Positions 1 through 64,000 of a DNA stretch of 64,000 nucleotides are shown here, one piece after another; within the stretch, counting starts at the first letter, position 1, and each line of letters starts with the position of its first letter. This DNA is from Candidatus Nomurabacteria bacterium. Its GTDB lineage: Bacteria; Patescibacteriota; Minisyncoccia; Phycocordibacterales; UBA918. Under the pieces are notes generated by a model that worked only from the letters and a program-made list of their open reading frames with translations, ran no database searches and had not been told where the DNA came from. A program made the translations under genes and the position numbers. The DNA is taken from assembly GCA_020632095.1 (NCBI GenBank), contig JACKGF010000001.1, forward strand, positions 733,366 to 797,365, in the 5' to 3' direction.

Positions 1-736
1 CTGGTGAGTCTACCCCTCTCACCAAACCAACCGTATTTTTTAATTTGGTAAGATCTGCTTCTGATACATCGCTACCAAATTCTTTACGTAAAACTTGAGA
101 AAGCTGATCGCCACCAATATCAATCGTTGAGGTATACATCAACGTTCCGTGATACACAATTCCGATTCCAGTTCTAGTTTTTCCAAAATCAACTAACATT
201 GTTGCCCCGCTGGCATTTTCTGGAACCACTGCTCTAGCCATAGCTTGAGCTTCCACCTCAAAGGAAACCGGGTGTAAATCAGCCATCACACAAGCATCGT
301 AATACTTCTGAATAGTTTCTTTTGCGTATGCCACCACTGAAACCTGTGCTGTCCTTATCTTGACTTCCTCAGGCAATATCATGTAGTCAAAAAAAACGTC
401 TTTGGAGGGAATTGGAACATTTTCTTCCAATCTAAATTCAAGCAAACCCCTTATTTCTTTCATTGGTGTATTTTGTCTGATTTCAGTTTCAAACAAGTAA
501 GCTCTCTCTTCTGGTAATGACAATCTAACAAACTCTGCCTTAGTTTTTTCCTTAAACTCTTTTAGTACCCCTACTAAATGCTTAGGATCTTCCACTTGAC
601 CCCGATTAACAATCCCGCTTGGAATAGAGATATCTCCCCATTGCTTCAATTTATGAAAAGCTCCCGACCTAGCTGACGGGTGAAAAGAAACATACTTGAG
701 AGAGGTATCAGAAATATCAACCCCTACACAAGGCAT
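1..736 (-). CDS. pilM: Type IV pilus assembly protein PilM (actin-like ATPase), 3'-truncated at window edge
   Basis: Hand translation of minus strand from ATG at 734-736: MPCVGVDISDTSLKYVSF...MLVDFGKTRTGIGIVYHGTLMYTSTIDIGGDQLSQVLRKEFGSDVSEADLTKLKN, matching the PilM actin-fold pattern (IDIGG...FG.S...AE..K). Not in the ORF track because it runs off the window. Confidence 0.7.
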   Translation of the reverse strand, partial: MPCVGVDISDTSLKYVSFHPSARSGAFHKLKQWGDISIPSGIVNRGQVEDPKHLVGVLKEFKEKTKAEFVRLSLPEERAYLFETEIRQNTPMKEIRGLLEFRLEENVPIPSKDVFFDYMILPEEVKIRTAQVSVVAYAKETIQKYYDACVMADLHPVSFEVEAQAMARAVVPENASGATMLVDFGKTRTGIGIVYHGTLMYTSTIDIGGDQLSQVLRKEFGSDVSEADLTKLKNTVGLVRGVDSP

Positions 737-831
737 AGTGAGGTAGGTTGGTGGTGGGATTAGTCGCGAAAGAACTGACAACATATATCACTAGTATACG
801 CTGTTATAGTCTTATATTCGATACTAGCAAC

Positions 832-1446
832 TCACATCTTTAGCCAAATATAAAAACCAACTAGAATCAATACGATAATTGATACTAGACCTAAATATCG
901 TTTAGCATAAGAAATAGCTAATGGCCCAAATCGGTACACACTATAACCAACAATTATGTATCTCAAACCCCTACCAACAATAGAAGCTGCAATAAATACA
1001 AGCAAACTTCCGTTTAGTACTGCCACTACCCAAGCCACGATAGTATATGGAATTGGTGTAACTGCTCCCATTATTGTTAATACAAAAGTGTTGGCTTGGT
1101 TTGAAACCACCATAGACTGAAATTGTTCAAGCATGGTTGGTGTCATGAATTTCAAGATCACTTCAAAAAACAAGGCCGCACTAAAATACGCAAACACTCC
1201 TCCCAACACTGAAAAAGTTGTTGTTAAAAATACAATCCTTCCAACTTTTGCCCGATTAGCCAAAACTGCTGCTACTAAAAAAGGATCAGTTAATATAGGT
1301 AAAGGGAGGGCAGCTTCGATGAATGAAATAGTAGAGATCATCCACAAACCAGACCGCGAACCAAGCAGCTTCTGAGCCTTACCAACTGTATCGGTTGCCA
1401 AAACCTTCTCTACCTCAACATTAAGTTTTTTTGACTGAAAAAACAT
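832..1446 (-). CDS. DedA/YqaA-family (VTT/SNARE-associated domain) membrane protein
   Basis: 204-aa polytopic membrane protein. N-terminal amphipathic region followed by hydrophobic helices, typical of the YqaA/DedA pattern. Confidence 0.45.
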   Translation of the reverse strand: MFFQSKKLNVEVEKVLATDTVGKAQKLLGSRSGLWMISTISFIEAALPLPILTDPFLVAAVLANRAKVGRIVFLTTTFSVLGGVFAYFSAALFFEVILKFMTPTMLEQFQSMVVSNQANTFVLTIMGAVTPIPYTIVAWVVAVLNGSLLVFIAASIVGRGLRYIIVGYSVYRFGPLAISYAKRYLGLVSIIVLILVGFYIWLKM

Positions 1447-1450
1447 TTAC

Positions 1451-1780
1451 TTATTTTATCAAGGTTCCGGGAGGAAGTGGGTTACTGGGATTCAATAAGG
1501 AAAAGACCCTCTCTTCACTACCAGCTAATATCATTCCTTGACTTTCTAGGCCCCGAATAACACGGGTTTCTAGATTAGTTAAAAAGGGACACTGCATTCC
1601 AACCAACTTTTCTGGCTCCGGAAAAAATTCTCTAATTCCAGACACAATCTGTCTTGGTGTCTCTTCCCCAACATCGACACTTAGTTTTAGTAGACGATCG
1701 GCCTCGGGCACGATTTCTGCCGACAAAATAGTGCCGATTTTTATTTCTAATTCTGAAAACTGACTGTATGTAATAGACAT
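1451..1780 (-). CDS. tRNA-binding domain protein (CsaA/MetG C-terminal-like)
   Basis: 109 aa. IKIGTILSAEIVPEADRLLKLSVDVGEE...QIVSGI...LVGMQ...NLETRVIRGLESQGMIL matches the tRNA-binding (EMAP/CsaA) fold signature. Confidence 0.6.
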   Translation of the reverse strand: MSITYSQFSELEIKIGTILSAEIVPEADRLLKLSVDVGEETPRQIVSGIREFFPEPEKLVGMQCPFLTNLETRVIRGLESQGMILAGSEERVFSLLNPSNPLPPGTLIK

Positions 1781-1783
1781 AAA

Positions 1784-2158
1784 TTACTGTTTATTTCTGG
1801 TAATAAAACTATCTAGAATTAAAGCGGCTGCGGCGGCATCTGTCTGCTGATTGCGACCTTGTATCCGTGCAGCCTGCTGGGTGGAATATTGTTCTGGCTC
1901 CAAATGGACCGGAATACCAACCGCCAAGGTAATATCCATCATAAATTCTTCAACTAGCTTATGAACATCATTGGGCTTTCCTTCATTGTCTAACGACATC
2001 CCAATCACTAACTCTTTAACCTTTCGCTTATTAATAAGTGTCTCCATATATTTCAGCAAGTTTTTATCGTTTGGAATTACCTCGTGAGGAAAGGCCATTA
2101 CGCCAGATTCATCGGTCAAAGCAATACCAATTTTCTTAGTGCCAAAATCTATACCCAT
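1784..2158 (-). CDS. ruvX: Holliday junction resolvase-like protein RuvX/YqgF
   Basis: MGIDFGTKKIGIALTDESGVMAFP...ELVIGMSLDNEG...VHLEPEQYSTQQAARIQ...DAAAAALILDSFI is the YqgF pattern. Start set to the internal ATG (cat at 2156-2158). Confidence 0.75.
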   Translation of the reverse strand: MGIDFGTKKIGIALTDESGVMAFPHEVIPNDKNLLKYMETLINKRKVKELVIGMSLDNEGKPNDVHKLVEEFMMDITLAVGIPVHLEPEQYSTQQAARIQGRNQQTDAAAAALILDSFITRNKQ

Positions 2159-2238
2159 TCGTTGCATAAAAACTAGCATACCACGCAATTATTAATTGCG
2201 GGAATAATTAGTCCATTTAAACCATAGGTTAAACCCTG

Positions 2239-2275
2239 CTTTGCAAAAAGCTCCCAAGGGGAGCTTTTTGCAAAG
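2239..2275. terminator. Perfect 16-bp-arm hairpin (bidirectional terminator candidate) downstream of yceI-like gene
   Basis: ctttgcaaaaagctccc-aagg-ggagctttttgcaaag. Confidence 0.5.
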
Positions 2276-2295
2276 ATAAACTTATGACAAATTAT

Positions 2296-3006
2296 TTATT
2301 GTTGTTTTTCTGCCACCAAATCAAAAGATAGAGCGACCATATCAGAAATCGCATTATCAGCTAGATCATCAAAGAATGAACCTGAACCAGCCGTAATCCC
2401 CCACTTAGTGCGGTCGAATTCAAAGTCAGCTAACGCATGCAATTTTCCGCTTTCATCTTGATAAACCGTTGCTGGAAAAACAATTTCGTGAGTCTGTCCT
2501 TTCATCGTTAATTCACCTTGAATCTCGTAAGTAAAGTCAGTAGCGACATTTTCACTTGGAGTTGCCTTCACAATCTCAAATGAAGCGTTGGGATAATTTT
2601 CAACATCAAACCAACCCTCTCCTTTGAGATGACCTTCAAGCATAGATTCTTTCCCTGGCTTCGTCGGAGTATTTGAAACTGAAAGTGAATTCATATCAAT
2701 TCCAAACATACCATTAGCCGTTCCGTCTATAGATTCAATATTTCCATCAGTCAAAGCCAGTGAACCACTATTTATATAACCTTCAATTAGTGGCTTCTTC
2801 CCCGCCCAATGTACACTACTCTGATCTAGAATAACGGTGTATGAACCATCAGCTACCACTGCCTTTTTACCTTCATCCGGCACAAAACCAGTTTCCTTAT
2901 CTGATGTTAATCCATCAATATCCTTAGGAGCACCACTTGGTGTCCAAGCAATAAACACCACTAGTCCCAACACCACCAATCCAACAATTCCAAATATTAC
3001 TTTCAT
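2296..3006 (-). CDS. YceI-like periplasmic/lipid-binding protein
   Basis: Signal/TM N-terminus, then HLKGEGWFDVENYPNASFEIVKA ... ELTMKGQTHEIVFPATV, characteristic of the YceI family. Confidence 0.65.
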   Translation of the reverse strand: MKVIFGIVGLVVLGLVVFIAWTPSGAPKDIDGLTSDKETGFVPDEGKKAVVADGSYTVILDQSSVHWAGKKPLIEGYINSGSLALTDGNIESIDGTANGMFGIDMNSLSVSNTPTKPGKESMLEGHLKGEGWFDVENYPNASFEIVKATPSENVATDFTYEIQGELTMKGQTHEIVFPATVYQDESGKLHALADFEFDRTKWGITAGSGSFFDDLADNAISDMVALSFDLVAEKQQ

Positions 3007-3128
3007 AACCCCGCTTAATTTAATTAGTTAACTTTATTCATTATACGTAAAATATTCGATTTTGTGTCAAATTATGTTTAGCTAGCAGGAGCACTAGAAA
3101 AGCTGGCTTACGCCAGCCATTCTATTTG

Positions 3129-3200
3129 TGCTCCCGCCAGGAATCGAACCTGGAGCACCGGTACCGCAAACCGATATTTTATCCATTAAACCACGGGAGC
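3129..3200 (-). tRNA. tRNA-Arg (anticodon GCG by hand folding)
   Basis: RC = GCTCCCG TG GTTT AATGGATA AAAT A TCGGT TTGCGGT ACCGG TGCT CCAGG TTCGATT CCTGG CGGGAGC A. 7-bp acceptor stem, canonical T-loop TTCGATT, anticodon loop TTGCGGT. Confidence 0.6.
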
Positions 3201-3317
3201 AAACGTCGACGATATTACCACAGATATTATACAATGTCACTTAAATTAAAAAAATCAACCGTTAATTGATTGATTTTTTAATCCCCTAGCACTAAAAATA
3301 TTCTAGCAATTTCCGAC

Positions 3318-3788
3318 CTAAACTCCCAATAATTCCAGCACCTTAATAAGCAATGACTCGTTTAGTTCTTCTTCTTGTAATTTTTCTTTTAGGATAGTCT
3401 CTATGTCATCAATGTTTTCTTTCGGTATAGACATAACTAACAACGGCATAAGCTTCTTGTTAGACTTAATCAACAACTGCGGACCATGAGGATTATCTTC
3501 GTCTATATAATAACTATCGAGAGTCGAAAAAGGGTGTAATCTATCTTCAATCTTAACTCCCCTAACTGAAACTGAATAAGGCACGATAGAAGGTCGCTTG
3601 GCGGCCGAAACAGCCAAGGCCCCTCCAGCTAAGCCAATAAGTAACGCAAATAAAACATTATCGAATAATATTGCTGCCACCACCATTGCAACAATGATAA
3701 TTGCCAAAGCAAAAAACCAGTCATTACCTTTTTCTACATGATGGTGTTCTGGGGCTTCCCAGGAAATACTACGTGGTGTTGGTTCCAT
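3318..3788 (-). CDS. Hypothetical membrane protein
   Basis: 156-aa ORF with two predicted TM helices (FFALAIIIVAMVVAAILF / LFALLIGLAGGALAV). No recognisable family. Confidence 0.35.
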   Translation of the reverse strand: MEPTPRSISWEAPEHHHVEKGNDWFFALAIIIVAMVVAAILFDNVLFALLIGLAGGALAVSAAKRPSIVPYSVSVRGVKIEDRLHPFSTLDSYYIDEDNPHGPQLLIKSNKKLMPLLVMSIPKENIDDIETILKEKLQEEELNESLLIKVLELLGV

Positions 3789-3932
3789 TTCTGAAATTGT
3801 AACACGCTTAAGGTGTACATTTAACCCGTCTTCTGTTACTATCTTTTTCGAATTGGTAGTATACTACCAACCTCTGAGGATATAAGAAGGATCCCTTTCC
3901 AACTTAAACCACAGATATAATTAAATATAATT

Positions 3933-4019
3933 GGAGGGATGGCTGAGTGGTTGAAGGCGGCGGTCTTGAAAACCGTTAAGGGTGAAAGCTCTTCGAGGGT
4001 TCGAATCCCTCTCCCTCCG
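3933..4019 (+). tRNA. tRNA-Ser (anticodon TGA), long variable arm
   Basis: GGAGGGA TG GCTG AGTGGTTGA AGGC G GCGGT CTTGAAA ACCGT + long variable arm + GAGGG TTCGAAT CCCTC TCCCTCC G. Acceptor 7/7 paired. Confidence 0.85.
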
Positions 4020-4031
4020 CTCGTTGAAAAT

Positions 4032-4055
4032 ACCACCTTTTTGGTGGTTATTTTC
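4032..4055 (+). terminator. Rho-independent terminator after tRNA-Ser
   Basis: accacc-ttttt-ggtggt followed by tattttc. Confidence 0.55.
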
Positions 4056-4210
4056 TTGGGCGGAGGGAAGCAAGCAAATTGCTTTGCTTGCGGGAGGGAT
4101 GAGAAAGACGGAAACATGTCGCACGGAGCGTAGCGAGTACGACAGTTGAGTCGGGGTCGCGAAAAATTTTCACCGAAAATTTATTTGTGACAGAATCCCT
4201 CTCCCTCCTC
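4056..4210 (+). repeat. Copy of a hairpin repeat family shared with the tRNA-Lys locus, containing a tRNA-Ser-derived pseudo-tRNA
   Basis: Perfect 9-bp hairpin GCAAGCAAA-ttgc-TTTGCTTGC (4070-4091), also present at 27352-27373. ggagggatg at 4093-4101 repeats the tRNA-Ser 5' end. gaatccctctccctcc at 4193-4208 repeats its 3' end (4003-4018). gagtcggggtcg...gcgaaaaatt...gtgac is similar to units at 27.4-27.9 kb. Confidence 0.6.
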
Positions 4211-4298
4211 CCGAAGTACTTGTTATCGGTAGACCTTAATCCTATATTCATAGATCTAGAATAGAAGTCGTTTCGAACTTTGGTATAGTAATAGAACT

Positions 4299-4829
4299 AT
4301 GCAAGAAGAATTTGAGTTAACTTTTTTAGCGAAAAAACTACCAGAGGGGTTTTCAAAGAATTTCCCCGCAAAAGAAATTTTAGATATTTATATTCCTAAA
4401 AATGTTGAGCACTCTATTTTACGTATTCGTAAAAATGGTGACTCTTATGAAATAACAAAAAAGCAACCGGTATCAGGAACTGATTCATCACACCAGACGG
4501 AAAATACAATCCCTCTTTCTGAGGAAGAATTTAAGGATTTATCCGAACTGCCTGGCAAACGTCTTCGTAAAATTCGTTACTACTATTCTGAGAATGAAAC
4601 TGATTATGAAATAGATGTTTTCAAAGATGATCTCGAGGGATTAGTGGTGGTTGATGTTGAATTCGATTCAAATGAGCTTAAAGCAAAATTCACTGCTCCA
4701 GACTGGGTTCTAGCTGATGTGACACAGGATAAATTTATCGCTGGAGGAATGCTTTGTGGTAGGTCGTATACTGATATTGAGCCAGAACTTCAATCACGAG
4801 GTTATCGAAAGATAACCCTTGAAGACTAA
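4299..4829 (+). CDS. CYTH-domain (triphosphate tunnel metalloenzyme) protein
   Basis: 176 aa. N-terminal FELTFLAKKLP... and C-terminal VVVDVEFDS match the CYTH pattern. Confidence 0.6.
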   Translation: MQEEFELTFLAKKLPEGFSKNFPAKEILDIYIPKNVEHSILRIRKNGDSYEITKKQPVSGTDSSHQTENTIPLSEEEFKDLSELPGKRLRKIRYYYSENETDYEIDVFKDDLEGLVVVDVEFDSNELKAKFTAPDWVLADVTQDKFIAGGMLCGRSYTDIEPELQSRGYRKITLED

Positions 4830-4847
4830 AGACTTAGTATCGGATGA

Positions 4848-4872
4848 CCAAGGTTCGAACCCTTCTCGCTCA
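4848..4872 (+). other. tRNA 3'-half-like fragment (T-arm plus acceptor 3' strand), diverged copy of the tRNA-Ser 3' end
   Basis: caaGGTTCGAACCCTTCTCGCTCAc versus the tRNA-Ser 3' end GGTTCGAATCCCTCTCCCTCCg. No matching 5' acceptor strand upstream. Confidence 0.45.
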
Positions 4873-4933
4873 CTTCACCCACAACCCTGACCAATCTTAG
4901 TGTTTTTTATTATGTGGCTATATAATTACTTGA

Positions 4934-6226
4934 ATGAATTCATTAAATTTTCTTTTTATTTCTTTTTCAGGTCTCCATGTTGATTTAGCTTGGCATGTTC
5001 AAAAAGAAGGTCACGCGGTTAAGTACTATATTAGAGACAAGTCTGATCTGACTGTCGGTGATGGATTTGTTAATAAAGTAACTGACTGGAAAGCAGAGGT
5101 TGACTGGGCAGACATCATTATATTTGACGATGTTCTTGGTCAGGGTGAAATGGCTGAAAAATTGCGCAAACAAGGAAAATTAGTTGTAGGAGGCACTAGA
5201 TACACCGACAAACTTGAGGACGATCGTTCGTTTGGACAAGATGAATTAAAAAAACTCAAAGTAGGAATTTTACCCTACAAAGAGTTTACAGACTTTGATA
5301 CAGCTATCACTTATGTAAAAGAACATCCTGATGAATACGTAATCAAACCAAGTGGTGAAGCACAAAATATCAAACGGCTACTATTCGTTGGGGTGGAAGA
5401 AGACGGTTCTGATGTGTTAAGAATGCTTGAAGCGTACAAAAAAGTCTGGAGTAAGGTTATTAAAGTTTTTCAGTTACAAAAGAAAGTGAACGGCGTTGAA
5501 GTGGGGATAGGCGCCTTTTTCAACGGTAAAAAGTTTGTTGAGCCAATTAACATTAATTTTGAACACAAGAAACTATTTCCTGGTAACGTCGGTCCAGCAA
5601 CCGGAGAGATGGGCACGAGTATGTTTTGGAGTGCACCTAATAAACTCTTTGCAAAGACGTTAAAAAAAATGGAGTCCAAACTAGCCGAGGAAGGATTTGT
5701 TGGCTACATTGATATCAACACCATTGTAAATGGTAATGGGTTATATCCGCTCGAGTTCACTTCCCGCTTTGGATATCCTACTATCCAAATACAAACTGAC
5801 AGCATGACAACCCCAGTCGGTGAATTTTTGTATAACTTAGCTTCCGGTCACGACAATCCATTCAAAGTACGTAAAGGATTTTCAGTTGGAGTACGAATGG
5901 TTGCTCCTCCCTATCCGTATGGTGACCAAAAGATTTTTGACTCTCACTCAAAAGATGCGGTCATCGTATTCAAAAAACCTGGCAAAGAAGGTATCCATAT
6001 CCATGATGTTCGTGATGTGAATGGAGTTTGGTCACTTACTGGAAAATCTGGCTTGGCGTTAGTGGTGGTTGGACAGGGGCTAACAATGCAACAAGCCAAA
6101 CAACAAGCCTACCGTCGGATTCAAAATATTTTAATTCCTAATGTTTATTATCGGAGTGATATTTCAGACCGTTGGGCAGAAGACAGCGACAAATTACACA
6201 GCTGGGGTTACCTACACGAGTTATAG
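4934..6226 (+). CDS. PurD-like ATP-grasp enzyme (phosphoribosylamine--glycine ligase family)
   Basis: N-terminus SGLHVDLAWHVQKEG resembles PurD GGREHALAW. HKKLFPGNVGPATGEMGT resembles the PurD GPNTGGMG loop. C-terminal EFTSRFGYP resembles EFNCRFGDPE. Confidence 0.55.
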   Translation: MNSLNFLFISFSGLHVDLAWHVQKEGHAVKYYIRDKSDLTVGDGFVNKVTDWKAEVDWADIIIFDDVLGQGEMAEKLRKQGKLVVGGTRYTDKLEDDRSFGQDELKKLKVGILPYKEFTDFDTAITYVKEHPDEYVIKPSGEAQNIKRLLFVGVEEDGSDVLRMLEAYKKVWSKVIKVFQLQKKVNGVEVGIGAFFNGKKFVEPININFEHKKLFPGNVGPATGEMGTSMFWSAPNKLFAKTLKKMESKLAEEGFVGYIDINTIVNGNGLYPLEFTSRFGYPTIQIQTDSMTTPVGEFLYNLASGHDNPFKVRKGFSVGVRMVAPPYPYGDQKIFDSHSKDAVIVFKKPGKEGIHIHDVRDVNGVWSLTGKSGLALVVVGQGLTMQQAKQQAYRRIQNILIPNVYYRSDISDRWAEDSDKLHSWGYLHEL

Positions 6227-6433
6227 TGAAGTAATTCCCTAAAGTGAAGACAAGGAATCATTATTTTCTCCATGCCCCTTTCTATCTTAATTTTGAAAGT
6301 GTAATTAATAATGATGAAGGTAGTCAATTTAAATGGTTTTAATTATCTGAAAGACCAGACAACATGACCTTCCCTGTTCACTATCGACTAAATCAAGAAA
6401 CAGCAACAAAGAAACTTTTATCTTAAAGACACC

Positions 6434-7237
6434 TTACTTATGAGCCTTTGAGGAAAACCAGAGACCGTCAAAAAGAGCTTGCATGGTGTCTTTATGTTCT
6501 TGAGAAACCATTAATATACAGTAACTATTTTTAACTGATGAAATATATAGGGTTTTATCATCAAACAAAAAAATAGTAGTCTTGAATTTATCTCTCATAA
6601 TCTTGGGCAGTACTCGTACCTCAGAAGAGTCATCATAATATTTTTTTAGCAACTTACTATCAACAGAATCATCCCAGAGATTTTTGGCTTGGATGTTTCT
6701 CTTAATCCGTTCGTTGATAAACTTAAGTGCAAATTCCTCCCCGACTTGCCAGAAAAAGTTATCTTTTGGAGCGATAGAATACAACTTCTTACTGCGACAA
6801 TACAGAGATTCCATCGCCACCCTACGCACCGCCTCTTTACCCTCAAAAAAAGAAACGGTTGGTTTTTCTAAACCGGAAATAGTTTGTGCTTGTAGTGCTG
6901 GAATTAATTCCAGTATCTCATCTTTTAAATGCGTAGCTTGAGTTTCTTTTTCTTCCGCAATTACTGACAACTGCTCAATGGAGTTGAGAGCAAAACCTAC
7001 CCCTTCACTACCAGTTCGACTGACCAAACCACGCTTTTCCAAGCTCCCCAACGCATAATAAACCGTTGGTCTTTTAATCTCTGTAACTTTCACTAAGTCA
7101 CGTGCTGAGACCGCACCAGCCACCATAGCCAAGTACACTGTCACCTCAGAATCACTGAGTCCAAGCTTTAAAAGATGATGTTTATATTCATTCATATTTA
7201 ACCAAGTTGTATAATCGTTATTATACACGATTGACAC
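6434..7237 (-). CDS. TrmB-family HTH transcriptional regulator
   Basis: N-terminal LGLSDSEVTVYLAMVAGAVSARDLVKVTEIKRPTVYYALGSLEKRGLV is a winged HTH typical of TrmB. A C-terminal effector domain follows. Confidence 0.55.
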   Translation of the reverse strand: MSIVYNNDYTTWLNMNEYKHHLLKLGLSDSEVTVYLAMVAGAVSARDLVKVTEIKRPTVYYALGSLEKRGLVSRTGSEGVGFALNSIEQLSVIAEEKETQATHLKDEILELIPALQAQTISGLEKPTVSFFEGKEAVRRVAMESLYCRSKKLYSIAPKDNFFWQVGEEFALKFINERIKRNIQAKNLWDDSVDSKLLKKYYDDSSEVRVLPKIMRDKFKTTIFLFDDKTLYISSVKNSYCILMVSQEHKDTMQALFDGLWFSSKAHK

Positions 7238-7292
7238 TTTACTTCAATTCACCTATTCTCATGGGAGATAGCTCATTGAAAGGAGAAAAATC

Positions 7293-7886
7293 ATGCAAGT
7301 TATCGGCTTGACTGGAAATATCGGTTGCGGGAAAAGTACGGTCTCTTCCCTACTCTCACGACTTCCCCAAGTACTTGTAGTTGATTCTGATAGTTTAGCT
7401 AAAACTATTCTGTCTGATCAGCGCCATAAAAATTCATTGCAGAAAATTCTTGGTGAAGAGGTTTTTGAATCAGATACAATTAATTTTAAACGAGTAGCTC
7501 AGATTATTTTCCACAACAAACTAACCCGCGTGAAACTTGAAAAATTCATTCACCCTTTGGTTTGGACCAGCATAGACAAAATAGTTAAAGAAACACCAAG
7601 CAACACCTTAGTCATAGTTGAGTCCGCCATCATCTATGAAACCAAAATGGAATCATATTTTGGTGGAATAATTGTGGTCACTTGCCCAACAGATGTGCAA
7701 TTTTCCAGACTCACTACATTTAGAGGAATGAGTTCTGAGCAAATAAAAGCTCGTCTTAGTCAGCAGATTAGTTCAGCTGAAAAAGTCGTTCGAGCTAATT
7801 ATGTAATCGATACCGACTGCACACTAGATGAACTCAAACAACGTGTCTTCAATCTATATAAACAAATCAAAGGAGGACAATCATGA
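7293..7886 (+). CDS. coaE: Dephospho-CoA kinase
   Basis: MQVIGLTGNIGCGKSTVSSLL P-loop and overall CoaE pattern. Its TGA stop overlaps the coaD ATG (ATGA). Confidence 0.8.
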   Translation: MQVIGLTGNIGCGKSTVSSLLSRLPQVLVVDSDSLAKTILSDQRHKNSLQKILGEEVFESDTINFKRVAQIIFHNKLTRVKLEKFIHPLVWTSIDKIVKETPSNTLVIVESAIIYETKMESYFGGIIVVTCPTDVQFSRLTTFRGMSSEQIKARLSQQISSAEKVVRANYVIDTDCTLDELKQRVFNLYKQIKGGQS

Positions 7887-8395
7887 AGAGAGCAATTTAC
7901 GCTGGGACTTTTGATCCAGTCACCAATGGTCATCTTTGGATGATAATACAAGCCAATCGTTTATTTGATGAAGTGGTAGTTGCAATCGGAAAAAACCCTG
8001 ATAAAAAAACTTTATTCTCGCTCGAAGAAAGACTGGAGATACTCAGGGAAGCAACTTCAAAATTAAATAACGTTCGCATCACCTCATTTGAAAATCAGTA
8101 CTTGATTGATTTTGCTATTCAGGAGGGGGCGGGATTTATCATCCGAGGAATTCGCAACAGTCACGACTACGCCTACGAGCAGGCTATCCGCAATGTGAAC
8201 GAGGACATCAACCCCAACATCACAACCGTCTTCCTCACTCCGCCACGAAACCTAGCTGAAGTTAGCTCCAGCTTGGTAAAAGGATTAATCGGACCAACTG
8301 GTTGGGAAAAATTGGTTTCAACTTATGTTCCTAGTACAGTTCTCCAACGATTCAAAATTCGGCAGGCACACCAACGATCATCCTTGCGGGAGTAA
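7883..8395 (+). CDS. coaD: Phosphopantetheine adenylyltransferase
   Basis: AIYAGTFDPVTNGHLWMI (T/HxGH nucleotidyltransferase motif) and CoaD-like length. Confidence 0.85.
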   Translation: MKRAIYAGTFDPVTNGHLWMIIQANRLFDEVVVAIGKNPDKKTLFSLEERLEILREATSKLNNVRITSFENQYLIDFAIQEGAGFIIRGIRNSHDYAYEQAIRNVNEDINPNITTVFLTPPRNLAEVSSSLVKGLIGPTGWEKLVSTYVPSTVLQRFKIRQAHQRSSLRE

Positions 8396-8397
8396 TA

Positions 8398-9027
8398 ATG
8401 AACAAACAAAAACTGAGAAAGCGTTGGCTGAGTTTGATGAAACAATCGGGGATACAAACTGGAGTGAGCGATGTATACAAAGATATTGTCAATCACTACA
8501 GTGAGCAACACCGACATTATCACAATCTGGTTCACATCTATGATGCCCTGCTTGAATTTGATGAGAGTAAACAGTTAGCACAAAATCCTTTAGCAGTTGA
8601 ATTGGCGATTTGGTTTCATGACATTATCTACGACACCAAAGCCTCAAACAATGAGGAGAGGAGCGCAGATTTCACCTATGAAACTCTGGACGGATTAGGG
8701 TTTACTAAAACAGTTTGTGAATTGGTCAGCCAGATGATTGTCGCTACCAAACATGATTGCAAACCGTCTGATTCTGACACTGAACTCTTGATTGATATTG
8801 ATCTATCCATCCTTGGACAGCCCCCTAAAAGATTTACTTCTTACGAGCGGGAAGTTCGAGCAGAATACGTTTGGGTGTCTGATCTGGATTTCAAGGAAAG
8901 ACGTTCAGTCATTCTAAATTTGTTCTTAGCTCGAAAAAAAATTTACTCGACTGACTTACTCCATAAGAAGTACGAGAGAAAAGCTCGAGAAAATATTCGT
9001 TGGTCAATCCAGCGTTTAACCCAATGA
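8398..9027 (+). CDS. HD-superfamily metal-dependent phosphohydrolase (COG4339-like)
   Basis: HRHYHNLVHIYDAL ... AIWFHDIIYD are the paired His/Asp motifs of this HD subfamily. Confidence 0.5.
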   Translation: MNKQKLRKRWLSLMKQSGIQTGVSDVYKDIVNHYSEQHRHYHNLVHIYDALLEFDESKQLAQNPLAVELAIWFHDIIYDTKASNNEERSADFTYETLDGLGFTKTVCELVSQMIVATKHDCKPSDSDTELLIDIDLSILGQPPKRFTSYEREVRAEYVWVSDLDFKERRSVILNLFLARKKIYSTDLLHKKYERKARENIRWSIQRLTQ

Positions 9028-9034
9028 TTTACCG

Positions 9035-9066
9035 GGCCTGTGTAGCGAGCTACACAGGCCTTTTTG
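9035..9066 (+). terminator. Rho-independent terminator
   Basis: ggcctgtgtagc-gagc-tacacaggcc followed by ttttt. Confidence 0.65.
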
Positions 9067-9213
9067 CTGCCACAAAATTACTTCTAAAGAATAAGCCCAG
9101 ATCAAGCGCAAGTTAACCTTTATACAGAATGAATACAATAAACAAATTTTTCCTTCATCTTAAAGACGATCCAAGAACAACACATCTTGGGCTAGCTTTG
9201 TTATAATCACTCC

Positions 9214-9770
9214 ATGTTTAATATCTCAGAAAAACTATTGGCAACAAAACCAAAAGTCGGAGAGGTTATCTTTATAGCGATTGATGGTCATGGCGGATCA
9301 GGTAAGTCAATATCTGCAAAACTTTTGTCTAAAAAACTTCAGGCTGAGGTTATTCATACTGATGATTTTTCCGGCTGGGATAATGTTATAGACAAAGTAT
9401 TTAAACCGATTATTAACGGAGCAAAAACATTGTCTTACCAACCAATCAGTTGGTGGAGCGGCCACCACCCTCAACCTATCACCAATCAAGCGGTGACAAA
9501 AATAATGATCCTGGAAGGTGTCGGTTCATCACGAACAGAACTAACTGACTACATAAGTTTTAATATTTTGTTGATACCCCGAAGGAAATTTGTTTAGGGC
9601 GAGGAATTAAACGTGGCAAAAGTACAGGTAAAAGTACCGAGGAGATTTCTTCCATCTGGAAAAAATGGATCGCAATAGAAGATGAATATATGGAGAAGAA
9701 TAACCCTAAAACTAAAGCCGACTTAATAATAGATGGCACCAAACCTCTTGAAGAGCAAATTAATTTTTAA
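9214..9770 (+). pseudogene. Uridine/cytidine kinase-like P-loop kinase interrupted by a 1-nt frameshift
   Basis: Frame 1 gives IAIDGHGGSGKSISAKLL...ILEGVGSS and stops at 9595-9597. Frame 3 continues from ~9564 as YFVDTPKEICLGRGIKRGKST...ADLIIDGTKP to a stop at 9768-9770, matching uridine-kinase FVDT...R..R..RD and ADIIIP motifs. The shift lies in the A/T-rich tract ttttaatattttg (~9555-9570). Confidence 0.5.
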
Positions 9771-10027
9771 CCCCTGAGACTATAGATAAGTATTTCAGTC
9801 CGTGTCTGAATAATTTTACCTCATTAACACATCGTCACCAATCTGACTCAGACAGGAATCATAAAACGCAGTCGTGGAGATGAAAATATCTATTACATTG
9901 ATGGCACAATATTGTTGTTACAGAAATACTAGATAACGAGCACCAATAAATTAATGTCCCCTTCATTTCGAATCTCTATATTTTTACATCTTCTGGACAC
10001 CCAGAATCCTCTATTAAGTTCACTAAC

Positions 10028-10252
10028 TTAATTTTTGTTGAACGGTAATTTTGCTAAAAAATAAGCCATCGGACACCAACCGAACATTCCCGAAACTAAC
10101 AACCCACCACTAACCAAGATTGATAAGACTATAAATCTAGTATCAATAGTGAAAGCTAAAATTAAGCCAGTTAAGTTTAGTAATGAGCCAATAGTTAATG
10201 CTTGCCTCATGTATACATCTGATTTTAAACACCTTTGTTCGTTTTCCATATT
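10028..10252 (-). CDS. DUF2892/YgaP-like small membrane protein
   Basis: C-terminal GWCPMAYFL motif and Gly-rich TM pair typical of DUF2892. Start set at an internal Met so that it does not overlap the RND stop at 10267. Confidence 0.4.
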   Translation of the reverse strand, partial: NMENEQRCLKSDVYMRQALTIGSLLNLTGLILAFTIDTRFIVLSILVSGGLLVSGMFGWCPMAYFLAKLPFNKN

Positions 10253-10266
10253 TAATTGATTATTTT

Positions 10267-13200
10267 TTATTTTTCTTTCGAAAAATAAACTAAAACTGTT
10301 GGATAAATAACTAACGTCAGAATTGTTGCTAACGATAGACCAAACACTATCGACCAAGCCAACCCAGACCAAACTGGATCACTGGCGATAGTAAGGCTAC
10401 CTAATACCGTAGTGAGTGAAGTTAACATAATGGGACGCAGTCTGGCAGCACCCGCCTCAAAGAGTGACTCTGCTAATGAAAATCCTTTTCTGCGCATTTG
10501 GTCAGTGTACTCAAGCAAGATAATAGCATTATTAACCGCAATTCCGATTAGTGCGATAAAGCCAATTAAAGCGGTAGCAGTAAGGTAGATACCAAATACT
10601 TTATCTAAAACTAGGAACCCCCAAATAATTCCGACTAACCCTAACGGCACTGTCAGCAAGACGTAACCTGGTGTTGAAAAAGTATTATATTGAGCCACCA
10701 ATACACCATAAACCAAAATCAATGCCACTAACATTGCCATTCCTAAGTCCCTGAAATTCTCAAGCGTCATCTCCCATTCCCCACCAAAATTTATCTGCGC
10801 TTGTACTCCATCTGAGTTTATTAATTGCATACCAAATAAATTCCAATCGGTTACTGTGTAGCCTGCAATTCCTTCACTTATTATCTGACGCATCAATTCG
10901 ATTGTCACATATATGACCGAACGGTTTTCGAGTTCAGCTGTAACATATGTCATTTGCAAATTATCTTCTAGCGAAATATTCGTTGGTCTTATTTCGTGAT
11001 TAATTTTTAAAACTGACCGCAAAGGCACACTTTCGCCAGTCTTCGTTAAAACTGGGTAACCTAGTATTTGCTCCGGATTGCTTCGCAGAGCAGGCGACAC
11101 TGAAAGCAAGATGGGGGTATACTCTACATTTTTTGAGCTTTGGTATTCACCGACCTCAACTGAACCAGAGGTAAGCGACAAAATCTCCATTACTGACTGA
11201 CGACTAACCCCAAGATTATCAGCGGCAACACTATCAAAAACATACGAGATTCTGCCTACAGCGACATCAGAACTAATATGCCTATCAACCACCCCAGCAG
11301 AATTTCTATACAGAGCTAATAAAGCGGTAGAAATTTGCTCTCTAACTACACTATCCTCCGACACCACTTTAGACACTACCGTAGCTTGCACTGGTGGTCC
11401 TGGTGGTTCCTCCATCAAACGCACTATCGACTCATACTCCGGATAAGCTGAGATAATTTTTTCCCTTAAATTATAGACAATTTCTGTAGAACTTTCCCTA
11501 CGTTCTTTGGTTGACACTAGATTTACGCGGAGCGTTGCCTCATAGCCTTGCCGACGATTCTGAGCACCCTTAAACATAGTGCTAAAATCTACAATTGGTG
11601 GAGTCCCGACAAATTGTTGGGCCGACACCACCTGTGAACTATCCAATAAAACATCACTGATTTTCTGACTAATTTCCTTTGTTGATTCAATTGAAGTGTC
11701 TACTGGTGCGTCAATAAAAACATAAAATTGATCCCGGTCCGCATGGGGCAACATTTGAAAATGTACCAACCCTGTCGCTGGCAAAATAAGAGTTACTATA
11801 AATAAAGCTAGCGCCCCCAATAAGATATTTTTTTGTTTTTTACGACTACTAAACACCTTGCTCATAACCTGACGATAGATAGTTAAAATTCTATCCATTA
11901 GGTTATTAATTTTACGAGCTAAGTAAGATGTCTTTTCGTGTGAATTTATCACCAAGGTTGCAACATAAGGTACAAAAATAATCGAAACGAATAGCGAGAC
12001 AATAAGGGCAGTTGGTACGAAGAAAGCGATCGGTCCCATGTATGGTCCCATCATGCCTGTTATATACAACATTGGAATAAATACCACCACTGAGGTAACG
12101 GTTGAGAGGAGGAGACCAACTCCAATCTCATCCACCGCGCCGGCAATCACCCGCTCACGACTCATGCCGGAGGGCTCAATAGCAGCCGCTTTTAGATGAG
12201 AATAAATATTCTCCACTACCACAATAGCCGAATCGACCAGCAGACCGAGTGAGAGAATGAGCGCAAAAAGTGTAATCCGGTTAATAGTTTGATCAAATAG
12301 GTATCCAACTCCAAATACAATTAGTAATGTAGTTGGAATAGAAACTAATACTACAAACGCTGAACGAGCAGACAGAAACAAAAGTAACACTAAAGCCACA
12401 ATTACAATTGACTGAATTAGATTAGTGGTTAATCCAGTAATTTCACTAGCGGCCGTCACTCCGTCATCACTCACTATCGTTGGAATCAATTGTCCACTCA
12501 TCTCATTATTCACATAATCATCAATCACCGCTTTTACTTCCGTGGTTACAATTGGCGCACTTGATCCTTCTACCTTTGCTACTGACATCATCACAACTTC
12601 ATCTGTCCCACCATTGTTATTTTGTTCTAGTACATATGAACGCTGCCCAGCCGTACCAATAAATACTTTTGCAACATCTCTAATCTTAATTCCATTTTTA
12701 ATATCCAAACTACTCACCTCTTCTAAATTATTTGCCCGCCCATCAAAGGTTGTTTCCAGAGTGTACTTCTCCCCCACCAAACCAAGCGAAACCAACCTCT
12801 CCTGACTTGATGCTAAAACTTTAGTAATGTCTTGAACACTAATTTTATTTTGAGACAATCGAGTCTGATCTACCTCCACCACTAAGGCTGGAGTATAGCC
12901 CCCAGTCACAGACACCTCACTAACATTTGGAACAGCGCTAATTTCGTGAGACAAATTTAATACCGCTTGACGCAAATCCTCAATCGATAAATTAAGCGAC
13001 CGAAAAACCACCTGCATGACAGGTACTGTCTCGGGATTGATTTCAAAAATTGTTGGCACCCCGATGGCCCCTTTAGCCAAAAAACTATGTTCATTTATAT
13101 AAGAAAGTAAATCAACTTTTGCTTTCGTTTTATCATAACCAACATCAAAGATTACTGTTGTTACAATTGTTGTCCCGTCGGTCACCCTAGTTAAAATTTC

Positions 13201-13458
13201 ATCCACCCCTGGAACCGAGTCAACTTTTTCCACCAACTCATACACCACCCGATTAATTGCTTCTTCACTGGTTGCTCCTTGATAGTTTAATGTAAGTGAA
13301 AACGCTGGACGAATAATTTCAGGATTATATTGTTTGGACATCAAAAAAAATGCCAACAAACCAAATAAAGCTACCCCAATCAACAGTAGTAAAGAAAGGG
13401 GTCGCCTTACTGCAAAAAAGTGACTGACTCTACCGATAAAATTCATTTTCTGATGCAT
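10267..13458 (-). CDS. RND-family efflux transporter (AcrB/HAE1-like)
   Basis: 1063 aa with 12-TM topology and two large periplasmic loops. The TM4 region ALVLLLFL...AFVVLVSIPTTL and C-terminal GLAWSIVFGLSLATILTLVIYP are typical of AcrB-type pumps. Confidence 0.85.
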   Translation of the reverse strand: MHQKMNFIGRVSHFFAVRRPLSLLLLIGVALFGLLAFFLMSKQYNPEIIRPAFSLTLNYQGATSEEAINRVVYELVEKVDSVPGVDEILTRVTDGTTIVTTVIFDVGYDKTKAKVDLLSYINEHSFLAKGAIGVPTIFEINPETVPVMQVVFRSLNLSIEDLRQAVLNLSHEISAVPNVSEVSVTGGYTPALVVEVDQTRLSQNKISVQDITKVLASSQERLVSLGLVGEKYTLETTFDGRANNLEEVSSLDIKNGIKIRDVAKVFIGTAGQRSYVLEQNNNGGTDEVVMMSVAKVEGSSAPIVTTEVKAVIDDYVNNEMSGQLIPTIVSDDGVTAASEITGLTTNLIQSIVIVALVLLLFLSARSAFVVLVSIPTTLLIVFGVGYLFDQTINRITLFALILSLGLLVDSAIVVVENIYSHLKAAAIEPSGMSRERVIAGAVDEIGVGLLLSTVTSVVVFIPMLYITGMMGPYMGPIAFFVPTALIVSLFVSIIFVPYVATLVINSHEKTSYLARKINNLMDRILTIYRQVMSKVFSSRKKQKNILLGALALFIVTLILPATGLVHFQMLPHADRDQFYVFIDAPVDTSIESTKEISQKISDVLLDSSQVVSAQQFVGTPPIVDFSTMFKGAQNRRQGYEATLRVNLVSTKERRESSTEIVYNLREKIISAYPEYESIVRLMEEPPGPPVQATVVSKVVSEDSVVREQISTALLALYRNSAGVVDRHISSDVAVGRISYVFDSVAADNLGVSRQSVMEILSLTSGSVEVGEYQSSKNVEYTPILLSVSPALRSNPEQILGYPVLTKTGESVPLRSVLKINHEIRPTNISLEDNLQMTYVTAELENRSVIYVTIELMRQIISEGIAGYTVTDWNLFGMQLINSDGVQAQINFGGEWEMTLENFRDLGMAMLVALILVYGVLVAQYNTFSTPGYVLLTVPLGLVGIIWGFLVLDKVFGIYLTATALIGFIALIGIAVNNAIILLEYTDQMRRKGFSLAESLFEAGAARLRPIMLTSLTTVLGSLTIASDPVWSGLAWSIVFGLSLATILTLVIYPTVLVYFSKEK

Positions 13459-13466
13459 ACAATAAA

Positions 13467-15077
13467 TTATAGACGTCCGCTGACAGTTGAAACCAAAGTG
13501 GTATCAGGCTTTACTACCCCACTAACAAACACTGTTTCACCAAAATCGTACTCAATATCAACCGGAATACGTTCTTTGTTTTCGGTATAGACTGAAGTTC
13601 CGATACTAGAAAAATGAAGATAAGCGCGAGGAACTGATACCAAATCACTCATCTCTTCGTCAATCAAAATATATCCCGATACTGAATCACCAATCACGAC
13701 GCTTTCCTCAACTACATCAATAATGACGCGAAGGCTGCCCTGCTCAGCAATTGGACTAAATCTGTCCACATAACCCACCACTTGATCATTTTTTATAAAT
13801 TCTTGCCCTGTTTTCAAACTATTAACAAAACTAGCTGGTACAGAAACAATCAATTCCTTCCCAGCCATACCAACCAAAGTCATGATTGGACTACCCGGCT
13901 GTAAATACTCTCCAGCATCAGCCTGGACTACTGACACTACTCCCCCAAAAGGAGCGCGGACTGATCCAAGTGATGTCTCAGCGGCAGCCAACGCAACTCT
14001 ATTGTTTGCCACCTGCGCCTCTGCTTTAGTAGTTTTAGTTGCAAAAAAGACTTGTTTGGAGGCCTCTTCAGCATCAATTTTGGTTATTTCTACACTCTTT
14101 CCCTGTTGTACCAAATCTTCATTTAATCGACTGGTACTACTACGCACTTCAGCCATCGCACTCCTAACATTACCTTCGGTTTCAATTACAGCTTCCCGAT
14201 AAGCTAAATATTGGGTATATATTGCGTCACTACTAGATACTTTTTTTTGGTCAAAAATATCATTTTCACCAGTCCCCAGCAGTTCTGTCGCAGCATTTAA
14301 TTGAGCGTCAACTAAAACAGCTAAAGATTGAATTTCAACTGCATCAAAATCACCCTTACTCTTTGTGTCTCGGAGTTTATTGATTATGTCATCTGAATTA
14401 ATGACGCTATACCCTATTCCGCTCGATAAGTAATTTGGTTGTTTATTGTAGAGAGCTAATACAATTTCACGATACTCTGCCATGCCAGCGGCTGAAAAAA
14501 ATGATTTGTTTTGATCAACAAAATCCATAGTGGCCGATAAATTTGTAATTGCTCCATCAAGAGTTGTAGCTAATTGTTTTATTGATTCAATTACCTGATC
14601 ATCATTACCTGACTGTCGTAACACAGCAATTTCCTTTGCCGAAAAAACTAACTCTTGTTGTTGCTCCAAAGCAGCTTGTCTGGTCGATAACAAAGCTTCA
14701 CTTTGCACGGCTGACAAACCAGCTTGAGCCTGAGCTAGCTCATATTGAGCATTGCTAATTGGAGTATCTTGTAAAGCTAGCATTGTTCCAGCTGGCACCA
14801 CCGCTCCCTCTTGCACATAAATCGATTTCACTTCACCAGCGGTTTTTGCCCGTACTATCACCGAATCCGAAGCTTTAACTATTCCCGAAACAGCAACCGG
14901 AAATTGGCTGACGGCTTCAACTTTATAAAACTCTTCCTTAGTATCACTAACAATCGACTCTTTCTCAGCCAAAACTGAATTTACTTGAAACTTAATACCA
15001 AAAGTAAGAGCTGTGACAGCTAGTAATAACAGTAAGATATATTTATTGGCTTTAAAGACTTTGATAAGATGCGACAT
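13467..15077 (-). CDS. Efflux membrane-fusion (HlyD/periplasmic adaptor) protein
   Basis: N-terminal TM, then lipoyl/beta-barrel segments flanking a very long coiled coil. Sits immediately upstream of the RND gene in the same operon. Confidence 0.7.
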   Translation of the reverse strand: MSHLIKVFKANKYILLLLLAVTALTFGIKFQVNSVLAEKESIVSDTKEEFYKVEAVSQFPVAVSGIVKASDSVIVRAKTAGEVKSIYVQEGAVVPAGTMLALQDTPISNAQYELAQAQAGLSAVQSEALLSTRQAALEQQQELVFSAKEIAVLRQSGNDDQVIESIKQLATTLDGAITNLSATMDFVDQNKSFFSAAGMAEYREIVLALYNKQPNYLSSGIGYSVINSDDIINKLRDTKSKGDFDAVEIQSLAVLVDAQLNAATELLGTGENDIFDQKKVSSSDAIYTQYLAYREAVIETEGNVRSAMAEVRSSTSRLNEDLVQQGKSVEITKIDAEEASKQVFFATKTTKAEAQVANNRVALAAAETSLGSVRAPFGGVVSVVQADAGEYLQPGSPIMTLVGMAGKELIVSVPASFVNSLKTGQEFIKNDQVVGYVDRFSPIAEQGSLRVIIDVVEESVVIGDSVSGYILIDEEMSDLVSVPRAYLHFSSIGTSVYTENKERIPVDIEYDFGETVFVSGVVKPDTTLVSTVSGRL

Positions 15078-15101
15078 ATAAAATAAAATTATTATTGTCA
15101 A

Positions 15102-15119
15102 TATACCCCATAGGGTATA
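15102..15119. promoter_or_regulatory. Predicted CsoR/RcnR-type operator (7-4-7 palindrome TATACCC-cata-GGGTATA)
   Basis: Perfect inverted repeat with a G/C tract flanked by TA-rich arms. Lies between the divergent MFP-RND operon and the csoR-like gene. Confidence 0.5.
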
Positions 15120-15153
15120 TACTGTAAAGCCCTAGCAATTTATAATAAGTAAT

Positions 15154-15417
15154 ATGGCCACAAATAAAACTCCCGAACAAAAGATGATTGATCGCCTTAG
15201 CCGAGCTGAGGGTCAAATTCGTGCCTTAAAAAACTATCTCGAGTCAGGCAAAATTGACTGCAAATCCTTCATCACTCAGGTTAAGGCTGTTCGCAGTGCT
15301 TTAAAAGCTGTCAACGAGGAGTTCATCATCGCCCATATCGACACTTGTCAAAATCTCCCTGAGAAAAAACGCGAAGCTCAAATGGCCGAAGCTATCCGTT
15401 TGTTGATTCAAAGTTAA
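15154..15417 (+). CDS. CsoR/RcnR/FrmR-family metal-sensing transcriptional repressor
   Basis: 87-aa all-helical protein with RAEGQIRAL, ...C...H...C spacing (C36, H61, C65) as in DUF156 regulators. Confidence 0.65.
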   Translation: MATNKTPEQKMIDRLSRAEGQIRALKNYLESGKIDCKSFITQVKAVRSALKAVNEEFIIAHIDTCQNLPEKKREAQMAEAIRLLIQS

Positions 15418-15492
15418 ACACTGTATTTTCATTACAGAAAAACTGCTGGTCTACCCCACACAAAATACCCTTCATGCCGTATAATTAACAGC

Positions 15493-17904
15493 ATGTTTAC
15501 TGGTCTTTCAAAGTCTGAGGTAATTAAGCAAAGAAAGAAATTTGGGTCAAACACCCTACCAGTTCCGCGACGGCGTTTTTTAAAATTAATTGCTAGACAA
15601 TTTCAAGGAGTTTTTAATATTTTGCTTATTATTGCCGCCCTAATAACTTTCGCGCTTGGTCAACCGATTGATGCTTTATTAATTCTAGTTTTTGTTTTTC
15701 TCGGGGTTGGTCTTAGTTTGTTTCAAGAATATAAATCTAATACGGCTGCCGACAAACTCAAATCGTACCTGACCAATCACACGACCGTTCGTCGGGGGAA
15801 TGTTGACGTTGAAATACCCACCACTGAAATAGTGTTGGGTGACATCATTAAATTGGAGTCAGGTGATATTGTGCCGGCAGACGCTATTGTGCGACACGCT
15901 TTGGATTTGCAAGTTGATGAAACAACTTTTACTGGTGAAAGTATCCCCGTCATTATTATTGCTACCGACAAACATTCCCATGAGCCAGATAGTTTAATCT
16001 TGCAAGGGTCTGTGGTTATTCGTGGCACTGCTTACGCTGAAGTGATTGCCATTGGCAGCCATACCAAGTTAGCCCAAATTGCTAAGAGTACAGAAACTAT
16101 TCAAAATACTAGCGAACTCACCAAAGGGGTTAATCGTATCAGCAACTTCATTCTTCGTACTACTTTTGTGACACTTTTGTTTGTCATTTTGGCCAACGTT
16201 TTTATTGAAGGTAGTTCGGCTGACATTCCAAATTTATTAATCTTTGCGATTGCTCTTGCTGTATCGGTTATTCCCGAAGCTCTACCTTTAGTAATTACTT
16301 TTTCACTTTCACACGGCGCTTTACGTCTGGCGAAAAAAGGTGTGATTGTGAAGCGACTCGCCTCAGTTCAGGACTTGGGTTCTGTTGACCTACTGTGTAC
16401 TGACAAAACCGGCACCCTAACTGAAAACAAATTGGTTTACCTTAACCAATACTTTATCCCTGAATCACCTTTTCACCCTTTAGTTTTAGCGCGACTTGCG
16501 GCGCACGACTTAAACAAACAAAAACCTGAGCCGTTTGACTTAGCAACCGACTTAGCCCTAACCGAGGAACAGCGTGCGGAAGTTAACACTTACCAAACAA
16601 TCGAAGAAGAAGCTTTCGATCCAGACCTGCGCAGCAACGGGGTAATTGTCAGTAGTTCAGAAAAACCCAATCTACACATCAGACGAGGTAGTCCCGAATA
16701 TTTTATTAAACTTGGTTTGGTCTCAAACGATTTAGTCGGAGCTTGGTTGGCTGACGAAGAAAAAAACGGCCGACGAGTACTTGGTGTGAGTTACGACGAT
16801 GGTACTGGTCAAAAATTTGGTGGTTTTGTTTCTTTTGCAGACTCTCTGAAAAAGACCACGATTGAAACCATCAATAAAGCCCGCGAATTGAATGTCGCCA
16901 TCACCATTATTACCGGCGACTCAAAAATGGTAGCTGAAGCGATTGGTTATGAAACTGGTTTGTTAAAAAATTCTGATGAGGTAATAGATGCGAGTGATTT
17001 TTTTACTTTACCAGCCTTAGAACAAACCAAAAAAATTACTGGCGTTCGAGTTTTTGCGCGCACTAGCCCAGAACAAAAACTGGCTTTGATAAACCTACTA
17101 AAAGAACATCACACCGTCGGCTTCTTAGGCGAAGGTATCAACGATGCTCCGGCTTTAAAGTCAGCTCATGTTTCGATGGTGGTACAGTCAGCTTCTGATG
17201 TGGCGCGCGAAACCGCCGATGTCATCCTGACCCGTTCTGACCTACGTGTTATTATCGACGGTATCAGACTCGGTCGCGAAACTCACGCCAACACCTTGAA
17301 ATATATTCGCGCTACGCTTGTATCAAACTTTGGAAATTTCTACGCGGTGGCGATTGGCTCGCTTTTTATCAGTTTTCTGCCGATGTTACCCAAACAAATC
17401 CTCCTCCTTAATTTACTATCAGATTTTCCGATGATGGCGATTGCCTTTGATACTGTTAATAAAAAAGAGATCACTAAGCCTCAGAAATACGACTTCCGTT
17501 CTTTGTATATAATATTTATTACTCTAGGTTTGATTAGCACGGTATTCGATTTCATGTGGTTTGCCCTCTTTTATAAAATCTCACCTGAAGTACTGCAAAC
17601 CAATTGGTTTATCGCTAGTGTTATTACCGAAGTGATTCTACTATTCTCTATTCGCTCTATGCTCCCAATCGAAAAAGCCGGTAAGCCGGCTCCGATTGTG
17701 ATTGGTTTATCGGCTGTCGCAATTGTACTCGCGCTTTCTCTACCAATCATTCCTTTTACCGCCAGCTTTTTTGGATTCACTTCCCCAACTTTAATTCACC
17801 TCGGATTAATCTTGTTGCTAACCCTCATATATCTAATTACCACTGAGTTAGCCAAGCGCCCATTAGCTAGATTTCTGTCTCAGACTGAGACTAAAACCAC
17901 CTAG
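15493..17904 (+). CDS. Cation-transporting P-type ATPase (P2/P3-type, Mg2+/Ca2+-like)
   Basis: DKTGTLT phosphorylation motif, IPEALP (PEGLP-like) in TM4, GEGINDAPAL hinge, 10 TM. No CPC/metal-binding domain, so not a P1B ATPase. Confidence 0.85.
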   Translation: MFTGLSKSEVIKQRKKFGSNTLPVPRRRFLKLIARQFQGVFNILLIIAALITFALGQPIDALLILVFVFLGVGLSLFQEYKSNTAADKLKSYLTNHTTVRRGNVDVEIPTTEIVLGDIIKLESGDIVPADAIVRHALDLQVDETTFTGESIPVIIIATDKHSHEPDSLILQGSVVIRGTAYAEVIAIGSHTKLAQIAKSTETIQNTSELTKGVNRISNFILRTTFVTLLFVILANVFIEGSSADIPNLLIFAIALAVSVIPEALPLVITFSLSHGALRLAKKGVIVKRLASVQDLGSVDLLCTDKTGTLTENKLVYLNQYFIPESPFHPLVLARLAAHDLNKQKPEPFDLATDLALTEEQRAEVNTYQTIEEEAFDPDLRSNGVIVSSSEKPNLHIRRGSPEYFIKLGLVSNDLVGAWLADEEKNGRRVLGVSYDDGTGQKFGGFVSFADSLKKTTIETINKARELNVAITIITGDSKMVAEAIGYETGLLKNSDEVIDASDFFTLPALEQTKKITGVRVFARTSPEQKLALINLLKEHHTVGFLGEGINDAPALKSAHVSMVVQSASDVARETADVILTRSDLRVIIDGIRLGRETHANTLKYIRATLVSNFGNFYAVAIGSLFISFLPMLPKQILLLNLLSDFPMMAIAFDTVNKKEITKPQKYDFRSLYIIFITLGLISTVFDFMWFALFYKISPEVLQTNWFIASVITEVILLFSIRSMLPIEKAGKPAPIVIGLSAVAIVLALSLPIIPFTASFFGFTSPTLIHLGLILLLTLIYLITTELAKRPLARFLSQTETKTT

Positions 17905-18056
17905 CTAGATTCGTGGTGATACGAAAACATATCACGCCTTTATTTTCTCTTTCGTCCTTTTGGACTCATCAGGTAGAATACACATTCAACGAGAGAGGGG
18001 CTTACTAAGGTGCCCCTGTTACCTTAAACATCAAGAACTTACAGCTTGGACTACGT

Positions 18057-18701
18057 TTACGCAGACCGGCGCGTAGGACCATCGAAGTAGCGAACTAGTG
18101 CAGGCAGGAACAACTGATTCCACCACTTGATACTGATGTCGATGGAATGGTCCGACGTAACTTGAACACCGTCCGCAACTGAAAACTCTGCTGGATTGAC
18201 GGTGCCAAAGAACTGTTCAAGCTTGATTTCCTCCCGGTAGTCTGGAGCCACAGTTAGTGAGAAATGAAGACCAGCCACTTGACCCTCGCTCCGCATCACG
18301 ACCACGACCTTGCAGTTGTTAAATTGGGAAACACGGTCAATCAATGATTCATAATCATACGGGGCATATTGCCAAGCATCGACAATGTATACACAAGATA
18401 GTGTTTCGGTGGCGGTTTGCGCGATCTTCAGAGCATTCGTGATCTGTTTTTCAAACTCGACTATGCGTGAAGCAAAAAAATCTTTGGCTCCGGACACCTC
18501 CGACTTATCTGTACCAAGAACCAAGTCGTCGAAGTACGAAGCAAACAACCTGACTTTGTACTCCTCCTCAAAGAGAGACAAGCCCGACAGAGACCGTAAT
18601 GCATGGAAGAGTAGCAATACAGACCCTGAACAAAAATATGTCTGCTCACCTCCATAGGAAGCAAACCATTTGATATCTTCTGCTAGTGCAGGATAGCACA
18701 T
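18057..18701 (-). CDS. Hypothetical protein in a locally GC-elevated patch adjacent to the IS5-family element
   Basis: 214-aa ORF with no recognisable motifs. Its 3' end is ~58% GC versus the AT-rich surrounding genome. Confidence 0.3.
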   Translation of the reverse strand: MCYPALAEDIKWFASYGGEQTYFCSGSVLLLFHALRSLSGLSLFEEEYKVRLFASYFDDLVLGTDKSEVSGAKDFFASRIVEFEKQITNALKIAQTATETLSCVYIVDAWQYAPYDYESLIDRVSQFNNCKVVVVMRSEGQVAGLHFSLTVAPDYREEIKLEQFFGTVNPAEFSVADGVQVTSDHSIDISIKWWNQLFLPALVRYFDGPTRRSA

Positions 18702-18899
18702 CCCCCTTTATTCCATTTTCTTAAGATGGTCCAATACTGCACCTGCCGCTTTTTGTTTTTGCATTAGAAATACCTCCAATGATTACCCAGACTGGGCGAT
18801 TTAATCAAACGGCACTATACCGAAAGATTGATTACTCGAGATTACAAATTTGCAATCCCTCACCCTCAACAAAATCCCTTTTAGTTAAGTGTGAGGAAT

Positions 18900-20150
18900 A
18901 ACATTTTTTGTTCTCCAAAATGGCCCCGTTGCCAAACTCCACTTTCCACTCTAGCCCTCTCAACCAAAACACTCTCCACTGAATTTTAATTCAGTGGAGA
19001 GTGTTTTGGTTATAATTATGTCTCTTTTTCTTTGTCCAGACCCAGGACTCCCTCGTTCAAGTAGTTTGTGGTATATGAACCAAAGCTTTCTTCAAATTAT
19101 GAACCATCGCCTGCATAAACCCTTGCATCGTCACTTTAGCGTGTCCGCGGTAGCGAGCACGTTTGTTTAACTTGGAAAATACATTCTCAAACGGCATGCG
19201 AGTTTTTGACCGCCAGGAGTTAAGGTCCCTGTCTCGGTCTTTTCGATTATCTTTCTGAATGGTAGCGACGTGACAACCCTGAGCGGTCACCACCTGATTA
19301 GTGAAGTTGGTATCATAGAGCTTATCCATAAAGACCGCTCCTTGTTTCGGTAGGATACTTCTCACAGTCTTGAAATCAGGCACACTGGCATTGGTGACCG
19401 CTGACTTGACGATTAACCCATGACGCATGTCGACAGACAGATGTCGCTTGTGACCAAACCAAATCTTATTCTTAGACTTTGCTCCCCACTTAGCATCACT
19501 GTCAGCTGCGTACTTCTGCACATTGCTGTTGTTCAGCTTCTTTTCTCCATCAGCTAACGCTTTATCTCGCTCTTCCCACAGGGCGGCTTTAGTGATGATG
19601 GTAGAAGCATCAATGAAGGTGAAGACGTTACCAAAGAGACCGTGGGTTTCTAGGGTAGCGTTAATATCTTGAAACATGGTAGCGATGCGTTTGGTGCCAA
19701 TCCGCTTTCTGAGTTTAGAGAAGTATGAAAAGTCTGGAGTGGGGTCAGTTAGACCAAAACCACAGAACCAGCGGACGGCCAGGTTCTCGCGGAGAGCTTT
19801 CTCCATGTTACGGTCACTATAGTCTTCCCAGAACTGGATTAACAAAGCTTTGATGCCTTTCTCAACGTCAATGCCAGCTGCTCCCATAGTGGAATAGGTA
19901 GCGCGCATTGGTTCAGCTAGCGTATTGAAATCAATGATGTCGTTGATGCGTTTGAAGGGGTGGTTCGGAGTAATGATGAGAGCGAAGACTTCAGCTTCGG
20001 TGGAAAGGTTTAACTTAGTGGTTGGGTCGGCTGGAGTCTGCATAATATGGCTAGGATTAAGGGTTAATTGACCATATTATAACATTTTTTGAGGGGGATT
20101 ATTGGTTAGAGGGTGGGGATGATTGGCAACAGGGCCAAAATATCTCCAAC
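18900..20150 (-). mobile_element. IS5-family insertion sequence (~1.25 kb, single transposase); boundaries approximate
   Basis: Imperfect terminal inverted repeats TGGCCCCGTTGCCAAACTCC...CCCTCTCAACCAA (18921-18970) and their reverse complement at 20100-20150. An internal perfect 22-bp-arm palindrome lies at 18964-19009. Single DDE transposase ORF. Elevated GC. Confidence 0.7.
19057..20043 (-). CDS. IS5-family DDE transposase
   Basis: 328 aa. WEDYSDRNMEKALRENLAVRWFCGF N-terminal region and DDE_Tnp_1-like core (FIDASTI..., HGLIV). Size matches IS5-group transposases. Confidence 0.8.
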   Translation of the reverse strand: MQTPADPTTKLNLSTEAEVFALIITPNHPFKRINDIIDFNTLAEPMRATYSTMGAAGIDVEKGIKALLIQFWEDYSDRNMEKALRENLAVRWFCGFGLTDPTPDFSYFSKLRKRIGTKRIATMFQDINATLETHGLFGNVFTFIDASTIITKAALWEERDKALADGEKKLNNSNVQKYAADSDAKWGAKSKNKIWFGHKRHLSVDMRHGLIVKSAVTNASVPDFKTVRSILPKQGAVFMDKLYDTNFTNQVVTAQGCHVATIQKDNRKDRDRDLNSWRSKTRMPFENVFSKLNKRARYRGHAKVTMQGFMQAMVHNLKKALVHIPQTT

Positions 20151-20306
20151 CCTCTAATCAACTAGTTCTTTAGAGCCTGTCAAAAAACTCCCCAAATACG
20201 TCCGCTATTATTACTCACATAATAAGCTTTGTCAAGCCTAGAGCTTCCTCCTCCTTGTTTGTATTTATACAGAAAAGCCCCGACATATTTCATGTCGAGG
20301 CTGGTT

Positions 20307-22148
20307 TTAAGGACGGAAACCTTGAGCGTCAGCCATCTCTCTAAAAAGCGCTTCAGCTTGGTACAGTTCCCATAGTGAAGAATGAACGGTCACCTGCGAC
20401 ACATCATCGCCACATTCTTCCAAGGGTCGCACAAACACAATTCGGTCCATACGAGCTACTGTCGAAAGACGATGTGCCACCATAAGCATGGTCGTTCCTG
20501 CAGGTAGATTATCCTGCAAATGCTCCATCACCGTCAGCTCAGACAATGAGTCAAGTGAGGCGGTTGGTTCATCCGCTAGAATTAGTCTCGGCCTATCTAT
20601 ACTCAAGTTTAGTTTCAAGTGCGCGGCGGCAATCTGGAGTCGTTGTTGTTGACCACCAGAAAGCTTGAGCCCTTTATACCCAATACTCGTATGGATACCC
20701 TCTGGAAAACGACTAACATCTAACCCAGCTTTACCGAGCGCCTCATGTGCCAGTTTGCAGATTTCTGACTGCTTTGAAACCGACAATTCATCATACGGAA
20801 ATGGTAAATCGAGATGTGATACACCAAAGAGCAAATTACCGAGAACAGAGTCCTCAAACGGTTCACTCTTTTGCATTATGACACCGTAGTACCGCAGTAG
20901 TGATTCTAGTTTCAGTTCACATAAGTTTTCTCCACTTATAATCACCCTACCTGCTAATGGGTCGGTCGCCCGCATTAGTAGACTCAAAAGCTGAGACTTG
21001 CCTGCCCCACTAGGGCCAACAACACCGACTTTCTCACCAGCGTGAATTTGCAGATTGACGTCTCGCAAGATAAGTCTTCTGTCGACATCTTCTCCCACCT
21101 CATGAGACACTCTATCAAACTTAATTGAAATATCCTCTCCGGTGAAGTCGGTACCAACGTCATAAGAAAATGGCACTGGTTGCGAAAACACGCGGCGATA
21201 CTTGGCGATACTTGCCATATTGAATTGCACATCTCGCTGTTGGTCATTGAGATCCCCGAGAGTAGTACGTATCCTCTCAAACGAAAAGAAAACTAACACG
21301 GCCACAGCGATGCTGATTACTTCAGTAAAAACCAAGTAACCGACCAGACCGTACAAAGAAGCAGCAAACACCAAACTACGTAAGCGGTGTTTAACAATTG
21401 CCTGAGCAAAATAAACCCGCCAGATTGCATCATCACCCTTAAGAGCTTCTTGCACTTCTCCTTTAATTTGGCTTAGTACTTTGGTTTCAACACCTTGATT
21501 TTTCACATGGTCGGTGTTGCGCCACCACTCCTGCATTCGTCTATCCCAACGTTTGAACAGGTCAATCACTGGGCGTATTTCCCGATGAACATATTGGTTT
21601 ACTTTTATACCGATATGATGCTCAATCAAGATATACAACAGAACAATCAGACCAAGCCATGTATTTGCGTAAACACACGCAATCAGACCAAAGACCACTG
21701 AACCCCAGCCAGGAATGATTTGGAAGATACAACTTCCGGTCACACTCCAGACTTTTTCCCTTAAACTCTCGACACCGCCGCCGTCAATTTCAGAGGCACC
21801 GCCGGAAAGAAAAGACAGTGGTCGTTGGTAATACAGACGAGTAATAGATTGTGGCATATGCCAAAAATCTTCCTGAAAGAAGTACTCACGAACCTGTTGT
21901 TTCCACCAACTAAGAGCCACGTTACTAAGCTCTAAACATAAAAACAACAAACCTCCCACCAAAAGCGCATCATACACTTGAGTAGTGAGGCCATCAATAA
22001 ACAAACCAATGGCATAAGGTACAGCTATTAGTAAAGCCGACCCTAACAAAACCCGGAACAAAGCCTGCTTAGCTAGTGATCGCGAACGTTCGTTCATAAG
22101 CTCATAAAAAATGAAGCTTAAGTTTTTATCAAGTTTAAAAATAGACAT
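20307..22148 (-). CDS. ABC exporter, fused permease plus ATP-binding protein
   Basis: N-terminal 6-TM domain. C-terminal NBD with Walker A GPSGAGKSQ, signature LSGGQQQRLQIA, Walker B LILADEPTASLD. Confidence 0.8.
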   Translation of the reverse strand: MSIFKLDKNLSFIFYELMNERSRSLAKQALFRVLLGSALLIAVPYAIGLFIDGLTTQVYDALLVGGLLFLCLELSNVALSWWKQQVREYFFQEDFWHMPQSITRLYYQRPLSFLSGGASEIDGGGVESLREKVWSVTGSCIFQIIPGWGSVVFGLIACVYANTWLGLIVLLYILIEHHIGIKVNQYVHREIRPVIDLFKRWDRRMQEWWRNTDHVKNQGVETKVLSQIKGEVQEALKGDDAIWRVYFAQAIVKHRLRSLVFAASLYGLVGYLVFTEVISIAVAVLVFFSFERIRTTLGDLNDQQRDVQFNMASIAKYRRVFSQPVPFSYDVGTDFTGEDISIKFDRVSHEVGEDVDRRLILRDVNLQIHAGEKVGVVGPSGAGKSQLLSLLMRATDPLAGRVIISGENLCELKLESLLRYYGVIMQKSEPFEDSVLGNLLFGVSHLDLPFPYDELSVSKQSEICKLAHEALGKAGLDVSRFPEGIHTSIGYKGLKLSGGQQQRLQIAAAHLKLNLSIDRPRLILADEPTASLDSLSELTVMEHLQDNLPAGTTMLMVAHRLSTVARMDRIVFVRPLEECGDDVSQVTVHSSLWELYQAEALFREMADAQGFRP

Positions 22149-22205
22149 CTCATCCTCCTGAATAAATTGTAAAAGAGCTCGCGGACCATTCCGCCAAAAG
22201 AACTA

Positions 22206-22235
22206 AAAACATCTTGCGCTAAGGCAAGATGTTTT
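22206..22235 (-). terminator. Hairpin plus T-run in the 5' leader of the ABC exporter (terminator/attenuator candidate)
   Basis: Minus strand reads aaaacatcttgcc-ttag-cgcaagatgtttttag, ~60 nt upstream of the AGGAGG-ATG of the exporter. Confidence 0.35.
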
Positions 22236-22467
22236 GATTTCACAAAGTAAATAAAGAGATTTACGAATTCATAACATATTGCCTATACATATAGACTGAG
22301 CCACACAGGAAAACCCACCCACATATGGTGTTTTTCGGACGGACGCCCCAGAAATATCTGACAGCTTCCACATGTTTGATTCAGTTGTATTTGCAATATG
22401 TCGCATTTCTATACATTAACACTATAATTAGTATTGTCAATCCAAAAACCTTTCCCCTAGTTCACCA

Positions 22468-22500
22468 TAAAAACACCACTCTTTGGGGAGTGGTGTTTTT
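22468..22500 (-). terminator. Rho-independent terminator of rpsT
   Basis: Minus strand: aaaaacaccactcc-ccaaag-agtggtgttttt. Confidence 0.65.
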
Positions 22501-22507
22501 ACTTCTA

Positions 22508-22771
22508 CTACTTAACTGATTTTACTTTAGCGGTTAGTCGTGACTTCTTGCGACTAGCGGTGTTGTCTTTGATAACTCCACGCTTCGCTGCCTTGTCGAT
22601 CGCTTTGTAGGCTTTTGGTAATAATTCTTTAGCTTTTGCGGCGTCGCCACCAGCTACCGCTTTCTGAACGTCTTTAACAACCTCCTTCATAGCGGTTTTA
22701 CGACGAATATTGAATACTCGCTTTTTTTCTGCTTGTCGATTGGCTTTTTCAGCTCCTTTTGTAATTGGCAT
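22508..22771 (-). CDS. rpsT: 30S ribosomal protein S20
   Basis: MPITKGAEKANRQAEKKRVFNIRRKTAMKE...RKKSRLTAKV is the canonical S20 sequence. Confidence 0.85.
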   Translation of the reverse strand: MPITKGAEKANRQAEKKRVFNIRRKTAMKEVVKDVQKAVAGGDAAKAKELLPKAYKAIDKAAKRGVIKDNTASRKKSRLTAKVKSVK

Positions 22772-22866
22772 AATGTCTAAAATATAGTGCGGATACTGTA
22801 CCCCAGTAGTCTTAAAAAGGCAAGTGTTTCCGGTTCGTGTTACCTTTAGTACAATACACTACATAT

Positions 22867-23442
22867 ATGATACGCACACTAAACGGGACTATCAGCGACT
22901 TAGGTGAAGGCTGGATAATTATGGAGGTAAATGATATTGGCTACTTGGTTCACTGTCCGACTGCCACCACGACATTTACTCTCGGAGAAAAACTTACCTT
23001 ACATACTTACTTGGCAGTGCGAGAAACTGCTTTGGATTTATATGGTTTCACCTCTAAGTCGGAATTAGAAGTATTTGAACTTCTTCTCAATGTACCGAAG
23101 ATTGGCCCTAAGTCCGCTTTGCAAATCACCAACCAAGCCAGCCCCACCCTACTAGTTGAAGCTATTAGCAAAAATGACGGGGCTTACTTACACAAGTTAT
23201 CTGGCATTGGCAAAAAAACTTGCGATAACATCGTGCAGTTCCTCCAAAACAAAATTGAACACTTACCTGAAGTGGCTGGCGGAACAAACCAATCCATGAC
23301 CGACGTCCAGACCGACGCCATGGACGCCCTCATCTCACTTGGTTACGACGCCAACACGGCCAGAGAAACCATTTCCAAACTATCAGCCGACAACTCAACC
23401 GTGAACTCTCTAGTTACTCAGGCCCTTAAACAAATTAAGTAA
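22867..23442 (+). CDS. ruvA: Holliday junction DNA helicase subunit RuvA
   Basis: MIRTLNGTI...IIMEVNDIGYLVHCP (OB domain), HhH motifs LLNVPKIGPKSALQI and LSGIGKKT, C-terminal domain III. Start at the ATG at 22867. Confidence 0.85.
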   Translation: MIRTLNGTISDLGEGWIIMEVNDIGYLVHCPTATTTFTLGEKLTLHTYLAVRETALDLYGFTSKSELEVFELLLNVPKIGPKSALQITNQASPTLLVEAISKNDGAYLHKLSGIGKKTCDNIVQFLQNKIEHLPEVAGGTNQSMTDVQTDAMDALISLGYDANTARETISKLSADNSTVNSLVTQALKQIK

Positions 23443-23511
23443 CCATTAACAAACAACATTTCATTGGGACAGTCACGTGCGGTGGCTGGGCAAGCGTCGT
23501 ATACTTAGGTC

Positions 23512-24786
23512 ATGGAAAATATTAGAGAACACTTAAAACGATTGATCCCGAAACGAATTTACGGCTTTTTTCAACCTTATTATCATTACTTATTGGCCTA
23601 CTGGGGGGCAATTAAATATCGCCATCCTTCTCGTGAAATCACCGTCATAGGTGTTACCGGTACCAAGGGAAAATCATCAACCACTGAATTACTTGCTCGA
23701 ATCCTACGTAGCGATGGTAAAAAAGTAGCCTCGCTTTCTACTATTCAATTTTCGATTGACGGGCACACCGAGCCAAACATGTTTAAGATGACGATGCCGG
23801 GTAGATTTTTTATTCAGAAATTTTTACGTGACGCTGTTACCGCCGGCTGTTCGCACGCCGTTATAGAAATGTCTTCGGAAGGAGCGCGTCAACACCGTCA
23901 CCGCTTTATTGATATGGACGGTCTAATTTTCACCAACCTCACTCCAGAACATATAGAATCTCATGGCTCATTTGAAAAATACAAGCAAGCAAAACTTTCA
24001 TTAGCTGTGGCGGTAGCCCAATCGCCCAAACGACCACGCTACCTCGTATCCAATACTGACGACGAACATGGCGCTGACTTTTTAAATTTCAAAGTTGAAC
24101 ATAATATTCCATACTCACTAAAAGATTTAACCCTCTACTCCCTACTCAAAGACAGTATCAGTCTGGTTTTTGACTCAGTCACCATCCGAGTACCGATTGT
24201 CGGTCTGTTTAACGTATACAACACCCTAGCTGCTATCACCATGGCGCGAGCACTTGGAGTATCGCTCACCACGATTCAAAACAGCCTCCGAGACCTACCC
24301 CCTATTAAAGGAAGAGTGGAACACTTCAACTCCCCAGAAGGTTCAACCAAGCGAATAACCGCTATCGTAGACTATGCCCACACCCCAGACTCACTCAAGC
24401 AACTTTACGAAGCTTTCCCTAATAAACACAAAGTATGTATTCTTGGTAACACTGGTGGTGGACGCGATACTTGGAAACGCCCAGAGATGGGTGCGATAGC
24501 TGAGACCTATTGTGACCAGATAATTCTCACCAATGAGGATCCTTACGATGAGGATCCTGAGAAAATAATTGCTGACATGAAAAAAGGCATGAGTGATAAG
24601 GCGTTGGTAGAAATTATTTTAGATAGACGCTCCGCTATTGCTCACGCAATAAAAATCTGTCCGCTGGAGGGTTATGTAATTATTTCTGGTAAAGGCACTG
24701 ACCCATACATCATGGGACCCAACAACACTAAGACAGCGTGGAGTGATGCTGAGACAGTACAGGAATTATTGAAACAAATTAGTTAA
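23512..24786 (+). CDS. Mur ligase family protein (MurE/MurF-like)
   Basis: VIGVTGTKGKSSTTELLARIL ATP-binding loop, HAVIEMSSEG, DYAHTPDSL motif. 424 aa, shorter than canonical MurE. Confidence 0.6.
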   Translation: MENIREHLKRLIPKRIYGFFQPYYHYLLAYWGAIKYRHPSREITVIGVTGTKGKSSTTELLARILRSDGKKVASLSTIQFSIDGHTEPNMFKMTMPGRFFIQKFLRDAVTAGCSHAVIEMSSEGARQHRHRFIDMDGLIFTNLTPEHIESHGSFEKYKQAKLSLAVAVAQSPKRPRYLVSNTDDEHGADFLNFKVEHNIPYSLKDLTLYSLLKDSISLVFDSVTIRVPIVGLFNVYNTLAAITMARALGVSLTTIQNSLRDLPPIKGRVEHFNSPEGSTKRITAIVDYAHTPDSLKQLYEAFPNKHKVCILGNTGGGRDTWKRPEMGAIAETYCDQIILTNEDPYDEDPEKIIADMKKGMSDKALVEIILDRRSAIAHAIKICPLEGYVIISGKGTDPYIMGPNNTKTAWSDAETVQELLKQIS

Positions 24787-24799
24787 TACCAACTACGCA

Positions 24800-24844
24800 G
24801 TAACGGTAAACCGCCAGTCCTTTGAACTGGCGGTTTACCGTTAC
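24800..24844. terminator. 19-bp-arm perfect hairpin between convergent Mur ligase and lnt genes
   Basis: gtaacggtaaaccgccagt-cctttga-actggcggtttaccgttac. Confidence 0.5.
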
Positions 24845-26352
24845 TTTGGAATATCAACTCGTTTCACTTTCCACCTATCCCCTTCCTCTACCACAGTCAA
24901 AGATTTAACTTCTCCCTTTGGGGTGTAAACCTTGCCCTCCGCGTGACTCCCTGCACTGACAATATATTTATTATTCCAAACTGCCTGTATTTTAAGCATC
25001 GTGTCTAATTCATGCCAAAGTATTTTTGATTCATGAAACCAGCCGTGAGAAATTGGGTGAGCAACGAACGGCAGGTTAGGACGTTCTTTTAGGAGCGTCC
25101 AAACTCCAGTTGGAGCAACACTCTCAAAACAAAACAAAATCCCTGGTACGTTTTCCGACAAGCTAGATTGGTCTGTATTTGGGCCAACCTGATACGATTC
25201 GCCACGAGATACTTGGTCGATCACATCTCCATAACCGATCAATCGCAATAAACCAGACAAAAAGTAAGAGAGGAATTCACCTTGCGGCACCAAGTATCTC
25301 TTATGAACCTGTTCTATTTTATTCTTTCCCCCAGTGTAGATGAAAGTCTGTAAAAAAGTATTATCCCCTGTATCCACTCGACCACTATCAACAATCACGG
25401 CTGTGGGATTGTGGTATTGAAATTGAAAAAAAGCTTTCACTGCCGCTGGATTGGACCTTTGAGCAAAAAACCGCGCGTCCTCTGGTAACAAAATATAATC
25501 CGGTTCCTCTGTTAGGGCAGCTGTCATCGCTTCACTTAATTCATCCGACATCATAGCTGCGCCACCTTTATCTCGTAAGATATGAGCGGGAAAATTAGTA
25601 TCAATTGTTACCACTTTGTAACCCTCAGCCACCTCTACTGTTTTATTTAAAATTGGTAGATTAGCGGAAACTGACAACAGGATAATAAAAACTAATAACA
25701 CATAGTGATATTGTTGAGTGATAAATTTGGTTAATTTCAATAGACTGATTGCTAACAAAATAAACCCAAAACTCAAACTATAAACACCAGCCATTTTCGC
25801 CACCAACATAAACCATTGATGTTCAGCCAACAAGTATCCACTATAGCCAAAACTAAGAGAGCTATTAATAGTGCCCCCTGGCCCTAAAGCTACAATAGAA
25901 AAAACAATCGAACCAACCACCTCCCCCATCACCCAAGCACTTGGTATCGATAATCCCCAAAAAAAATACTTTGATTTAACTAAGTTTTGTCCATACTGCC
26001 AAGCTAGCACCACCACTATACCGCCCGCCCCTAGACACAAGGAAGCAATCAACCAATATCCGCCAATCAACAACAACTGAACTTTACCTATCTCGACCGG
26101 CAACCAATCAATTGGGTAAGTTGACCAAAACCAGACTGAGGCGAAAGCGGTCTTAATAGTCCAAGCTAACCACGCTCCTAAATAACGAGTTTTTAATGTC
26201 TGGGTTTGTTTTAATAAATATATAAAATAAGCTCCCCCAACAATTCCTAGTACCCAAAGTATTGGAAAAACGAAACCAATTCCGAGTAGAACTCCAGTCA
26301 CAAACCACTGTCCCAAAATACTCTTACTAAACCAATCCATGATACAAAACAA
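24841..26352 (-). CDS. lnt: Apolipoprotein N-acyltransferase
   Basis: N-terminal multi-TM domain followed by a CN-hydrolase domain (…LLPEDARFF…, …LFCFESV…) with the catalytic Cys context. Confidence 0.65.
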   Translation of the reverse strand: MFCIMDWFSKSILGQWFVTGVLLGIGFVFPILWVLGIVGGAYFIYLLKQTQTLKTRYLGAWLAWTIKTAFASVWFWSTYPIDWLPVEIGKVQLLLIGGYWLIASLCLGAGGIVVVLAWQYGQNLVKSKYFFWGLSIPSAWVMGEVVGSIVFSIVALGPGGTINSSLSFGYSGYLLAEHQWFMLVAKMAGVYSLSFGFILLAISLLKLTKFITQQYHYVLLVFIILLSVSANLPILNKTVEVAEGYKVVTIDTNFPAHILRDKGGAAMMSDELSEAMTAALTEEPDYILLPEDARFFAQRSNPAAVKAFFQFQYHNPTAVIVDSGRVDTGDNTFLQTFIYTGGKNKIEQVHKRYLVPQGEFLSYFLSGLLRLIGYGDVIDQVSRGESYQVGPNTDQSSLSENVPGILFCFESVAPTGVWTLLKERPNLPFVAHPISHGWFHESKILWHELDTMLKIQAVWNNKYIVSAGSHAEGKVYTPKGEVKSLTVVEEGDRWKVKRVDIPK

Positions 26353-26788
26353 TTCCCGCGGTCACCGAAACATTAAGTGACTCTTTCTTACCCAACATCG
26401 GAATATCTACAATGGTATCAACAATTTTCAATGTTTCTGCGTCTACCCCACCGACCTCGTTACCAACTATATAAGCAACTTTATCTGGGACAACAAATTC
26501 TTTCAATGTCACAGATTCTGGACACTGCTCAACCGCCACCACTATCACCCCTTCAGCTTGTAGTTTTTTAACTAAATCAGTTGTTTCCGATAAGTGTTCC
26601 CATCCAATCTCCTCACTAGCTCCGAGGGAAGTTTTTGTAATCTCTGCCTGCGCTCGCCCAAATCGATCAACCGGAGTTGGCGTGTACCCAATCAGAAATA
26701 TTTTCTCAACCCCTGTCGCGTCGGCAGTACGAAACATAGCCCCCACATTATAAGCGCTCCGTATATTTTCTAGAATTAGATACTTCAT
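26327..26788 (-). CDS. SpoU-family tRNA/rRNA 2'-O-methyltransferase (TrmL/TrmH-like)
   Basis: LENIRSAYNVGAMFRTADATG ... YIVGNEVGGV ... NVSVTAGIVLY are SPOUT motifs. Confidence 0.75.
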   Translation of the reverse strand: MKYLILENIRSAYNVGAMFRTADATGVEKIFLIGYTPTPVDRFGRAQAEITKTSLGASEEIGWEHLSETTDLVKKLQAEGVIVVAVEQCPESVTLKEFVVPDKVAYIVGNEVGGVDAETLKIVDTIVDIPMLGKKESLNVSVTAGIVLYHGLV

Positions 26789-26959
26789 CCCTGACAGAGT
26801 ACCAAAAGTAAGCCCTAATGACTACTTGGATTGATAAATTAAAAGCCCACGAATCATCATCCCAGACCTTGCACATAAAAAAACGAAATGATAGTGTAAT
26901 AAATGAGCCAGAAGCAACGGCTCACAAGTGCGCAAGCGATAGTTGCGTAAGTTGATAAA

Positions 26960-27165
26960 CGCGCTCACAGGAGAAGAAACTATGAGCAAACACGACGGCC
27001 AAGGGTCCCCGCCCCTGGCCACCCCGACCCTCACGTCCACCACCACCCTTCGTATGGTGCCCTCCGTCGCCCGGACGTGACAAATCAAGGTTCCTGCTTC
27101 GTGCAGGCGTTCATAGACACCTAGCTGACAGGTTAGTCAGCACCCGCCAACAAGCGGGTTTTTCA
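26960..27165 (+). other. GC-rich structured island (~65% GC) ending in an intrinsic terminator; possible ncRNA
   Basis: ggccaagggtccccgcccctggcc...; hairpins cctgcttcgtgcagg and ctgacaggttagtcag; terminator cccgccaacaagcggg plus ttttt (27143-27163). Contains a 32-codon Pro/Thr-rich ORF (26982-27080) that is probably not a real protein-coding gene. Confidence 0.4.
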
Positions 27166-27174
27166 TTACCTTGA

Positions 27175-27202
27175 TTGATTTTATATTCCCTCGTGTTATA
27201 GT
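27175..27202 (+). promoter_or_regulatory. Putative sigma70-type promoter for tRNA-Lys
   Basis: TTGATT (27175-27180), 16 nt spacer, extended -10 TGtTATAGT (27194-27202), ~28 nt upstream of the tRNA. Confidence 0.4.
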
Positions 27203-27230
27203 TTTCCCACTTTGCAATTGCAAATAACAT

Positions 27231-27303
27231 CCGCCCATAGCTCAGACGGTAGAGCAGCAGCCTTTTAAGCTGATGGTCCCAGGTTCGATCCCTGGTGGGC
27301 GGA
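27231..27303 (+). tRNA. tRNA-Lys (anticodon TTT)
   Basis: CCGCCCA TA GCTC AGACGGTA GAGC A GCAGC CTTTTAA GCTGA TGGTC CCAGG TTCGATC CCTGG TGGGCGG A. 7/7 acceptor pairs. Confidence 0.85.
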
Positions 27304-27910
27304 CTCGAGCAAAAAACAAAAACCACGCACCTGCGTGGTTTTTGTTTTTTAGCAAGCAAACTGCTTTGCTTGCGGGCTCGAGTCCGAGGCGGAGCCATAT
27401 TTTTCTGCCCTTAACCTAGGCAGAAAAATAGGTGAGCCGGGGTCGAGAGTACTTACTAGAATTTGAGCAAAGCGAAAAATTATAGTTAGTAACTCGTGAC
27501 GACTAGCCAACCCAAACTGCTTTGCTGGCGGCAGTTGTCCGAACCGCAAGCATGTTTATTGCCCCCTCCTAGGGCAATAAACAGCTGAGGTGGGGTAGCG
27601 AACACTTAGTAGATTTAGCACGAAGTGCATAAATATACTTAGTGATTCGTGACGACTAGCTACCCCAACTGCTTTGCTGGCGGCTCGAGTCCGAGGCGGA
27701 GCATTGTGAGGAGCGCGCCTCCTGGCGCGACGAACTGTGAGCCGGGTGAGTCAGTCTGGGAGACTGACGCAAGGCCTTGCCAGCTACTTTCTGGAGGAAC
27801 GAACAGAAATAGCGACAAGGTGTACAGAATTCGTATAATTAGAAAGCATTTAGTAGATTGTGAGCAGAGCGAAACAGTATACTTAGTGATTCGTGACGAC
27901 ATTATAAAAC
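27304..27910 (+). repeat. Degenerate tandem array (~3 units of ~150 bp) with unit-specific GC-rich hairpins
   Basis: Recurring blocks: aactgctttgct(t/g)g(c)gg(gctcgagtccgaggcggagc) at ~27355, 27515, 27668; ...cttagtgattcgtgacgac(tagc) at ~27488, 27641, 27883; ...gagcaaagcgaaa... Hairpins ttctgcccttaacctaggcagaa and ttattgccccctcctagggcaataa. The first unit carries the same 9-bp hairpin as 4070-4091. Confidence 0.7.
27317..27350 (+). terminator. Rho-independent terminator after tRNA-Lys
   Basis: aaaaaccacgcac-ctgcgtggtttttgtttttt. Confidence 0.7.
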
Positions 27911-27947
27911 CCAACATAATCAAACAATACACATAACTATATACTGG

Positions 27948-28643
27948 TTAATTTTTGACTTTATACTCTAACAAGAGATAGGAATTAGCGAGAGGTTTAG
28001 CACTAACTAACTCTAAAGTTTTAAGCAAAGCCAGATCAGTTTTTACGTGTAATGACTCTCCATCAACTAAGGTTGGTGTACTTTCTCCCCCAATTAAAAC
28101 TGGAGCAACAACTAACAATAATCTATCGATCAATCCTCTTCTAGTCCATTCTGAATTTAGAGTTCCTCCTGTCTGAATAGTCGCCCTCTCGATACCAAAA
28201 TCATTTTTTAATAATTTTAAAGTTTTAGAAAGATCTATCTCTCCTTCATGTTTCAGTATACGGATATTTACGCATTGTTTAACCAACTCAAAAGCAGGAT
28301 GTTCACTATTGTTTGTAACAATGTAAAGAACATCACTCTTACCTGCTAAATATTTAACTCCCGAAACATTGAGATGTGGTTTACTGTCAATTACCACATA
28401 ACTTACTGGCGTTTTTTCTGGTTCGGAGTGTTCGCAATTTACTCCTACTTTTTTTAAAACACGACCAGAATTAATCGAACACAAATCTGTCTCTTGTTCC
28501 AATTTGTAATATTGACCAAGCCCTTCTTTAAGCCCCTCGACCTCTTTAAAATCTAAATCAAAATCTAGAACCTCAGTATCACCTGTTGAAATCTTCCCAT
28601 CTACTGACATTAGAAGAAATAATGTTATGTAAGGTCTTTCCAT
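27948..28643 (-). CDS. RibD C-terminal domain / dihydrofolate reductase-like reductase
   Basis: ITLFLLMSVDGKI N-terminus and LLLVVAPVLIGGE, characteristic of the RibD_C/DHFR-like family. Confidence 0.55.
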   Translation of the reverse strand: MERPYITLFLLMSVDGKISTGDTEVLDFDLDFKEVEGLKEGLGQYYKLEQETDLCSINSGRVLKKVGVNCEHSEPEKTPVSYVVIDSKPHLNVSGVKYLAGKSDVLYIVTNNSEHPAFELVKQCVNIRILKHEGEIDLSKTLKLLKNDFGIERATIQTGGTLNSEWTRRGLIDRLLLVVAPVLIGGESTPTLVDGESLHVKTDLALLKTLELVSAKPLANSYLLLEYKVKN

Positions 28644-28792
28644 AAAAAAAAGTATACTTCATTAGTAATTAAAACCAAATTTTGTTTGCCAAAACCTTGT
28701 TTTCGCAAAAGATTCACAGGACTTTAAGAATCAAAACCAAAACACCTAAACTTCCCAAATCTGCTCATCGGTGTAAACTACGGAGAATTACT

Positions 28793-29383
28793 ATGTCCGT
28801 CTCGCTAGAAAACTTAGAAAAATTTGCTACCCTTTTGCACAAAGTCCAGCGGGTTAAACGCTTTGCGAAGCGTCCTAACGAAAAAGAATTCACCAACACA
28901 GCTGAACACACCTTTGAGGTTGCGATGATGAGTTGGTATATCGCATCGGTGGAAGGTCATGATTTAGATTTTGAAAAAATATTAAAATACGCGCTAGCTC
29001 ATGACCTCATTGAAGCCTACGCTGGTGATACACCAGCTTTTGATACCATTGGTCAAAAAGATAAAGCCAAGCGTGAAGAAGCTGCTATTGCGCGAATCAA
29101 ATCAGAATTCACTGAGTTTCCTGATTTACTAAACATTATCAATTCTTACGAAAATAAAAATGACCCAGAAAGTAAATTTGTTTATGCCACTGACAAAATC
29201 GTCGACCCACTAAATCTGAGCATGGATGACAACCCATCATTTTGGAAAGACAGTAATATTTCTTATCAAACACTCCGCAACTACAAAGACAGCAAAATCG
29301 CTAAAGACCCAACTATCACAAGGATTTGGAAGCTATTAATCGAAAAACTGGAAGTAAATCTAAAACGTTACTTTAATAGTTAA
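28793..29383 (+). CDS. HD-domain phosphohydrolase (YfbR-like 5'-deoxynucleotidase family)
   Basis: TAEHTFEVAMMSW ... ALAHDLIEAYAGDTP (H...HD...D motifs). Start at the internal ATG preceded by GGAG. Confidence 0.55.
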   Translation: MSVSLENLEKFATLLHKVQRVKRFAKRPNEKEFTNTAEHTFEVAMMSWYIASVEGHDLDFEKILKYALAHDLIEAYAGDTPAFDTIGQKDKAKREEAAIARIKSEFTEFPDLLNIINSYENKNDPESKFVYATDKIVDPLNLSMDDNPSFWKDSNISYQTLRNYKDSKIAKDPTITRIWKLLIEKLEVNLKRYFNS

Positions 29384-30081
29384 AGCCCCAACACCCACTG
29401 CTCCAACGCTGTATCCATATCTTTTACGCCACCGTGTCCGGCATGATAGAGCTCGAGCAAGGAACGTGAAAGTGCGACCACCTCTCCTGGCTTAAAAGCT
29501 CTGAGAGCTTGTTTTGATTTGTTGTAGGGAAAATCTTTCATGCCTGCTTCGGCGGCAGACTTTGTTTTATCGGCCAAACGCAAAGCTTTTAATTGCCACC
29601 ATAGTATGCCGATGTTTTCTTCATCGCGCAGTCCATTCAATCGTGCTTCTTGCAACAAGAGCCAGAGCTTACGTTTGTCTTTTTGGGCTAAAGCCTCAGC
29701 TAGAGCAAAGGCGTTGAAACGAACTTCTTTATCAGCCGTAAATTCGTACAGACCTTCAGCGTGCTTTGTATAAACTTTTTTAGCTGGAGCCAACATCGCT
29801 CCTTCGAGCACCACAAACGTATTGGGCGAATCTTTCATTTCTTGCAAAGTTTTTTTTATTTCTTCATCGAACTCTGGATTATTGGAAGGTGTATCAAACA
29901 CATACCATTCACTGCCACCAAACAGTGAAGTCGCCCCGAGTGCATCAGATACCTGTCCTATGTCAAAACTCTCACTTTCAATCGTTGTCAGTTGTCCATC
30001 TTTTGGCATTTTTTCATCAATGTATTTAGTCGCCGCATCGCGAACACCTCTTCTATCGGTTCCAAAAAAAACTACGTACAT
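29380..30081 (-). CDS. holA: DNA polymerase III delta subunit (HolA)-like, short form
   Basis: ATSLFGGSEWYVF resembles HolA SLFASRQTLLL. C-terminal helical lid. Lies directly upstream of polA. Confidence 0.5.
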   Translation of the reverse strand: MYVVFFGTDRRGVRDAATKYIDEKMPKDGQLTTIESESFDIGQVSDALGATSLFGGSEWYVFDTPSNNPEFDEEIKKTLQEMKDSPNTFVVLEGAMLAPAKKVYTKHAEGLYEFTADKEVRFNAFALAEALAQKDKRKLWLLLQEARLNGLRDEENIGILWWQLKALRLADKTKSAAEAGMKDFPYNKSKQALRAFKPGEVVALSRSLLELYHAGHGGVKDMDTALEQWVLGL

Positions 30082-30083
30082 AA

Positions 30084-32477
30084 TTATTTCAAATCACTTA
30101 CGGCCACCTTCTGCATCTCTTCCCAGTTAGGACCAATTTTTATTTCCGCTAGGATTGGTACGCCTTTAGATTTTTTCTCATCTAGTACACTAGTCATAAT
30201 TTTTAAAATAGTTGGCACCGTCGCACCCAGCTTTTCATCTTTGATTTCAAAGATAAGTTCATCGTGAACCTGAAGCAAAATTCTTACATCTGACTGCAAT
30301 CTCAACTCTTCAATATAGTGATGTATTTTTACCATCGCAATCCGAATAATATCTGATTGTGATCCCTGAATCGGTGCATTGATAGCCATCCGCTCCGCTT
30401 GAGCGCGAATAAACGGTACGCTAGATACAATTCCAGGGAAGTGTCGACGACGGCCAAACATAGTCTCGGTATAACCATGCTGACGAGCAAAACTTTTAGT
30501 TTCCTCTAAATATTCAGCTAGCCGGGTGAAAGTATTGAAATAGGCATTGAGAAATTCTTGAGCGGCGGCTCTAGTGGTATCTTCACCGAGATTTTGTCGT
30601 AGTGCATTTACACCCATACCATAGAGAATTCCAAAGTTAATCACCTTAGCTTTGCGGCGCATATCGTCGGTCACATCTTCGGCATTGACCCCAAACACTC
30701 GAAGTGCCACCCCACGGTGGACATCTTCACCACGCTTAAAAATGTCAATTAAATTTGGATCACCAGAAAGAATCGCCGCAATGCGAAGTTCTATTTGAGA
30801 ATAATCAATTGCCACTAAGGTGTACCCTGCTTCAGCTACAAAAGCTTTGCGGATTGCCCTTCCTTCAGCAGTGCGAGCAGGAATATTTTGTAGATTTGGG
30901 TCTTTGCTCGACATTCGTCCAGTGGTGGTGCCTGTCTGCAAAAATGATGACCGTAGCTTCCCATCTTCTTGAACTAAGTTTGGCAAACTATCTATGTAAG
31001 TTGAAACTAATTTTTGTAATTCCCGATAGCGTAAAATTTCACCAATGATTGAGTGTTCATCTTTGAGTTTTTCTAACTCTGACTCTTTAGTCGACCGCTG
31101 ACCACCAGCCGTCTTTTTAGCGTTTTTTGGTTTAAGCCCTAGTTTATCAAACAATATTTCACCAAGTTGTTTTGGTGAATTAAGATTAAATTCTTCACCT
31201 ACTTGTTTATAAATATTCTCTTCTAATTTATGCAATTCGGTATGAAACCTCACTGACAATTCCTTAAGATATTCAACATCTAAGGTGATCCCTTGTTTTT
31301 TCATCTCAGTAATCACTTCAATTAAAGGTTGTTCTATGTCTTCATACACAGACCACAGTCCATCAGCTTTGACTTTTTTCTCAAGAGCTTCAACTGTTTC
31401 TACCCAAGAATGAGTTTTCAAAAAAGCTCGACCATATTCAATTATGTCAGTGTATGTAGCGTTAGTTCGCTCGCTTTCTAAAAGCCAGAGTAAAATAGCC
31501 GCCCTGGCTAATTCTTCAGAATCAACCTTCTCTTCCTCGACCTCATCATTAACTAAATCAATATCAAACAGCCGACTAATTTTCTCAGTCATGTTCCTGA
31601 AACCAAACTCACTGAAAAGTTTGGTGATCCTGTCTGTATCAGCTAGTTCTTTCCATTCAGTTTTTTCAACTTCGAATTTATCTATCGCATCAGTTCTGAT
31701 AGTAGCTAACATTTTGGAAAATTGAGCTTCTTCTTCCCCCTCCTTAAGAAGGTTTATAATCCTTGGTTTAATACCAGCTTCCAAGAAAGCTACTTCGTCT
31801 TTAATTAATTTTTTATAAATTTTATCAATCGAGCCAAAATTAGTAATCAAAGTAGTGGCCGTTTTTTCACCAATACCAGCAATCCCGGGGATGTTATCAG
31901 ACGGGTCACCACGCAAACCTTTATAGTCAGGGACCAACTTGGGACCAAAACCAAATCGATCTTTAACCGCTTGTTCATCATAAATTACGGTATCCTGAAT
32001 TCCTTTTTTAAGAGTAAAAACTTGCACTCTTTTTTTATCGACACATTGAAGAGTATCCATATCACCAGAAGCAATCACTACTTTTAAGTTTTTTTTATCA
32101 GCCGTTAGATGCGCGATAGTGCCGAGCATATCATCAGCCTCAAACCCTGGACGTTCATAAATCGGTATCCCAAAAGCAGCAAAAATATCTCGTGAACGAT
32201 TGATTTGTTGAACTAGTGATTCATCGGTTTTGGAACGACCAGCTTTATACGCGTCGTAAGCTTCGTGTCGATAGGTTGGTTCCGGCAAGTCGTAACAAGC
32301 CGCAATGTACTGTGGTTTGAATTCTTCAATAATCCTAATCAACATTGTAGTCACCCCGTACAATGCCCCGGTTGGCTCACCGTTCGGTGAAGAAAAGTCT
32401 GGTAATGCGTGATAAGCCCGATGAAGAATGGCGTGAGCGTCAAGGAGAACGAGGGTAGTTTCAGATGGTTTAGACAT
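30084..32477 (-). CDS. polA: DNA polymerase I
   Basis: 797 aa. 5'-3' exonuclease domain (LVLLDAHAILHRAYHAL..., GIGEKTA) and polymerase domain (RRKAKVINFGILYGM, QVHDELIFE). Confidence 0.9.
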   Translation of the reverse strand: MSKPSETTLVLLDAHAILHRAYHALPDFSSPNGEPTGALYGVTTMLIRIIEEFKPQYIAACYDLPEPTYRHEAYDAYKAGRSKTDESLVQQINRSRDIFAAFGIPIYERPGFEADDMLGTIAHLTADKKNLKVVIASGDMDTLQCVDKKRVQVFTLKKGIQDTVIYDEQAVKDRFGFGPKLVPDYKGLRGDPSDNIPGIAGIGEKTATTLITNFGSIDKIYKKLIKDEVAFLEAGIKPRIINLLKEGEEEAQFSKMLATIRTDAIDKFEVEKTEWKELADTDRITKLFSEFGFRNMTEKISRLFDIDLVNDEVEEEKVDSEELARAAILLWLLESERTNATYTDIIEYGRAFLKTHSWVETVEALEKKVKADGLWSVYEDIEQPLIEVITEMKKQGITLDVEYLKELSVRFHTELHKLEENIYKQVGEEFNLNSPKQLGEILFDKLGLKPKNAKKTAGGQRSTKESELEKLKDEHSIIGEILRYRELQKLVSTYIDSLPNLVQEDGKLRSSFLQTGTTTGRMSSKDPNLQNIPARTAEGRAIRKAFVAEAGYTLVAIDYSQIELRIAAILSGDPNLIDIFKRGEDVHRGVALRVFGVNAEDVTDDMRRKAKVINFGILYGMGVNALRQNLGEDTTRAAAQEFLNAYFNTFTRLAEYLEETKSFARQHGYTETMFGRRRHFPGIVSSVPFIRAQAERMAINAPIQGSQSDIIRIAMVKIHHYIEELRLQSDVRILLQVHDELIFEIKDEKLGATVPTILKIMTSVLDEKKSKGVPILAEIKIGPNWEEMQKVAVSDLK

Positions 32478-32521
32478 GTTGTTAGTATACTGTTTTTACT
32501 CAAGTCAGACCAATCTAGGTT

Positions 32522-32968
32522 TTAGCCACTAACAAAGACTTTCCGTTTTTCATTATCAATAATTTTAATTGCTATTTTTATAGCAGACTGAGGAACAATA
32601 GACGATATTTTTTCTGGCCATTCAATACACACAATCGTGCGTGGATTATTGAGTATTTCTGAGAATTTTAAGGGAACCAACTCAGTTTCGTCCTCAATTC
32701 GATAAGCATCCATGTGAACTAGATTATCAAACTGATTATGATTAAGAGAGTAGGTTTTCATAATCGTAAAAGTCGGACTGGTAATATGTTCGGTTACGCC
32801 GAGAGTTTGGCCAAGAATTTGGGTAAAAGTGGTTTTACCGGCTCCTAAATCACCAACCAGAGCAATCACTAAAGTTTCCTCCGCTTTTTTGACTGAAAAT
32901 TCTTCTAATACAGCTTTAATCACCACCGAAAATTCAGCTGGCTGCCCGACAACAAATTCCTGATTCAT
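32522..32968 (-). CDS. tsaE: tRNA threonylcarbamoyladenosine biosynthesis protein TsaE
   Basis: LVGDLGAGKTTFTQIL P-loop and SPTFTIMKTY are the YjeE/TsaE pattern. Confidence 0.8.
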   Translation of the reverse strand: MNQEFVVGQPAEFSVVIKAVLEEFSVKKAEETLVIALVGDLGAGKTTFTQILGQTLGVTEHITSPTFTIMKTYSLNHNQFDNLVHMDAYRIEDETELVPLKFSEILNNPRTIVCIEWPEKISSIVPQSAIKIAIKIIDNEKRKVFVSG

Positions 32969-33062
32969 GTCGTTAGCCTATACCAATTTTTAAAATGAGT
33001 AAACTCGTTCCAAGAAATTTTATTTACATTCTTTAAATAACCCGTGTTATCATATATTTTAT

Positions 33063-34805
33063 ATGTTGAAATTTGATGACAAATTATCTAACACTCGTAT
33101 TACAGACTTACGTGCCTTAGAGGAAGAACGTACTGTAGAAACTACTGCTCCACAGCTTGGTTTCAAATATATTAATCTCCGTGGTTATACTATCAACCCC
33201 GAAGCTATCGCAATTATAGATGAGAAAAAAGCTCGAGATTGTGAGGTGGTAGGATTTGAATTTAACAAAAATATTCTCTCAATCGCTGCCAAAAACCCCA
33301 CCAGCCCCAAAACCCAAGCTTTACTCCTTGAACTGCAAAACCGTCGTTATGTTTTAAACATCTACATGTGTTCTTCTGCTAGCTTAGAACACGGCTGGAA
33401 ACGATACACAGATATTGTTGATTCTTCCGCCGAAAAAAGAGGGGTATTTGAAATTAACACAGCAGACATCATTCGCTTAACAACAACCATCAACAAAAAA
33501 GAAGATATTGAAGAGCTATTAAAAAAAATTAGCACTTTAAGTAACGTCCGCCGTATATCTGAAACCTTAGAACTTATTTTCGCTGGCGCGTTAGCTCTCC
33601 GGGCTTCTGACATTCACATAGAGCCAGAAGAAAAAGGAATTAGAGTTCGTTATCGTTTCGATGGAGTACTACACGACATAGTTGACATCGACTCTTACAT
33701 ATACAGCCGGATTATTTCTCGACTGAAACTCTTGTCTGGAATGGTCTTAAATACCCGAGCTGAAGCTCAAGACGGTCGCTTCACTTTTGACACCGGAGAA
33801 AAAGAAATTGAAATTCGTTCTTCAGTTATTCCTGGAGCTATAGCGGAGTCGATTGTAATGCGTCTGTTAGACCCTTCTGTTGCTAGTTTTAGTATGGACA
33901 AAATCCAGCTCAATGAATACATCGAGTCAGTAATGAGGCAGCAATTAAAGCGTCCAAATGGATTGATTATTACCACTGGCCCGACAGGTTCTGGAAAAAC
34001 TACTGCTCTTTACGCTTTTTTAAGGGAAGTTCATACCGAGGGCACAAAAATCATCACTCTGGAAAATCCAGTTGAATACAAGCTAGAGGGAATTATGCAA
34101 ACGCAAATTGAAGACGAGTACACTTTTGCCACCGGCCTCCGAGCGATTCTTCGTCAGGACCCCGACGTGATTATGGTTGGTGAAATCCGTGACCGTGAAG
34201 TAGCCGAAACTGCCATACACGCTGCTCAAACAGGACACCTAGTATTCTCAACCTTGCACACCAACAGTGCTGTAGCCGCCTTCCCGCGCTTAATAGACCT
34301 AGGAGTTGATCCGAGAATTTTTGGTACATCCATCAATATAATTATTGGTCAACGTCTACTGCGAGTTCTTTGCCCGCATTGTAAACAAGCTTATGAAAGC
34401 ATGGGCGAGGAAAAAGAAGTTATCAAACAAATTATCAGTACCCACCCCCACCCAGTTCCAGTACCAGATCCCCTCACCATCTACCGTGCTGTTGGTTGTG
34501 ACCAGTGCGGACAAACTGGCTTTAAGGGAAGAATGGGTATTTTTGAAGGTATTGTAATGGATGATGCAGTAGAGGAAGCAGTACTCCGAGACCCACGTGA
34601 ACATGTTATTATGGAAGCAGCTAGACCTCAAGGTATCCCTACCATGGCTGAAGATGGAATAGAGAAAGTTTTATTAGGACAAACTTCAATGAAAGAATTG
34701 GAACGAGTCGTCGAACTCCCACACAAAATCAGCTCCGCCCAAAACGAAAAAACACCCGTCACTGAAGTAGTCAGCGATGATGATTTTTTATCTCACGTTG
34801 TGTAA
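33063..34805 (+). CDS. pilB: Type IV pilus assembly ATPase PilB (GspE family)
   Basis: N-terminal T2SSE_N domain, Walker A ITTGPTGSGKTT, His-box GHLVFSTLHTN, tetracysteine motif CPHC...CDQC. Confidence 0.8.
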   Translation: MLKFDDKLSNTRITDLRALEEERTVETTAPQLGFKYINLRGYTINPEAIAIIDEKKARDCEVVGFEFNKNILSIAAKNPTSPKTQALLLELQNRRYVLNIYMCSSASLEHGWKRYTDIVDSSAEKRGVFEINTADIIRLTTTINKKEDIEELLKKISTLSNVRRISETLELIFAGALALRASDIHIEPEEKGIRVRYRFDGVLHDIVDIDSYIYSRIISRLKLLSGMVLNTRAEAQDGRFTFDTGEKEIEIRSSVIPGAIAESIVMRLLDPSVASFSMDKIQLNEYIESVMRQQLKRPNGLIITTGPTGSGKTTALYAFLREVHTEGTKIITLENPVEYKLEGIMQTQIEDEYTFATGLRAILRQDPDVIMVGEIRDREVAETAIHAAQTGHLVFSTLHTNSAVAAFPRLIDLGVDPRIFGTSINIIIGQRLLRVLCPHCKQAYESMGEEKEVIKQIISTHPHPVPVPDPLTIYRAVGCDQCGQTGFKGRMGIFEGIVMDDAVEEAVLRDPREHVIMEAARPQGIPTMAEDGIEKVLLGQTSMKELERVVELPHKISSAQNEKTPVTEVVSDDDFLSHVV

Positions 34806-34915
34806 TTTTATCAACATGATTATTTTGAGACATTCGATAAGTTAAACATCAGCCGGTCAAGACTGTTTTTTTGAAAACTGTGATAATGTCTGTTTGTTAG
34901 CTTCTTTTCCAGAAT

Positions 34916-35039
34916 ATAACTCTCTAAGCAAGGCTTCCGCATTGAAAGTGGATACCGCGCTAAGAAGGTTTGCAGCACTCTCACTCGAGGTGAGCGCCAA
35001 AAACCACTCGCAACGTACCCAAGTTGCTTAGAGAGTTAT
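34916..35039 (+). other. Candidate structured RNA element closed by a perfect 16-bp stem
   Basis: ataactctctaagcaa (34916-34931) pairs with ttgcttagagagttat (35024-35039). An inner hairpin ctcac-tcgag-gtgag is also present. Lies in a 490-bp non-coding gap. Confidence 0.35.
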
Positions 35040-35296
35040 CGTCTGGAAAAACATAAAAATAACGTACACAACACTGGCGCACGTCGCAGAACAACTAATT
35101 ACTCACCATCTTAGCATATATAAATTTTTTGTCAAGCGTTTTGGCTGGATGAATTTATGTGAATTCCGTTAGGGTGTGATTTTATTAAAATTAAGGAAGT
35201 TAAAAACTAATTCTGTGGCTGCTTTTAAGTAAGGAATTTACCGGTGGTAAAATTGACATTTTAGTTTTTTGTGTTAGATTATTTTTAGTAATTGTT

Positions 35297-36380
35297 CCCC
35301 ACCTCACGGGCTCAAGTCGAACACTCACTTTATATTCTTCCGTCGTGCTTCTGCACGCTGTTTTCTTTTTCGGTGTCGATCAAGCATTTCTTGCGGGGTG
35401 AAAAACTGCAAACACTCTAGATAACGATCATTAAGTTTCTCTTCTAAGGAACGAAGAAACTTTGGTGAGTACCGAGATAGGTCACTGCTCTTGGGAATAT
35501 GCTTTCTAATTTCACCATTAACATTTTCGATCGCGCCCTTCTCCCAAGAGTGGTAGGGGTGACAAAAATAGATCTTCACATTAAGTAACTGCTCTAGTCT
35601 TTTATGATTAGCAAAGAGCAGATCATTGTCGGTGGTAATAGTGATCATCTCAGGATACCGCTCTTTGATTCTAAGAAAAGCTTTTTCCATATTTTCTATT
35701 GTGACGGGCAGTATCTGTTCGATGAACGACACTCGCAATTTTCTATCTACTACCGTCAGGTCATACCCCACACCAGCTTTACCAGAGACGATAAAGTCAG
35801 CTTCAGAATCACCAACTCGAGCTCGTTTATCTATTATTTTAGGCCGTTTGTCGATAAACGTACGTCCCTTCAGTTTGTTTGCTCTACGGCGTTTATTACG
35901 TCTTTTCTGTTTGGTTAGTAGTTTCTTACGGAATGACTCAATCTTTCTACCGTACACACTTTTCAAAAATCGTCTGATTGAATCAGTTGATATTGCTGGC
36001 AGATGTTGTTCGTGATTGGTGATTCGACCGGCAATACTTTCTGGTGAACAGCCTTCTTTCAGCTTCTCTTCTACCAACTGACGCAACTCAGGATGAGAGA
36101 CAATTTTCATTCCTTGGTACTTGGCGTTCTGACGGCGGACGTTTGCTTTTTGATTAGCCTTCTTTGCTCTGTATTGGCCACTGACTGAATTTTTATTTAC
36201 CTCATACCAGATAGTTGAAACTTCTCTGTCTAAAGCTTTAGCTATTTCACGCAGTGAGTATTTCTTGTCTTTTAGAATCTCTATTTCATCGCGTTCATTT
36301 TTAGAAAGATGTGAGTAGTTTTTATTTTTTTCATTCTTTTATTTTAACAAGTGTTCGACTTCATATGCGGATGTGGGCTC
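35297..36380 (-). mobile_element. IS30-family insertion sequence (~1.08 kb)
   Basis: Imperfect ~30-bp terminal inverted repeats: cccacctcacgggctcaagtcgaacac (35297-35324) versus the RC of gtgttcgacttcatatgcggatgtgggctc (36351-36380). Encodes an IS30-type transposase. Confidence 0.7.
35325..36334 (-). pseudogene. IS30-family transposase with a frameshift in an A7 run near the 5' end
   Basis: The annotated ORF (35325-36110) has the DDE domain (ITTDNDLLF...YFCHPYHSWEKGAIENVNGEIRKH) but lacks the N-terminal HTH. The HTH (LSKNERDEIEILKDKKYSLREIAKALDREVSTIWYEVNKN) is encoded upstream in a frame reached from ATG 36332-36334 only if the A7 tract (plus-strand T7 at 36325-36331) were A8. Confidence 0.7.
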
Positions 36381-36714
36381 TGACTTCAAACCACTACTGG
36401 AGACCTTAATGCACTTAGTTAAACAAATCTATTGGCGTCCTGACTGTAATTTGAGTCCTGAGGGAGAAATGTGGGCAAACGTTCACTTTTTGGTTGGTTA
36501 TAACCAGCCCACACTCAATAATTTTCAGGAAATGGCTAACGAGCTGCGAAAAACCTTTCCTCGAGCAAGTAATGACGACATCAAAGGCGGAAAAGTTTAC
36601 AGATCTACTTGTGTAAGTGGTTTTACAATCATCACTTGGGAGGGGTACCTTCCGAAAGGTAATTATCCTGGCTGGATCCAAACCCGCGACAGTTCAATCG
36701 AGTACAGCTGGTAG
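36373..36714 (+). CDS. Hypothetical protein; GTG start lies inside the IS30 terminal repeat
   Basis: 113-aa ORF, no family recognised. Possibly the remnant of a gene disrupted by the IS. Confidence 0.25.
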   Translation: MGSDFKPLLETLMHLVKQIYWRPDCNLSPEGEMWANVHFLVGYNQPTLNNFQEMANELRKTFPRASNDDIKGGKVYRSTCVSGFTIITWEGYLPKGNYPGWIQTRDSSIEYSW

Positions 36715-36847
36715 CCAAACCCGCTTAGCGAAAATTCGCCTAGGTGGGTTTTCGTATAATTTTTATTATTTTGTTTAATTAAGACATAATTTGAACCCGG
36801 TCTCTACCACCCATGTTCTCTCTCATTTTGCTATACTAGACTCATCT

Positions 36848-37843
36848 ATGGCTGAAGAATCAAACAAAAAGAATATTACCCGCGACGACGCTAGTGGGCT
36901 TGACCGTACACTCCGACCGCAAACTTGGGAAGAATACATAGGACAAACTAAGATTAAGGAAAACCTCCGTATTCTACTCACAGCTGCCCGTGAGCGTGGT
37001 CACGCGGCCGAACACGTCTTACTCTATGGTCCACCCGGATTAGGTAAAACCACTCTCGCTAATCTGATTGCCAAAACCCTTGGTACTAACATGCGTATCA
37101 CATCTGGTCCCGCAATTGAGCGAGTGGGCGACCTAGCCGCCATCCTCACCAACCTCTCCCCGGGGGACGTGCTATTTATCGATGAAATTCATCGCTTGTC
37201 TAAAAGTATTGAAGAAGTACTTTACCCGGCGATGGAGTCTGGTGTACTGGATATCATTATTGGTAAAGGTCCATCCGCCCGCACAGTCCAGCTCGAACTA
37301 CCGCCTTTTACTATGGTGGCCGCCACCACCCGAATCTCCCTTCTCTCCTCTCCCCTACGATCCCGTTTTTCGGGCGGAACATTTAGATTAGAATTTTACA
37401 GTGATGAAGAGATAGCCACGATTCTTAAGCGCTCTGCTGAATTACTTAAGGTTACCACCAAAGACGAAATACTGGAGCATATTGCCAAACGTTGCCGTGC
37501 TACCCCACGCACCGCCAATTATTTACTAAAACGTTGCCGTGATCTGGCTCAGCTTGAAGGCAGTGATCTCAATACTGAGACAGTCACTAAAACTTTCAGT
37601 CTGTTGGAGATAGACGAACTAGGCTTAAATCAACCCGACCGGGCCGTCCTTGAAGCAATTATTCATAAATTTAACGGTGGTCCAGTCGGATTAAATACTA
37701 TAGCGGCTGCTACCGGTGAAGAACCCTCCACCATCGAGGATGTCATAGAACCCTACCTTATTCGCCACGGCTTGCTCGAACGCACCCCACGCGGTCGCAT
37801 TGCTAGCGCTAGCGCCTACAGTCACATACAATTAATACAATAA
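36848..37843 (+). CDS. ruvB: Holliday junction DNA helicase RuvB
   Basis: [18 protein letters not shown] (Walker A), [11 protein letters not shown] (Walker B), and AAA+ sensor motifs. Confidence 0.9.
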
Positions 37844-38166
37844 TGAGTATGCAACAAATTGATAGTATTAATAACAAAATTACTAAACTTGATGTCCATT
37901 TTAGAAAAACGAACGAATCTTTTTCAGAAAAAGAAAGATTATTTTCAAGAGCTATTAAGCTCAATGAAGAAGTGGGTGAACTATGTGAAGCTGTTTTGTA
38001 TGAAAATGATAATAACCAGCGAAAAAAGGAGAAAGAAATTGACCTAGACTCAGAATTAGTCGATGTTATTATTTGTACACTATTACTAGCACATAATCGC
38101 AAAAAGGACGTTTGGATAGAAATAGATAAAAAACTTGATAAGCAACTAAATAGATTTAACTTATAG
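37843..38166 (+). CDS. MazG-like nucleotide pyrophosphohydrolase domain protein
   Basis: LNEEVGELCEAV (the EExGE motif) and a second acidic helix, DSELVDVIICTL. Confidence 0.55.
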   Translation: MSMQQIDSINNKITKLDVHFRKTNESFSEKERLFSRAIKLNEEVGELCEAVLYENDNNQRKKEKEIDLDSELVDVIICTLLLAHNRKKDVWIEIDKKLDKQLNRFNL

Positions 38167-38172
38167 AATAAT

Positions 38173-38712
38173 ATGTCTGGTCACAATAAATGGTCTAAAA
38201 TTAAACACAAGAAAGGAGCCACTGATGCGCAACGTAGCAAAATATTCTCAAAGCACTCAGCTTTGATTACCATGGAAGTTAAAAAAGCTGGTGGCTCTGT
38301 TGATTCAGCTGGAGTTTTAGCCGCCGTAGATAGAGCTAAGCGTGACTCAATGCCAAAAGAAAATATTGAACGTGCCTTAGCTAAAGGTAGTGGTAATGAC
38401 GGGTCTTCACTCGAAGAAGTGCTGTACGAGGGTTACGGCCCAGGTGGAGTGGCGCTTTTAATCGCCGCTGTAACTGACAACACTAACCGCACTACTCCAG
38501 AAATTCGTCACATCTTTTCTAGGTCAGGACTTGAGTTAGGCACACCCGGTTCAGCTGCTTGGGCTTTTACTAAGACAGCCGATGGATATACTCCCAACAC
38601 CCCGATGGAATTAGATGACGCCACTGGAGAAAAACTAGCTGAATTTATCGAAAAACTAGAAGATCAGGACGATGTAGTAAATGTCTACACCACTGCAGAC
38701 ACAGATGAATAA
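38173..38712 (+). CDS. yebC: YebC/PmpR-family probable transcriptional regulator (short form)
   Basis: MSGHNKWSKIKHKKGATDAQRSKIFSK...EVLYEGYGPGGVALLI...NTNRTTPEIRHIFS matches YebC almost motif-for-motif. Classic yebC-ruvC pairing. Confidence 0.8.
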   Translation: MSGHNKWSKIKHKKGATDAQRSKIFSKHSALITMEVKKAGGSVDSAGVLAAVDRAKRDSMPKENIERALAKGSGNDGSSLEEVLYEGYGPGGVALLIAAVTDNTNRTTPEIRHIFSRSGLELGTPGSAAWAFTKTADGYTPNTPMELDDATGEKLAEFIEKLEDQDDVVNVYTTADTDE

Positions 38713-38714
38713 TT

Positions 38715-39194
38715 ATGCGCGTAATTAGCGTTGACCCTGGTTATGACCGCATCGGTGTTGCTGTCTTAGAATTAGAAAACGGGTCCGAAAAACTCGTTCA
38801 TTCAGAATGTATTGAAACTGACCGCACCCAACCCTTGCCCGAACGTCTGCATTTTATTGGCGACAGCTTTACTGAACTCTTAAAACAACACAAACCTAAC
38901 ACACTCGCAATTGAAACGATCTTTTTCAATAAGAATATCAAAACTGTAATCGGTGTCGCTCAGGCCAGAGGAATGATTATTTACTTAGCCCAACTTCATA
39001 AATGCCAGGTTTATGAATTTGGCCCCCAAGAAATAAAGATTGCTGTGACTGGTTATGGTAAGAGCGATAAAAAAGCAGTGATTGATATGGTCACTAGATT
39101 AATCCCTGACACTCCACCTGATGCTCTTGACGACGAGTACGATGCGATTGCTGTTGGTATAACCTGTCTTGCACATTACGGCCGGACCAAGTAA
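38715..39194 (+). CDS. ruvC: Crossover junction endodeoxyribonuclease RuvC
   Basis: MRVISVDPGYDRIGVAVLE..., LAIETIFFNKNIKT, catalytic D/E context. Confidence 0.85.
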   Translation: MRVISVDPGYDRIGVAVLELENGSEKLVHSECIETDRTQPLPERLHFIGDSFTELLKQHKPNTLAIETIFFNKNIKTVIGVAQARGMIIYLAQLHKCQVYEFGPQEIKIAVTGYGKSDKKAVIDMVTRLIPDTPPDALDDEYDAIAVGITCLAHYGRTK

Positions 39195-39280
39195 AATCGT
39201 CGACTAATGCACTCTATAATATTGCATTTAAAACCCTATTTTGATACAAAATACATAACAGAATTATCGAATATTATTAT

Positions 39281-39562
39281 ATGACTTGCTTTAATATCAA
39301 TATGGATGAAATAGAAGATGAGGAATTGGAAGAAGGAGATGATGAGGAATCATCTTTAGATGATGATCTTCTAGAAGAGGTTACCGGAGCAGATGAGGAA
39401 GATGAGGAAGATGTTGAAGGTTTTGGATTACTTGATAGCAAGGATGATGATGACGATGAGGAAGATGACGATGAGGAAGATGATAAAGAAGGAGACGCTG
39501 AACTAGAAGAAGACGCTGAAGACGTAGACTACGACACCTTCGACGACATCGATGAAATGTAG
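39281..39562 (+). CDS. Extremely acidic (D/E-rich) small protein
   Basis: 93 aa, >60% Asp+Glu (DDDDDEEDDDEEDDKEGD...). Followed by a strong terminator. Confidence 0.35.
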   Translation: MTCFNINMDEIEDEELEEGDDEESSLDDDLLEEVTGADEEDEEDVEGFGLLDSKDDDDDEEDDDEEDDKEGDAELEEDAEDVDYDTFDDIDEM

Positions 39563-39572
39563 CCAAAAAATA

Positions 39573-39598
39573 AGCCCGCTTTGCGGGCTATATTTTTT
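39573..39598 (+). terminator. Rho-independent terminator
   Basis: agcccgc-ttt-gcgggct followed by atatttttt. Confidence 0.65.
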
Positions 39599-39605
39599 GA
39601 GCTCT

Positions 39606-39638
39606 CCGAAAAAGCCCCCTTTCCTAGGGGCTTTTTCG
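39606..39638 (-). terminator. Terminator of tyrS (palindrome, usable on both strands)
   Basis: ccgaaaaagcccc-tttcct-aggggctttttcgg. Confidence 0.65.
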
Positions 39639-39702
39639 GAGGCTTACCAACTAGTCTCTAATGTTTAACCAACTTCTACGCAGCGACAATAGAAAACTTT
39701 AC

Positions 39703-40962
39703 CTAGACCTTTCCTTGATATTCTACCTCAAGCACACACAACTGCTTCTTACCTCGTCTTAAAATCGCTATACCATTATGAAGATCGGCTTCTGTTACCA
39801 CAACATCAATCGACATAACTTTATTATCATTCACCGCGACCGCTCCACTTTCAATAAAAGTTCTAGCTTCGCGTTTACTGGTTGCTAAATTAGTTGCCAC
39901 TAAAACGTCAATCACTAAGTCTCCTCCCTTTACTTTAGTAGTTGGAGCATTTTCTAAAAGTACTTTCTTTCCTAATTCACTAATATTCACTACTGATTTA
40001 CCTCCAAACAAAATAGCTGACACTTCCTCAACTAATTTTGCAGACTCCTCCCCATGCACAAGCTCTGTCACAGCAAAAGCTAATTTCTTTTGTGCTAAAC
40101 GACTACCAGGATTAAGTTCAAACTCTTGTTTAATCTTCTGAATCTCTTCCAGTGAAATAAAAGTAAACAACTTTAAATAATCAATCACACCCTCATCACT
40201 CACGTTGAGCCAGAATTGATAGAACTGATAAGGAGAAGTTTTTTCGGCATCAAGCCACACCGCGTTACCTTCACTTTTACCAAATTTCTTACCGGTGGTT
40301 TTATCAATCACTAATGGTACCGTAAGAGCATGTACACTCTCTCCGGTCTTCCGCCGTATCAAATCCACTCCAGCCACTAGGTTTCCCCACTGATCAGAAC
40401 CTCCAACTTGTAAAGTAGCGTTTTTATCTGTAAAAAGTTTTAGATAATCGTAACCTTGTAAAAGAGGGTAAGCAAACTCTGTGTAAGATAACCCTGTATC
40501 GCTTTGTAGTCGAGTTGCAATTGCATCTTTTTTAATCAAGTCATTAACCGTAAAATGTTTGCCAATATCTCGTAAAAAATCAATTAGTTTCAATTCTCCT
40601 AACCAATCATAATTGTTCACAAACTCAACCTCTTGGCTAGTGATAAAATTCTGGGCTTGTTGTTTTATTTTGGCTACATTAGCTGCCACCAGATCCGGGG
40701 CTTTAAGCTCACGCTCTGAGTCTGGCTTTGGGTCACCAATCATACCCGTTCCGCCTCCCACCAAAAAGATGATTTTATGTCCATCATTAGCCAAATGTCG
40801 TAACAACAGCCAAATCACCATATTTCCAACGTGCGCTGAGTCGGCACTAGGGTCAATCCCTTGATAAATAGTCTTTTTTTCACCATTAAAGATCTCTTCT
40901 AAATTTGAAGCTGTAAATTGATGAATAAAACCTCGTTCGATTAGTTCGGATGAAAAATTCAT
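39703..40962 (-). CDS. tyrS: Tyrosyl-tRNA synthetase
   Basis: HIGH-region context (PSADSAHVGNM), KFGKS (KMSKS motif), C-terminal S4 domain. Confidence 0.9.
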   Translation of the reverse strand: MNFSSELIERGFIHQFTASNLEEIFNGEKKTIYQGIDPSADSAHVGNMVIWLLLRHLANDGHKIIFLVGGGTGMIGDPKPDSERELKAPDLVAANVAKIKQQAQNFITSQEVEFVNNYDWLGELKLIDFLRDIGKHFTVNDLIKKDAIATRLQSDTGLSYTEFAYPLLQGYDYLKLFTDKNATLQVGGSDQWGNLVAGVDLIRRKTGESVHALTVPLVIDKTTGKKFGKSEGNAVWLDAEKTSPYQFYQFWLNVSDEGVIDYLKLFTFISLEEIQKIKQEFELNPGSRLAQKKLAFAVTELVHGEESAKLVEEVSAILFGGKSVVNISELGKKVLLENAPTTKVKGGDLVIDVLVATNLATSKREARTFIESGAVAVNDNKVMSIDVVVTEADLHNGIAILRRGKKQLCVLEVEYQGKV

Positions 40963-41041
40963 AGTGAAATAACTGTATCACAGATTCGTAGTAACCCATC
41001 TAGACAACTCATGCTACTATTGGCAATATAAGAAGCAATAT

Positions 41042-43285
41042 ATGAAAATTCACTCATGGTTTAGGAAGAACTGGAAAGAAATCATTATTGATCTCTTAAT
41101 TTTTGGGTTTGCTGCTTCAATTATATTAGCTGCCTGCCTCTTGGTGTGGATTTCCACCTTAGAAATACCTGATTTATCTGCCTTTGAAGAAAGAAGGGTT
41201 CTCCAGTCTACTAAAATTTACGACCGAACGGGTGAGATTGTTTTATATGATTTAAATGAAGATGTTAAACGAACAGTGATTCCCTTTGAAGAAATGTCTC
41301 GTCACATCAAGAATGCGACTGTAGCTATCGAAGATGACCAATTTTATAACCATATGGGAATTCGGCCAGCCGCAATCCTTCGGTCAATGATTAATAATAT
41401 CCAAACTGGAAAAGGAGCGTTTGGTGGCGCTGGTGGTTCAACCATCACTCAACAAGTGATTAAGAACTCAGTTTTACAACGCGACAAGACTCTTAGTCGA
41501 AAAGTAAAAGAAGCAATTTTGTCTATCAAAATTGAACAAATCTTGAGCAAAGACCAAATTCTTGAAGTTTATTTAAACGAATCTCCTTACGGAGGAACTA
41601 TTTATGGAGTAGAAGAAGCATCGCAAGCTTTTTTTGGTAAATCAGCCAGCGAGTTAACCTTACCAGAAGCCGCTTATTTAGCAGCTATCCCCCAAGCTCC
41701 GACTCGGTTTTCTCCTTATGGAAACAACCGAGAAGAACTAGACAAACGCCAACAGCTCGTACTAGAAAGAATGCGTCTTAATGGTTTTATTACCATTGAA
41801 GAATATGAGGAGGCTAAGGGTGTAAAAGTTGAATTTCAACCCCAAGCCGTCACCGGTATCAGAGCTCCACATTTTGTCATGTATATTGTTGAACAATTAG
41901 CTGAAAAATATGGTGAGGAAGCCTTAGCTGAACAAGGATTAAAAGTTATTACTACCCTTGATTGGGAACTGCAAAAAGAAGCTGAGCGAATAGTGTTTGA
42001 AAAAGCCACTGCCAACACCGAAAAATTTAAAGCCTCTAACGCTGGATTGATAGCAACAGACCCTAAAACTGGTGACCTTTTAGTAATGGTCGGCTCTAAA
42101 GATTATTTTAGTGACACGATTGACGGTAACTTTAATATTACCTTAGCCTCCAGGCAACCAGGTTCATCAATCAAACCTTTTGTTTATGCTTCAGCTTTTA
42201 AAAAAGGGTATCTCCCGGCCACTGTTTTATTTGATGTAGCCACTCAATTTTCTCCCCAATGTGAACCTTGGAGCCGTAGCTCAGAATCACCTTGTTATGC
42301 ACCAAATAACTACAACGCGAAGTTTATTGGACCGATTAGCATGCGTAATGCTTTGGCTCAATCACTTAATATCCCAGCGGTTAAAACTCTTTATTTAGCA
42401 GGATTAAACGACACTCTTAAATTTGCCGCTGATATGGGTCTAACAACCTTAAACGACCCTGACCGTTATGGACTCACTCTAGTGCTTGGTGGCGGTGAAG
42501 TACGTTTAATTGATATGACCTATGCCTACGGAGTATTTGCAAACGGTGGCTTAAAAGCAGAACCGAGAAGTATCTTAAGAATTGAAGACAATCGTGGAAA
42601 TATTATTGAAGAATCAGAAGTTAAAACCAATCGTGTTCTTGATGAAAATGTTGCTTATATGATAAGTGATGTCTTATCAGACAATGTTGCTCGTACTCCC
42701 CTTTGGGGAGCCAATTCGATGATTAACTTCCCTAATCGTGATGTAGCAGCAAAATCTGGAAGTACCAACAATCTCCGCGACGCTTGGATAATGGGTTACA
42801 CCCCTAACCTAGCAGTTGGTACTTGGTCTGGAAACAATGATAACTCAGCGATGGGTGGCGGTTTATCTGGTCTAATCACTGCTCCTACTTGGAGGGCTTT
42901 TATGGACGTGGCTCTAGCAAAAATCCCTGAAGAATCATTTCCTCAACCACAGATAAATACTGATGGTATAAAACCAATTATTCGCGGAGAATATATTGAC
43001 ACGGCTTTACTTATCCAAGCAATGCAAAACCAAGCTAGTAGCACTCCAAAACTAAACATAGCTGACATTTATAATAATATTCACAGTATTCTTTATTATG
43101 TAAATAAAAATGATCCCCAAGGACCGTACCCAACTAACCCTGATAATGACCAACAGTATAAAAACTGGGAATATGGTGTACAAGAATGGAATAAAAAGAC
43201 TTTTGGATTATTACTAGATAGTCAAAACAACCAAACACCTTCTGAAGAAAATTCCTCAACTTCAAACAATAACGAAGATAATTAA
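41042..43285 (+). CDS. Class A penicillin-binding protein (transglycosylase/transpeptidase)
   Basis: GT51 motifs AIEDDQFYNHMGI and TITQQ; transpeptidase SGSSIKPF (SxxK), SxN, KSGS(T) context. Low-complexity N/S-rich C-terminal tail. Confidence 0.85.
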   Translation: MKIHSWFRKNWKEIIIDLLIFGFAASIILAACLLVWISTLEIPDLSAFEERRVLQSTKIYDRTGEIVLYDLNEDVKRTVIPFEEMSRHIKNATVAIEDDQFYNHMGIRPAAILRSMINNIQTGKGAFGGAGGSTITQQVIKNSVLQRDKTLSRKVKEAILSIKIEQILSKDQILEVYLNESPYGGTIYGVEEASQAFFGKSASELTLPEAAYLAAIPQAPTRFSPYGNNREELDKRQQLVLERMRLNGFITIEEYEEAKGVKVEFQPQAVTGIRAPHFVMYIVEQLAEKYGEEALAEQGLKVITTLDWELQKEAERIVFEKATANTEKFKASNAGLIATDPKTGDLLVMVGSKDYFSDTIDGNFNITLASRQPGSSIKPFVYASAFKKGYLPATVLFDVATQFSPQCEPWSRSSESPCYAPNNYNAKFIGPISMRNALAQSLNIPAVKTLYLAGLNDTLKFAADMGLTTLNDPDRYGLTLVLGGGEVRLIDMTYAYGVFANGGLKAEPRSILRIEDNRGNIIEESEVKTNRVLDENVAYMISDVLSDNVARTPLWGANSMINFPNRDVAAKSGSTNNLRDAWIMGYTPNLAVGTWSGNNDNSAMGGGLSGLITAPTWRAFMDVALAKIPEESFPQPQINTDGIKPIIRGEYIDTALLIQAMQNQASSTPKLNIADIYNNIHSILYYVNKNDPQGPYPTNPDNDQQYKNWEYGVQEWNKKTFGLLLDSQNNQTPSEENSSTSNNNEDN

Positions 43286-43578
43286 AAAATATTCTTTGGT
43301 GCTACATCAACTCCTAGTCTCTCGACTAGGAGTTTTAAGATGGAAGGATGATGAAATTTTAATTCTGACTTTAAAATACTTGGAACTTTTAAATACAGAG
43401 ATCTGGTACTAACAGTATATTCAATTTGATCAAATGATACATCGAAGCCAGTTATTTCTTTAATCACCAACACACACTCCTTCTCCACCGAAGCTTGAGG
43501 AGCTTTAAAATGTTTCTTATATCTTTCAAACAAATCCCCGATTTTTTTCATTGGTCGTGGAGTTGAGTAGTTTTCCAT
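43282..43578 (-). CDS. DUF721-like small protein downstream of dnaN
   Basis: 98 aa, basic. Conserved position after dnaA-dnaN. Weak resemblance to DUF721 (DciA-like). Confidence 0.35.
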   Translation of the reverse strand: MENYSTPRPMKKIGDLFERYKKHFKAPQASVEKECVLVIKEITGFDVSFDQIEYTVSTRSLYLKVPSILKSELKFHHPSILKLLVERLGVDVAPKNIF

Positions 43579-43580
43579 AA

Positions 43581-44675
43581 CTACTTATTCATTGGCATTA
43601 CTAAATACCGAAGACTTTTATCGGTTGAACCTTGCATAATTACAGCTCTTCCAATACCAGCAAAACTTAATACGACTGAATCATCATTAATATGAGACAA
43701 AGGATCCATTATGTATTGTTGATTAAAATTAAGAGTTAATTCCTCACCATCAACAGAAGCTTTTAAAGTATCAGTAGTATGTCCAACTTCATTATTTTGT
43801 GAAGAAATAGTCAGATTACTGTCAGTAACAGTTAATGATACCTGTCTGAACTTATTAAGAAAAATATTAGTCTTTTTGAATGACCTAAGTAAGTCATCTT
43901 TTAAAACGGTCACATGAGACACGAATTCCTTAGGAATTATTTGAGCGTAGTCAGGAAAATTACCAGTCACCAACCGTGAAGTAATGTACACTCCTCCCGG
44001 AAAGCGTAGAGCACACTGATTTTCATTAATAACTAAGATAGGATCTTCTCCGATAGAGTCACAAACCTTTGCTAACTCAACAGCGTTCTTTTGAGGTACC
44101 ATTATTGACTGCTCTAAAACTAAACCTTTTTGGGGAATAGTTTTTTCCATCAACCTGAAAGAGTCTGTTGCTACAAAAGTTAAAGAATGTTCTTTTTTTT
44201 GTTGAATAAATACACTCCCTAACTCTGGCTTAATAGAGGTCTGAGAAGCCGAAAATGCCACGCTCTTGATTCCATAAGCAAAAGTCGACCCTTTGATAGA
44301 CAGCTCTTCTCCTTGTAACTGGTGAAGGTTAGGAAACTCATCCACTGAGAAGGTTTTGATAGATGTGCTAGTTGAAACAGTTTCCAATTGAAGAACCTGA
44401 TCCTCTGTTCTAAGTGTCACATCTTTCTGTGAGATAAACTGAATACTTTGTAGAAAAATTTGAGTTGGTACAGCTACTACTCCATCTTCATTAATAACTC
44501 CTTCCACCGGAATCTCAATACTGATTTCTAGGTTGGTTGCTTGAAAAGTAACCTTACCTTCTTTGGCTTCTAACCGAACACATTGAAGAACTGGCAAGGT
44601 CACATGCTTGGTACTTATTCGACTAACAAGCTCTAACGCTTTGACTAGTTGGTTGTGTGGAATAGTTATCTCCAT
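43581..44675 (-). CDS. dnaN: DNA polymerase III beta sliding clamp
   Basis: 364 aa. MEITIPHNQLVKALELVSRI..., three-domain repeat, C-terminal LRYLVMPM. Confidence 0.9.
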   Translation of the reverse strand: MEITIPHNQLVKALELVSRISTKHVTLPVLQCVRLEAKEGKVTFQATNLEISIEIPVEGVINEDGVVAVPTQIFLQSIQFISQKDVTLRTEDQVLQLETVSTSTSIKTFSVDEFPNLHQLQGEELSIKGSTFAYGIKSVAFSASQTSIKPELGSVFIQQKKEHSLTFVATDSFRLMEKTIPQKGLVLEQSIMVPQKNAVELAKVCDSIGEDPILVINENQCALRFPGGVYITSRLVTGNFPDYAQIIPKEFVSHVTVLKDDLLRSFKKTNIFLNKFRQVSLTVTDSNLTISSQNNEVGHTTDTLKASVDGEELTLNFNQQYIMDPLSHINDDSVVLSFAGIGRAVIMQGSTDKSLRYLVMPMNK

Positions 44676-45029
44676 ATATTTTTAATTAATCTATTTTACT
44701 CTCTATTATTAGGGGTGTGGAAGTGTGCAAAAGTTGAAAGTATGGTGTGTTTTAAAGTCCTCTCACCCAGGGTCTGATGTAAATAACTGGGGGTTGGTTT
44801 GGGGTAGTTGAGGATAGAGCTGGGGATAGGATTTTTGATAATATTAATTTGTTGATAAGTCATCGTGAGAAGGTTGGTTTTGGACAGCTTATCCTAAGTT
44901 GTATACAAAATTACTAACAAGGTTTTGGTTACTAATCCACAAACTATACATAGAATATGTGGATACATCATAACAAAAATCTTGGTAAAAAACTTCCGTC
45001 TAGACGGAAGTTTTTTACCAAGATTTTTG
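44676..45029. promoter_or_regulatory. oriC segment between dnaA and dnaN: DnaA boxes, G-tract region and a 54-bp perfect palindrome
   Basis: DnaA-box-like 9-mers TTATCCTAA (44889-44897), TAATCCACA (44933-44941), TGTGGATAC (44958-44966). Palindrome aaaaatcttggtaaaaaacttccgtc-ta-gacggaagttttttaccaagattttt (44975-45028) abuts the dnaA stop. Confidence 0.6.
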
Positions 45030-46460
45030 TTATTTAAGGAGTAGTCTAACTTGAGTAATCTCTTCTTCCAGTTCTCCATTATGTTTCAACTCCCCTTTTA
45101 TCTTCTCGCAGGAGTGAATAACGGTAGTGTGGTCGCGACCACCAAGTTTTTTACCGATAGCTGGATATGAAACTTGAAAATCTTCCCTAAGAATATACAT
45201 GATAATTTGTCGTGGTTTTACTACTTCCTTACGGCGAGTCTTTTCGTATATGCTGGCTTGGTCAATATCGTAATAACGAGCCACTTTTTCTACCACATCG
45301 GTAATAGCGAGAGTTTTTCTTGGGCGAGAACTATTTTTGATAATTGTTCTAACTTCTTCAATTGAAAGGGTGCGACCAAGGAGTTGTGATTGACACATAA
45401 TGGTGTTAAGGGCACCTTCTAGTTCGCGTACATTACCTTCAATACTCTCAGCTAAGTGATCGACTACGTCATCACTAAGGACAATGCTGTTCTGAGCTGA
45501 TTTTGCACGTAGGATAGCTGCTCTAGACTCAAGGTCGGGAGCAGGTAGGTCAACAATCATCCCTTGGGCAAAACGAGACTGAAGTCTTTCTTCCATTCCG
45601 TTTAGTAAAGCGGGATGTTGATCACTAGAGAAAACAATTTGTTTGTTGTTGTCGTGGAGAGCATTAAAGAGGTGAAACAGTTCTTCCTGCGTCTTTTCTT
45701 TGGTAGCTAAGAATTGAATGTCATCCATGATCAATACATCATATTGACGATACTTATCTTTAAAGTTGTTGGCTGTACCACTTTGGAGAGCATTAAAGTA
45801 ATCGACGGCAAATCGTTCGCTGGTAACATAGAAAACTTTCTTACCAATCTTCTTGATATGGTTCCCTACCGCTTGGATAAGATGGGTTTTACCGTGACCA
45901 GTTTTTCCATAAATAAATAATGGGTTATAAGTGATACCTGGTTTTTCACTCACTGTTTTAGCAGCAGCGTGAGCTAAGGCGTTGTATGGTCCAACCACAA
46001 AAGTGTCGAAAGAATATTTTGGGTTAAGGTTATCACTCTTGTTTATATAATAGTCTTCTAGGGGTAGAGCTGCGTTAACAGTTTGGTTTTTAGTTGACTC
46101 TTGTTTTTTATCGTTTCTTTGGGCAACCGTATATTCAACACTTCTGACATGAGGAGTAAGGTCACGAAGAGTTTTAAGGATCATGGTTTGAAACTTATCT
46201 TGTAGCCAGTCTTTAACAAACACACTTGGTACTCCAATAGTGGCAGTACCGTCTTCTAGGGCAACGATATGAGTATCTCTAAACCAAGTTTTGAAGTTGG
46301 CTGTAGTAATAGAAAGTTCTATTTTCACTAACGCATCATCCCAAAGTTGTTTTACATCGACTTGTTCAGTATGAACAATACTGTTGTGTGAGGATTGATG
46401 AGTGTGAGTTATAGAAGAATTCATAAAGTTAGATAGATTCGCCCCAAAATCTTGTAGCAA
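45030..46460 (-). CDS. dnaA: Chromosomal replication initiator DnaA
   Basis: Walker A GKTGHGKTHL, Walker B VLIMDDIQF, sensor and box VII motifs, C-terminal DnaA-box-binding HTH (GGRDHTTVIH). The true start may be an internal Met. Confidence 0.9.
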   Translation of the reverse strand: MLQDFGANLSNFMNSSITHTHQSSHNSIVHTEQVDVKQLWDDALVKIELSITTANFKTWFRDTHIVALEDGTATIGVPSVFVKDWLQDKFQTMILKTLRDLTPHVRSVEYTVAQRNDKKQESTKNQTVNAALPLEDYYINKSDNLNPKYSFDTFVVGPYNALAHAAAKTVSEKPGITYNPLFIYGKTGHGKTHLIQAVGNHIKKIGKKVFYVTSERFAVDYFNALQSGTANNFKDKYRQYDVLIMDDIQFLATKEKTQEELFHLFNALHDNNKQIVFSSDQHPALLNGMEERLQSRFAQGMIVDLPAPDLESRAAILRAKSAQNSIVLSDDVVDHLAESIEGNVRELEGALNTIMCQSQLLGRTLSIEEVRTIIKNSSRPRKTLAITDVVEKVARYYDIDQASIYEKTRRKEVVKPRQIIMYILREDFQVSYPAIGKKLGGRDHTTVIHSCEKIKGELKHNGELEEEITQVRLLLK

Positions 46461-46622
46461 TTTGCATTATACTCGTGCTAGAAAAACTGTAAATATTTTC
46501 CCTCTAAATTTGGAATATTGAAACACTTTTTGGAAATAAAAAAATGCAACTGTGAACAAACTGTGGATAACTTTAAGGCTGCTTTTAAAACATCACTTGC
46601 CTATTGAAATATTTATTTATTC
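46461..46622. promoter_or_regulatory. oriC / dnaA promoter region with a perfect DnaA box
   Basis: TGTGGATAA at 46563-46571, plus the partial box tgtgaacaa just upstream. AT-rich. Confidence 0.55.
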
Positions 46623-46658
46623 ATGTATAGTTCTGACTGTAATAAATCTATAACTATT

Positions 46659-46808
46659 ATGCCAAAACGAACATATCAACCAAGTAAGCGAAAACGCGCA
46701 ACTACACACGGTTTTTTGGTGCGTTCTGCCACTGCTTCTGGACGAAAAATCGTTCAAGCTAGACGGCGAAAAGGTCGCGCTCAACTAACTGTAAAAAAAG
46801 CTCAATAG
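46659..46808 (+). CDS. rpmH: 50S ribosomal protein L34
   Basis: [22 protein letters not shown]...RRRKGR is canonical L34. Start at the ATG at 46659. Confidence 0.9.
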
Positions 46809-46829
46809 AGCTTTTTTTGTTGTATAGTA

Positions 46830-47168
46830 TTGATTATGTTTAAAAAGGCAGAAAGGTTAACTAAAAAACAGTTTGATAACTTTTTTAAAACCGGAAAACG
46901 TTTCCAGTTTCAGCACCTAACTATCATTTATTCTCAACACCCTTCCTTACACGCTTCAGTGGTGGTTGGTAAGAAGGTTTCTAAACAAGCGGTACGTAGA
47001 AATGCTTTAAGACGGCGAATTTACGCTCGTTTGCGCAGTGAAGTTAAAGCTAAAGATTCCATAGGAGTTTTTATTGTCATAGTAAAACCCACCTATAACG
47101 CTATTGGTCGAGTAGCAGCAGATGAGTTTCTGACAGCGTCAATTGCCGAGACTATAAAAAATACGTAG
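46830..47168 (+). CDS. rnpA: RNase P protein component
   Basis: RLTKKQFDNFFKTGKRF...VVVGKKVSKQAVRRNALRRRIYARLR (RNR motif). Confidence 0.85.
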   Translation: MIMFKKAERLTKKQFDNFFKTGKRFQFQHLTIIYSQHPSLHASVVVGKKVSKQAVRRNALRRRIYARLRSEVKAKDSIGVFIVIVKPTYNAIGRVAADEFLTASIAETIKNT

Positions 47169-47180
47169 AATACACCCACT

Positions 47181-47906
47181 ATGAATTATATTTGGCACAC
47201 GTTCTTTTTTGACCCAATTTACAACGCGCTAGTTTTTTTTATTGATGTTATCCCAGGTGGTGATGTGGGACTAGCTATTATCGCTACTGTCTTAGTGGTA
47301 AAAACCATTCTCTTGCCAGTTTCTATTAAAGCCGCTAAAACTCAGCGAATAATGAAGGAGCTTGAGCCTAAACTAAAAGAGATTAAAGAAAAACATAAAG
47401 ATGATAAGCAGGTGCAAGCTCAAGCGATGATGCAAACTTACAAAGATGCGGGAATGAATCCTTTTGCCAGTATTTTCTTAATTTTTCTTCAGCTCCCAAT
47501 TATTATTGCTCTATACTACTCAGTCTCAAGAGGAGGAGGAATTCCTTTACCAGAAATAAATACGGACTTACTTTATTTTTTTGTAGAAACTCCAGTTAGG
47601 GTAACAATGGACTTTTTGGGAATGATTGATATTACAGGTAAGAGTGTCTTATTGGCGCTTGGTGCGGGTGTGACGCAGTTTATCTACATTAACCTGTCGA
47701 TGCCCAAGTTACCACCTAAAGAAGAAGGGGCGGAGCCAAGTATTAAAGATGACTTCATGCGCAATATGCAAACTCAAATGCGCTACGTAATGCCGGTTTT
47801 AATCACCTTCGTCGCCTACTCTATCTCCGCCGCTATCGCTCTCTATTTCCTTGTTAGTAACTTAACCATGATTGCACAAGAGTTTTATGTAAAGAAACAC
47901 CGGTAG
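47181..47906 (+). CDS. yidC: Membrane protein insertase YidC (short Oxa1-like form)
   Basis: Conserved TM1/TM2 with ILLPVSIKAAKTQRIMKELEPKLKEIKEKHKDDKQ...MMQTYKDAGMNPF...LQLPIIIALY. Confidence 0.85.
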   Translation: MNYIWHTFFFDPIYNALVFFIDVIPGGDVGLAIIATVLVVKTILLPVSIKAAKTQRIMKELEPKLKEIKEKHKDDKQVQAQAMMQTYKDAGMNPFASIFLIFLQLPIIIALYYSVSRGGGIPLPEINTDLLYFFVETPVRVTMDFLGMIDITGKSVLLALGAGVTQFIYINLSMPKLPPKEEGAEPSIKDDFMRNMQTQMRYVMPVLITFVAYSISAAIALYFLVSNLTMIAQEFYVKKHR

Positions 47907-47927
47907 TTTTTTATGGGCTTAAATAAA

Positions 47928-47960
47928 ATACCAACACTAGGATAAGTGTTGGTATTTTTA
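47928..47960. terminator. Bidirectional terminator between yidC and the secretion-cluster genes
   Basis: ataccaacact-aggataa-gtgttggtat followed by tttt. Confidence 0.6.
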
Positions 47961-47974
47961 AATAAAACTTAGGG

Positions 47975-48754
47975 TTACTTATATTTGGTGCAGGAGACAA
48001 TCCCGTTGTACTCACGAGCCTCTGCTTCTCCTCCAGCTCTTTGACAAGCTTTCATAGCGGCAGTACAGTCGTATGTATTATTTCCAACAGGGTCAGTTCC
48101 TGTAAGGAGACAATCGAATGTACTCGGTCGTTTTTTAGCTGCTCGTACAATACAGGTGCCTAGTTGATCGCTGCCGGGTGGTGGTGGAGTATATTCTCCT
48201 TGATAACAAGCTGCTTCAGGATTTGGTGAAAATGGGTTGTAGTTAGAAGGGCATCTGCCAGGCACAACATTTTCACAAATATTTTTTGCTTCTGCCGCAT
48301 CTCTAATAATACCGGATCTCAAAGGCATAAATTCATCTCCTAAGGGTAGCGAAACAGGGCTACTGGTAGTTATAACACGTGGCGAGCTTGGTATTGGGAT
48401 CGGGTCAAAGGTTACGTTAACATTATTTATGTCTGGATTGATGACAGTTATTATGATTACAGCCGCTAGGATTACCAATAACCCTAGTACAGCACCTTGA
48501 ATATCTTTCTTAGCAGACCCTTTGTCGGTAACAACATCAGACATCATCCACTTAACTCCAGCAATTACTATTTTAATTACCGCCAGGAGAGCCGCAATAC
48601 TGATTGAGAGAGCGTACAGAGCGTTCATATACGCGTCAAATCCCGAGTTAGGATTTACCCCAGGGATACCCACCAAAGGAGTATAACCAGCAGCAAAAAT
48701 TAAGGAAGGGGCGGCTGCTAGAATAAAAACGATTATTGTAATGATTTTTTTCAT
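47975..48754 (-). CDS. VirB2/TrbC-like pilin with a C-terminal cysteine-rich extension
   Basis: Signal peptide MKKIITIIVFILAAAPSLIFA, then two hydrophobic helices separated by a short charged loop (ALYALSISIAALLAVIKIVIAGVKWMM / SDVVTDKGSAKKDIQG / AVLGLLVILAAVIIITVI), the TrbC/VirB2 fold. Then ~120 aa with 10 Cys and PPPP. Confidence 0.45.
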   Translation of the reverse strand: MKKIITIIVFILAAAPSLIFAAGYTPLVGIPGVNPNSGFDAYMNALYALSISIAALLAVIKIVIAGVKWMMSDVVTDKGSAKKDIQGAVLGLLVILAAVIIITVINPDINNVNVTFDPIPIPSSPRVITTSSPVSLPLGDEFMPLRSGIIRDAAEAKNICENVVPGRCPSNYNPFSPNPEAACYQGEYTPPPPGSDQLGTCIVRAAKKRPSTFDCLLTGTDPVGNNTYDCTAAMKACQRAGGEAEAREYNGIVSCTKYK

Positions 48755-48764
48755 GATAATTAAG

Positions 48765-49973
48765 TTACTCAGTTTCTGGTAAAGGTTGTAATCGCTCAAA
48801 CATCCAGAGGTTTTGGTTGTTTTTGTTTACAAAGTAAATATTTACATCATCGTGACCAAACTGTAGGTTGGTTATGTCCAAAGACTGCCCACTTTCTGAT
48901 TGGGTGTTTGACAAGGAAGAAACCCCTTGTTCAGTCATTTTCGATTCCCAGAGGTTATCAGATAAATTAACCTCACCACTATACCAAGTGTCCGGAGTTT
49001 CTCTGTTGTAGGTGTTTGGTGTTTCAGCACATACCACTAGAGAAGAAGTGTTTTCACTAAAGGCACATTTTTCAGGAATAACAGTAATAGGAAATTCAAC
49101 GTAATCATTATATTCATGAAGGTAGAGATATGTTTGGTATCTTTCCTTGTCTTGTCTACTAAACACGACCCCGCTCTCATTTCCTTCAGCGGAAAGACCA
49201 AAACCATCAATTGGCAGACGACTAACCTTTCCTCCTTTTATCTCATATAAAAACCCTTCTAGTTTACTGCTAGCTTTCGGGTAGGCGAAGTGAGTATCCT
49301 TTTCTGTTTTTCCCCAGTCAATCACTGCTTCACGGAAAGGGATTGTAAATAAGTCTTTAGAGGTTTGTTTTACTGGGTCAAATGACTTACCGATAACCGA
49401 TCGGTCAGTTTTAACAGCATACAAAAAAGTGTTGTCAGTAGTAGCTTTAAAGCTGATAATTGGTTCAGTTATAGTGTAGACACTAGAGTCGCTTGAAGAG
49501 GCCGAGTCAAGTTTTTTGATGTTGTATTCACTACTAAAACCGCTACCGGACTGAATCATTACGTATTCACCATCTAAAGTAATGCTACCTTTTTGGCTGC
49601 TTGGGAAGGTGGTAGCTGATACTCTCTCTTCTTCCCCACTAGTTAGGTTAATAGAAAAAACGTGTCCCGTACCAGCTTCGATATAGTAGACAACAGGGGT
49701 GGAAGAAGCGTTTTTCATTACTTCACGGTAACCAATAATTGGTTTGGTAGTGAGTTGACGAAGTCTTTTAGAGGTAGAAACATTCACTGTTGGTTCATTG
49801 TCTAATGTAGGTTCTTCATTAATGATTGATGTGTCAGTAGTGTCGCCAATTGATAGGTCACCAAAAACCTCGTCAACATTCTTAGGTGTGCCAAAAAATA
49901 AAACCCATATCCAGATAGCGACTAGGATAATTATTAGTACTACTCCAATGACGATAAATACTGTGCGTTTCAT
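48765..49973 (-). CDS. Hypothetical membrane-anchored secreted protein (putative secretion-system component)
   Basis: N-terminal TM (VFIVIGVVLIIILVAIWIWVLF). Ser/Thr-rich, predicted beta-rich ectodomain. Confidence 0.35.
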   Translation of the reverse strand: MKRTVFIVIGVVLIIILVAIWIWVLFFGTPKNVDEVFGDLSIGDTTDTSIINEEPTLDNEPTVNVSTSKRLRQLTTKPIIGYREVMKNASSTPVVYYIEAGTGHVFSINLTSGEEERVSATTFPSSQKGSITLDGEYVMIQSGSGFSSEYNIKKLDSASSSDSSVYTITEPIISFKATTDNTFLYAVKTDRSVIGKSFDPVKQTSKDLFTIPFREAVIDWGKTEKDTHFAYPKASSKLEGFLYEIKGGKVSRLPIDGFGLSAEGNESGVVFSRQDKERYQTYLYLHEYNDYVEFPITVIPEKCAFSENTSSLVVCAETPNTYNRETPDTWYSGEVNLSDNLWESKMTEQGVSSLSNTQSESGQSLDITNLQFGHDDVNIYFVNKNNQNLWMFERLQPLPETE

Positions 49974-49977
49974 AATA

Positions 49978-50943
49978 CTAGAAGTTTATTAGAATATTAC
50001 TCTGTGCCCCTTGTAAAATTTGTTTGGTGTCTCGAACATGAAATTGAACGCTTGATTGTCCGAAGGTTCCTGTTCTCTGTAGAGTGACTTCATACGGGTT
50101 CCCTCCAAAATCAGTAGATTTATTACCATTAACTTTCCATTCTTTAATATCTGGATTGTTGTAGACCCGAGAATCAAGGTTGTATGGTTCAGCGCGCACG
50201 GTCACACTATTACCGATTAGAGATAAGTTTTTAGCGATTGGTTTTTGGCTGATACCGAATAGAGAGCTAACTTCATAAAAATGTACTTCCGGTGCAACAG
50301 AAGGAATACTGACCGCCCTTTTTGCTAAAACCACCCCTCCAGGTTCGGTTACTTGTAGGTAAAGTGAACTATAGTCGCCGATTGGGGTGGTAAAAGAGAT
50401 TTGATTTCGACCCCTAATTGGCCCACCTTCAAGAACTTGGTTGTTTAGTCTCCAAGTGTAAACAAGGTCAGAATCCCTAAATCCACTATCGCTCACCAAC
50501 GCAGTAGCGTTAACAATACTACCAATACTTGGTAGTGAACGGCCGAGATAAAAGTCTGGGGTTCTGGTTTGAGGTTCGATGATTATGTCTAAGTAAATAG
50601 GATTGATGGTATTTTGTAGAATCACTCTAGAACCCTGAGGTGTATTTAAGACAACTTTAATATTTTGAGTCTTACCAGCTTCTCCTGCTATTATTTTTAC
50701 TTCTCGTTGATTTTCCGCTTCTTCAATAACTTGATCATCTAACAGCCAAGTAATTTTAGATCCGTAAGTGCTTCCTTGATAGTCTTTGAGGGTGGCTGTG
50801 ACTTCTTCACCAGGTCTTGGATATTCTGGTTTAGTTTCGATGGTTGACTCAGGGTTGGTAAGTGAATTTGTGTCCAATTGAGCTAGCGCTGGGGAGGCGC
50901 TTAAGCTGACTATGGTTATTAAAAATATTATTAGTGTCCTCAT
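49978..50943 (-). CDS. Hypothetical secreted protein with repeated beta (Ig-like) domains
   Basis: Signal peptide MRTLIIFLITIVSLSASPALA. Internal repeat ...ITW/YTW...L(D/N)(D/N)QV(I/L)E... Confidence 0.35.
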   Translation of the reverse strand: MRTLIIFLITIVSLSASPALAQLDTNSLTNPESTIETKPEYPRPGEEVTATLKDYQGSTYGSKITWLLDDQVIEEAENQREVKIIAGEAGKTQNIKVVLNTPQGSRVILQNTINPIYLDIIIEPQTRTPDFYLGRSLPSIGSIVNATALVSDSGFRDSDLVYTWRLNNQVLEGGPIRGRNQISFTTPIGDYSSLYLQVTEPGGVVLAKRAVSIPSVAPEVHFYEVSSLFGISQKPIAKNLSLIGNSVTVRAEPYNLDSRVYNNPDIKEWKVNGNKSTDFGGNPYEVTLQRTGTFGQSSVQFHVRDTKQILQGAQSNILINF

Positions 50944-51034
50944 ACCATAATCATACCAGACCATAAGACACAAGAGCCCAGTTTAGTGCGTTTGTTTGGG
51001 ATATCTCCAAACACCATAAATTAATTATCCAAAT

Positions 51035-51967
51035 TTATTTTGGTCGTAACCAAATAATCATAGTCCAAATCATAAACCAAGGAAGTAAGTTTAGGACTGG
51101 TGTAAAGTATCCAAAAAAACATAGTATAAATACAAAAATCTTAATACCAGAGCTTTTACCTGAAATCGGTTCAAAACCATTTAGTTTGTATATGAGATAA
51201 ATAATTAAAAGCACCGCTATGCCGAATATAAATATTATTAACTCAGTTACCATAAAAAGATTAATAGGGTCAAGGACTGATACATTGATTCCAAATACAG
51301 CTTCCGAAATCTTTCCTGCCACTTCAAGTAGACGACTGGCGGCATAGTGAATACCTTTATATAAAAAATTACTGTTAGGGTTTGGAGTAACAATTTTTTT
51401 AATTGAGTCAAGAGCGCCAGCCAGAGCGAAAAAAACAATATTTAACAAAGCAAAAGGTAATTGAAATAGAAACCAGGAGGGTATTGCCCACGACCAAATA
51501 CTACCAGTCACAGTGGTTGCACGACCCCGCATAAGAAGCGTGGCTGAGGTACCCTTTATTGATAATTTACCAGACTTAAGTTTTTTAGGGGTGACTATTG
51601 GTTGGGTTGAATAGGTTACATTGGCTTTTCTGGTTGTTTCCTCAGAGCGATTTATTTGCTGTACAGGTTTATAGGGGTTATTTTTAGGGTCTTCTATAGA
51701 TGAGGGTTGTAAACCTTGTTTTGCGTAAGAGGCTTGGAAATTCTCATGGGTAGGGGTAATAGAGCTGGTGGGTTGTTGTTTGGTTGGTGAACCAGGCGTA
51801 TTTGAAGATCGGGTGGTTTCCGATCTAACGTTTCTTACCTCTTGTCCGCTTGTTGCACTAGAAGAATAAGCTAGGGTCGGGCGAGTTCCTGGTCCGTATT
51901 TAGGGTCGTTAACCGCTTTTGGGTATCGCTCACTATATCGCTCATCTTTTTTTTGCGGAACCGCCAT
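51035..51967 (-). CDS. Hypothetical polytopic membrane protein with a disordered N-terminus
   Basis: ~150 aa S/T/P/Q-rich N-terminus, then four or more TM helices. Confidence 0.35.
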   Translation of the reverse strand: MAVPQKKDERYSERYPKAVNDPKYGPGTRPTLAYSSSATSGQEVRNVRSETTRSSNTPGSPTKQQPTSSITPTHENFQASYAKQGLQPSSIEDPKNNPYKPVQQINRSEETTRKANVTYSTQPIVTPKKLKSGKLSIKGTSATLLMRGRATTVTGSIWSWAIPSWFLFQLPFALLNIVFFALAGALDSIKKIVTPNPNSNFLYKGIHYAASRLLEVAGKISEAVFGINVSVLDPINLFMVTELIIFIFGIAVLLIIYLIYKLNGFEPISGKSSGIKIFVFILCFFGYFTPVLNLLPWFMIWTMIIWLRPK

Positions 51968-51981
51968 ATACTAAAAGTATA

Positions 51982-53784
51982 CTACATCCGTGAAGCTTGT
52001 AACTCTTCTCGGGCTTTTCTGATTTGGAGAATTTGTGATGGGTCGGAAGTGATGATTTGTTCTTCAGTATAAGAAGCGATTATTTTTATTGCGACGTGTT
52101 TAAGGCCGGCAAAAAATATACCCTCTCCTACATTGGATTCAAGTAGCAAAAACTTTTCTTCATCAGTTAAATTAAAGGTTTTTTGGATGTTGTCGATAGC
52201 TGTTGGAGATTGTTTCATTAAGAGCTGAATTGATGAGTTGGTAATCATTGGTACTCCGTAAGGTGAACGAAGGAAATCGTCCACGTCTTGAGTGATGGTG
52301 GCTATACCTAGGTAATACTTTCGTCCTCGTTTTGCTAGACTAAACAAGAAAGAGGCGGTGTCTTCAGATTTCATCATCCACCAAGCTTCATCAATCACCA
52401 TTAAGCGCTTAACCATTCTTCGTCTGATTGATCCCCAGATGAAGTTAGTGATGATATACATGGCGATAGTTTTGAGCTCATCTTCCATGTCACGTAGGGA
52501 GAAAACCACGAATTTTTGATTAATGTCGACATTAGTGGCATGGTTCATGAAACCAGACCAGGTTCCAGCGGTGTATTTTTGGAGTCTAGTTATAAGTGAA
52601 GAACTACCATCCATACCAGCTAACACCATTTCAAAGTCAGTAAGTAATGGTGGTTCTAGGTTAGAGAAATTTGCATCACCGGTGATGTCTTTTAAAGCGT
52701 AGGTTTCTTGGATAGCAATATCAATCAAAGTTTCTTCTTCAGCAGTTAGGCCACCCAGCATTAGTCTGAATAAACCTACCAACTCAATAATGTGGGTACG
52801 GAGGACATCGCGGGGGTCCTCATCAGCGCTTGGTGTGGGAAGGTCAAAAGGATTTATGTGGTGATTAGACGATAAAGAAATGTTGAAAAAACGTCCACCA
52901 GTGGCTTCGGCTAAGTATTCATATTCTCGCTCTGGGTCGATTACAATCACTTCAGTACCAAACATTAAAGAGCGTAGAATCTCAAGTTTTAAGCCAAATG
53001 ACTTCCCTGCTCCAGAGGTGGCAAAGGTAACGGAGTTGTAATTTGTTAGACTGTAGCGGTCGAATAGTACTAGTGAAGAATTGTGTCGATTGACACCATA
53101 AAGAATTCCTGAATCCGAGGTTAAGTCGAAAGAAGTGAAAGGAAAAAAGCTTGAGAGGGGTTCAGAGTTGAACTTGCTGTGAACCATGAGTTCATCATTA
53201 GATAGCGGTAAAATACTTTTGAAGCCTGGTTCTTGTTGAAATAAGGCTGGCTTCATTGCTACTAAACGGGCATCAAGAATTCCACGAATATCATTTTCAA
53301 CCTGGTTAATTTCAGTGTCGGTTTCTCCATAGATGGTTAGGTAGAATCCTACATCAAATAACTTTTCCTCGGCTTGTTGTAGTTTGTCGCGCAGATCTTC
53401 AAGGTTTCGGTAAGCGGCTTCAAGTTGTGGGTCGCGCACCTCCCCTTTTTCCGCTTTGATATTAATTTGGCTTTGCACCTCAGCGACTTTTTTTTGAAAT
53501 TTCTTTAAAGTTTCAGCCGTGTCAACGGGATGGATAAAAATTGATACGTCAAGTTCTTTAGCTAGGTTTAAAACCGGCTCCAGCCAACCGTCGTTCAGGT
53601 ATCTTGGGTAAGAAACAGCATAATAAACTCTAGCATTTACTCCGCTAACATTAATACTTCTAGGACTCACATTAATAGCTGATGGTGCAATCACATCAGT
53701 TAAAGTGAGGAGTTGATCTTTAATCACATTAGAAGGGTCTTCACCTTGGTTTTTCTTGGGTTGTAGTAAATCTGCTAGTGACAT
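51982..53784 (-). CDS. virB4: VirB4/TrbE/CagE-family type IV secretion ATPase, C-terminal ATPase part
   Basis: Walker A TSGAGKSF, Walker B MVIDEAWWMM (DEAW), and GIATITQDVDDF (ATQ motif). Confidence 0.75.
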   Translation of the reverse strand: MSLADLLQPKKNQGEDPSNVIKDQLLTLTDVIAPSAINVSPRSINVSGVNARVYYAVSYPRYLNDGWLEPVLNLAKELDVSIFIHPVDTAETLKKFQKKVAEVQSQINIKAEKGEVRDPQLEAAYRNLEDLRDKLQQAEEKLFDVGFYLTIYGETDTEINQVENDIRGILDARLVAMKPALFQQEPGFKSILPLSNDELMVHSKFNSEPLSSFFPFTSFDLTSDSGILYGVNRHNSSLVLFDRYSLTNYNSVTFATSGAGKSFGLKLEILRSLMFGTEVIVIDPEREYEYLAEATGGRFFNISLSSNHHINPFDLPTPSADEDPRDVLRTHIIELVGLFRLMLGGLTAEEETLIDIAIQETYALKDITGDANFSNLEPPLLTDFEMVLAGMDGSSSLITRLQKYTAGTWSGFMNHATNVDINQKFVVFSLRDMEDELKTIAMYIITNFIWGSIRRRMVKRLMVIDEAWWMMKSEDTASFLFSLAKRGRKYYLGIATITQDVDDFLRSPYGVPMITNSSIQLLMKQSPTAIDNIQKTFNLTDEEKFLLLESNVGEGIFFAGLKHVAIKIIASYTEEQIITSDPSQILQIRKAREELQASRM

Positions 53785-53793
53785 AACTATTTA

Positions 53794-54435
53794 TTATCTA
53801 TTATCAACTATTGGAGCGCTCCCAGTCATATCGGCTGGATTATATAAGTGGTAAAACAGTTCGACCAAATCATCTTTTCCTAAAGAGATAGTTCTTACTC
53901 CTATCCGGGCTAATCCTTCTGATACCATGTCAACTCTTTGTTCAAGCTGAATCCGGTGTTCCTCGAACTGGAGATCATTTTGTGAAGATGATTGTTTTTG
54001 GGATTGAGAAAACATACTGGTGATTCCGCGAGTAATATTTAGTTTGGTTGGAGAGTAAGGAACAACTATAAAAAAGTTTTTACTCATAACATCAACATCT
54101 CTAGTGAATGAGCTGATAAATTCCATGTATTCCCGAAGTTGAATACGCATTAAATCATTATCTTGTTTTACCTCGAGACTTTGGAGAAGTTCTAAATAGG
54201 GTTCAATATTTAATTTTCTAGATTGAATATAGATTTGTAAAGAAAAATCTATAGTATTAAGAAATTGCTGAAATTGCATCAAAATTGCTTTTTGCTCATC
54301 TAATGATTTTAAAGCAAAGTTAATTGAAGAAGCCAAAAGCAACATACACATTTGACCGTTCTTTTGGATTATGACATCGTCACGAATATCTTTAATAGAG
54401 ACGAAATCTTGAGTGGCAGCTTGAGCTTTTGGCAT
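53794..54435 (-). CDS. virB4: VirB4 N-terminal domain encoded as a separate ORF
   Basis: VSIKDIRDDVIIQKNGQMCMLL...EQKAILMQFQQFLNTIDFSLQIYIQSRKLN matches the N-terminal domain pattern of Gram-positive-type VirB4 (PrgJ/TcpF-like). Same frame as the downstream ATPase ORF, separated by TAA TAA. Confidence 0.55.
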   Translation of the reverse strand: MPKAQAATQDFVSIKDIRDDVIIQKNGQMCMLLLASSINFALKSLDEQKAILMQFQQFLNTIDFSLQIYIQSRKLNIEPYLELLQSLEVKQDNDLMRIQLREYMEFISSFTRDVDVMSKNFFIVVPYSPTKLNITRGITSMFSQSQKQSSSQNDLQFEEHRIQLEQRVDMVSEGLARIGVRTISLGKDDLVELFYHLYNPADMTGSAPIVDNR

Positions 54436-54436
54436 A

Positions 54437-54865
54437 TTATTCCTTTTTTTGTAAGGCTTGTAATTCTAGTTTTTTAGCTAGTGAAGCGATGTTATTTTTA
54501 GGTCGTGCTGGATTTATTAAAGAGGGGTCAGTGCCTGTACGGGTTGAATTTGGTTGACTTGGGGCTGAGGTTTTGTAGACAGTATCAGTTTTTTGACGCC
54601 ATAAGTACAGCCTTTGACCTCTTATATAGTTGTAGATAGCTTCTAGAAAAAAAGAAAAAGGTCGGTTGTTGACTGGGTAAAATGCCAGAGCCCCTGCCAG
54701 TAGAGCTAGCGGAATACCTAGAAAAATAAAAAGAAACAGGGGTAGCGTAAAAAACATTACGACGGCCATACCAACTCCCCCTCCAAGATAAAGGAACTGA
54801 CGCCAAGTAAGAGGGCCAAAAATTTTATCTTCGATATCTATGAATTGAGGAACTTCAAAACGCAT
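54437..54865 (-). CDS. PrgI/VirB3-like small membrane protein
   Basis: FEVPQFIDIEDKIFGPLTWRQFLYLGGG then two TM helices. Located immediately upstream of VirB4, as PrgI is. Confidence 0.5.
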   Translation of the reverse strand: MRFEVPQFIDIEDKIFGPLTWRQFLYLGGGVGMAVVMFFTLPLFLFIFLGIPLALLAGALAFYPVNNRPFSFFLEAIYNYIRGQRLYLWRQKTDTVYKTSAPSQPNSTRTGTDPSLINPARPKNNIASLAKKLELQALQKKE

Positions 54866-54918
54866 ACACCACCATTATACATGGTGGTGGGGAAAAAGAT
54901 CGTAATTTGTTCAGTTGC

Positions 54919-55443
54919 TTACTGACCCCAACTCGGGGCTGAGGCTTCTGGTTTAGTTCGTCCTTCATTTAAGATAGCTGATTGGGTTGAGGTGTAGGTA
55001 GGGATGTGGCTTTGAGCCTGTTGCAGTTCCACATCATTAGCCATAGTGCGAACATGGGGGATGTTCGGCAGATTAGAAAGTGAAGCCTCTGCTTCAGCTA
55101 TATCTAAAGCCATGGCGGCATCCTCAGAGGAATTATATATTTCTGCTTGAGTGGTTAGTATCTCCAGCGCATTATTTATTTCTGTCGAAACCACGGTAGA
55201 TATTTCTGTAGATAGTCCCAAGTTTTGACTGAGAATTGAAGGGAGTTCGACTGGTTTTGACAAATCTAAGATCATATCACCAACTACGAGAATAAATTTG
55301 TTGTAGTTAGTATCATCAGTCAAGTTGTACTTTTCAGCAATTTTCCACAGGGCTTCCCCACTCTCAGGGGAAGCGTACAAAAATTTATTAGTTTCAGAAG
55401 CAACTTCGTAAGCAGCGTTGCGTTGTTGATTAGTGATAGACAT
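54919..55443 (-). CDS. Hypothetical soluble protein within the secretion cluster
   Basis: 174 aa, no TM, no recognisable motifs. Confidence 0.3.
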   Translation of the reverse strand: MSITNQQRNAAYEVASETNKFLYASPESGEALWKIAEKYNLTDDTNYNKFILVVGDMILDLSKPVELPSILSQNLGLSTEISTVVSTEINNALEILTTQAEIYNSSEDAAMALDIAEAEASLSNLPNIPHVRTMANDVELQQAQSHIPTYTSTQSAILNEGRTKPEASAPSWGQ

Positions 55444-55458
55444 AGTTTAAATTGCGAC

Positions 55459-57756
55459 TTAAGGAATTGGTCTTCCGTATTGATCAAGTAGTCCAGAGCC
55501 TGGAGTAGGAGCCGTGTCCTCAGGGTTGTTCCAGTTTAGTCGGCCATGGGCGCTCTTTAGGTAGTTTTGAGCGGAAGTGATGTTTGGATTGGCTGGGCCA
55601 TTGTAATTCTTTATCTTTGTCTTCAATTCTTCACGATCGTCCGCACTTAGAGTGTTGTTTCCGTAGATTGCTTCTAACACGTTACCGTTTATGTACGGTA
55701 AGGCATTATCACTTAACAATGCATCACGTGAAAGCTGGGCAATATCAATAGCTTTTTTAGGTTTGTTAGGTGCTGTGGTAAATAACTCAGAAACCTTCGC
55801 TGAATCATTTGCAGTAGATTTTTGTAGGTTACTACGCTCAGTAAGTTGTGCCATTTTTTGTCCATCTGTGAACTTATCACTCTTTTGCAGATCATCCATT
55901 TGCTTCTTGGTAAAGAGGTGGGCATTTTCTTTAATAAAGTTATCACCCAAAGTCTCCATTTGCTTAAGGGAGAGCTTGGTTAATTCCTCATTCCGGTTCT
56001 TACCATTACTTGTTAGTGAGGCCTCGATAGCTTTCTGACGAGCGTCTAGAAGTTCAGCTTTTTGATCTTGTGTCAACCCATCACTATCCATCATTTTATC
56101 GAAATCAGATGACTTAATATTTCCGATAATCTTTTCAAACTGTTCTGGTTGTTGACTCATCATCTCTTCAAGTTGAGTAGCTGAGTAACCGGCAACTGTT
56201 TGTTGCATAGTGGCGATTGTTTTCTCTTCAGCCTCTTCAGCCCTCTTTAGGGTGTCGGCATCAGTAAGGCTGCTCTTATCTACTGTTTGGCCATTATGAA
56301 GTACCTGACCGTTCTTCTTACGTTCTTCGGCCGCGATGCCAGCTTCTATAGCCACGTTGTTTCTCTGTCTGGTGTCAATTATAGAACGCTTCTTGTTTTC
56401 CTCGGCAATGGTATTACTCAAGCCGAACTTAGCTTCCTTAAGACTTTTTGCCTTATCTCGAACAGCGTCATCCATTCCAACTCGACTGCCTACCCACCGA
56501 ACCGCACCATTATTAGATCGTTGCATCCTGTTAAGACCCTTCTCGAGACTTGATCCAACTTTGTAAGACAATCTTCTACCAGCCAATCCTCCTCCATATG
56601 CTACTGGAGCGGCAACTGTTCTAGCCGTGGCTCTGGTGGTCGCAATAGCTCCCCGCTTTAAACCTTGTTGAGCTTTGCTTTTTATACTATTACCAATTCT
56701 TAAGGCCGCACCAGCGCCATCGGCGCCTAGTTTGTTGGCTACTACCACCGATGCAATAAGGAAAATTGACGATAGGATAAAGGGAGGGATTGTGCTTTCA
56801 AAAGTACTACTAATCTGGCTACCACTACCAGCAAGAACGGCTCGGAAGTCCTTGATACTACCCATTGATCCACCAGTACCGAAAAAGTTTTGAATAATCA
56901 TGGTAGAAAAGTAGACAAGTAATATGTATACCGGGGCAAAAAATGACTTGCCTAAAAAACCTTTCCAGTAAGTGGAGGTAACACTTTGCATTTGTGGGAA
57001 AACCCAACCAAGAAACATTAAGGGAGACAAGACCATATACAGACATAGTGCAGCGTAACGTATCATCAACATTAAACCGCCTGCAGCAAACACAAAAATA
57101 GCGACCATGTATAAGAGAGCTGTACCAAAAATGTAACCGTAAAGAGTGCCATCACTCATATTCGGAGGCAAGCCATATGAACCGCCTCCCCCAAAGAGGG
57201 TGGTGATTCCAAAGTTACTCATTAAAGTGGTAGATACTTCCACTAATCCATTATTTACAACAAAGCCACCCAGAGCAATCTGTGAAGCTAGAGAGTTTGA
57301 TATATCTACAATAAATTTAGTAATATACAGACTAAAGTTTACTAACAGTGCGGCGAGGATTAGGTTGATTAGCCAGCGTTTGGTACTAGAGTCGTCACTG
57401 TTGAGAATCATCTTAAATCCGATATAAATCAAGCCAAAGATAAAAGTTAGATTAAAGATGTCTCTTACGTTTACCCAGAGTTTATCAACCACAACCCCTA
57501 CTCCCGTATTTAGGAACTGAAATCCAAATCCAATCACAAATGTGTTGATTCCTGCGTCTAAAATCATTCCTGCTAGTCCAACAAACAAACCTAAGACATT
57601 GTTTACCAACGCCCATAAAGTGTCTTGGAAGAAACCAGCCGACACGGTTGAAGGAGACAACAGAAAGAAAGGTATGACTAGTAGGGCGGTTGGTAGATAT
57701 TTCTTTAAAAGGCTCATAATTTCATTCACATTTATTATCTCAAAATAGTTTGCCAT
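55459..57756 (-). CDS. VirB6/TrbL-like polytopic membrane protein with a long C-terminal coiled-coil/charged tail
   Basis: Signal/TM N-terminus, ~7 TM helices with Gly-rich loops (GGGGSYGLP), then ~380 aa K/E/Q-rich helical tail. Confidence 0.45.
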   Translation of the reverse strand: MANYFEIINVNEIMSLLKKYLPTALLVIPFFLLSPSTVSAGFFQDTLWALVNNVLGLFVGLAGMILDAGINTFVIGFGFQFLNTGVGVVVDKLWVNVRDIFNLTFIFGLIYIGFKMILNSDDSSTKRWLINLILAALLVNFSLYITKFIVDISNSLASQIALGGFVVNNGLVEVSTTLMSNFGITTLFGGGGSYGLPPNMSDGTLYGYIFGTALLYMVAIFVFAAGGLMLMIRYAALCLYMVLSPLMFLGWVFPQMQSVTSTYWKGFLGKSFFAPVYILLVYFSTMIIQNFFGTGGSMGSIKDFRAVLAGSGSQISSTFESTIPPFILSSIFLIASVVVANKLGADGAGAALRIGNSIKSKAQQGLKRGAIATTRATARTVAAPVAYGGGLAGRRLSYKVGSSLEKGLNRMQRSNNGAVRWVGSRVGMDDAVRDKAKSLKEAKFGLSNTIAEENKKRSIIDTRQRNNVAIEAGIAAEERKKNGQVLHNGQTVDKSSLTDADTLKRAEEAEEKTIATMQQTVAGYSATQLEEMMSQQPEQFEKIIGNIKSSDFDKMMDSDGLTQDQKAELLDARQKAIEASLTSNGKNRNEELTKLSLKQMETLGDNFIKENAHLFTKKQMDDLQKSDKFTDGQKMAQLTERSNLQKSTANDSAKVSELFTTAPNKPKKAIDIAQLSRDALLSDNALPYINGNVLEAIYGNNTLSADDREELKTKIKNYNGPANPNITSAQNYLKSAHGRLNWNNPEDTAPTPGSGLLDQYGRPIP

Positions 57757-59138
57757 TCTGATTCAGTAGCTTTGTATTGGCTGGCTGGATACAAGGTTAG
57801 TTTGGTGTATTCAGAAATGGCGTCATTTTGTGCATTTACATCACCAGCAGCCACGGCAGCATCAAATCTAGCTATTATTAAATTGAGAGCACTTACGTTT
57901 GTGGTGGTTTTATTGATTACTTCTAATGCATCATTGTAGGCTGCTGCTGCCTGAGCCGCTCTGTCTGGTCGGACCAAAGGATTAACAGAATAGGATTGAA
58001 GAGCAGGGGCATAATTATTGGCTAGGTTTCTGTAATTTGTCTCCGTTACAAGGGCGTCTGACATTAGCTTTCTTGATTCAGCCGGGCTTAGTCCAGGGGT
58101 AGCTTGTCCAACGGCACTAGTGTAAGAACCACCACTATAACCTGAGTAGGTGTAACCTGTACCGCTAGAGAGACCTAGTAGTCCAGATGCTCCAGTTAAG
58201 GCCTTGTTAGCTATTTGGCCTATTAAAGCAGAAATAACCTCGTTGATTTCATCTGCTGAGATTAGACTTTGGCGACCAGAATCTAGGTTGAAAGACAAAG
58301 CTTCTTCTATAATTTTGCCTGGCTTGGTGATAAAACACTCCTCTCTGTCTGCGCCAGCGCCATGAACTATTTCACAAATCTCTCCTGATAGAAAACCATC
58401 GCCAAAATCAAGTAAAGAATATTGTTCACCTTTGGCATTGATAACCCTAGCTTGGCCTCCTATTTGACCAGACAAGATTGCCCCGTATGGTGTGTAGGTT
58501 TGCGGGGTGGCGGTGATGGTGAACCAGTCAGCCCAGCCTCCTTGAGAGAAGTCTCCAGCAATAAATTGTTCAAAATTACCTACAATACCACTTAAGCTAC
58601 AAGTTGGAGCCGGTTGATCAGTTCGTTCTCGGTTGTACTGGAGAGCTACTGATATCTGCACATCAAGTCTAAAGGGTGCACAGATAAAAGAGCCGAAAGA
58701 ACCCAACTCACTAATATATGTCCCGATCGCTTCATCAGCTGCCTGTAGTAAAAATCCACTCAAATCCTGAACAAAAGCTGGGCTACCCTGAAAACCAGAG
58801 TTAATCCAGTCAACAAGACTTTGTACCATTGAGGAAACCACCCTTTTAGCTACAGCCCAAGCGATGCCATCAAGAATGTTTTCTTTCATCCAATTATTTC
58901 CAGTCATAGTAGCTGTAATGCTGTCAAAATACTTAGAAGCAGTAGTGGCCGCATTAATAATTCCTAGTTGAACATTGTTTAGCCATTGAGTTGGTTCGAG
59001 CGCTCCTCCAGTCATTCCTCCAGCCTCTACGGTACTGATGTGGTTGTACGGCTGAGGGATATAAGTGGCAGAAAAACCAAAAATAACAAAAATTATTGCT
59101 ATTAAACCCTTTTTAAGAATTGAAAAAAATGTATCCAT
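57735..59138 (-). CDS. Hypothetical membrane-anchored secreted protein
   Basis: N-terminal TM. Gly/Ser/Tyr-rich segment (GTGYTYSGYSGGSYTSAVG). No family recognised. Confidence 0.3.
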   Translation of the reverse strand: MDTFFSILKKGLIAIIFVIFGFSATYIPQPYNHISTVEAGGMTGGALEPTQWLNNVQLGIINAATTASKYFDSITATMTGNNWMKENILDGIAWAVAKRVVSSMVQSLVDWINSGFQGSPAFVQDLSGFLLQAADEAIGTYISELGSFGSFICAPFRLDVQISVALQYNRERTDQPAPTCSLSGIVGNFEQFIAGDFSQGGWADWFTITATPQTYTPYGAILSGQIGGQARVINAKGEQYSLLDFGDGFLSGEICEIVHGAGADREECFITKPGKIIEEALSFNLDSGRQSLISADEINEVISALIGQIANKALTGASGLLGLSSGTGYTYSGYSGGSYTSAVGQATPGLSPAESRKLMSDALVTETNYRNLANNYAPALQSYSVNPLVRPDRAAQAAAAYNDALEVINKTTTNVSALNLIIARFDAAVAAGDVNAQNDAISEYTKLTLYPASQYKATESEWQTILR

Positions 59139-59148
59139 AAGCTAATAA

Positions 59149-60036
59149 TTAATTTTGGTAATTAGGACTAAACATAATAAATAAAACAGCCGGGTCATCA
59201 GTGGTAAAAAGACTAGATTTTGGTTCGAGAGCTAGGTACAAATTTTGCAAAGCATAGCCAAGACCCTCAGCGTCATCCTGGTATCTTTTCAAGCGAAGCA
59301 AGGTGAAGGCCGGGTCATCCAAAACCTTTGTCATAGCCTCAATATCCATATGGACAGCGTGAAATGTGTTGATTATATCTAAGTGTTCTTTAACCAAAAA
59401 AGCAGGTACAGGGGTGTTTAGAAAGTCATCACGATTACGTCGGTAGCCCTCGGTGAGAGATTTAAGTCCAGTCAGCCCATTGCTATCGTCACTTTTTAGG
59501 AGTTCGTCAAGAATTGCCAACTCATTTTTAACATCAGGCACATTATTTCTTAAAAGTGTGCCAGCCATAGTATTAGCATAATTAACTATGTCCTGATCAT
59601 TCCATTCTTTAAGGACGATGATGTCTGGGGTATCATAAAGGTCGTGGGCAGTTTCTTTACTTAGAATATCGACTGTATCGCTAATTACTTGTTCCTGACT
59701 GCGTCCGAACGGGCCATAACCCTTTGCTCTAATGATATCCTCCATAAAGTTTATTCCTAATTGACCAGTTAGAGTTTCAGGGGGAACATAGGTAGAGTCT
59801 TGTTTCTCTAATATTACTGGCTTAGTAGTTATAAACTCGTCTCTCCAGTCTTCAATACCATTTCCATCATCATCACTTACTTCGATGGCTACTCGAGGGG
59901 AGGGCTTCGCTGCCAGAACGGCTGCCTGATGAGAAATTTTAGGTGCATTAAAATTACTTAATACATAAGAGCCAGCAACTAAAGCAAAACCGATGATTGC
60001 TGAGCCGACTATTTTTGGGTTGATATTTCCCTCCAT
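59149..60036 (-). CDS. Hypothetical membrane-anchored protein, first gene of the secretion cluster
   Basis: N-terminal TM (IVGSAIIGFALVAGSYVL). Acidic DDDGNGIEDWRDEF segment. Confidence 0.3.
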   Translation of the reverse strand: MEGNINPKIVGSAIIGFALVAGSYVLSNFNAPKISHQAAVLAAKPSPRVAIEVSDDDGNGIEDWRDEFITTKPVILEKQDSTYVPPETLTGQLGINFMEDIIRAKGYGPFGRSQEQVISDTVDILSKETAHDLYDTPDIIVLKEWNDQDIVNYANTMAGTLLRNNVPDVKNELAILDELLKSDDSNGLTGLKSLTEGYRRNRDDFLNTPVPAFLVKEHLDIINTFHAVHMDIEAMTKVLDDPAFTLLRLKRYQDDAEGLGYALQNLYLALEPKSSLFTTDDPAVLFIMFSPNYQN

Positions 60037-60131
60037 ACATTATTAGTATACCAGTAGTAACTACTAATAATTCGTAAATTTGCCCACAAGTGTGCATTGA
60101 GTTGGGTATAAACTGTTAATTATGGCGTGAA

Positions 60132-60941
60132 TTAAATTGTTTTTACTGTTAGTAATGAGTTAACAACGTTAATCCACGTATCTAAAGGGATATCCTCTGC
60201 TCTGACATCTAGCGGTAGTGCAAGTCTGGTTAGAATCTCACTTACTGTTTCTCTAGGAAACTCTTTTGCTAAATTACCGACTAGTTGTTTTCTTTTTTGG
60301 GCGAACCCGAGGTGAAGAATATGAAAAAACTGTTTCGAGGTAAAATTACTGAAAATATCGCGGTTAATTTTATTCACCGCGACAATGGCGGAGTCGATTT
60401 TTGGAGGTGGGGTGAAATGACTTTTACTGACGGTACATATATATGTCGGTTCGCCAAAAACTTTTACTGATAGTGACAGTAGCGACTCTTTTTTATCCCG
60501 AGCGATACGTTCGGCTACTTCCTTTTGGATGAGAAAGACAAGAGTGTTGGGTTGGCATTTGGAATCAAGTAAAGTACGAAAAAGAAAGCCTGATAAATAG
60601 TACGGAATATTTGACACCACTTTGAAGGTTTGATTGGTCAGTCCAAAATCAGCCAGGTTTAGAGAGCGGGCGTCGTGGTGGTGTAGGGTGAGTTGTCCGC
60701 TAGCAATTTCGTTAGAAAATGATTCCTCGAGTGATGTAACCGCCCGCGCATCCGCTTCAATCGCTATCACCCTCGCGTCGCGCTTCAAAATCTCCTTAGT
60801 TAGAGCGCCAGTTCCGGGTCCAATCTCAAGTACTGTCTCCCCCGCTTGGAGGTTGGCCGCGTCACACATTTTAATCGGTACGTAATCACTATTCAAAAAA
60901 TTCTGCCCCAGTGATTTTTTATGTGCAAATTTTTCCTGCAT
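60132..60941 (-). CDS. rsmA: 16S rRNA (adenine1518/1519-N6)-dimethyltransferase
   Basis: SLGQNFL motif, LEIGPGTGALT SAM-binding motif, NIPY motif. Confidence 0.85.
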   Translation of the reverse strand: MQEKFAHKKSLGQNFLNSDYVPIKMCDAANLQAGETVLEIGPGTGALTKEILKRDARVIAIEADARAVTSLEESFSNEIASGQLTLHHHDARSLNLADFGLTNQTFKVVSNIPYYLSGFLFRTLLDSKCQPNTLVFLIQKEVAERIARDKKESLLSLSVKVFGEPTYICTVSKSHFTPPPKIDSAIVAVNKINRDIFSNFTSKQFFHILHLGFAQKRKQLVGNLAKEFPRETVSEILTRLALPLDVRAEDIPLDTWINVVNSLLTVKTI

Positions 60942-60963
60942 TTAGACAGATTAGGGTAGCTAC

Positions 60964-61042
60964 GCAAATTATGCAACTAATCTAGTGTGCGCTCCGGGCC
61001 GCTAGGCCGAGTCTTACACATTAGATTAGTTACGTAATTTGC
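60964..61042. promoter_or_regulatory. Long imperfect palindrome (26-nt arms, 22/26 complementary) with a GC-rich centre, upstream of rsmA
   Basis: gcaaattatgcaactaatctagtgtg ... cgctccgggccgctaggccgagtctta ... cacattagattagttacgtaatttgc. Confidence 0.4.
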
Positions 61043-61105
61043 TTTTATGAATAAATACTCCTCTTGCTGCGGGAGCGTGCGAGTGATGTTTTTTAACCTA
61101 AAAAA

Positions 61106-61189
61106 TCAACCTGACTCAGTCAGTAGCGAATCATTCTCAGTAAAAATTTCATGAGCGAGGATGACGAGTCACTGACTGGATCAGGTTGA
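61106..61189. promoter_or_regulatory. Second long inverted repeat (19-nt arms, 17/19 complementary, 46-nt spacer) in the same intergenic region
   Basis: tcaacctgactcagtcagt ... actgactggatcaggttga. Confidence 0.4.
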
Positions 61190-61203
61190 CTGTCGGTAGT
61201 TAT

Positions 61204-63171
61204 CTAATCCAAATAGATCGTAGTTTCGTAGCCAGACTTCCCTCCTGATTCGCTGGGGTTGGCACTCTCAACGTGTTTGGTGTCGATGTCGTTGAGGAAT
61301 GATGAAGGAACGTTGACTCTTTGGCTGCCGAAGATAGTGCGCATGTGGGCATAGGTCAGGAAAATTTTCTTTTCGGCGCGAGTAAGAGCAACGTAAAATA
61401 GTCGACGCTCTTCTTCTTGATCGGTCTTACCATCATCGAGTCGTTCGTGTGGGAAAAGTCCTTCCTCTAAACCAGTAATAAATACGTAAGCGAACTCTAG
61501 TCCTTTGGCGGCGTGGATAGTCATCAAGCGAACAGCATCTTGTTCTTCTTTTTCTTTGAGTTCATCTTGATCGCTTTGGAGAGCCGCACTTTCTAATAGT
61601 TGTTCAACCGCTTCGCTTGGTTCGACTTCGTCATAACGAGTAGCCAGGGTTACTAGCTCACGGAGGTTTTCTAATCTTTCTAGCGCTTCTTCAGTTCGTT
61701 CGTCTTTTAATTCATCCTCAATACCACTACGCTTCATGATGAATTTAATGGTGTCAGATAAGGGTTTCTCGGTAGCTGTTTTGGCTATATCTGACATGAT
61801 AACGTCAAACTTTTGTACCTTTTCTAAAGCACCCTTGTTTAAGTCGGCTCTATTTCCTTCGATAACTTTAAGCATGGTAACTTTCCCGATACCACGCGCT
61901 GGGGTATTGATTACTCTAGTTAAGTCAGCGTTACTGCCAGGGTTTAGAGCGAGACGTAGATAGGAAAGGACATCTTTTACTTCTTTACGTTCAAAGAATT
62001 TGGTGCCAAGTAGTTGGTAAGGCACTTCAAAATTTAAAAAAGCTTCTTCTAGTGAGCGTGACTGGAAGTTGGTGCGATACAGAACAGCAATTGAAGAGGG
62101 GTCAGCACCATCGGCCACCAAATTTTTAGCAGTCATCGCTACGTACTCAGCTTCGTCATAACCAGTCATGCCAGCGTAGAGGGTCAACTTCTCTCCTTTA
62201 TGATTATTAGTGAAAACATTTTTCTCTACCCGGTTTTGATTTTTCTTGATGATATCGTTCGAGGCAGCGATGATGGTTTGGGTGGAACGATAATTTTCTT
62301 CTAAGAGAATCGTAGTGGCACGCGGAAAATGTCTTTCGAATTGCAGGACGTTTTTTATATCAGCTCCCCGCCAAGAATAAATATTTTGGTCAATGTCCCC
62401 TACCACACATATATTGTGAGCTTCACCGGCTAGTAGTTCGGTAATAGTAAATTGCACGCGGTTGGTGTCTTGATATTCGTCGACGTGAATATACTTGTAA
62501 CGTTCTTGAAGTTTGGTCCGCACCGGGGGGTGTTCTTTTAAAAGGAAAAGTGTTTTAACGAGCAGGTCGTCAAAATCAAGGGCTTGTTCCGCTTTAAGAA
62601 TTTCTTCGTACTTATCCCAGACTTCGGCTGCTACTTGTTCTGGGAAAGAATTGGCTGAATCCTTAAAAGCGAGCAGAGTGATAGCGTCCCCTTTAGCTCT
62701 TGAAATGATGGAGAGAATTTTTCTAGGTTCAAATTCTTTAGGATTATAGCCAGCTTTTTCAATTGATTGTTTAACAGCTTTTTGGCTATCACTCCGGTCG
62801 TAGATGGTGAAGTGGCGACGCAGTCCGAGCGTGTCGTGGAACTCACGCAACAAACGAACGCCGAGGGAGTGGAACGTGGTAACGGTTGGTTGACTGTCTA
62901 TAACCGCGCGATCAGAAGGAAAGTATTTTTGAGTCAGTGTGGTTACACGTTCACGCATTTCTTTAGCTGCTTTGTTGGTGAAGGTAACAGCTAATATATT
63001 GTTGGGAGCTACGCCTTGGTGAATCAGGTGAACAATCCGGTGAGTAATAACTCGAGTTTTTCCAGAGCCAGCGCCCGCTAGGATCATTAAGGGGCCGTCG
63101 GTATGTAACACAGCTTGTTTTTGGGGTTCGTTTAATCCTTCTAAATACGGGGTTTCAGACATATGTGCCAC
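61204..63171 (-). CDS. pcrA: ATP-dependent DNA helicase PcrA/UvrD (short form)
   Basis: Motif I AGAGSGKTRVITHRI, motif II DEYQDTN, TFHSLG, and VGDIDQNIYSWRGA. Confidence 0.85.
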   Translation of the reverse strand: MAHMSETPYLEGLNEPQKQAVLHTDGPLMILAGAGSGKTRVITHRIVHLIHQGVAPNNILAVTFTNKAAKEMRERVTTLTQKYFPSDRAVIDSQPTVTTFHSLGVRLLREFHDTLGLRRHFTIYDRSDSQKAVKQSIEKAGYNPKEFEPRKILSIISRAKGDAITLLAFKDSANSFPEQVAAEVWDKYEEILKAEQALDFDDLLVKTLFLLKEHPPVRTKLQERYKYIHVDEYQDTNRVQFTITELLAGEAHNICVVGDIDQNIYSWRGADIKNVLQFERHFPRATTILLEENYRSTQTIIAASNDIIKKNQNRVEKNVFTNNHKGEKLTLYAGMTGYDEAEYVAMTAKNLVADGADPSSIAVLYRTNFQSRSLEEAFLNFEVPYQLLGTKFFERKEVKDVLSYLRLALNPGSNADLTRVINTPARGIGKVTMLKVIEGNRADLNKGALEKVQKFDVIMSDIAKTATEKPLSDTIKFIMKRSGIEDELKDERTEEALERLENLRELVTLATRYDEVEPSEAVEQLLESAALQSDQDELKEKEEQDAVRLMTIHAAKGLEFAYVFITGLEEGLFPHERLDDGKTDQEEERRLFYVALTRAEKKIFLTYAHMRTIFGSQRVNVPSSFLNDIDTKHVESANPSESGGKSGYETTIYLD

Positions 63172-63295
63172 ATCATATCATGGCTGATACAAACTAATTA
63201 TTATGTATAAAAATTACGAATGTATTAATCCATTCTGGATATGCTAAGTAATTTCTTCGATTACAAAGTTATTTATTAAAATAGGTCAAGTAAAT

Positions 63296-63323
63296 AAAAA
63301 CCCGATGCAATTGCATCGAGTTT
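63296..63323 (-). terminator. Terminator of the ABC gene
   Basis: Perfect palindrome cgatgcaa|ttgcatcg flanked by A/T runs. Confidence 0.55.
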
Positions 63324-63338
63324 AAACTTAACATCATA

Positions 63339-64000
63339 TTAAGGACGAAATCCTTGGAGTTGTGCAAGGCGACGGTAGGTTGGGGAGAGTTCGTAAGCTT
63401 CTCTAGGAGAGTTACAAATCATTTCAATTTGGGGCTCTTCAGGCTCACATTCGCTAACCTTTTTCAACACAATTATACGATCACAATTTCTTTGGGTAGA
63501 AAGGCGATGAGCGATCACCATGGCTGACCTTCCTCGTGACAGAGCCGTGTCTATGCCTTGTTGAACCATCATTTCTGTTTCAGCGTCGAGTGAAGCAGTA
63601 GCTTCGTCAACAATCAAAAACTCAGGATTTTTTACTAGTGCTCTAGCTATACAGATTAGTTGTTGTTGTCCGTCAGATAATTGTAGGCCGTGTTTTCCAA
63701 CTAGTGTATCAAGACCATGACCATTGAGACGTTCACGCAGTGATGGAGTTAAGGCATCTAGAATATTCCAGATAGATGAATCTGGCACATTATCCAGGTC
63801 CTCTTTATGGGTCGCAAACATTATGTTTTCTCTAGCGTTACCACTAATCATGTCAGAGCGTTGTAATATAGCTCCAATATGCCGCAGGACAGTATTTTTC
63901 TGGTAATGAGATAAAGGGATGCCGTTTATATGGACTGCTCCAGAGTCAGGGTCCATAGCCCGAAATAATAATCGGGCTAAAGTACTCTTGCCTGAACCAC
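63339..64000 (-). CDS. ABC transporter ATP-binding domain (C-terminal part of an exporter), 5'-truncated at window edge
   Basis: Signature LSDGQQQLICIARAL, Walker B FLIVDEATASLD, H-loop AHRLST. Confidence 0.7.
   Translation of the reverse strand, partial: GSGKSTLARLLFRAMDPDSGAVHINGIPLSHYQKNTVLRHIGAILQRSDMISGNARENIMFATHKEDLDNVPDSSIWNILDALTPSLRERLNGHGLDTLVGKHGLQLSDGQQQLICIARALVKNPEFLIVDEATASLDAETEMMVQQGIDTALSRGRSAMVIAHRLSTQRNCDRIIVLKKVSECEPEEPQIEMICNSPREAYELSPTYRRLAQLQGFRP

Follow-up and report, generated by a model that had tools for sequence, protein, structure and literature searches.

Integrase-borne islands that reside at tRNA and tmRNA genes are marked by direct repeats of the 3' end of the gene from the T-loop onward. 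Patescibacteria, whose genomes are among the smallest and most tightly packed bacterial genomes, have to our knowledge almost no experimentally known non-coding RNAs. In the literature searched, the reports that come nearest to the locus analysed here deal with patescibacterial tRNAs that carry group I introns (PMC13011429) and with fragments of tRNA genes that integrating elements leave behind, partial tRNA genes being known to arise from such integration (PMC9897764); the family of structured units to which the locus belongs has no description there and no model in Rfam.

The locus occupies part of a 1160-bp gap between the end of a SpoU/TrmH gene (26788) and the end of a RibD_C gene (27948; both by Pfam) in the window, that is, the whole 64-kb stretch of DNA that was analysed. 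Its host gene is tRNA-Lys(UUU) (27231-27304, + strand; ARAGORN, and 67.7 bits with the Rfam tRNA model), which is followed by a hairpin of 19 perfect base pairs that bears an A-tract and a T-tract (27311-27350; 100% complementary in the repeat search). By its sequence this hairpin, which precedes unit 1 of the array described below, looks like a bidirectional intrinsic terminator: it has the GC-rich stem and the U-tract of such terminators, and the sub-threshold Rfam matches at 27311-27350 were terminator-like stems only. The array stands between the tRNA and a convergent gene, and in comparison with relatives this flank has gained two genes (HD and RibD_C). The gap, the tRNA, the terminator, the repeats and the hairpins had all been picked out in a first-pass annotation, and all are present at the positions it gave. 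Its view that a tract of about 1.1 kb is non-coding holds for the array, where the two ORFs tested have no Pfam match, and is open to doubt upstream of tRNA-Lys and outside the array, where a candidate 32-aa ORF with an AGGAG site was observed (26982-27080).

Three units follow the terminator (27351-27503, 27504-27656, and 27657-27900), in line with the earlier count of about three units of about 150 bp, the third being longer through nesting. The repeat search recovered a 59-nt block three times (73-80% identical, at spacings of 153 and 244) and a 33-nt block three times (at spacings of 156 and 152). CTGCTTTGCTKGCGG is present in three exact copies in the array and, with one mismatch, once more at 4079, and TTAGTRAYTCGTGACGAC in three copies in the array; neither count was reached by any shuffle of the window. 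The array was not reported by Tandem Repeats Finder, because its copies are too diverged. A terminator scan of 27351-27900 found no terminator-like site, and no promoter was noted where the array begins. The repeat register adopted at first differs from the functional one: the conserved 'ctgctttgct' is the loop and 3' arm of hairpin P1, and 'ggctcgagtccg' is complementary to the 3' end of the tRNA together with its trailer.

By using a covariance model (R1) built from 16 hand-collected copies, the array can be described as three copies of an element of 120-190 nt, two of them intact and one interrupted by another element. Unit 1 begins with P1 (27352-27373, + strand; GCAAGCAAA-CUGC-UUUGCUUGC, in DNA GCAAGCAAA-ctgc-TTTGCTTGC), whose stem varies in sequence yet pairs in relatives (e.g., GCGAGTGAC/GTCACTCGC and GCACCTGCC/GGCAGGTG). 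Next comes an 'anti' segment, GCTCGAGTCCG (27376-27386, + strand), which is complementary to 27300-27310 (CGGACTCGAGC), i.e., to the last 5 nt of tRNA-Lys and its 6-nt trailer; this complementarity, read from the letters, covaries in L014 (agacgc/gcgtct), L029 (agatgc/gcatct), and L023, and in L209 it is a full palindrome. The terminator hairpin belongs to a long palindrome that lies between the end of tRNA-Lys and unit 1. Within the anti segment, GUC (27382-27384) doubles as the 5' strand of the helix H0 that closes the core (27381-27503, + strand; 84.6 bits, E = 5e-18 with R1), the helices being H0 (27382-84/27501-03), H1 (27388-90/27436-38), P2 (27394-27433), H3 (27442-44/27498-500), and P3 (27447-27495).

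Unit 2 has a leader (27504-27535, + strand; from sequence and repeat search) that consists of a degenerate copy of the tRNA end and trailer (TAGCCAACCC) followed by an anti segment, together with a degenerate P1 (CAAA-CUGC-UUUG, GCCA/UGGC), and it is without a terminator of its own; its core (27536-27656, + strand; 73.0 bits, E = 3e-15 with R1) is closed by GUC 27537-39 and GAC 27654-56 as H0. Unit 3 is seen by R1 as two halves (27688-27764, 19.2 bits, and 27840-27896). Its leader and the 5' half of its core (27657-27746, + strand; H0 5' strand, H1, P2, and GAGCCGGG) include an anti segment, GGCTCGAGTCCG, identical to that of unit 1, and its 3' half (27842-27900, + strand; 80% identical to unit 1) carries a long-form P3, GUGAC (27893-97), and the terminal GAC (27898-900). 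The extra length of the unit is due to a nested, diverged 'type A' module between them (about 27747-27841, + strand), with a hairpin, CAGUCUGGGAGACUG (27752-27766), and a 3' motif, GGUGUACAG-hairpin-AGA; this module aligns over its length with the type A units of L009, L025, and L055, and an exact 15-mer of it is also found in units A and C of L009, in L025, and in L011.

The tract of the array folds far better than its shuffles (z = -10.5, + strand), and what is conserved is a three-way junction formed by the tRNA-sense strand, with the CUGC-loop hairpin ahead of it. Its parts are the closing helix H0, a junction strand CGA(A)AG, an arm H1-P2 with a GGA/GA internal loop, a junction strand GGG, and an arm H3-P3 made by GGGGUCG...GUGAC; the CUGC-loop hairpin lies 5' of the core in most members of the family. 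In the 16 copies, 87.6% of cells are paired, compared with 66% in shuffles and 32-46% with slid partners, and the covariation score is 0.565 versus 0.18. In 125 metagenome copies, 86% are paired versus 63%, and changes on both sides were observed at 23 of 26 pairs. G.U pairs outnumber A.C pairs (107 versus 28), which identifies the tRNA-sense strand as the one that folds. Conservation of sequence is found in the motifs CGGAG, GAGNNGGGGUCG, and GUGAC, in the unpaired nucleotides of the junction, and at non-canonical positions (A.A/C.A, GGA/GA). The units are non-coding and 70-190 nt long, and the GC content of the core is 38-75% in contigs of 31-64% GC.

The closing helix is formed from the 3' end of the host gene itself, in either of two ways. 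In 'shell' units (e.g., that of tRNA-Ser), the tRNA from T-loop C56 to its end recurs as a direct repeat behind the core, and the complementary strand lies 5' of the core. In 'bare' units (e.g., all three units at tRNA-Lys), the repeat is confined to the final three nucleotides (G/C-A-C), and what the 5' strand complements is the end of the tRNA with its trailer. The shell-type unit of the window (4058-4208, + strand; 56.6 bits with R1, core 4100-4194) lies behind tRNA-Ser(UGA) (3933-4020, + strand; ARAGORN and Rfam) and its terminator (4027-4054), and comprises an acceptor-like helix (4062-68/4202-08), P1 (4070-4091), and a T-like helix (4094-4100/4195-4201). Its 3' block (4193-4208) equals positions 4003-4018 of tRNA-Ser, from the T-loop to the acceptor end, and its P1, with the loop ttgc, is the twin of that of unit 1, as had been noticed at first reading. 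The same architecture recurs in dozens of metagenome copies; in the 64 kb, R1 finds copies only here and in the tRNA-Lys array. At tRNA-Arg(GCG) (3128-3200, - strand), a near-complement of the tRNA 3' end (GTGCTCCTGC, 3085-3094, - strand) lies beyond the tRNA's own terminator and no core is present, leaving a minimal 'tRNA end - hairpin - anti' palindrome, and such a palindrome is found at all three tRNAs of the window, core or no core.

Among 118 units, 53 have an exact repeat of upstream sequence (at least 12 nt, range 12-43) directly on their 3' side, compared with 0 in the shuffled control. These target-derived repeats are most often 19-23 nt long and usually start at T-loop C56, and the length of the flanking repeat varies from 3 to 90 nt across units. 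Where units were inspected individually, their 5' strand proved complementary to the repeat block (e.g., CUUGA/CAAG in L210). A target-site duplication of the T-loop was considered and rejected: tRNAs with a TTCAAGT loop have CUUGA as the 5' strand, which is a complement of the T-loop and not a copy, and the 5' strand therefore forms a helix. Whether this strand follows the upstream tRNA or the downstream copy can be read from only three or four informative sites. Compared with tRNAs, shell units have acceptor-like and T-like helices, with the junction in the place of the T-loop and with N73 and C74 paired; the three tRNA-Lys units have neither helix and are not scored by the Rfam tRNA and tmRNA models.

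The dispersed, tRNA-associated repeat family proposed in the first-pass annotation proved far broader than two loci of one genome, extending to about 40 anticodons and tmRNA in many Patescibacteria, and neither of the findings that would have spoken against it (lack of further copies and of conservation in relatives, or a match in Rfam) was made. The family is large and lies directly 3' of patescibacterial tRNA and tmRNA genes, always on the strand of the gene. R1 identified 34 copies in related Patescibacteria genomes, 30 of them downstream of a same-strand tRNA, and 125 copies in 100 metagenome contigs, 94 of which lie at most 350 nt downstream of a same-strand tRNA (5.6 expected, P about 1e-98). 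About 40 anticodons are represented among the host tRNAs, and copies were also found behind tmRNA genes (L240 and L250), behind an apparently intron-containing tRNA gene (L168, with a group I intron about 230 nt upstream of the unit), and behind a topA-like protein gene (L242), where 90 nt from the 3' end of the gene recur at 91% identity so as to flank the unit. A search for an RNA gene upstream of units with no detectable tRNA (L219, L223, and L184) found none. The core is conserved in every lineage sampled, all or nearly all of them Patescibacteria; the sampled loci were chosen for carrying the element, and in these element-bearing loci it takes up 100-600 bp behind roughly every second tRNA gene. 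Gene callers fill the tracts of the units with spurious ORFs (one pipeline places a 95-aa gene across the tRNA), and such tracts can now be marked by the covariance model.

Searches with the 4227 models of Rfam 15 at gathering thresholds returned only tRNAs in the window, and permissive searches (E <= 10 on 26700-28100; E <= 5 on the L009 arrays) only chance matches of terminator-like or miRNA-like kind. The Intron_gpI and group II models did not match the window, and since the same Rfam search found the group I intron in L168, the intron test works. Several candidate identities were tried and rejected: small self-cleaving ribozymes (hammerhead, twister, pistol, hatchet, and HDV-like) have no Rfam match at E = 10, and the CUGAUGA/GAAA core of the hammerhead is absent on reading; the strands of the GGA/GA loop have the wrong lengths for a kink-turn; the resemblance to the T-box GGGUGGNACCGCG is loose only; 5S rRNA and Y-RNA models give no score in Rfam; and a DGR template/variable pair does not fit L242, where the differences between the copies extend beyond adenines. 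By BLAST, units 1 and 2 matched none of 50,697 phage and 72,556 plasmid records, and 58 three-motif pattern matches in viral contigs were discarded as chance in GC-rich DNA, all scoring at most 17.5 bits with the model. A domain scan of the window, covering ORFs of 100 aa or more, detected neither an integrase nor a reverse transcriptase or HUH enzyme, and the gene tables of L001-L012 contain no recombinase. The sole transposase in the 64 kb is of the DDE type (19057-20043) and unrelated to the units. The array ORFs at 27649-27936 (+) and 27660-27932 (-) had no match in Pfam.

Comparison among relatives revealed that units stack in arrays beside the tRNA, nest within each other, and may be present, absent, or replaced. 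L009 has one tRNA-proximal unit more than L015, and the third unit is swapped for a different module between the two, with a sharp boundary. In one genome pair, a unit with its flanking terminators (220 nt shared) is 99.5% identical and the flanking genes are 88% identical, this single case concerning a type A unit and not the type of the tRNA-Lys array. The same tRNA-Lys is without a unit in L006, L011, L016, and L017. Unit 1 aligns colinearly with its counterpart at the orthologous tRNA-Lys in the distant relatives L014, L026, and L029, with 68-73% identity, which is that of the flanking protein genes, suggesting a long vertical residence in place under selection; this counts against a purely selfish element, which does not predict it. 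Five contigs of the window organism from different samples show at most 2 mismatches over the covered part of the region. No pairs of at least 94% identity were found between organisms, the only such pair (L193/L204) being overlapping contigs of one organism. A recent burst of copies was rejected, because the units at different tRNAs of one genome are not close copies; the hairpins of copies on one contig also differ.

Three readings had been put forward for the tract at the outset, i.e., a mobile element, a small RNA, and integration scars. The mobile element fits best because of the target-derived repeats, the gain, loss, and swapping of units, and the nesting, with the small RNA as a serious rival and scars disfavoured. 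We give roughly an even chance to the possibility that the units represent a new class of insertion cassettes, non-autonomous and dependent on structure, with the 3' ends of tRNA and tmRNA genes as their targets. Such cassettes would integrate by recombination at the 3' end of the gene, keeping it intact and duplicating its end in the manner of integrase-borne islands. The folded single strand, which may be read-through RNA from the strong tRNA promoter or single-stranded DNA, would show a copy of the target duplex in the closing helix beside a conserved structural handle, and the handle may be recognised by a putative factor encoded elsewhere. The conserved fold of the tRNA-sense strand, the placement of 30 of 34 genome copies and 94 of 125 metagenome copies at tRNA flanks, the copies at tmRNA genes, the target repeats of 53 of 118 units, the gain, loss, and swapping of units, the near-identical unit in diverged genomes, the unit behind the topA-like gene, and the nesting support this reading, and the lack of an integrase, reverse transcriptase, or HUH enzyme in the 64 kb supports non-autonomy. 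Against it, no excised form, no empty-site allele within a population, and no mobilising enzyme was seen, and the five contigs from different samples hardly differ; units at different tRNAs of one genome are not close copies; indels bounded by a repeat of 19-23 nt can also come from unequal crossing-over; the near-identity comes from one genome pair, and the protein-gene case is a single example; and a mechanism that is not specified would be needed to refit the two strands of the closing helix to each of more than 40 targets. If the units are cassettes, they would be a new kind of mobile DNA that has no gene of its own and copies its address from the target; they would explain how tRNA flanks turn into hot spots of variation and might lead to a recombination enzyme or ribozyme of a new type. 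A special form of the cassette hypothesis, which we regard as rather improbable, is that the cassette addresses itself: the closing helix would set the site, and the junction would either act as a catalyst or be the handle that a recombinase encoded at another place takes hold of. On this model, the abutment of the core's 3' end, GUGAC, on C56 would be the expected trace of a strand transfer between U55 and C56.

The main competitor, which we hold to be possible with clearly less than an even chance, is an accessory structured RNA family that is tied to tRNA biology and transcribed by terminator read-through; it would be an abundant tRNA-linked class of cellular RNAs in a major part of the bacterial tree. 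Shell units would mimic the 'top half' of a tRNA, taking the 3' strand of the neighbour's acceptor and T-stem together with its discriminator and putting the junction in the place of the T-loop; the enzymes of tRNA maturation (RNase P, RNase Z, and the CCA-adding enzyme) would excise them, the junction would bind a putative partner, and arrays and losses would come from ordinary recombination between repeated tRNA ends. An RNA function is what the strong covariation, the conserved junction nucleotides and non-canonical positions, the bias towards G.U on the transcribed strand, and the persistence of a GC-rich core (38-75%) in contigs of 31-64% GC would lead one to expect. The strict co-orientation with highly expressed tRNA and tmRNA genes points the same way, as do the 7-bp acceptor-like and the T-like helices carrying the host's own sequence and the fact that unit 1 has been kept in place as well as the neighbouring protein genes. 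However, a terminator-like hairpin separates the tRNA from the unit in most of the inspected examples, including both loci of the window, and no promoter was noted at the array start. In the inspected examples, the pairing of the 5' strand extends to N73 and C74, and a perfect long palindrome is formed with the real tRNA end, which is unlike an RNase P substrate. A tRNA-like shell is missing from all three tRNA-Lys units, close relatives differ in whether they carry a unit, and the 90-nt repeat of a protein gene, the swapping, and the nesting are not predicted by such an RNA.

It is unlikely that the units are cis-acting devices of the tRNA 3' flank (a back-up roadblock, a site for RNase III or other processing, or an insulator) that act on terminator read-through, the pairing with the tRNA 3' end serving 3'-end maturation. 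The fixed position directly past the terminator, the palindrome at 3/3 tRNAs of the window even where the core is missing, and the array that parts tRNA-Lys from a convergent gene would all suit such a device. However, many orthologous tRNAs lack a unit, which must therefore be dispensable; tandem and nested copies would give no added benefit; no U-tract was noted past the closing helix in the window and the listed metagenome examples; the unit behind a protein gene comes with a repeat of coding sequence; and a three-way junction conserved in sequence exceeds what a roadblock needs. It is very unlikely that the units are scars, i.e., decayed attachment sites of conventional integrase islands or prophages that repeatedly entered tRNA genes and were deleted again. 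Such scars would explain why the 3' end of the tRNA recurs directly from the T-loop on (the classic mark of integration), the targeting of tmRNA genes, and the HD and RibD_C genes gained at the tRNA-Lys flank. Scars should decay, though, and what disfavours them is that contigs of 31-64% GC have all retained a core of 100 nt in which junction nucleotides are conserved and changes are compensatory; moreover, no integrase or island gene lies beside the units in loci whose genes were examined, and the phage, plasmid, and viral collections gave no match, the 58 viral pattern matches being at chance level. A protein-coding tract or a chance local duplication of no wider meaning can practically be dismissed: ORFs of 48-95 aa do overlap the tract, one pipeline having called the 95-aa gene, but the two array ORFs tested have no Pfam match, stems change in a compensatory manner, hairpins differ between copies by lengths that are not multiples of three, and more than 150 homologous copies exist elsewhere.

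Compared with the described systems, the units resemble integrase islands and prophages of the T-loop sublocation in that they target tRNA and tmRNA genes, leave the gene intact, accrete in tandem beside it, and have a direct repeat of the gene's 3' end (about 17-25 nt) on the far side of the insert; the flanking 3'-end repeat and intact gene by which tRNA/tmRNA-targeting elements are recognised are thus both found. They differ from such islands in being 70-190 nt long instead of kilobases, in carrying no integrase or other gene, in having a conserved folded core and the complement of the repeat, which places the repeat in a hairpin stem, and, in the bare units, in repeating 3 nt only. Like integron cassettes, they form arrays of short cassettes beside one fixed attachment site, and an extra unit is proximal in the array (in one comparison, L009/L015). 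Like attC and the folded single-stranded attP of the CTX phage, both of which function as a folded single strand, they are imperfect palindromes, and as in attC the structure of the stem is kept more than its sequence and there is a strand bias, a resemblance in working and not in membership. Unlike in integrons, no link to IntI or Xer is shown, an integrase is absent in the window, and the array abuts a tRNA gene; unlike in attC, the sequences read showed no GTTRRRY/RYYYAAC boxes, the target gene supplies the sequence of the stem, which changes from tRNA to tRNA, and the conserved part is a three-way junction and not extrahelical bases.

The units share with MITEs, REP/BIME, Correia, RUP, and BOX elements a small, non-coding, multi-copy, hairpin-rich, intergenic, and enzyme-less nature. 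However, in the sequences read they have neither the terminal inverted repeats nor the fixed-length duplication of MITEs, their ends being target-derived; no related autonomous IS was identified, the DDE element of the window being unrelated; and their strict specificity of site and orientation for tRNA and tmRNA 3' ends sets them apart from MITEs and small repeats. With tRNA-like RNAs (the tmRNA domain, mascRNA, YrlA, and viral TLS), shell units have in common the acceptor-like and T-like helices and the host discriminator, but they have no T-loop, D-loop partner, or anticodon arm, their helix runs through N73-C74, bare units have no shell, and Rfam gives no match to these families. Insertion just past intrinsic terminator hairpins in one orientation is also seen in class C group II introns, from which the units differ in being about ten times smaller, with no group II score in Rfam and no RT domain in the window; group II introns are reported to be absent from Patescibacteria (PMC13011429). 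Finally, the omega RNA of IS200/IS605 and the bridge RNA of IS110 likewise combine a structured scaffold with about 20 nt on its 3' side that match the target; unlike in those systems, no TnpB, IscB, or IS110 recombinase lies nearby, the 'guide' is paired in cis, and Rfam has no match. If the cassettes were indeed self-addressed, they would represent programmable, structure-guided integration with no enzyme in the element, merging the folded-site logic of attC and CTX with that of guide-bearing transposon RNAs.

The intergenic gap around tRNA-Lys(UUU) (27231-27304) is 1160 bp long and is bordered by genes for a SpoU/TrmH methylase (26327-26788) and RibD_C (27948-28643), both on the minus strand and identified by Pfam. 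A perfect hairpin of 19 bp, carrying an A-tract and a T-tract (27311-27350), lies 3' of the tRNA, ahead of three tandem units (27351-27503, 27504-27656 and 27657-27900). A repeat search recovered a 59-nt block (73-80% identical) and a 33-nt block, three copies of each, at spacings of 152-156 nt plus one of 244 nt, and the array contains three copies each of the conserved strings CTGCTTTGCTKGCGG and TTAGTRAYTCGTGACGAC, counts unmatched by any shuffle of the window. Together with the folding of the tract relative to shuffles (z = -10.5 on the plus strand and -9.0 on the minus strand), these results confirm the repeat array reported downstream of tRNA-Lys in the first-pass annotation. The related copy it had placed 3' of tRNA-Ser(UGA) is also present, with CTGCTTTGCTKGCGG recurring at 4079 with one mismatch, and the Rfam search of the tract that it had proposed matched no family up to E = 10. 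The string ctgctttgct, which it had treated as a repeat block, is indeed conserved but is actually the loop (CUGC) plus the 3' arm of a hairpin, designated P1.

Two further features of this gap were observed. A 95-aa gene called in a public annotation (2-289 in locus L004; window 27111-27398, minus strand) runs antisense over tRNA-Lys, the terminator and the hairpin of unit 1, and is a spurious ORF of a kind that GC-rich units invite. Upstream of the tRNA-Lys promoter, a GC-rich stretch (26895-27168; about 54% GC versus about 38% around it; fold z = -3.5) contains a possible 32-aa ORF (MSKHDGQGSPPLATPTLTSTTTLRMVPSVART; 26982-27080) after an AGGAG site and a terminator (27142-27159); it has no Rfam match and is missing from the relatives L006, L009 and L011.

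The anatomy of the core was derived from 16 aligned copies from the window and related genomes. It comprises a closing helix H0 (in the tRNA-Lys units, GUC paired to GAC), a junction CGA(A)AG, a 3-bp helix H1 (G-X-C with G-X'-Y, within the invariant strings CGGAG and GAGNNGGGG), an internal loop GGA/GA, a variable hairpin P2, a junction GGG, a helix H3 (GUC of GGGGUCG with GAC of GUGAC), and a hairpin P3, in which one A is bulged and an A.A or C.A pair is conserved, and whose long form has ACUUAGUA/UACUUAGU. P1 lies 5' of the core, with a freely variable stem and a loop that is nearly always CUGC. Because all helices are nested, the unit folds as a three-way junction. In the 16 copies, 87.6% of the pairing cells pair, versus 66% after shuffling and 32-46% with slid partners, and the covariation score is 0.565 compared with 0.18 and about 0.1, respectively. 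In an alignment of metagenome copies, 86% of cells pair versus 63% when shuffled, although this alignment leans towards structure because it was fitted to R1, the covariance model of the core built from the 16 copies. Two-sided changes were found in it at 23 of 26 pairs, and G.U pairs outnumber A.C pairs by 107 to 28 (leaving the special A.A/C.A site aside), so the folding strand is the tRNA-sense strand. Hairpin tips recurring across the family include CUGC (in P1 and terminators), AGCA, GACG, and mini-hairpins of the GC-GNA-GC type (GCGAAGC, GCGUAGC). The latter type is unusually stable as a DNA mini-hairpin, and its presence in the units thus keeps a single-stranded-DNA reading viable.

R1 was first applied to 83 loci (the window, previously retrieved relatives and about 80 loci reached through SpoU), a set thus not selected for the motif. 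It gave 34 matches, 30 of which lie 40-400 nt 3' of a same-strand tRNA (Lys, Ser or Arg). A three-motif DNA pattern retrieved at least 120 loci from metagenome contigs, and R1 detected 125 copies (24-82 bits) in the first 100 of those listed; 94 of them are within 350 nt 3' of a same-strand tRNA, where 5.6 would be expected (P ~ 1e-98). Since the search pattern was built from the family's own motifs, the motif content of this set is circular evidence, which does not apply to tRNA position, flanking repeats and the additional copies detected with R1. The host tRNAs represent about 40 anticodons and 19 of the 20 amino acids (Phe is missing). Several of the other copies are preceded by tmRNA genes (L240, L250), and one (L168) has upstream an apparently intron-containing tRNA missed by ARAGORN; a group I intron lies about 230 nt ahead of this unit. 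The same pattern gave only chance-level matches in viral contigs. Separately, ARAGORN labelled the SpoU-linked tRNA of two loci (L078 2869-2942, L035 55-128) as 'tRNA-Stop (tta)'; in L078 this looks like a register artefact, as the anticodon loop is CTTTTAA as in tRNA-Lys(UUU).

A copy of the host tRNA 3' end, spanning T-loop C56 to the gene end, directly follows the core in most metagenome copies, as it does in the tRNA-Ser copy of the window (4058-4208; there, 4193-4208 is identical to 4003-4018). The complement of this block sits 5' of the core, interrupted by P1, and the two pair into acceptor-like and T-like helices continuous into the junction. For non-palindromic T-loops the 5' strand is the complement (e.g., CUUGA for TTCAAGT); being complementary rather than copied, it forms a helix and is not a duplicated target site. 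Exact repeats of upstream sequence of at least 12 nt, mostly 19-23 nt, were found 3' of 53 of 118 scorable units, compared with 0 in the shuffled control. The three tRNA-Lys units are bare, without the tRNA-derived helices, and repeat only G-A-C, equivalent to tRNA positions 72-74. The 5' strand of unit 1 (27376-27386, GCTCGAGTCCG) complements the tRNA-Lys end and trailer (27300-27310), a pairing that covaries in L014, L023 and L029; in L209 the entire spacer is a single palindrome. The base ahead of the terminal AC of a unit (GUGAC-G-AC or GUGAC-C-AC) tracks host tRNA position 72 and is paired to GUC or GUG at the 5' end. All three tRNA genes of the window show the same succession of 3' end, A/T-flanked terminator hairpin and complement of the 3' end (27300-27386; 4010-4068; 3085-3137, minus strand). 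The tRNA-Arg gene has no unit, yet a near-complement of its own 3' end follows its terminator. This layout makes a long palindrome, which would compete with the acceptor stem.

By its SpoU homologues, the window falls in Candidatus Kaiserbacteria (Patescibacteria/CPR). Five samples, GCA_020428725.1 among them, yielded contigs that match the window with no more than 2 mismatches. Relatives have a conserved order of PolA, a 233-aa gene, tRNA-Lys and SpoU, and the window has two additional genes, HD-domain (YfbR-like) and RibD_C (27948-29383), between the 233-aa gene and the array. This is an insertion relative to L006, L009 and L011, in which the 233-aa gene directly adjoins the tRNA-Lys flank, implying that the flank is also a hot spot for gene gain. 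Past the tRNA-Lys terminator, no unit is present in L006, L011, L016 and L017, one window-like unit is present in L014, and units of a related kind number three in L009 and two in L015. L009 and L015 share 220 nt (terminator, unit, terminator) that are 99.5% identical, versus 88% for the genes on either side, an argument for horizontal transfer that concerns this single genome pair and a unit of type A, the second module kind. No near-identical unit pairs between different organisms were found in the type B set. Relative to L015, L009 has one additional tRNA-adjacent unit, and the third unit gives way to a different kind of module; the boundary is sharp and immediately follows the common 'anti-acceptor' strand complementary to the tRNA end. 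Unit 3 of the window is a normal unit interrupted between GAGCCGGG and P3; the intervening sequence (27747-27841) is a diverged module of type A, which contains the hairpin CAGUCUGGGAGACUG and a 3' motif as in L009, L025 and L055. In L242 (reverse strand, 722-989), a unit lies 3' of a gene for a topA-like zinc-ribbon protein and has on its flanks a direct repeat (90 nt, 91% identical) of the last codons of that gene, including the stop codon; the 5' strand of its closing helix complements the start of the repeat. The units that follow this tRNA-Lys in L014, L026 and L029 align colinearly with unit 1 (68-73% identity), a conservation equal to that of the adjoining protein genes. Signs of mobility and conservation in place thus coexist: the elements persist long at a site and can also be exchanged.

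Other observations concern these loci and the wider window. The type A modules, compared between L009 (9300-9830) and L015 (3330-3826), sit in the same tRNA-derived shell as the core of the window. Their junction reads UCGAAG, CUUUUG/CAAAAG closes an arm, and GUAUACUG and a GUA(A)-loop hairpin are also present. In L006 and L011 (9850-9925 and 9830-9910, respectively; minus strand), a degenerate 5' half of tRNA-Lys lies between the promoter and the real tRNA-Lys, broken by a CAGUCUGGGAGACUG-type hairpin as in type A units and unit 3. The sole transposase-like gene of the window, a DDE transposase (DUF772 plus DDE_Tnp_1; 19057-20043, minus strand), has no evident connection to the units. The genes dnaN, dnaA, rnpA and yidC (43581-47906) mark a replication origin region near 46.6 kb, which is adjoined by a cluster of T4SS pilin, TraG/VirB4-like and PrgI domains (47975-59138); if replication starts near 46.6 kb, it would run head-on into tRNA-Lys and tRNA-Ser.

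We favour, at roughly even chances, the reading that the family consists of non-autonomous insertion cassettes aimed at the 3' ends of tRNA and tmRNA genes. Entry by recombination at the 3' end of the host gene would explain why the target-derived repeats extend from the T-loop to the gene end, why tmRNA genes and a protein gene with a repeated coding end are among the targets, and how an extra tRNA-proximal unit, swapping and nesting arose. The fold, either as read-through RNA or as single-stranded DNA, would presumably be recognised by a trans-acting factor. The main rival, which is possible but clearly less probable, is an accessory RNA produced by read-through, whose shell form, enclosed by tRNA-derived helices, mimics the acceptor/T half of the adjoining tRNA and could be a substrate for tRNA-processing enzymes. 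Conservation in place and the RNA-like pattern of variation would suit such an RNA, but a hairpin precedes most units, N73-C74 is paired, the tRNA-Lys units lack the shell, and one unit follows a protein gene. Below both of these readings, a purely cis-acting read-through device appears unlikely, and scars very unlikely. A protein-coding tract (two array ORFs lack a Pfam match and stem variation is compensatory), a known RNA (Rfam is empty) and simple decay products of integrated islands (conservation of the core extends over contigs of 31-64% GC, no island genes are nearby in the loci whose genes were inspected, and BLAST of units 1-2 against phages and plasmids gave no matches) are excluded or nearly so. 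The insertion-cassette reading is partly compatible with its rivals, as the host could have co-opted a mobile element.

No description of the family was found in the full-text literature searched, in which subscription journals are thinly covered; the nearest reports concern the group I introns of patescibacterial tRNA genes (PMC13011429) and tRNA gene fragments left behind by integrating elements (PMC9897764). The defining tests of group I and II introns, small ribozymes and guide-bearing transposon RNAs came out negative for the family, which differs from MITEs in having neither terminal inverted repeats nor a fixed duplication and from tRNA-like structures in having no T-loop. On these grounds, we regard it as a new kind of element, known here from Paceibacteria-like genomes. 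Closest in way of working are tRNA-targeting integrative elements and integron-type cassettes, although the family is two orders of magnitude smaller and has no integrase and no attI or attC boxes. Its odd feature, a target repeat held in a hairpin stem beside a conserved junction, is reminiscent of the folded single-strand sites in integron cassettes and CTX phage.

Follow-up and report, generated by a model that had tools for sequence, protein, structure and literature searches.

An eleven-gene type IV secretion-like cluster near the replication origin of a Candidatus Nomurabacteria bacterium: gene content and comparison with known systems

Introduction

Type IV secretion systems (T4SSs) of Patescibacteria were described between 2023 and 2025 by Wang (2023, Cell), by Quinonero-Coronel (2025, Microb Genom) and in a 2025 FEMS review, and these publications also cover the absence of relaxases and the dnaA/ksgA/rnpA neighbourhood (PMC10633639, PMC12102498, PMC12857230). 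In a survey of the phylum, the Patescibacteria VirB4 proteins formed a monophyletic clade inside MPF_FATA. TrsD, PrgI, VirB6 and VirB2-like genes are found near virB4, and in Paceibacteria its neighbours include dnaA, dnaN, rnpA, ksgA and rpmH. VirD4-like genes are located far from virB4 in most genomes, and relaxases were detected in only 103 of 3035 genomes (PMC12102498). Southlakia epibionticum cannot grow epibiotically without the T4SS and its pilins (PMC10633639). Even for Saccharibacteria, the role of the T4SS has been described as "completely unknown" (PMC11665869).

Here we analyzed a cluster of this kind in a stretch of 64 kb, which is called the window. The cluster is almost certainly the known chromosomal, non-conjugative T4SS typical of Patescibacteria (CPR bacteria).

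Results

Gene content and boundaries. The minus-strand block at 47975-60036 consists of eleven ORFs at the coordinates given in the first-pass annotation, and the tight co-directional packing described there was confirmed by intergenic distances of -22 to about 90 nt. The block is flanked by yidC and ksgA and lies 1.4 kb from the dnaA/oriC region. The genes correspond to NCBI locus tags H6784_03810-03860 ("Candidatus Nomurabacteria bacterium"). All ten products looked up (all but the PrgI protein g5) had exact matches in the public protein collection. Equivalents of all eleven genes were found, by sequence or position, in up to 80 related loci. The features are as follows.

g1: 59149-60036, minus strand, 295 aa, first operon gene
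g2: 57735-59138, minus strand, 467 aa
g3: 55459-57756, minus strand, 765 aa, putative member of the extended VirB6/TrbL family
g4: 54919-55443, minus strand, 174 aa, soluble orphan
g5: 54437-54865, minus strand, 142 aa, PrgI/VirB3-like, two TM segments
g6: 53794-54435, minus strand, 213 aa, TrsD-like, soluble
g7: 51982-53784, minus strand, 600 aa, VirB4 ATPase
g8: 51035-51967, minus strand, 310 aa, orphan
g9: 49978-50973 (true start probably 50943), minus strand, 321-331 aa, predicted Ig-like orphan
g10: 48765-49973, minus strand, 402 aa, modelled beta-propeller orphan
g11: 47975-48799 (true start probably 48754), minus strand, 259-274 aa, putative VirB2-like pilin
Intrinsic terminator hairpin, bidirectional: 47925-47958, both strands, between convergent yidC and g11
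ksgA-g1 spacer, 95 nt: 60037-60131, minus strand, candidate operon promoter region

By sequence comparison, five products (g3, g5, g6, g7 and g11) are assigned as T4SS parts; the other six (g1, g2, g4, g8, g9 and g10) are orphans. VirB4, PrgI, VirB6 and the pilin had been recognized previously, whereas the fifth part, g6, had been missed. The earlier tally of four recognized and six unknown genes added up to ten, not eleven. The unknown products had all been described as carrying a signal peptide or TM anchor and as belonging to no recognizable family. Neither feature was predicted in g4 or g6, and g6 is no longer among the products without a family.

As had been proposed, the block begins after the yidC terminator. 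The hairpin at 47925-47958 has a 14-bp perfect stem and a 6-nt loop, and a U-run is present on either strand. Its dG is -18.2 kcal/mol (z -6.7) for the minus strand and -17.7 (z -4.05) for the plus strand. At the other end, the ksgA-g1 spacer is possibly the operon promoter region: by inspection of the sequence only, TGgTATACT lies 8 nt upstream of the g1 ATG. A promoter scan of the spacer gave a score no better than that of shuffled sequence.

Genomic setting. In the synteny comparison, the block pcrA-ksgA-[g1..g11]-yidC-rnpA-rpmH-dnaA-dnaN was conserved in about 60 Paceibacteria species. Identities across the syntenic loci were 67-89% for VirB4 and 51-91% for DnaA. In distant relatives VirB4 was conserved more than DnaA (69% versus 57%), and it is the most conserved protein of the neighbourhood. 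The GC content of the cluster (0.39-0.42) equals that of its flanks. The placement in the core origin region rather than on an island, put forward in the first-pass annotation, agrees with the adjacency of dnaN, dnaA, rpmH, rnpA and yidC beside the cluster, with DnaA-box-like sites at 44850, 44933, 44958 and 46562, and with a switch in the sign of the GC skew near 44 kb. No T4CP (VirD4), relaxase or integrase was detected either across the 64-kb window or within the 10 kb past its right end, which bears out locally the reported lack of VirD4 and relaxase. The 48 kb to the left of the cluster and the 10 kb past the right end of the window carry housekeeping genes only. Within the cluster, no VirB8-like or VirB1-like (cell-wall hydrolase) component was recognized. 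Since the synteny is conserved and VirD4, relaxase and integrase are locally absent, the cluster belongs to the core genome and is not a mobile element.

VirB4 and PrgI. g5 matched Pfam PrgI PF12666 at 45.2 bits (cut-off 27) and was present in 78 of the 80 loci. It had been placed directly upstream of VirB4; this is incorrect, because g6 sits between the two genes. g7 matched NCBIfam conju_CD1110 at 364.7 bits (cut-off 325), and its residues 3-564 correspond to positions 163-732 of the 752 in the model. Pfam P-loop_TraG (99.7 bits) and AAA_10 were also matched. The Walker A motif GAGKS at residue 258 and the Walker B motif DEAW at 465 were found as described earlier. In contrast, the literal ATQ motif is absent, and the protein reads ATITQ at 495-499. 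The best 120 of more than 8000 matches had 85-92% identity, and those with a named source were from Patescibacteria. The public annotation of VirB4 is "conjugal transfer protein TraC".

Residues 8-175 of g6 correspond to positions 1-167 of the CD1110-VirB4 model, and residues 5-157 to positions 101-264 of a Mycoplasma VirB4 model (E 4.9e-10; both NCBIfam). A weak NCBIfam match to TrsD, a profile match to the protein following PrgI on Bacillus cereus plasmid pBFI_1 (96.6%, hhalign) and a precomputed Pfam assignment to PF26593 (TraC-like) were also obtained. No TM segment or signal peptide was predicted. g6 was found in 80 of 80 loci, every time as its own ORF of about 210-230 aa. Because g6 (1-167) and g7 (163-732) are collinear with one CD1110-family model, VirB4 is split between two polypeptides: g6 is the detached, TrsD-like N-terminal module and provides the first ~165 residues, which are missing from the VirB4 ATPase g7.

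VirB6 and g4. g3 has about seven TM segments within residues 20-345 and a poorly conserved, hydrophilic C-terminal tail of 380 aa; the tail had been reported at about this length. No direct match was found in Pfam, NCBIfam or PDB. A profile built from 29 orthologs was used in profile-profile comparison, and it matched the pBFI_1 "type IV secretion system protein" with 95.8% probability (E 7e-9; g3 residues 209-292 against 153-236). This stretch of the pBFI_1 protein is itself a match to Pfam TrbL PF04610 (37.8 bits, cut-off 25.9). Weaker hhalign matches in the same region of g3 were to TrsL (45%) and PrgH (29%). Thus, g3 is putatively an extended VirB6/TrbL-family protein, as had been suggested; the assignment is transitive and made only by profile-profile comparison. 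g4 evolves fast and is conserved in position only. tblastn matches were obtained in 13 of 80 loci, yet an ORF of 150-290 aa always lies between g3 and g5. Neither a TM segment, nor a signal peptide, nor a Pfam or NCBIfam family was predicted for g4.

Pilin. g11 has a pilin core (signal peptide and two TM helices) and, fused to it, a 144-aa tail that contains 8 Cys. It matched Pfam T4SS_pilin PF18895 at 23.3 bits, under the 26.6 cut-off, and weakly the NCBIfam Mbov_0395 pilin-like family. The g11 ortholog HMM matched two small pBFI_1 proteins upstream of PrgI (E 6e-6 and 2e-4). With the core, 60 of the 61 orthologs were matched (43-66% identity); with the tail, none were. Ortholog tails range from 6 to 310 aa, and where Cys is present its number is nearly always even. 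The weak family matches suggest that g11, the last gene, encodes a VirB2-like pilin, in line with the earlier VirB2/TrbC-like assignment.

Orphans with extracytoplasmic or membrane domains. g1 has a TM segment at residues 8-27 and a probably helical ectodomain. It had no match to Pfam, NCBIfam or PDB profiles, nor to Gram-positive T4SS proteins by hhalign. Found in 33 of 80 loci, it is without exception the first gene after ksgA. In g2, an N-terminal TM helix is followed by a conserved core that contains Cys; a Gly/Ser/Tyr-rich linker then leads to a three-helix bundle at the C-terminus. In ortholog alignments the core carries the motif WINSGFxGxPAFVxDL with invariant Cys residues. No match was found in PDB, Pfam, NCBIfam or plasmid searches, and all 657 homologs are named hypothetical, only one having a Pfam domain (PF09603). 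Structure prediction had also been proposed earlier; the AF2 model of g2 had a mean pLDDT of 62.9 with a low-confidence core (residues 350-467 >95), and Foldseek returned no match below E 0.05.

The N-terminal half of g8 is disordered and Ser/Thr/Pro/Gln-rich, and its C-terminal module contains 3-4 TM segments. Most of the 55 positional orthologs retain 2-4 hydrophobic segments, which in closer relatives are C-terminal and preceded by as much as about 240 aa of N-terminal extension. g8 had no hhalign match to PrgF, PrgG, TrsB, TrsF or pilin. g9, found in 69 of 80 loci, has a signal peptide ending ...ALA-Q. Its ortholog profile matched the Ig-like domain of phage T4 Hoc (E 3e-4) and, at E 0.0075, a surface protein with LPXTG, and Pfam BiPBP_C was weakly matched; g9 is predicted to be a secreted all-beta protein with Ig-like domain(s). 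g10 was modelled as a membrane-anchored 7-bladed beta-propeller, with an N-terminal TM anchor and a ~40-aa linker preceding the propeller ectodomain (mean pLDDT 90.4, pTM 0.82). Foldseek against PDB returned only generic 7-bladed propellers (G-beta, a trilobed protease propeller, oligogalacturonate lyase; E about 1e-9, TM about 0.5, 10% identity). g10 was present in 64 of 80 loci with the pilin gene always adjacent, and the order of the pair is sometimes swapped.

Discussion

Since the system was published in 2023-2025, our finding is a rediscovery and not a new system. The split VirB4, the g10 propeller and the hypervariable Cys-rich pilin tail are small additions. The energising and membrane core consists of the two-polypeptide VirB4 (g6, g7), the PrgI/VirB3 anchor g5 and the extended VirB6 g3, and the operon ends with the gene of the VirB2-like pilin, g11. 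Of the six lineage-specific companions, g1, g2, g9 and g10 have extracytoplasmic domains, g8 is polytopic and g4 is cytoplasmic. The best explanation overall, which we hold to be very probable, is a T4SS-like machine that derives from monoderm MPF_FATA conjugation machinery and has lost the transfer of DNA from cell to cell. Hexamers of VirB4, seated on VirB3/VirB6, would pull the pilin out of the membrane, and the extracted pilin may be polymerised into a pilus-like conduit across the monoderm envelope, which is thin. Surface parts that evolve fast (g1, g2, g9, g10 and the pilin tail) could serve as a scaffold for this conduit and make contact with the host cell. Proteins or molecules of other kinds would then be moved by the machine between the epibiont and its host. 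A non-conjugative role in host interaction is likely; the earlier proposal of a host-interaction organelle in a reduced epibiotic bacterium fits all the tests run and the literature. That the cluster specifically exports effectors can be suggested only tentatively.

Import is an unlikely alternative direction, in which a ComB- or Ced-like uptake device supplies an epibiont unable to make its own nucleotides with DNA, nucleotides or further building blocks drawn from the host. The lack of relaxase and T4CP near the cluster is compatible with import. The T4SS has been proposed as a nucleotide-acquisition route because comEC is dispensable and the T4SS essential in S. epibionticum (PMC11665869), and the FEMS review suggests pilus-mediated uptake (PMC12857230). 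VirB4 also has a weak partial match to the archaeal DNA importer CedB; however, the 36 bits (cut-off 700) are limited to the generic P-loop region, and no ComB- or CedA-like component was recognized.

That the cluster is T4SS-like but not a conjugative element was already the earlier view. An ICE or integrated plasmid with relaxase, coupling protein and oriT just outside the window is very improbable, even though VirB4 reaches the cut-off of a family named for conjugative transposon ATPases and bears the TraC annotation. The same ksgA to yidC/dnaA position in about 60 species, the housekeeping flanks (48 kb to the left of the cluster and 10 kb past the right end of the window) free of integrase, relaxase and VirD4, the matching composition and the rarity of relaxases in the phylum stand against it, and it is largely refuted. 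Still less credible is an ancient conjugation system that is in decay and now has no function. The absence of standard parts (VirB8, VirB1, VirD4) and the division of VirB4 over two ORFs could be read as decay, but none of the eleven ORFs is broken, the split is kept in all 80 loci, no protein of the neighbourhood is more conserved than VirB4, and the homologous S. epibionticum system is essential; the conservation data contradict this reading.

The cluster can be compared with several known systems. ComB (Helicobacter) and Ced (Sulfolobales), which import DNA, are likewise relaxase-free, T4SS-derived and used non-conjugatively, with no specific sequence relationship beyond the generic VirB4 P-loop. 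Enterococcal pCF10 Prg/Pcf resembles the cluster in PrgI, PrgJ (VirB4; 174 bits with the g7 profile) and, weakly, PrgH (VirB6). It differs in having an unsplit 796-aa VirB4, the PrgK hydrolase, PrgL (VirB8-like), PcfC (VirD4), a relaxase, LPXTG adhesins and no pilin. In the staphylococcal pGO1/pSK41 Trs system (MPF_FATA subclass), the order TrsC (VirB3)-TrsD-TrsE (shortened VirB4) equals g5-g6-g7; TrsB (CagC/VirB2-like) precedes TrsC, and a TrbL-family TrsL is present. pSK41 is, however, a plasmid with VirD4 (TrsK), relaxase, CHAP hydrolase (TrsG), topoisomerase and SSB, none of which occurs in our cluster. Outside the CPR, three parts have their best match in the B. cereus pBFI_1 locus. It holds two pilin-like proteins, PrgI, the TrsD-like protein, VirB4 and a 1562-aa extended VirB6 (about 95%, hhalign), and its order PrgI, TrsD-like, VirB4 parallels g5-g6-g7. 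This locus is plasmid-borne, a large NlpC/P60 hydrolase adjoins its VirB6, and it lacks homologs of g1, g2, g4, g8, g9 and g10.

The Patescibacteria-clade T4SS (S. epibionticum SEML1_0005-0019; survey PMC12102498) is likewise chromosomal and near the origin. It too pairs VirB4 with a TrsD-like protein encoded separately, contains PrgI, an extended VirB6 and one or more VirB2-like pilins, has no relaxase or T4CP in the cluster, and shares an exported Ig-like protein (PEGA in S. epibionticum, g9 here). S. epibionticum differs in encoding a tandem array of six small pilins and a pair of VirB6-like proteins, together with a triple-lysozyme analogue of VirB1 and a VirB8-like protein of the NTF2-like type. 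In contrast, the present cluster has no hydrolase or NTF2-like gene, and it encodes a single pilin with a Cys-rich tail and its own accessory set of g1, g2, g4, g8 and the propeller g10.

Gene Cluster Next to the Replication Origin

The cluster consists of eleven co-directional ORFs, numbered g1 to g11 from the ksgA end to the yidC end, with intergenic gaps of -22 to ~90 nt. Its left neighbors are dnaN, dnaA, rpmH, rnpA and yidC, and its right neighbors are ksgA, pcrA and an ABC ATPase gene. The features of this region are as follows.

44700-46620, dnaA and the predicted oriC
47975-60036, minus strand, g1 to g11
47978-48409, minus strand, C-terminal tail of the pilin-like protein g11
[quoted passage not shown]
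54867-54889, hairpin in the spacer between g4 and g5

DnaA-box-like sites were found at 44850, 44933, 44958 and 46562, and the GC skew changes sign near 44 kb. Thus, the origin is placed 1.4-3 kb from the cluster. The ORFs, the flanks, the DnaA-box-like sites and the GC skew all agree with the first-pass annotation, which had described an eleven-gene minus-strand cluster beside oriC. Between the convergent yidC and g11 genes lies a hairpin with a perfect stem of 14 bp and U-runs on either strand. The ten products that were looked up (all but g5) have exact sequence identity with public proteins (H6784_03810-03860); these are named hypothetical, except for VirB4 (TraC).

The T4SS operon is located, with ksgA and pcrA, on the right side of dnaA/oriC and is transcribed towards it. 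Thus, the operon runs head-on to the rightward replication fork. All related loci share this orientation, which is unmentioned in the published passages that propose a gene-dosage benefit of proximity to the origin.

No RNA family was detected within the cluster in the Rfam scan of the window, and the promoter scan gave scores no better than those of shuffled sequence. In the 53-nt spacer between g4 and g5, a GC-rich stem of 9 bp forms a hairpin (dG -15.2 kcal/mol, z about -2); a single base separates its 3′ arm, GGUGGUG, from the AUG of g5. This hairpin could cover the ribosome-binding site or serve as an attenuator inside the operon.

Core Components of the T4SS

The product of g7 (51982-53784) is a VirB4 ATPase, with scores of 364.7 bits for NCBIfam conju_CD1110, above the cut-off of 325, and 99.7 bits for Pfam P-loop_TraG. 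The Walker A motif GAGKS at residue 258 and the Walker B motif DEAW at residue 465 were located as the first-pass annotation had reported; its third motif, "ATQ", reads ATITQ in the sequence. The best curated model for g7 is the MPF_FATA-type CD1110 family. Among the 120 matches listed, the identity is 85-92%, and those carrying a name are from Patescibacteria. Both results are in line with g7 as a candidate member of the Patescibacteria VirB4 clade within MPF_FATA.

Close to virB4, g5 encodes the PrgI/VirB3 protein that had been proposed in the first pass, with a Pfam PrgI score of 45.2 bits against a cut-off of 27. The product of g6 had been counted among the proteins of no recognizable family. 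It is collinear with g7 on the CD1110 model: residues 8-175 of g6 align with positions 1-167, and residues 3-564 of g7 align with positions 163-732. The same arrangement was obtained with the Mycoplasma VirB4 model. Furthermore, g6 has a weak TrsD match, an hhalign probability of 96.6% to its equivalent in the Bacillus cereus plasmid pBFI_1, and a precomputed Pfam assignment as TraC-like. As judged from these VirB4-model and TrsD matches, g6 is the detached N-terminal module of VirB4. The split VirB4 (g6 and g7) is present in 80/80 related loci, and the TrsD/TrsE pair of pSK41 is a parallel.

For g3, no direct curated match was found in Pfam or NCBIfam, and the PDB-sequence profile search gave nothing significant. 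The profile built from 29 orthologs of g3 aligned with the TrbL/VirB6 domain that Pfam assigns to a pBFI_1 protein of 1562 aa (95.8% probability, E 7e-9), and weaker TrsL and PrgH matches fell in the same region. Thus, g3 is considered to be an "extended VirB6". The earlier proposal of a VirB6-like polytopic protein is therefore supported transitively, via the pBFI_1 domain. The 380-aa tail of g3 is hydrophilic and poorly conserved, with a marginal internal-repeat signal (46 against a null maximum of 38).

In the all-against-all hhalign comparison of the eleven families, no internal paralogs (e.g., g8/pilin or g6/g7) were found. The best pair, g9/g11 (32%), was treated as signal-peptide and TM noise. 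None of the eleven products matched a VirB8-like protein (NTF2 fold) or a VirB1-like cell-wall hydrolase. These components are also rare in the survey PMC12102498, and they are not needed for membership of the Patescibacteria T4SS clade.

A gene for a LysM-LysM-Peptidase_M23 protein lies at 6409-7677 of L084, a near-identical contig that extends past the right end of the window. It is ~4 kb beyond that end and within ~10 genes of virB4. It is possible that this protein stands in for the missing VirB1-type hydrolase. Genes encoding a DksA/TraR-type zinc-finger protein and a ComM-like protein are in the same stretch.

Accessory Proteins

Pfam and NCBIfam searches with all eleven products returned nothing for g1, g2, g3, g4, g8 and g10. 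In the PDB-sequence profile searches, nothing significant was obtained for g1 and g2, and g9 gave an Ig-like match only. The six proteins g1, g2, g4, g8, g9 and g10 had no HMM or hhalign match among the T4SS proteins of pCF10, pSK41 and pBFI_1; an 18-bit match of g8 to the P60 protein of pBFI_1 was judged compositional. A tblastn search against 72,556 plasmids detected nothing for g2. With the N-terminal half of g3, it gave matches of E 0.2-0.3 only, one of which led to the comparison with pBFI_1.

The AF2 model of g10 (pLDDT 90.4) is a TM-anchored 7-bladed beta-propeller, and the fold search returned generic propellers only. The g9 profile matched the Ig-like domain of phage T4 Hoc (E 3e-4). 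The g2 protein has a conserved Cys-containing core, which AF2 modelled at low confidence, and after it a C-terminal three-helix bundle, which was modelled confidently; the fold search with this model was uninformative. The g8 protein is a small module with 3-4 TM segments and a variable, disordered N-terminus. The g4 protein is soluble, and its conservation is one of position only. In many relatives (L011-L078, e.g., L016, L018 and L020), the order of g10 and g11 is swapped; the two genes are always adjacent.

Putative Pilin and Its C-Terminal Tail

The last gene, g11, encodes a protein with VirB2 topology, namely a signal peptide and two TM helices. Its score against Pfam T4SS_pilin was 23.3 bits, under the 26.6 cut-off, and other pilin-family matches were weak. 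The g11 ortholog profile also matched two small pBFI_1 proteins encoded upstream of PrgI. The topology and the weak pilin matches agree with g11 as the candidate VirB2/TrbC-like pilin of the first pass, with a Pfam score below the cut-off.

The g11 core matches 60 of the 61 orthologs with 43-66% identity. Its C-terminal tail, of 144 aa with 8 Cys, matches none of the 61. Across the orthologs, the tail length ranges from 6 to 310 aa, and the number of Cys in the Cys-containing tails is almost always even. No similarity between tails was detectable even where the DnaA proteins of the species are ~85-90% identical. Such a pattern (dissimilar sequence, variable length and even Cys number) is expected of a surface domain that evolves fast and contains disulfide bonds.

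In VirB2-type pilins, the C-terminus is exposed on the outer face of the filament, as seen in the F-pilus structure and in C-terminal epitope display. If this holds for g11, the pilus would be coated with the tail, which would determine host specificity. The g11 tail and the Paceibacteria-specific accessory set are not discussed in the T4SS literature covered. We tentatively raise the rather doubtful possibility that the outer half of the Paceibacteria T4SS has been rebuilt from a single tailed pilin, the membrane-anchored propeller, the secreted Ig-like protein, g1 and g2, with no counterparts in described T4SSs. With the tail as a coat of the pilus, g11 would then be an adhesin fused to a pilin and subject to diversifying selection.

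Core Genome or Mobile Element

The cluster was compared with 80 Paceibacteria MAG loci, titled Kaiser-, Nomura-, Campbell-, Adler- and Taylorbacteria; some were mislabelled as Saccharibacteria. The block pcrA-ksgA-[g1..g11]-yidC-rnpA-rpmH-dnaA-dnaN is present in every contig of sufficient length, and its variation is limited to the order of g10 and g11. The flanks are fixed across about 60 species, and the GC content of the cluster is that of its flanks. These results agree with the earlier placement of the cluster in the core origin region, not on an island.

The VirB4 identity is 67-89% across the 80 loci. In the distant half (L030-L080), the median identities are 69% for VirB4, 57% for DnaA, 53% for PcrA, 42% for YidC and 37% for DnaN. 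No other protein of the neighborhood is as well conserved as VirB4 in the distant relatives, and the extracytoplasmic proteins of the cluster have identities of 23-41% only.

A conjugative element (an ICE or a plasmid T4SS) was considered as an alternative; against it stand the fixed location, the flank-like GC content and the lack of transfer and integration genes in the window and in the 10 kb past its right end. No relaxase, VirD4/TcpA coupling protein or integrase was found among the window ORFs of at least 120 aa, inspected by eye, as the first-pass annotation had stated for VirD4 and relaxase. That annotation had named a contiguous VirD4, relaxase and oriT just outside the window as the sign of an ordinary conjugative element; in the 10 kb past the right end (L084), no VirD4, relaxase or integrase was found. 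Thus, it is very unlikely that the cluster is an ICE, and we regard it as a part of the core genome.

Other Features of the Window

A PilB/GspE-type ATPase of 580 aa is encoded at 33063-34805, ~13 kb from the cluster. Thus, the genome also possesses type IV pilus or T2SS-like machinery. Transposase-like ORFs at 19057-20043 and 35325-36110 appeared IS5-like and IS30-like on inspection by eye. The GC content is 0.42-0.46 around 18-28 kb and about 0.39 elsewhere. The ABC-transporter ATPase ORFs at 20307-22148 and 63339-63956 end in a near-identical motif (…AQGFRP and …LQGFRP), which suggests that the two may be paralogs.

Proposed Working and Significance

The VirB3/VirB4/VirB6 core, the candidate pilin and the surface-exposed accessory proteins are present and conserved. 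In the working that we propose, VirB4 (g6 and g7), docked on g5 and g3, would extract the pilin and then build a pilus-like conduit from it. The envelope and host-contact part would be formed by g1, g2, g9, g10 and the pilin tail. Molecules might then cross between epibiont and host, by effector export or by import of host material.

The Patescibacteria T4SS is among the few molecular leads to host exploitation by these ultrasmall, biosynthetically poor bacteria, and Paceibacteria have almost no cultured members. The split VirB4, VirB6, the beta-propeller, the Ig-like protein and the hypervariable pilin tail are possible guides to the host-touching parts. The contrast between the fast-evolving surface parts and a VirB4 better conserved than DnaA is a further guide.

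Comparison with Known Systems

The T4SS of Southlakia epibionticum, the single species tested, is essential; it has pilins and lacks a relaxase and a coupling protein (Wang et al. 2023, PMC10633639). In a survey of 3035 genomes, the Patescibacteria VirB4 clade was monophyletic inside MPF_FATA; TrsD, PrgI, VirB6 and VirB2-like genes were near virB4, and relaxases were almost absent (Quinonero-Coronel et al. 2025, PMC12102498). In Paceibacteria, the virB4 neighbors in that survey were dnaA, dnaN, rnpA, ksgA and rpmH. A 2025 FEMS review (PMC12857230) lists the Patescibacteria systems as a new T4SS type, and their function is called "completely unknown" in PMC11665869.

With the DNA-import T4SSs ComB and Ced, the sole match was the CedB P-loop, below threshold (36 bits against a cut-off of 700). 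The T4SS locus of pBFI_1 (NZ_CP009639.1, 33365-51637) encodes two pilin-like proteins, PrgI, a TrsD-like protein, VirB4, of which the sequence is apparently interrupted at a group II intron, and the 1562-aa extended VirB6. Its layout is the closest to g1-g11 among the non-CPR loci found. Pilin-like genes thus occur in Firmicutes MPF_FATA systems too.

The cluster is the already published system. The first-pass interpretation of a T4SS-like, non-conjugative apparatus in the core genome was a correct, independent rediscovery, of which all the main points were already in the literature. The g1-g11 cluster represents no new kind of system; it is a clean, complete and annotated Paceibacteria example of moderate value.

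Follow-up and report, generated by a model that had tools for sequence, protein, structure and literature searches.

A VirB2-family T4SS pilin encoded in the genome of an ultra-small Patescibacterium very probably carries an exported, disulfide-bonded and variable ectodomain behind its hydrophobic hairpin. Between close genomes, this outer domain is swapped or diverged past recognition, while the pilin core is strongly conserved. The architecture is typical of the clade and not a one-off. Neither the T4SS of Patescibacteria nor its VirB2-like pilins are new to the literature. What is apparently new is the disulfide-rich hypervariable ectodomain on a VirB2-type pilin, present clade-wide and with one gene per locus; in the papers searched, VirB2-type pilins with a large domain of this kind are not described as the rule of a major Patescibacteria clade. 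The pilin was analyzed in the context of a window of 64,000 nucleotides from Candidatus Nomurabacteria bacterium (GCA_020632095.1 JACKGF010000001.1:733366-797365), and the features of interest are listed in Table 1.

Table 1. Pilin gene, its protein regions and the T4SS-related neighbors in the window; positions are counted from the first nucleotide of the window.
Feature	Position	Strand	Properties and evidence
Complete CDS, pilin with C-terminal ectodomain	47975..48754	minus	259 aa plus stop
Signal peptide, aa 1-23 (MKKIITIIVFILAAAPSLIFAAG)	48686..48754	minus	Hydropathy and aligned A-x-G/A-x-A sites in homologues, read from the sequence
VirB2-type pilin core, aa 24-110	48425..48685	minus	PF18895, AF2 helices, orthologue identity
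Pro/Ser/Thr-rich linker, aa 111-139	48338..48424	minus	pLDDT and low identity
C-terminal alpha/beta domain with 8 Cys, aa 140-259	47978..48337	minus	AF2, Cys conservation
14-bp hairpin with U-rich tract	47925..47958	minus	dG -18.2 kcal/mol, z = -5.9
Conserved membrane-anchored protein, directly upstream of the pilin gene	48765..49973	minus	402 aa
VirB4-type ATPase, two ORFs	51982..54435	minus	PF19044, PF12846, NF045975, NF041427, PF26593
VirB4 ATPase ORF	51982..53784	minus	
TrsD/TraC-like N-terminal piece	53794..54435	minus	
PrgI (VirB3-like)	54437..54865	minus	PF12666, E=1.4e-11
VirB6/TrbL-like polytopic membrane protein	55459..57756	minus	765 aa, 8 predicted TM helices

Gene Model of the Pilin

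The pilin ORF opens with an ATG at position 48754 and closes with a stop codon at 47975-47977. This ATG is the real start: a gap of only 10 nt separates it from the end of the gene upstream, and the homologues begin at the aligned MK... position. A TTG at 48799 was rejected as a start, as it would overlap the upstream gene and is unsupported by the starts of the homologues. The product is identical to H6784_03810, a protein annotated as hypothetical on a 997-kb contig of Candidatus Nomurabacteria bacterium. All motifs quoted in the original prediction (CENVVPGRCPSNYNPF, ACYQGEYTPPPPGSDQLGTC, DCLLTG, YDCTAAMKACQ and VSCTKYK) are found in this single ORF of 259 aa, but the 10 cysteines that it had counted in the C-terminal domain come down to eight. 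No further pilin paralogues or extra copies of the C-terminal domain are present within the window.

A fusion of this kind may arise artificially from a wrong start, a frameshift or an assembly join, in which case the Cys-rich part would be a separate protein. Nothing was found in favor of such an artefact; an in-frame methionine is present at residue 143, but it is not conserved among 17 homologues. A separate product would be devoid of a signal peptide despite its eight conserved cysteines. The identical protein is present on four contigs from independent sources, and the fused ORF occurs in 119 of the 120 best homologues as well as in 40 of the 41 complete pilins from the same slot in species-representative loci, each time uninterrupted and with the same layout. 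With one ORF kept in more than 100 independent homologues and Met143 not conserved, the fusion is genuine; the conservation of the fused ORF refutes an artefact, the probability of which we consider negligible.

Genomic Neighborhood

The pilin gene is the last gene of a minus-strand T4SS cluster and lies beside yidC-rnpA-dnaA. From the far end towards the pilin, the cluster comprises genes for a 467-aa protein, the polytopic protein of Table 1, a 174-aa protein, PrgI, the 213-aa TrsD/TraC-like protein, the 600-aa VirB4-type ATPase, a 310-aa protein (three TM), a 331-aa protein and the 402-aa protein, the gene of which overlaps the pilin gene in many relatives. The best match of the TrsD-like ORF is the Mycoplasma VirB4 model (Mbov_0397), and orthologues of the polytopic protein carry PF19590 (TrbL_3). 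The VirB4 ATPase, PrgI and the TrbL_3-like protein share the strand cluster of the pilin, and their order is kept in 44 of 47 related loci (described below), as well as in loci L001 and L002. On the yidC side, the cluster is followed by yidC, rnpA, dnaA, dnaN and genes for a class A PBP and TyrS (tyrS), while its far end is flanked by KsgA and a UvrD-type helicase. Among the ORFs of the cluster, relaxase and T4CP families are without a match, and VirB5 and VirB7-10 components were not detected. Just 3' of the pilin stop, in the interval that separates the pilin gene from the convergent yidC, a stable hairpin is found that is probably a bidirectional intrinsic terminator closing both the T4SS operon and yidC, as judged from its structure and position; a scan for the terminator consensus did not flag it.

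The T4SS of Patescibacteria was described in 2025 by Quinonero-Coronel et al. as comprising MPF-FATA-like VirB4, TrsD, PrgI, VirB6 and VirB2-like pilins, usually without a relaxase and often adjoining dnaA, dnaN, rnpA, ksgA and rpmH (PMC12102498). All components and neighbors named in that description are present here: the same MPF-FATA-like set (VirB4, TrsD, PrgI/VirB3, VirB6) is located near the origin, by dnaA, dnaN, rnpA, rpmH and ksgA. The cluster is a T4SS of this kind, and the pilin gene is best explained as encoding the single VirB2-like pilin of the origin-proximal T4SS-like system of a Paceibacteria-type Patescibacterium (labelled Nomurabacteria/Kaiserbacteria).

Signal Peptide and Pilin Core

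Hydropathy, sequence and the AF2 model together reveal a VirB2-type architecture, i.e., a signal peptide, two hydrophobic helices and a short, positively charged loop. Signal cleavage is predicted just before a conserved YxPLVGIPG motif (YTPLVGIPG in this protein). Helix 1 spans approximately residues 39-74 in the AF2 model, with a hydrophobic part at approximately 44-68, and helix 2 spans residues 78-105, with a hydrophobic part at approximately 86-106. The core also has a conserved INP motif. The short loop in between (approximately residues 75-85) is lysine-rich (KGSAKKD). A classic conjugative-pilin architecture had been attributed to the N-terminal 130 residues; its elements are all there, but the core already ends around residue 110.

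At the profile level, PF18895 (T4SS_pilin) aligns to residues 42-105 over profile positions 8-71 of 71 (E=6e-5), with a score of 23.4 bits that is slightly below the gathering cut-off of 26.6 bits. The same profile matches 15 out of 17 full-length orthologues at E<0.01 (best E 2.8e-7), and several homologues carry precomputed PF18895 matches. PF04956 (TrbC/VirB2) matches five out of 17 orthologues weakly, in line with the pilin assignment of the original prediction, and NF045849 (Mycoplasma ICE pilin-like) gives a weak match over the hairpin in 16 out of 17. A profile of the pilin compared with solved pilins gave no sequence-level match. Based on the architecture and the family-level profile matches, the N-terminal 110 residues are treated as a VirB2-family pilin core, an assignment that is also supported by the position of the gene in a VirB4/PrgI/VirB6-like operon.

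Linker and Cysteine-Rich C-Terminal Domain

In the full-length AF2 model, the helical hairpin is followed by a disordered linker (pLDDT <50 for residues 113-130), whose length varies among homologues, and by a well-predicted C-terminal domain. Modeled on its own, the latter (residues 140-259) is confidently folded with a pLDDT of 90.5 and a pTM of 0.72, and adopts a predicted alpha/beta fold of about eight strands and three to four short helices. The region is hydrophilic. Its cysteines are located at positions 160, 168, 183, 201, 215, 230, 237 and 255. The remaining 52 ORFs of the window have a cysteine content of 0.46%, compared with which eight cysteines in 96 residues correspond to an 18-fold enrichment (binomial P ~3e-8). 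The 17 full-length homologues align end to end and are 38-52% identical overall; among them, seven of the eight cysteines are invariant, with a conservation of at least 90% for the remaining one. Other conserved motifs of the domain are GD at its start, CEN, CY.G.Y and YDC..A...C. The models suggest that the C-terminal part folds as a genuine domain, flexibly tethered to the pilin core.

The original prediction had likened this part of the protein to a disulfide-knotted adhesin, a likeness that the comparisons did not bear out. For residues 110-259, Pfam and NCBIfam give no match in any of the 17 orthologues, and the domain sequence has no match in PDB at E<=10. A Foldseek search with the modeled domain reached a best E of 0.52 and TM<=0.25 against PDB and a best E of 1.1 against BFVD, and the full-length model retrieved only generic helical hairpins. 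A described Cys-rich adhesin or knottin-like domain was rejected, as neither sequence nor fold similarity is found in Pfam, NCBIfam, PDB and BFVD, and these comparisons likewise revealed no resemblance to known lectins or receptor-binding folds. With regard to PDB and BFVD, the modeled fold is without a match.

An exhaustive search of 1.84 billion representative proteins with a profile of the domain yielded 27 matches only, nearly all in pilins of 250-300 aa that end with the domain. A few of the proteins (P0122, P0125) contain the domain twice in tandem. In another one, P0121 (806 aa), it follows an unrelated beta-propeller/HEAT region, and this entry may be an assembly chimera.

Variation of the C-Terminal Domain among Relatives

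Extensions were analyzed in the best 120 homologues. In 119 of them, the second helix is followed by at least 45 residues and by up to 316. The number of cysteines, which ranges from two to 18, is even in 118 out of 120, and all of them are located after helix 2. Cysteines account for 4.5% of the residues in the extensions and for 0.15% in the cores. Such a pattern is the signature of extracytoplasmic disulfide-bonded domains. The fusion had been called unusual, which is true in comparison with classical VirB2 and TraA pilins; in this Patescibacteria clade, it is the norm.

The extensions themselves are highly diverse. They appeared to form one large family (103 out of 120) due to a conserved 'PNLxxVxL' motif that ends helix 2; this family is an artefact, and once the helix-2 end is trimmed off, the extensions fall into 29 BLAST clusters. 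A profile of the eight-cysteine type matches 27 out of 120 homologues and one of a six-cysteine type 46 out of 120, with zero overlap, and the two profiles show no significant similarity to each other (hhalign probability 3%). Even within the eight-cysteine subgroup, the mean pairwise identity drops from 70% in the pilin core (residues 24-110) to 20% in the linker (residues 111-139) and 29% in the C-terminal domain (residues 140-259), or 23.5% when the eight cysteine columns are left out.

A scan with one genome per GTDB species resulted in 47 loci. In 44 of these, the slot of the pilin is fixed: VirB4 and further genes up to the 402-aa gene, the pilin, a convergent yidC-rnpA-rpmH and then dnaA. 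The neighbors in these 44 loci are 81-96% (DnaA), 78-89% (VirB4) and 60-79% (YidC) identical to those in the window. The pilin core is found in all 47 species loci with a median identity of 64% to the window, while the C-terminal domain is detectable by BLAST in only two of them. The 40 complete pilins in the conserved slot vary in length from 122 to 477 aa, with extensions of 14 to 361 aa and zero to 18 cysteines. For instance, the two closest relatives examined share 95% identity in DnaA, 86-89% in VirB4 and 68% in the pilin core with the window; in one of them, the C-terminal domain reaches 32% identity, and in the other it is not detected. The shortest of these proteins, a 122-aa pilin at locus L007, occupies the same slot without any C-terminal domain, which indicates that the domain is dispensable for the core pilin function. 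On a neighbor-joining tree of DnaA, YidC and VirB4 (without support values), the domain types are interleaved, which is suggestive of either cassette replacement or very uneven divergence. A structural-clustering preprint, in which appended domains were not analyzed, reports that PF18895 dominates the freshwater-specific structure clusters; this dominance fits the presence of many distinct appended domains.

Comparison with Known Pilins and Adhesins

The protein shares its core profile family with the PF18895 pilins of Patescibacteria (PMC12102498, PMC10633639). Pilins of this phylum have been treated as small, and tandem arrays of 2-11 divergent short pilins were reported for Saccharimonadia and Microgenomatia (PMC12102498); VirB2 matches are given without lengths in at least part of the supplementary tables of that study. 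In contrast to such arrays, the loci studied here carry one pilin gene each, and the variability resides in a Cys-rich ectodomain, the length of which runs from 45 to over 300 aa.

With VirB2 (T-pilus), TraA (F-pilus) and TrbC (RP4), the pilin has the signal peptide, the helix-loop-helix hairpin and the positive loop in common. Those classical pilins end soon after the second helix, without a globular domain, and are parts of diderm systems that include VirB5 and VirB7-10. In the solved T-pilus, the pilin termini face outward. Another counterpart is the Mycoplasma ICE pilin-like family NF045849 (Mbov_0395 family), which is also part of a monoderm MPF-FATA-type system. Nonetheless, the scores of the orthologues against this model are far below its curated cut-off (at most ~25 bits versus 40), and the Mycoplasma model has 80 positions and no C-terminal domain.

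Other pilus classes were considered as well. Type IV pilins offer an analogy only: they combine a conserved hydrophobic polymerization module with a variable, disulfide-stabilized and exposed globular head, but are unrelated in sequence and topology, and the present gene is part of a VirB4 system instead of a PilB/PilC system. A type IV pilin was rejected as an identity of the protein, since the N-terminus (MKKIITIIVFILAAAPSLIFAAG/YTPL) has no class III G/FxxxE site and there are two helices, not one. A sortase-assembled Gram-positive pilin was likewise rejected, as the C-terminus (...NGIVSCTKYK) has neither LPXTG nor a hydrophobic tail. The 'Pam pilus' of a 2026 preprint is a separate, chaperone-usher-like CPR filament and irrelevant to this protein. 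Finally, the ectodomain is a candidate for the same job as PrgB-type adhesins, i.e., cell-to-cell contact of a monoderm T4SS. PrgB-type adhesins are separate, large and wall-anchored proteins without homology to this pilin, which has no LPXTG; no such adhesin turned up in the T4SS loci of Patescibacteria (PMC12102498).

Possible Role of the Ectodomain

The features above suggest the following topology. After removal of the signal peptide, by a cut before YTPLVGIPG, the two-helix hairpin would insert in the membrane with the lysine-rich loop on the cytoplasmic side, according to the positive-inside rule, which would leave the C-terminus outside; the hydropathy profile agrees with such a topology. 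There, the flexible Pro/Ser linker of ~30 residues would tether the 120-residue domain, which four disulfides would stabilize. Among CPR bacteria, there is an enrichment of MdbA-like oxidoreductases and VKOR (PMC6744442). If the hairpin polymerizes as in F and T pili, with both termini outward, each subunit would present one copy of the domain, and the filament would be densely coated. Since the pilin gene is the sole one at the locus, a location of the domain at the tip only finds no support.

The role of the Patescibacteria T4SS is held as open in the literature (PMC10633639, PMC11665869, PMC12857230). T4SS genes and pilins are essential for the epibiotic growth of Southlakia epibionticum, the one species tested (Wang et al. 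2023, PMC10633639). Of the whole apparatus, which is essential for the epibiotic lifestyle in a related class, the ectodomain would be the region that is most exposed and evolves fastest, and no separate adhesin was detected for such systems; together, this favors a role in host contact or specificity. The surface-exposed, target-binding role of the original prediction is plausible and agrees with the topology, the even cysteine counts and the extreme variability. We lean slightly towards the overall reading that an exported, disulfide-bonded domain is displayed outside as a candidate module for host contact or specificity. That the domain itself mediates this contact or specificity is plausible, albeit somewhat short of probable on the present sequence evidence. 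Tentatively, one may go further and regard every filament subunit in Paceibacteria-type Patescibacteria as a fusion of pilin and adhesin, in which a swappable ectodomain at a fixed origin-proximal locus, exchanged or replaced among close relatives, would set the host cell that is engaged; the domain would then take over a task that falls to pilin arrays in Saccharibacteria and to PrgB-type adhesins in Firmicutes. Patescibacteria account for much of the diversity of bacteria, and most of them live on other microbes to which they are attached; how hosts are recognized is poorly understood. A pilin with a hypervariable exposed domain in a fixed slot is a concrete and testable candidate for host specificity. 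If true, no VirB2-type pilus before it would have been decorated with a globular domain, possibly of an undescribed fold, on each of its subunits.

Display on a filament has to be weighed against the possibility that the protein is a membrane-anchored surface protein and no filament subunit. The hairpin would then stay in the membrane or form a short stalk or channel through a thin wall, and the Cys-rich domain could bind wall polymers, the S-layer, parts of the T4SS or the host at close range. To our knowledge, no T4SS pilus of Patescibacteria has been seen or imaged, nor is any filament known of which such a pilin is a component; in one Saccharibacterium, thin filaments turned out to be the unrelated Pam pili. 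Globular domains of 120-360 aa per subunit would be new for VirB2 filaments, and a pilus is generally absent from monoderm MPF-FATA systems (PMC12102498, PMC10633639). Nonetheless, reviews take pilus formation by the Patescibacteria systems as a serious possibility (PMC12857230). The hairpin core is ~64-70% identical among relatives, which is expected of a tightly packed polymer interface but not of a simple anchor, and the long flexible linker suggests that the domain is kept away from a packed core. We consider a membrane anchor unlikely, if by no means negligible. Alternatively, the ectodomain would be cleaved off during maturation, either as a discarded pro-region or as a released soluble factor, and the mature pilin would be short and classical. 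RP4 TrbC is known for its C-terminal processing. The short pilin of L007 is a natural example of such a protein in the same slot, and VirB2-family propilins provide a precedent for C-terminal trimming (cyclization and processing; Eisenbrandt 1999). However, there is no conserved cleavage motif between helix 2 and the domain, where the linker is poorly conserved and variable in length, and a TraF-type peptidase was not detected among the proteins of the cluster. A disposable pro-region is also not expected to keep a confident fold, invariant cysteines and even cysteine counts over more than 100 variants, making cleavage very unlikely.

A different function for an exposed domain is that of a shield, i.e., an antigenically or receptor-variable coat that mainly serves to conceal the conserved core of the pilus from phages, host defenses or predators. 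VirB2-type pili are well-known targets of pilus-specific phages, but we know of no pilus phage of Patescibacteria. The extreme divergence and the interleaving of domain types among close relatives fit a shield, and the variation of VirB2 paralogues in Bartonella and Anaplasma has been taken as immune evasion (PMC12102498). Indeed, fast evolution alone is no proof of binding, as it also fits evasion of phages or host defenses. Shielding is compatible with binding, however, and both roles often coincide in surface proteins; a domain that serves mainly as a shield seems quite unlikely to us.

Returning to display on every subunit of a filament, we know of no precedent for a 13-kDa domain in this position among VirB2 pili, and it might hinder packing. 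The F-pilus has an outer radius of ~43 Å and five subunits per rise of 12 Å. In a rough estimate based on these dimensions, a shell of 31 Å gives ~27,000 Å3 per subunit, of which a 13-kDa domain needs ~16,000 Å3, so that a dense coat would be geometrically possible.

Apparent modularity of the pilin ectodomain

Additional cysteine-rich material C-terminal to the core occurs in some pilins of the family (P0122 and P0125, both matched by the 8-Cys domain profile, and the pilin of the related locus L018). As the 8-Cys module is present twice, in tandem, in P0122 and P0125, and the L018 pilin reaches 477 residues with 16 cysteines, the ectodomain appears to be modular and duplicable. The opposite state is found in one Parcubacteria genome (locus L007), where the gap between the pilin gene and yidC is around 100 bp and the pilin looks like a natural variant devoid of the C-terminal domain (see table). 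Outside the pilins, the 8-Cys domain is found at the C-terminus (residues 691-805) of P0121, a protein of 806 amino acids. The remainder of P0121 resembles a beta-propeller dehydrogenase/HEAT-repeat protein of a type typical of other phyla, and this match represents either a rare non-pilin reuse of the domain or a chimeric metagenome contig.

The coding sequences of the window, which has a G+C content of 40.6%, are very poor in cysteine (0.46%; 82 of 17,721 residues), and many of its T4SS proteins contain none at all. No obvious thioredoxin-like CxxC oxidoreductase is encoded within the window and, therefore, the disulfide-forming enzyme, if any, is encoded elsewhere.

Features of the pilin region and of related loci
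Feature	Sequence	Coordinates	Strand	Remarks
Hairpin	Window	47925..47958		Perfect, 14 bp; intergenic, flanked by the converging pilin and yidC genes
402-aa protein	Window	48765..49973	-	One N-terminal TM helix; immediately upstream of the pilin
310-aa protein	Window	51035..51967	-	Ser/Thr/Pro-rich N-terminus; three C-terminal TM helices
VirB4 function (two ORFs)	Window	51982..54435	-	TrsD/TraC-like piece and ATPase
VirB4 ATPase, 600 aa	Window	51982..53784	-	Directly after the TrsD/TraC-like piece
TrsD/TraC-like piece, 213 aa	Window	53794..54435	-	Directly precedes the ATPase ORF
174-aa protein	Window	54919..55443	-	
Pilin, 122 aa	L007	5998..6366		No C-terminal domain; 0 Cys; same syntenic slot
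Pilin, 477 aa	L018	5920..7353		16 Cys

Origin of the pilin core and the split VirB4

According to the literature, monoderm MPF-FATA systems lack VirB2. In the window, the pilin core is encoded by 48425..48685 on the minus strand. The NCBIfam family NF045849 (Mycoplasma ICE pilin-like conjugal transfer protein) weakly matches 16 of the 17 pilin cores of the full-length orthologue set, with a best E-value of 4.7e-6 and every match under the cut-off. Because of these weak matches, which provide a hint at the sequence level, the Patescibacteria pilin may have originated with Mollicutes-like ICE machinery rather than with a diderm system. Among NCBIfam models, the TrsD/TraC-like piece is matched best by the N-terminal portion of VirB4 from Mycoplasma ICEs. 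The division of VirB4 over two ORFs is also retained in the related loci L001 and L002.

Genes and signals surrounding the pilin

The hairpin separating the pilin gene from yidC (dG of -18.2 kcal/mol; z = -5.9) probably acts as a bidirectional terminator; it was not flagged in a consensus terminator scan. On the other side, the gene for the 402-aa protein adjoins the pilin in the loci for which the upstream flank was recovered, and in many relatives this gene and the pilin gene share a 4-nt overlap. A family search with this protein, which shares 26-54% identity across relatives, returned a weak DUF6454 match and nothing else. It may be a partner of the pilin, e.g., a chaperone, tip protein or assembly factor. 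The 310-aa and 174-aa proteins, also encoded in the cluster, with 30-43% identity to relatives whose VirB4 is conserved at 86-89%, diverge at nearly the rate of the pilin C-terminal domain.
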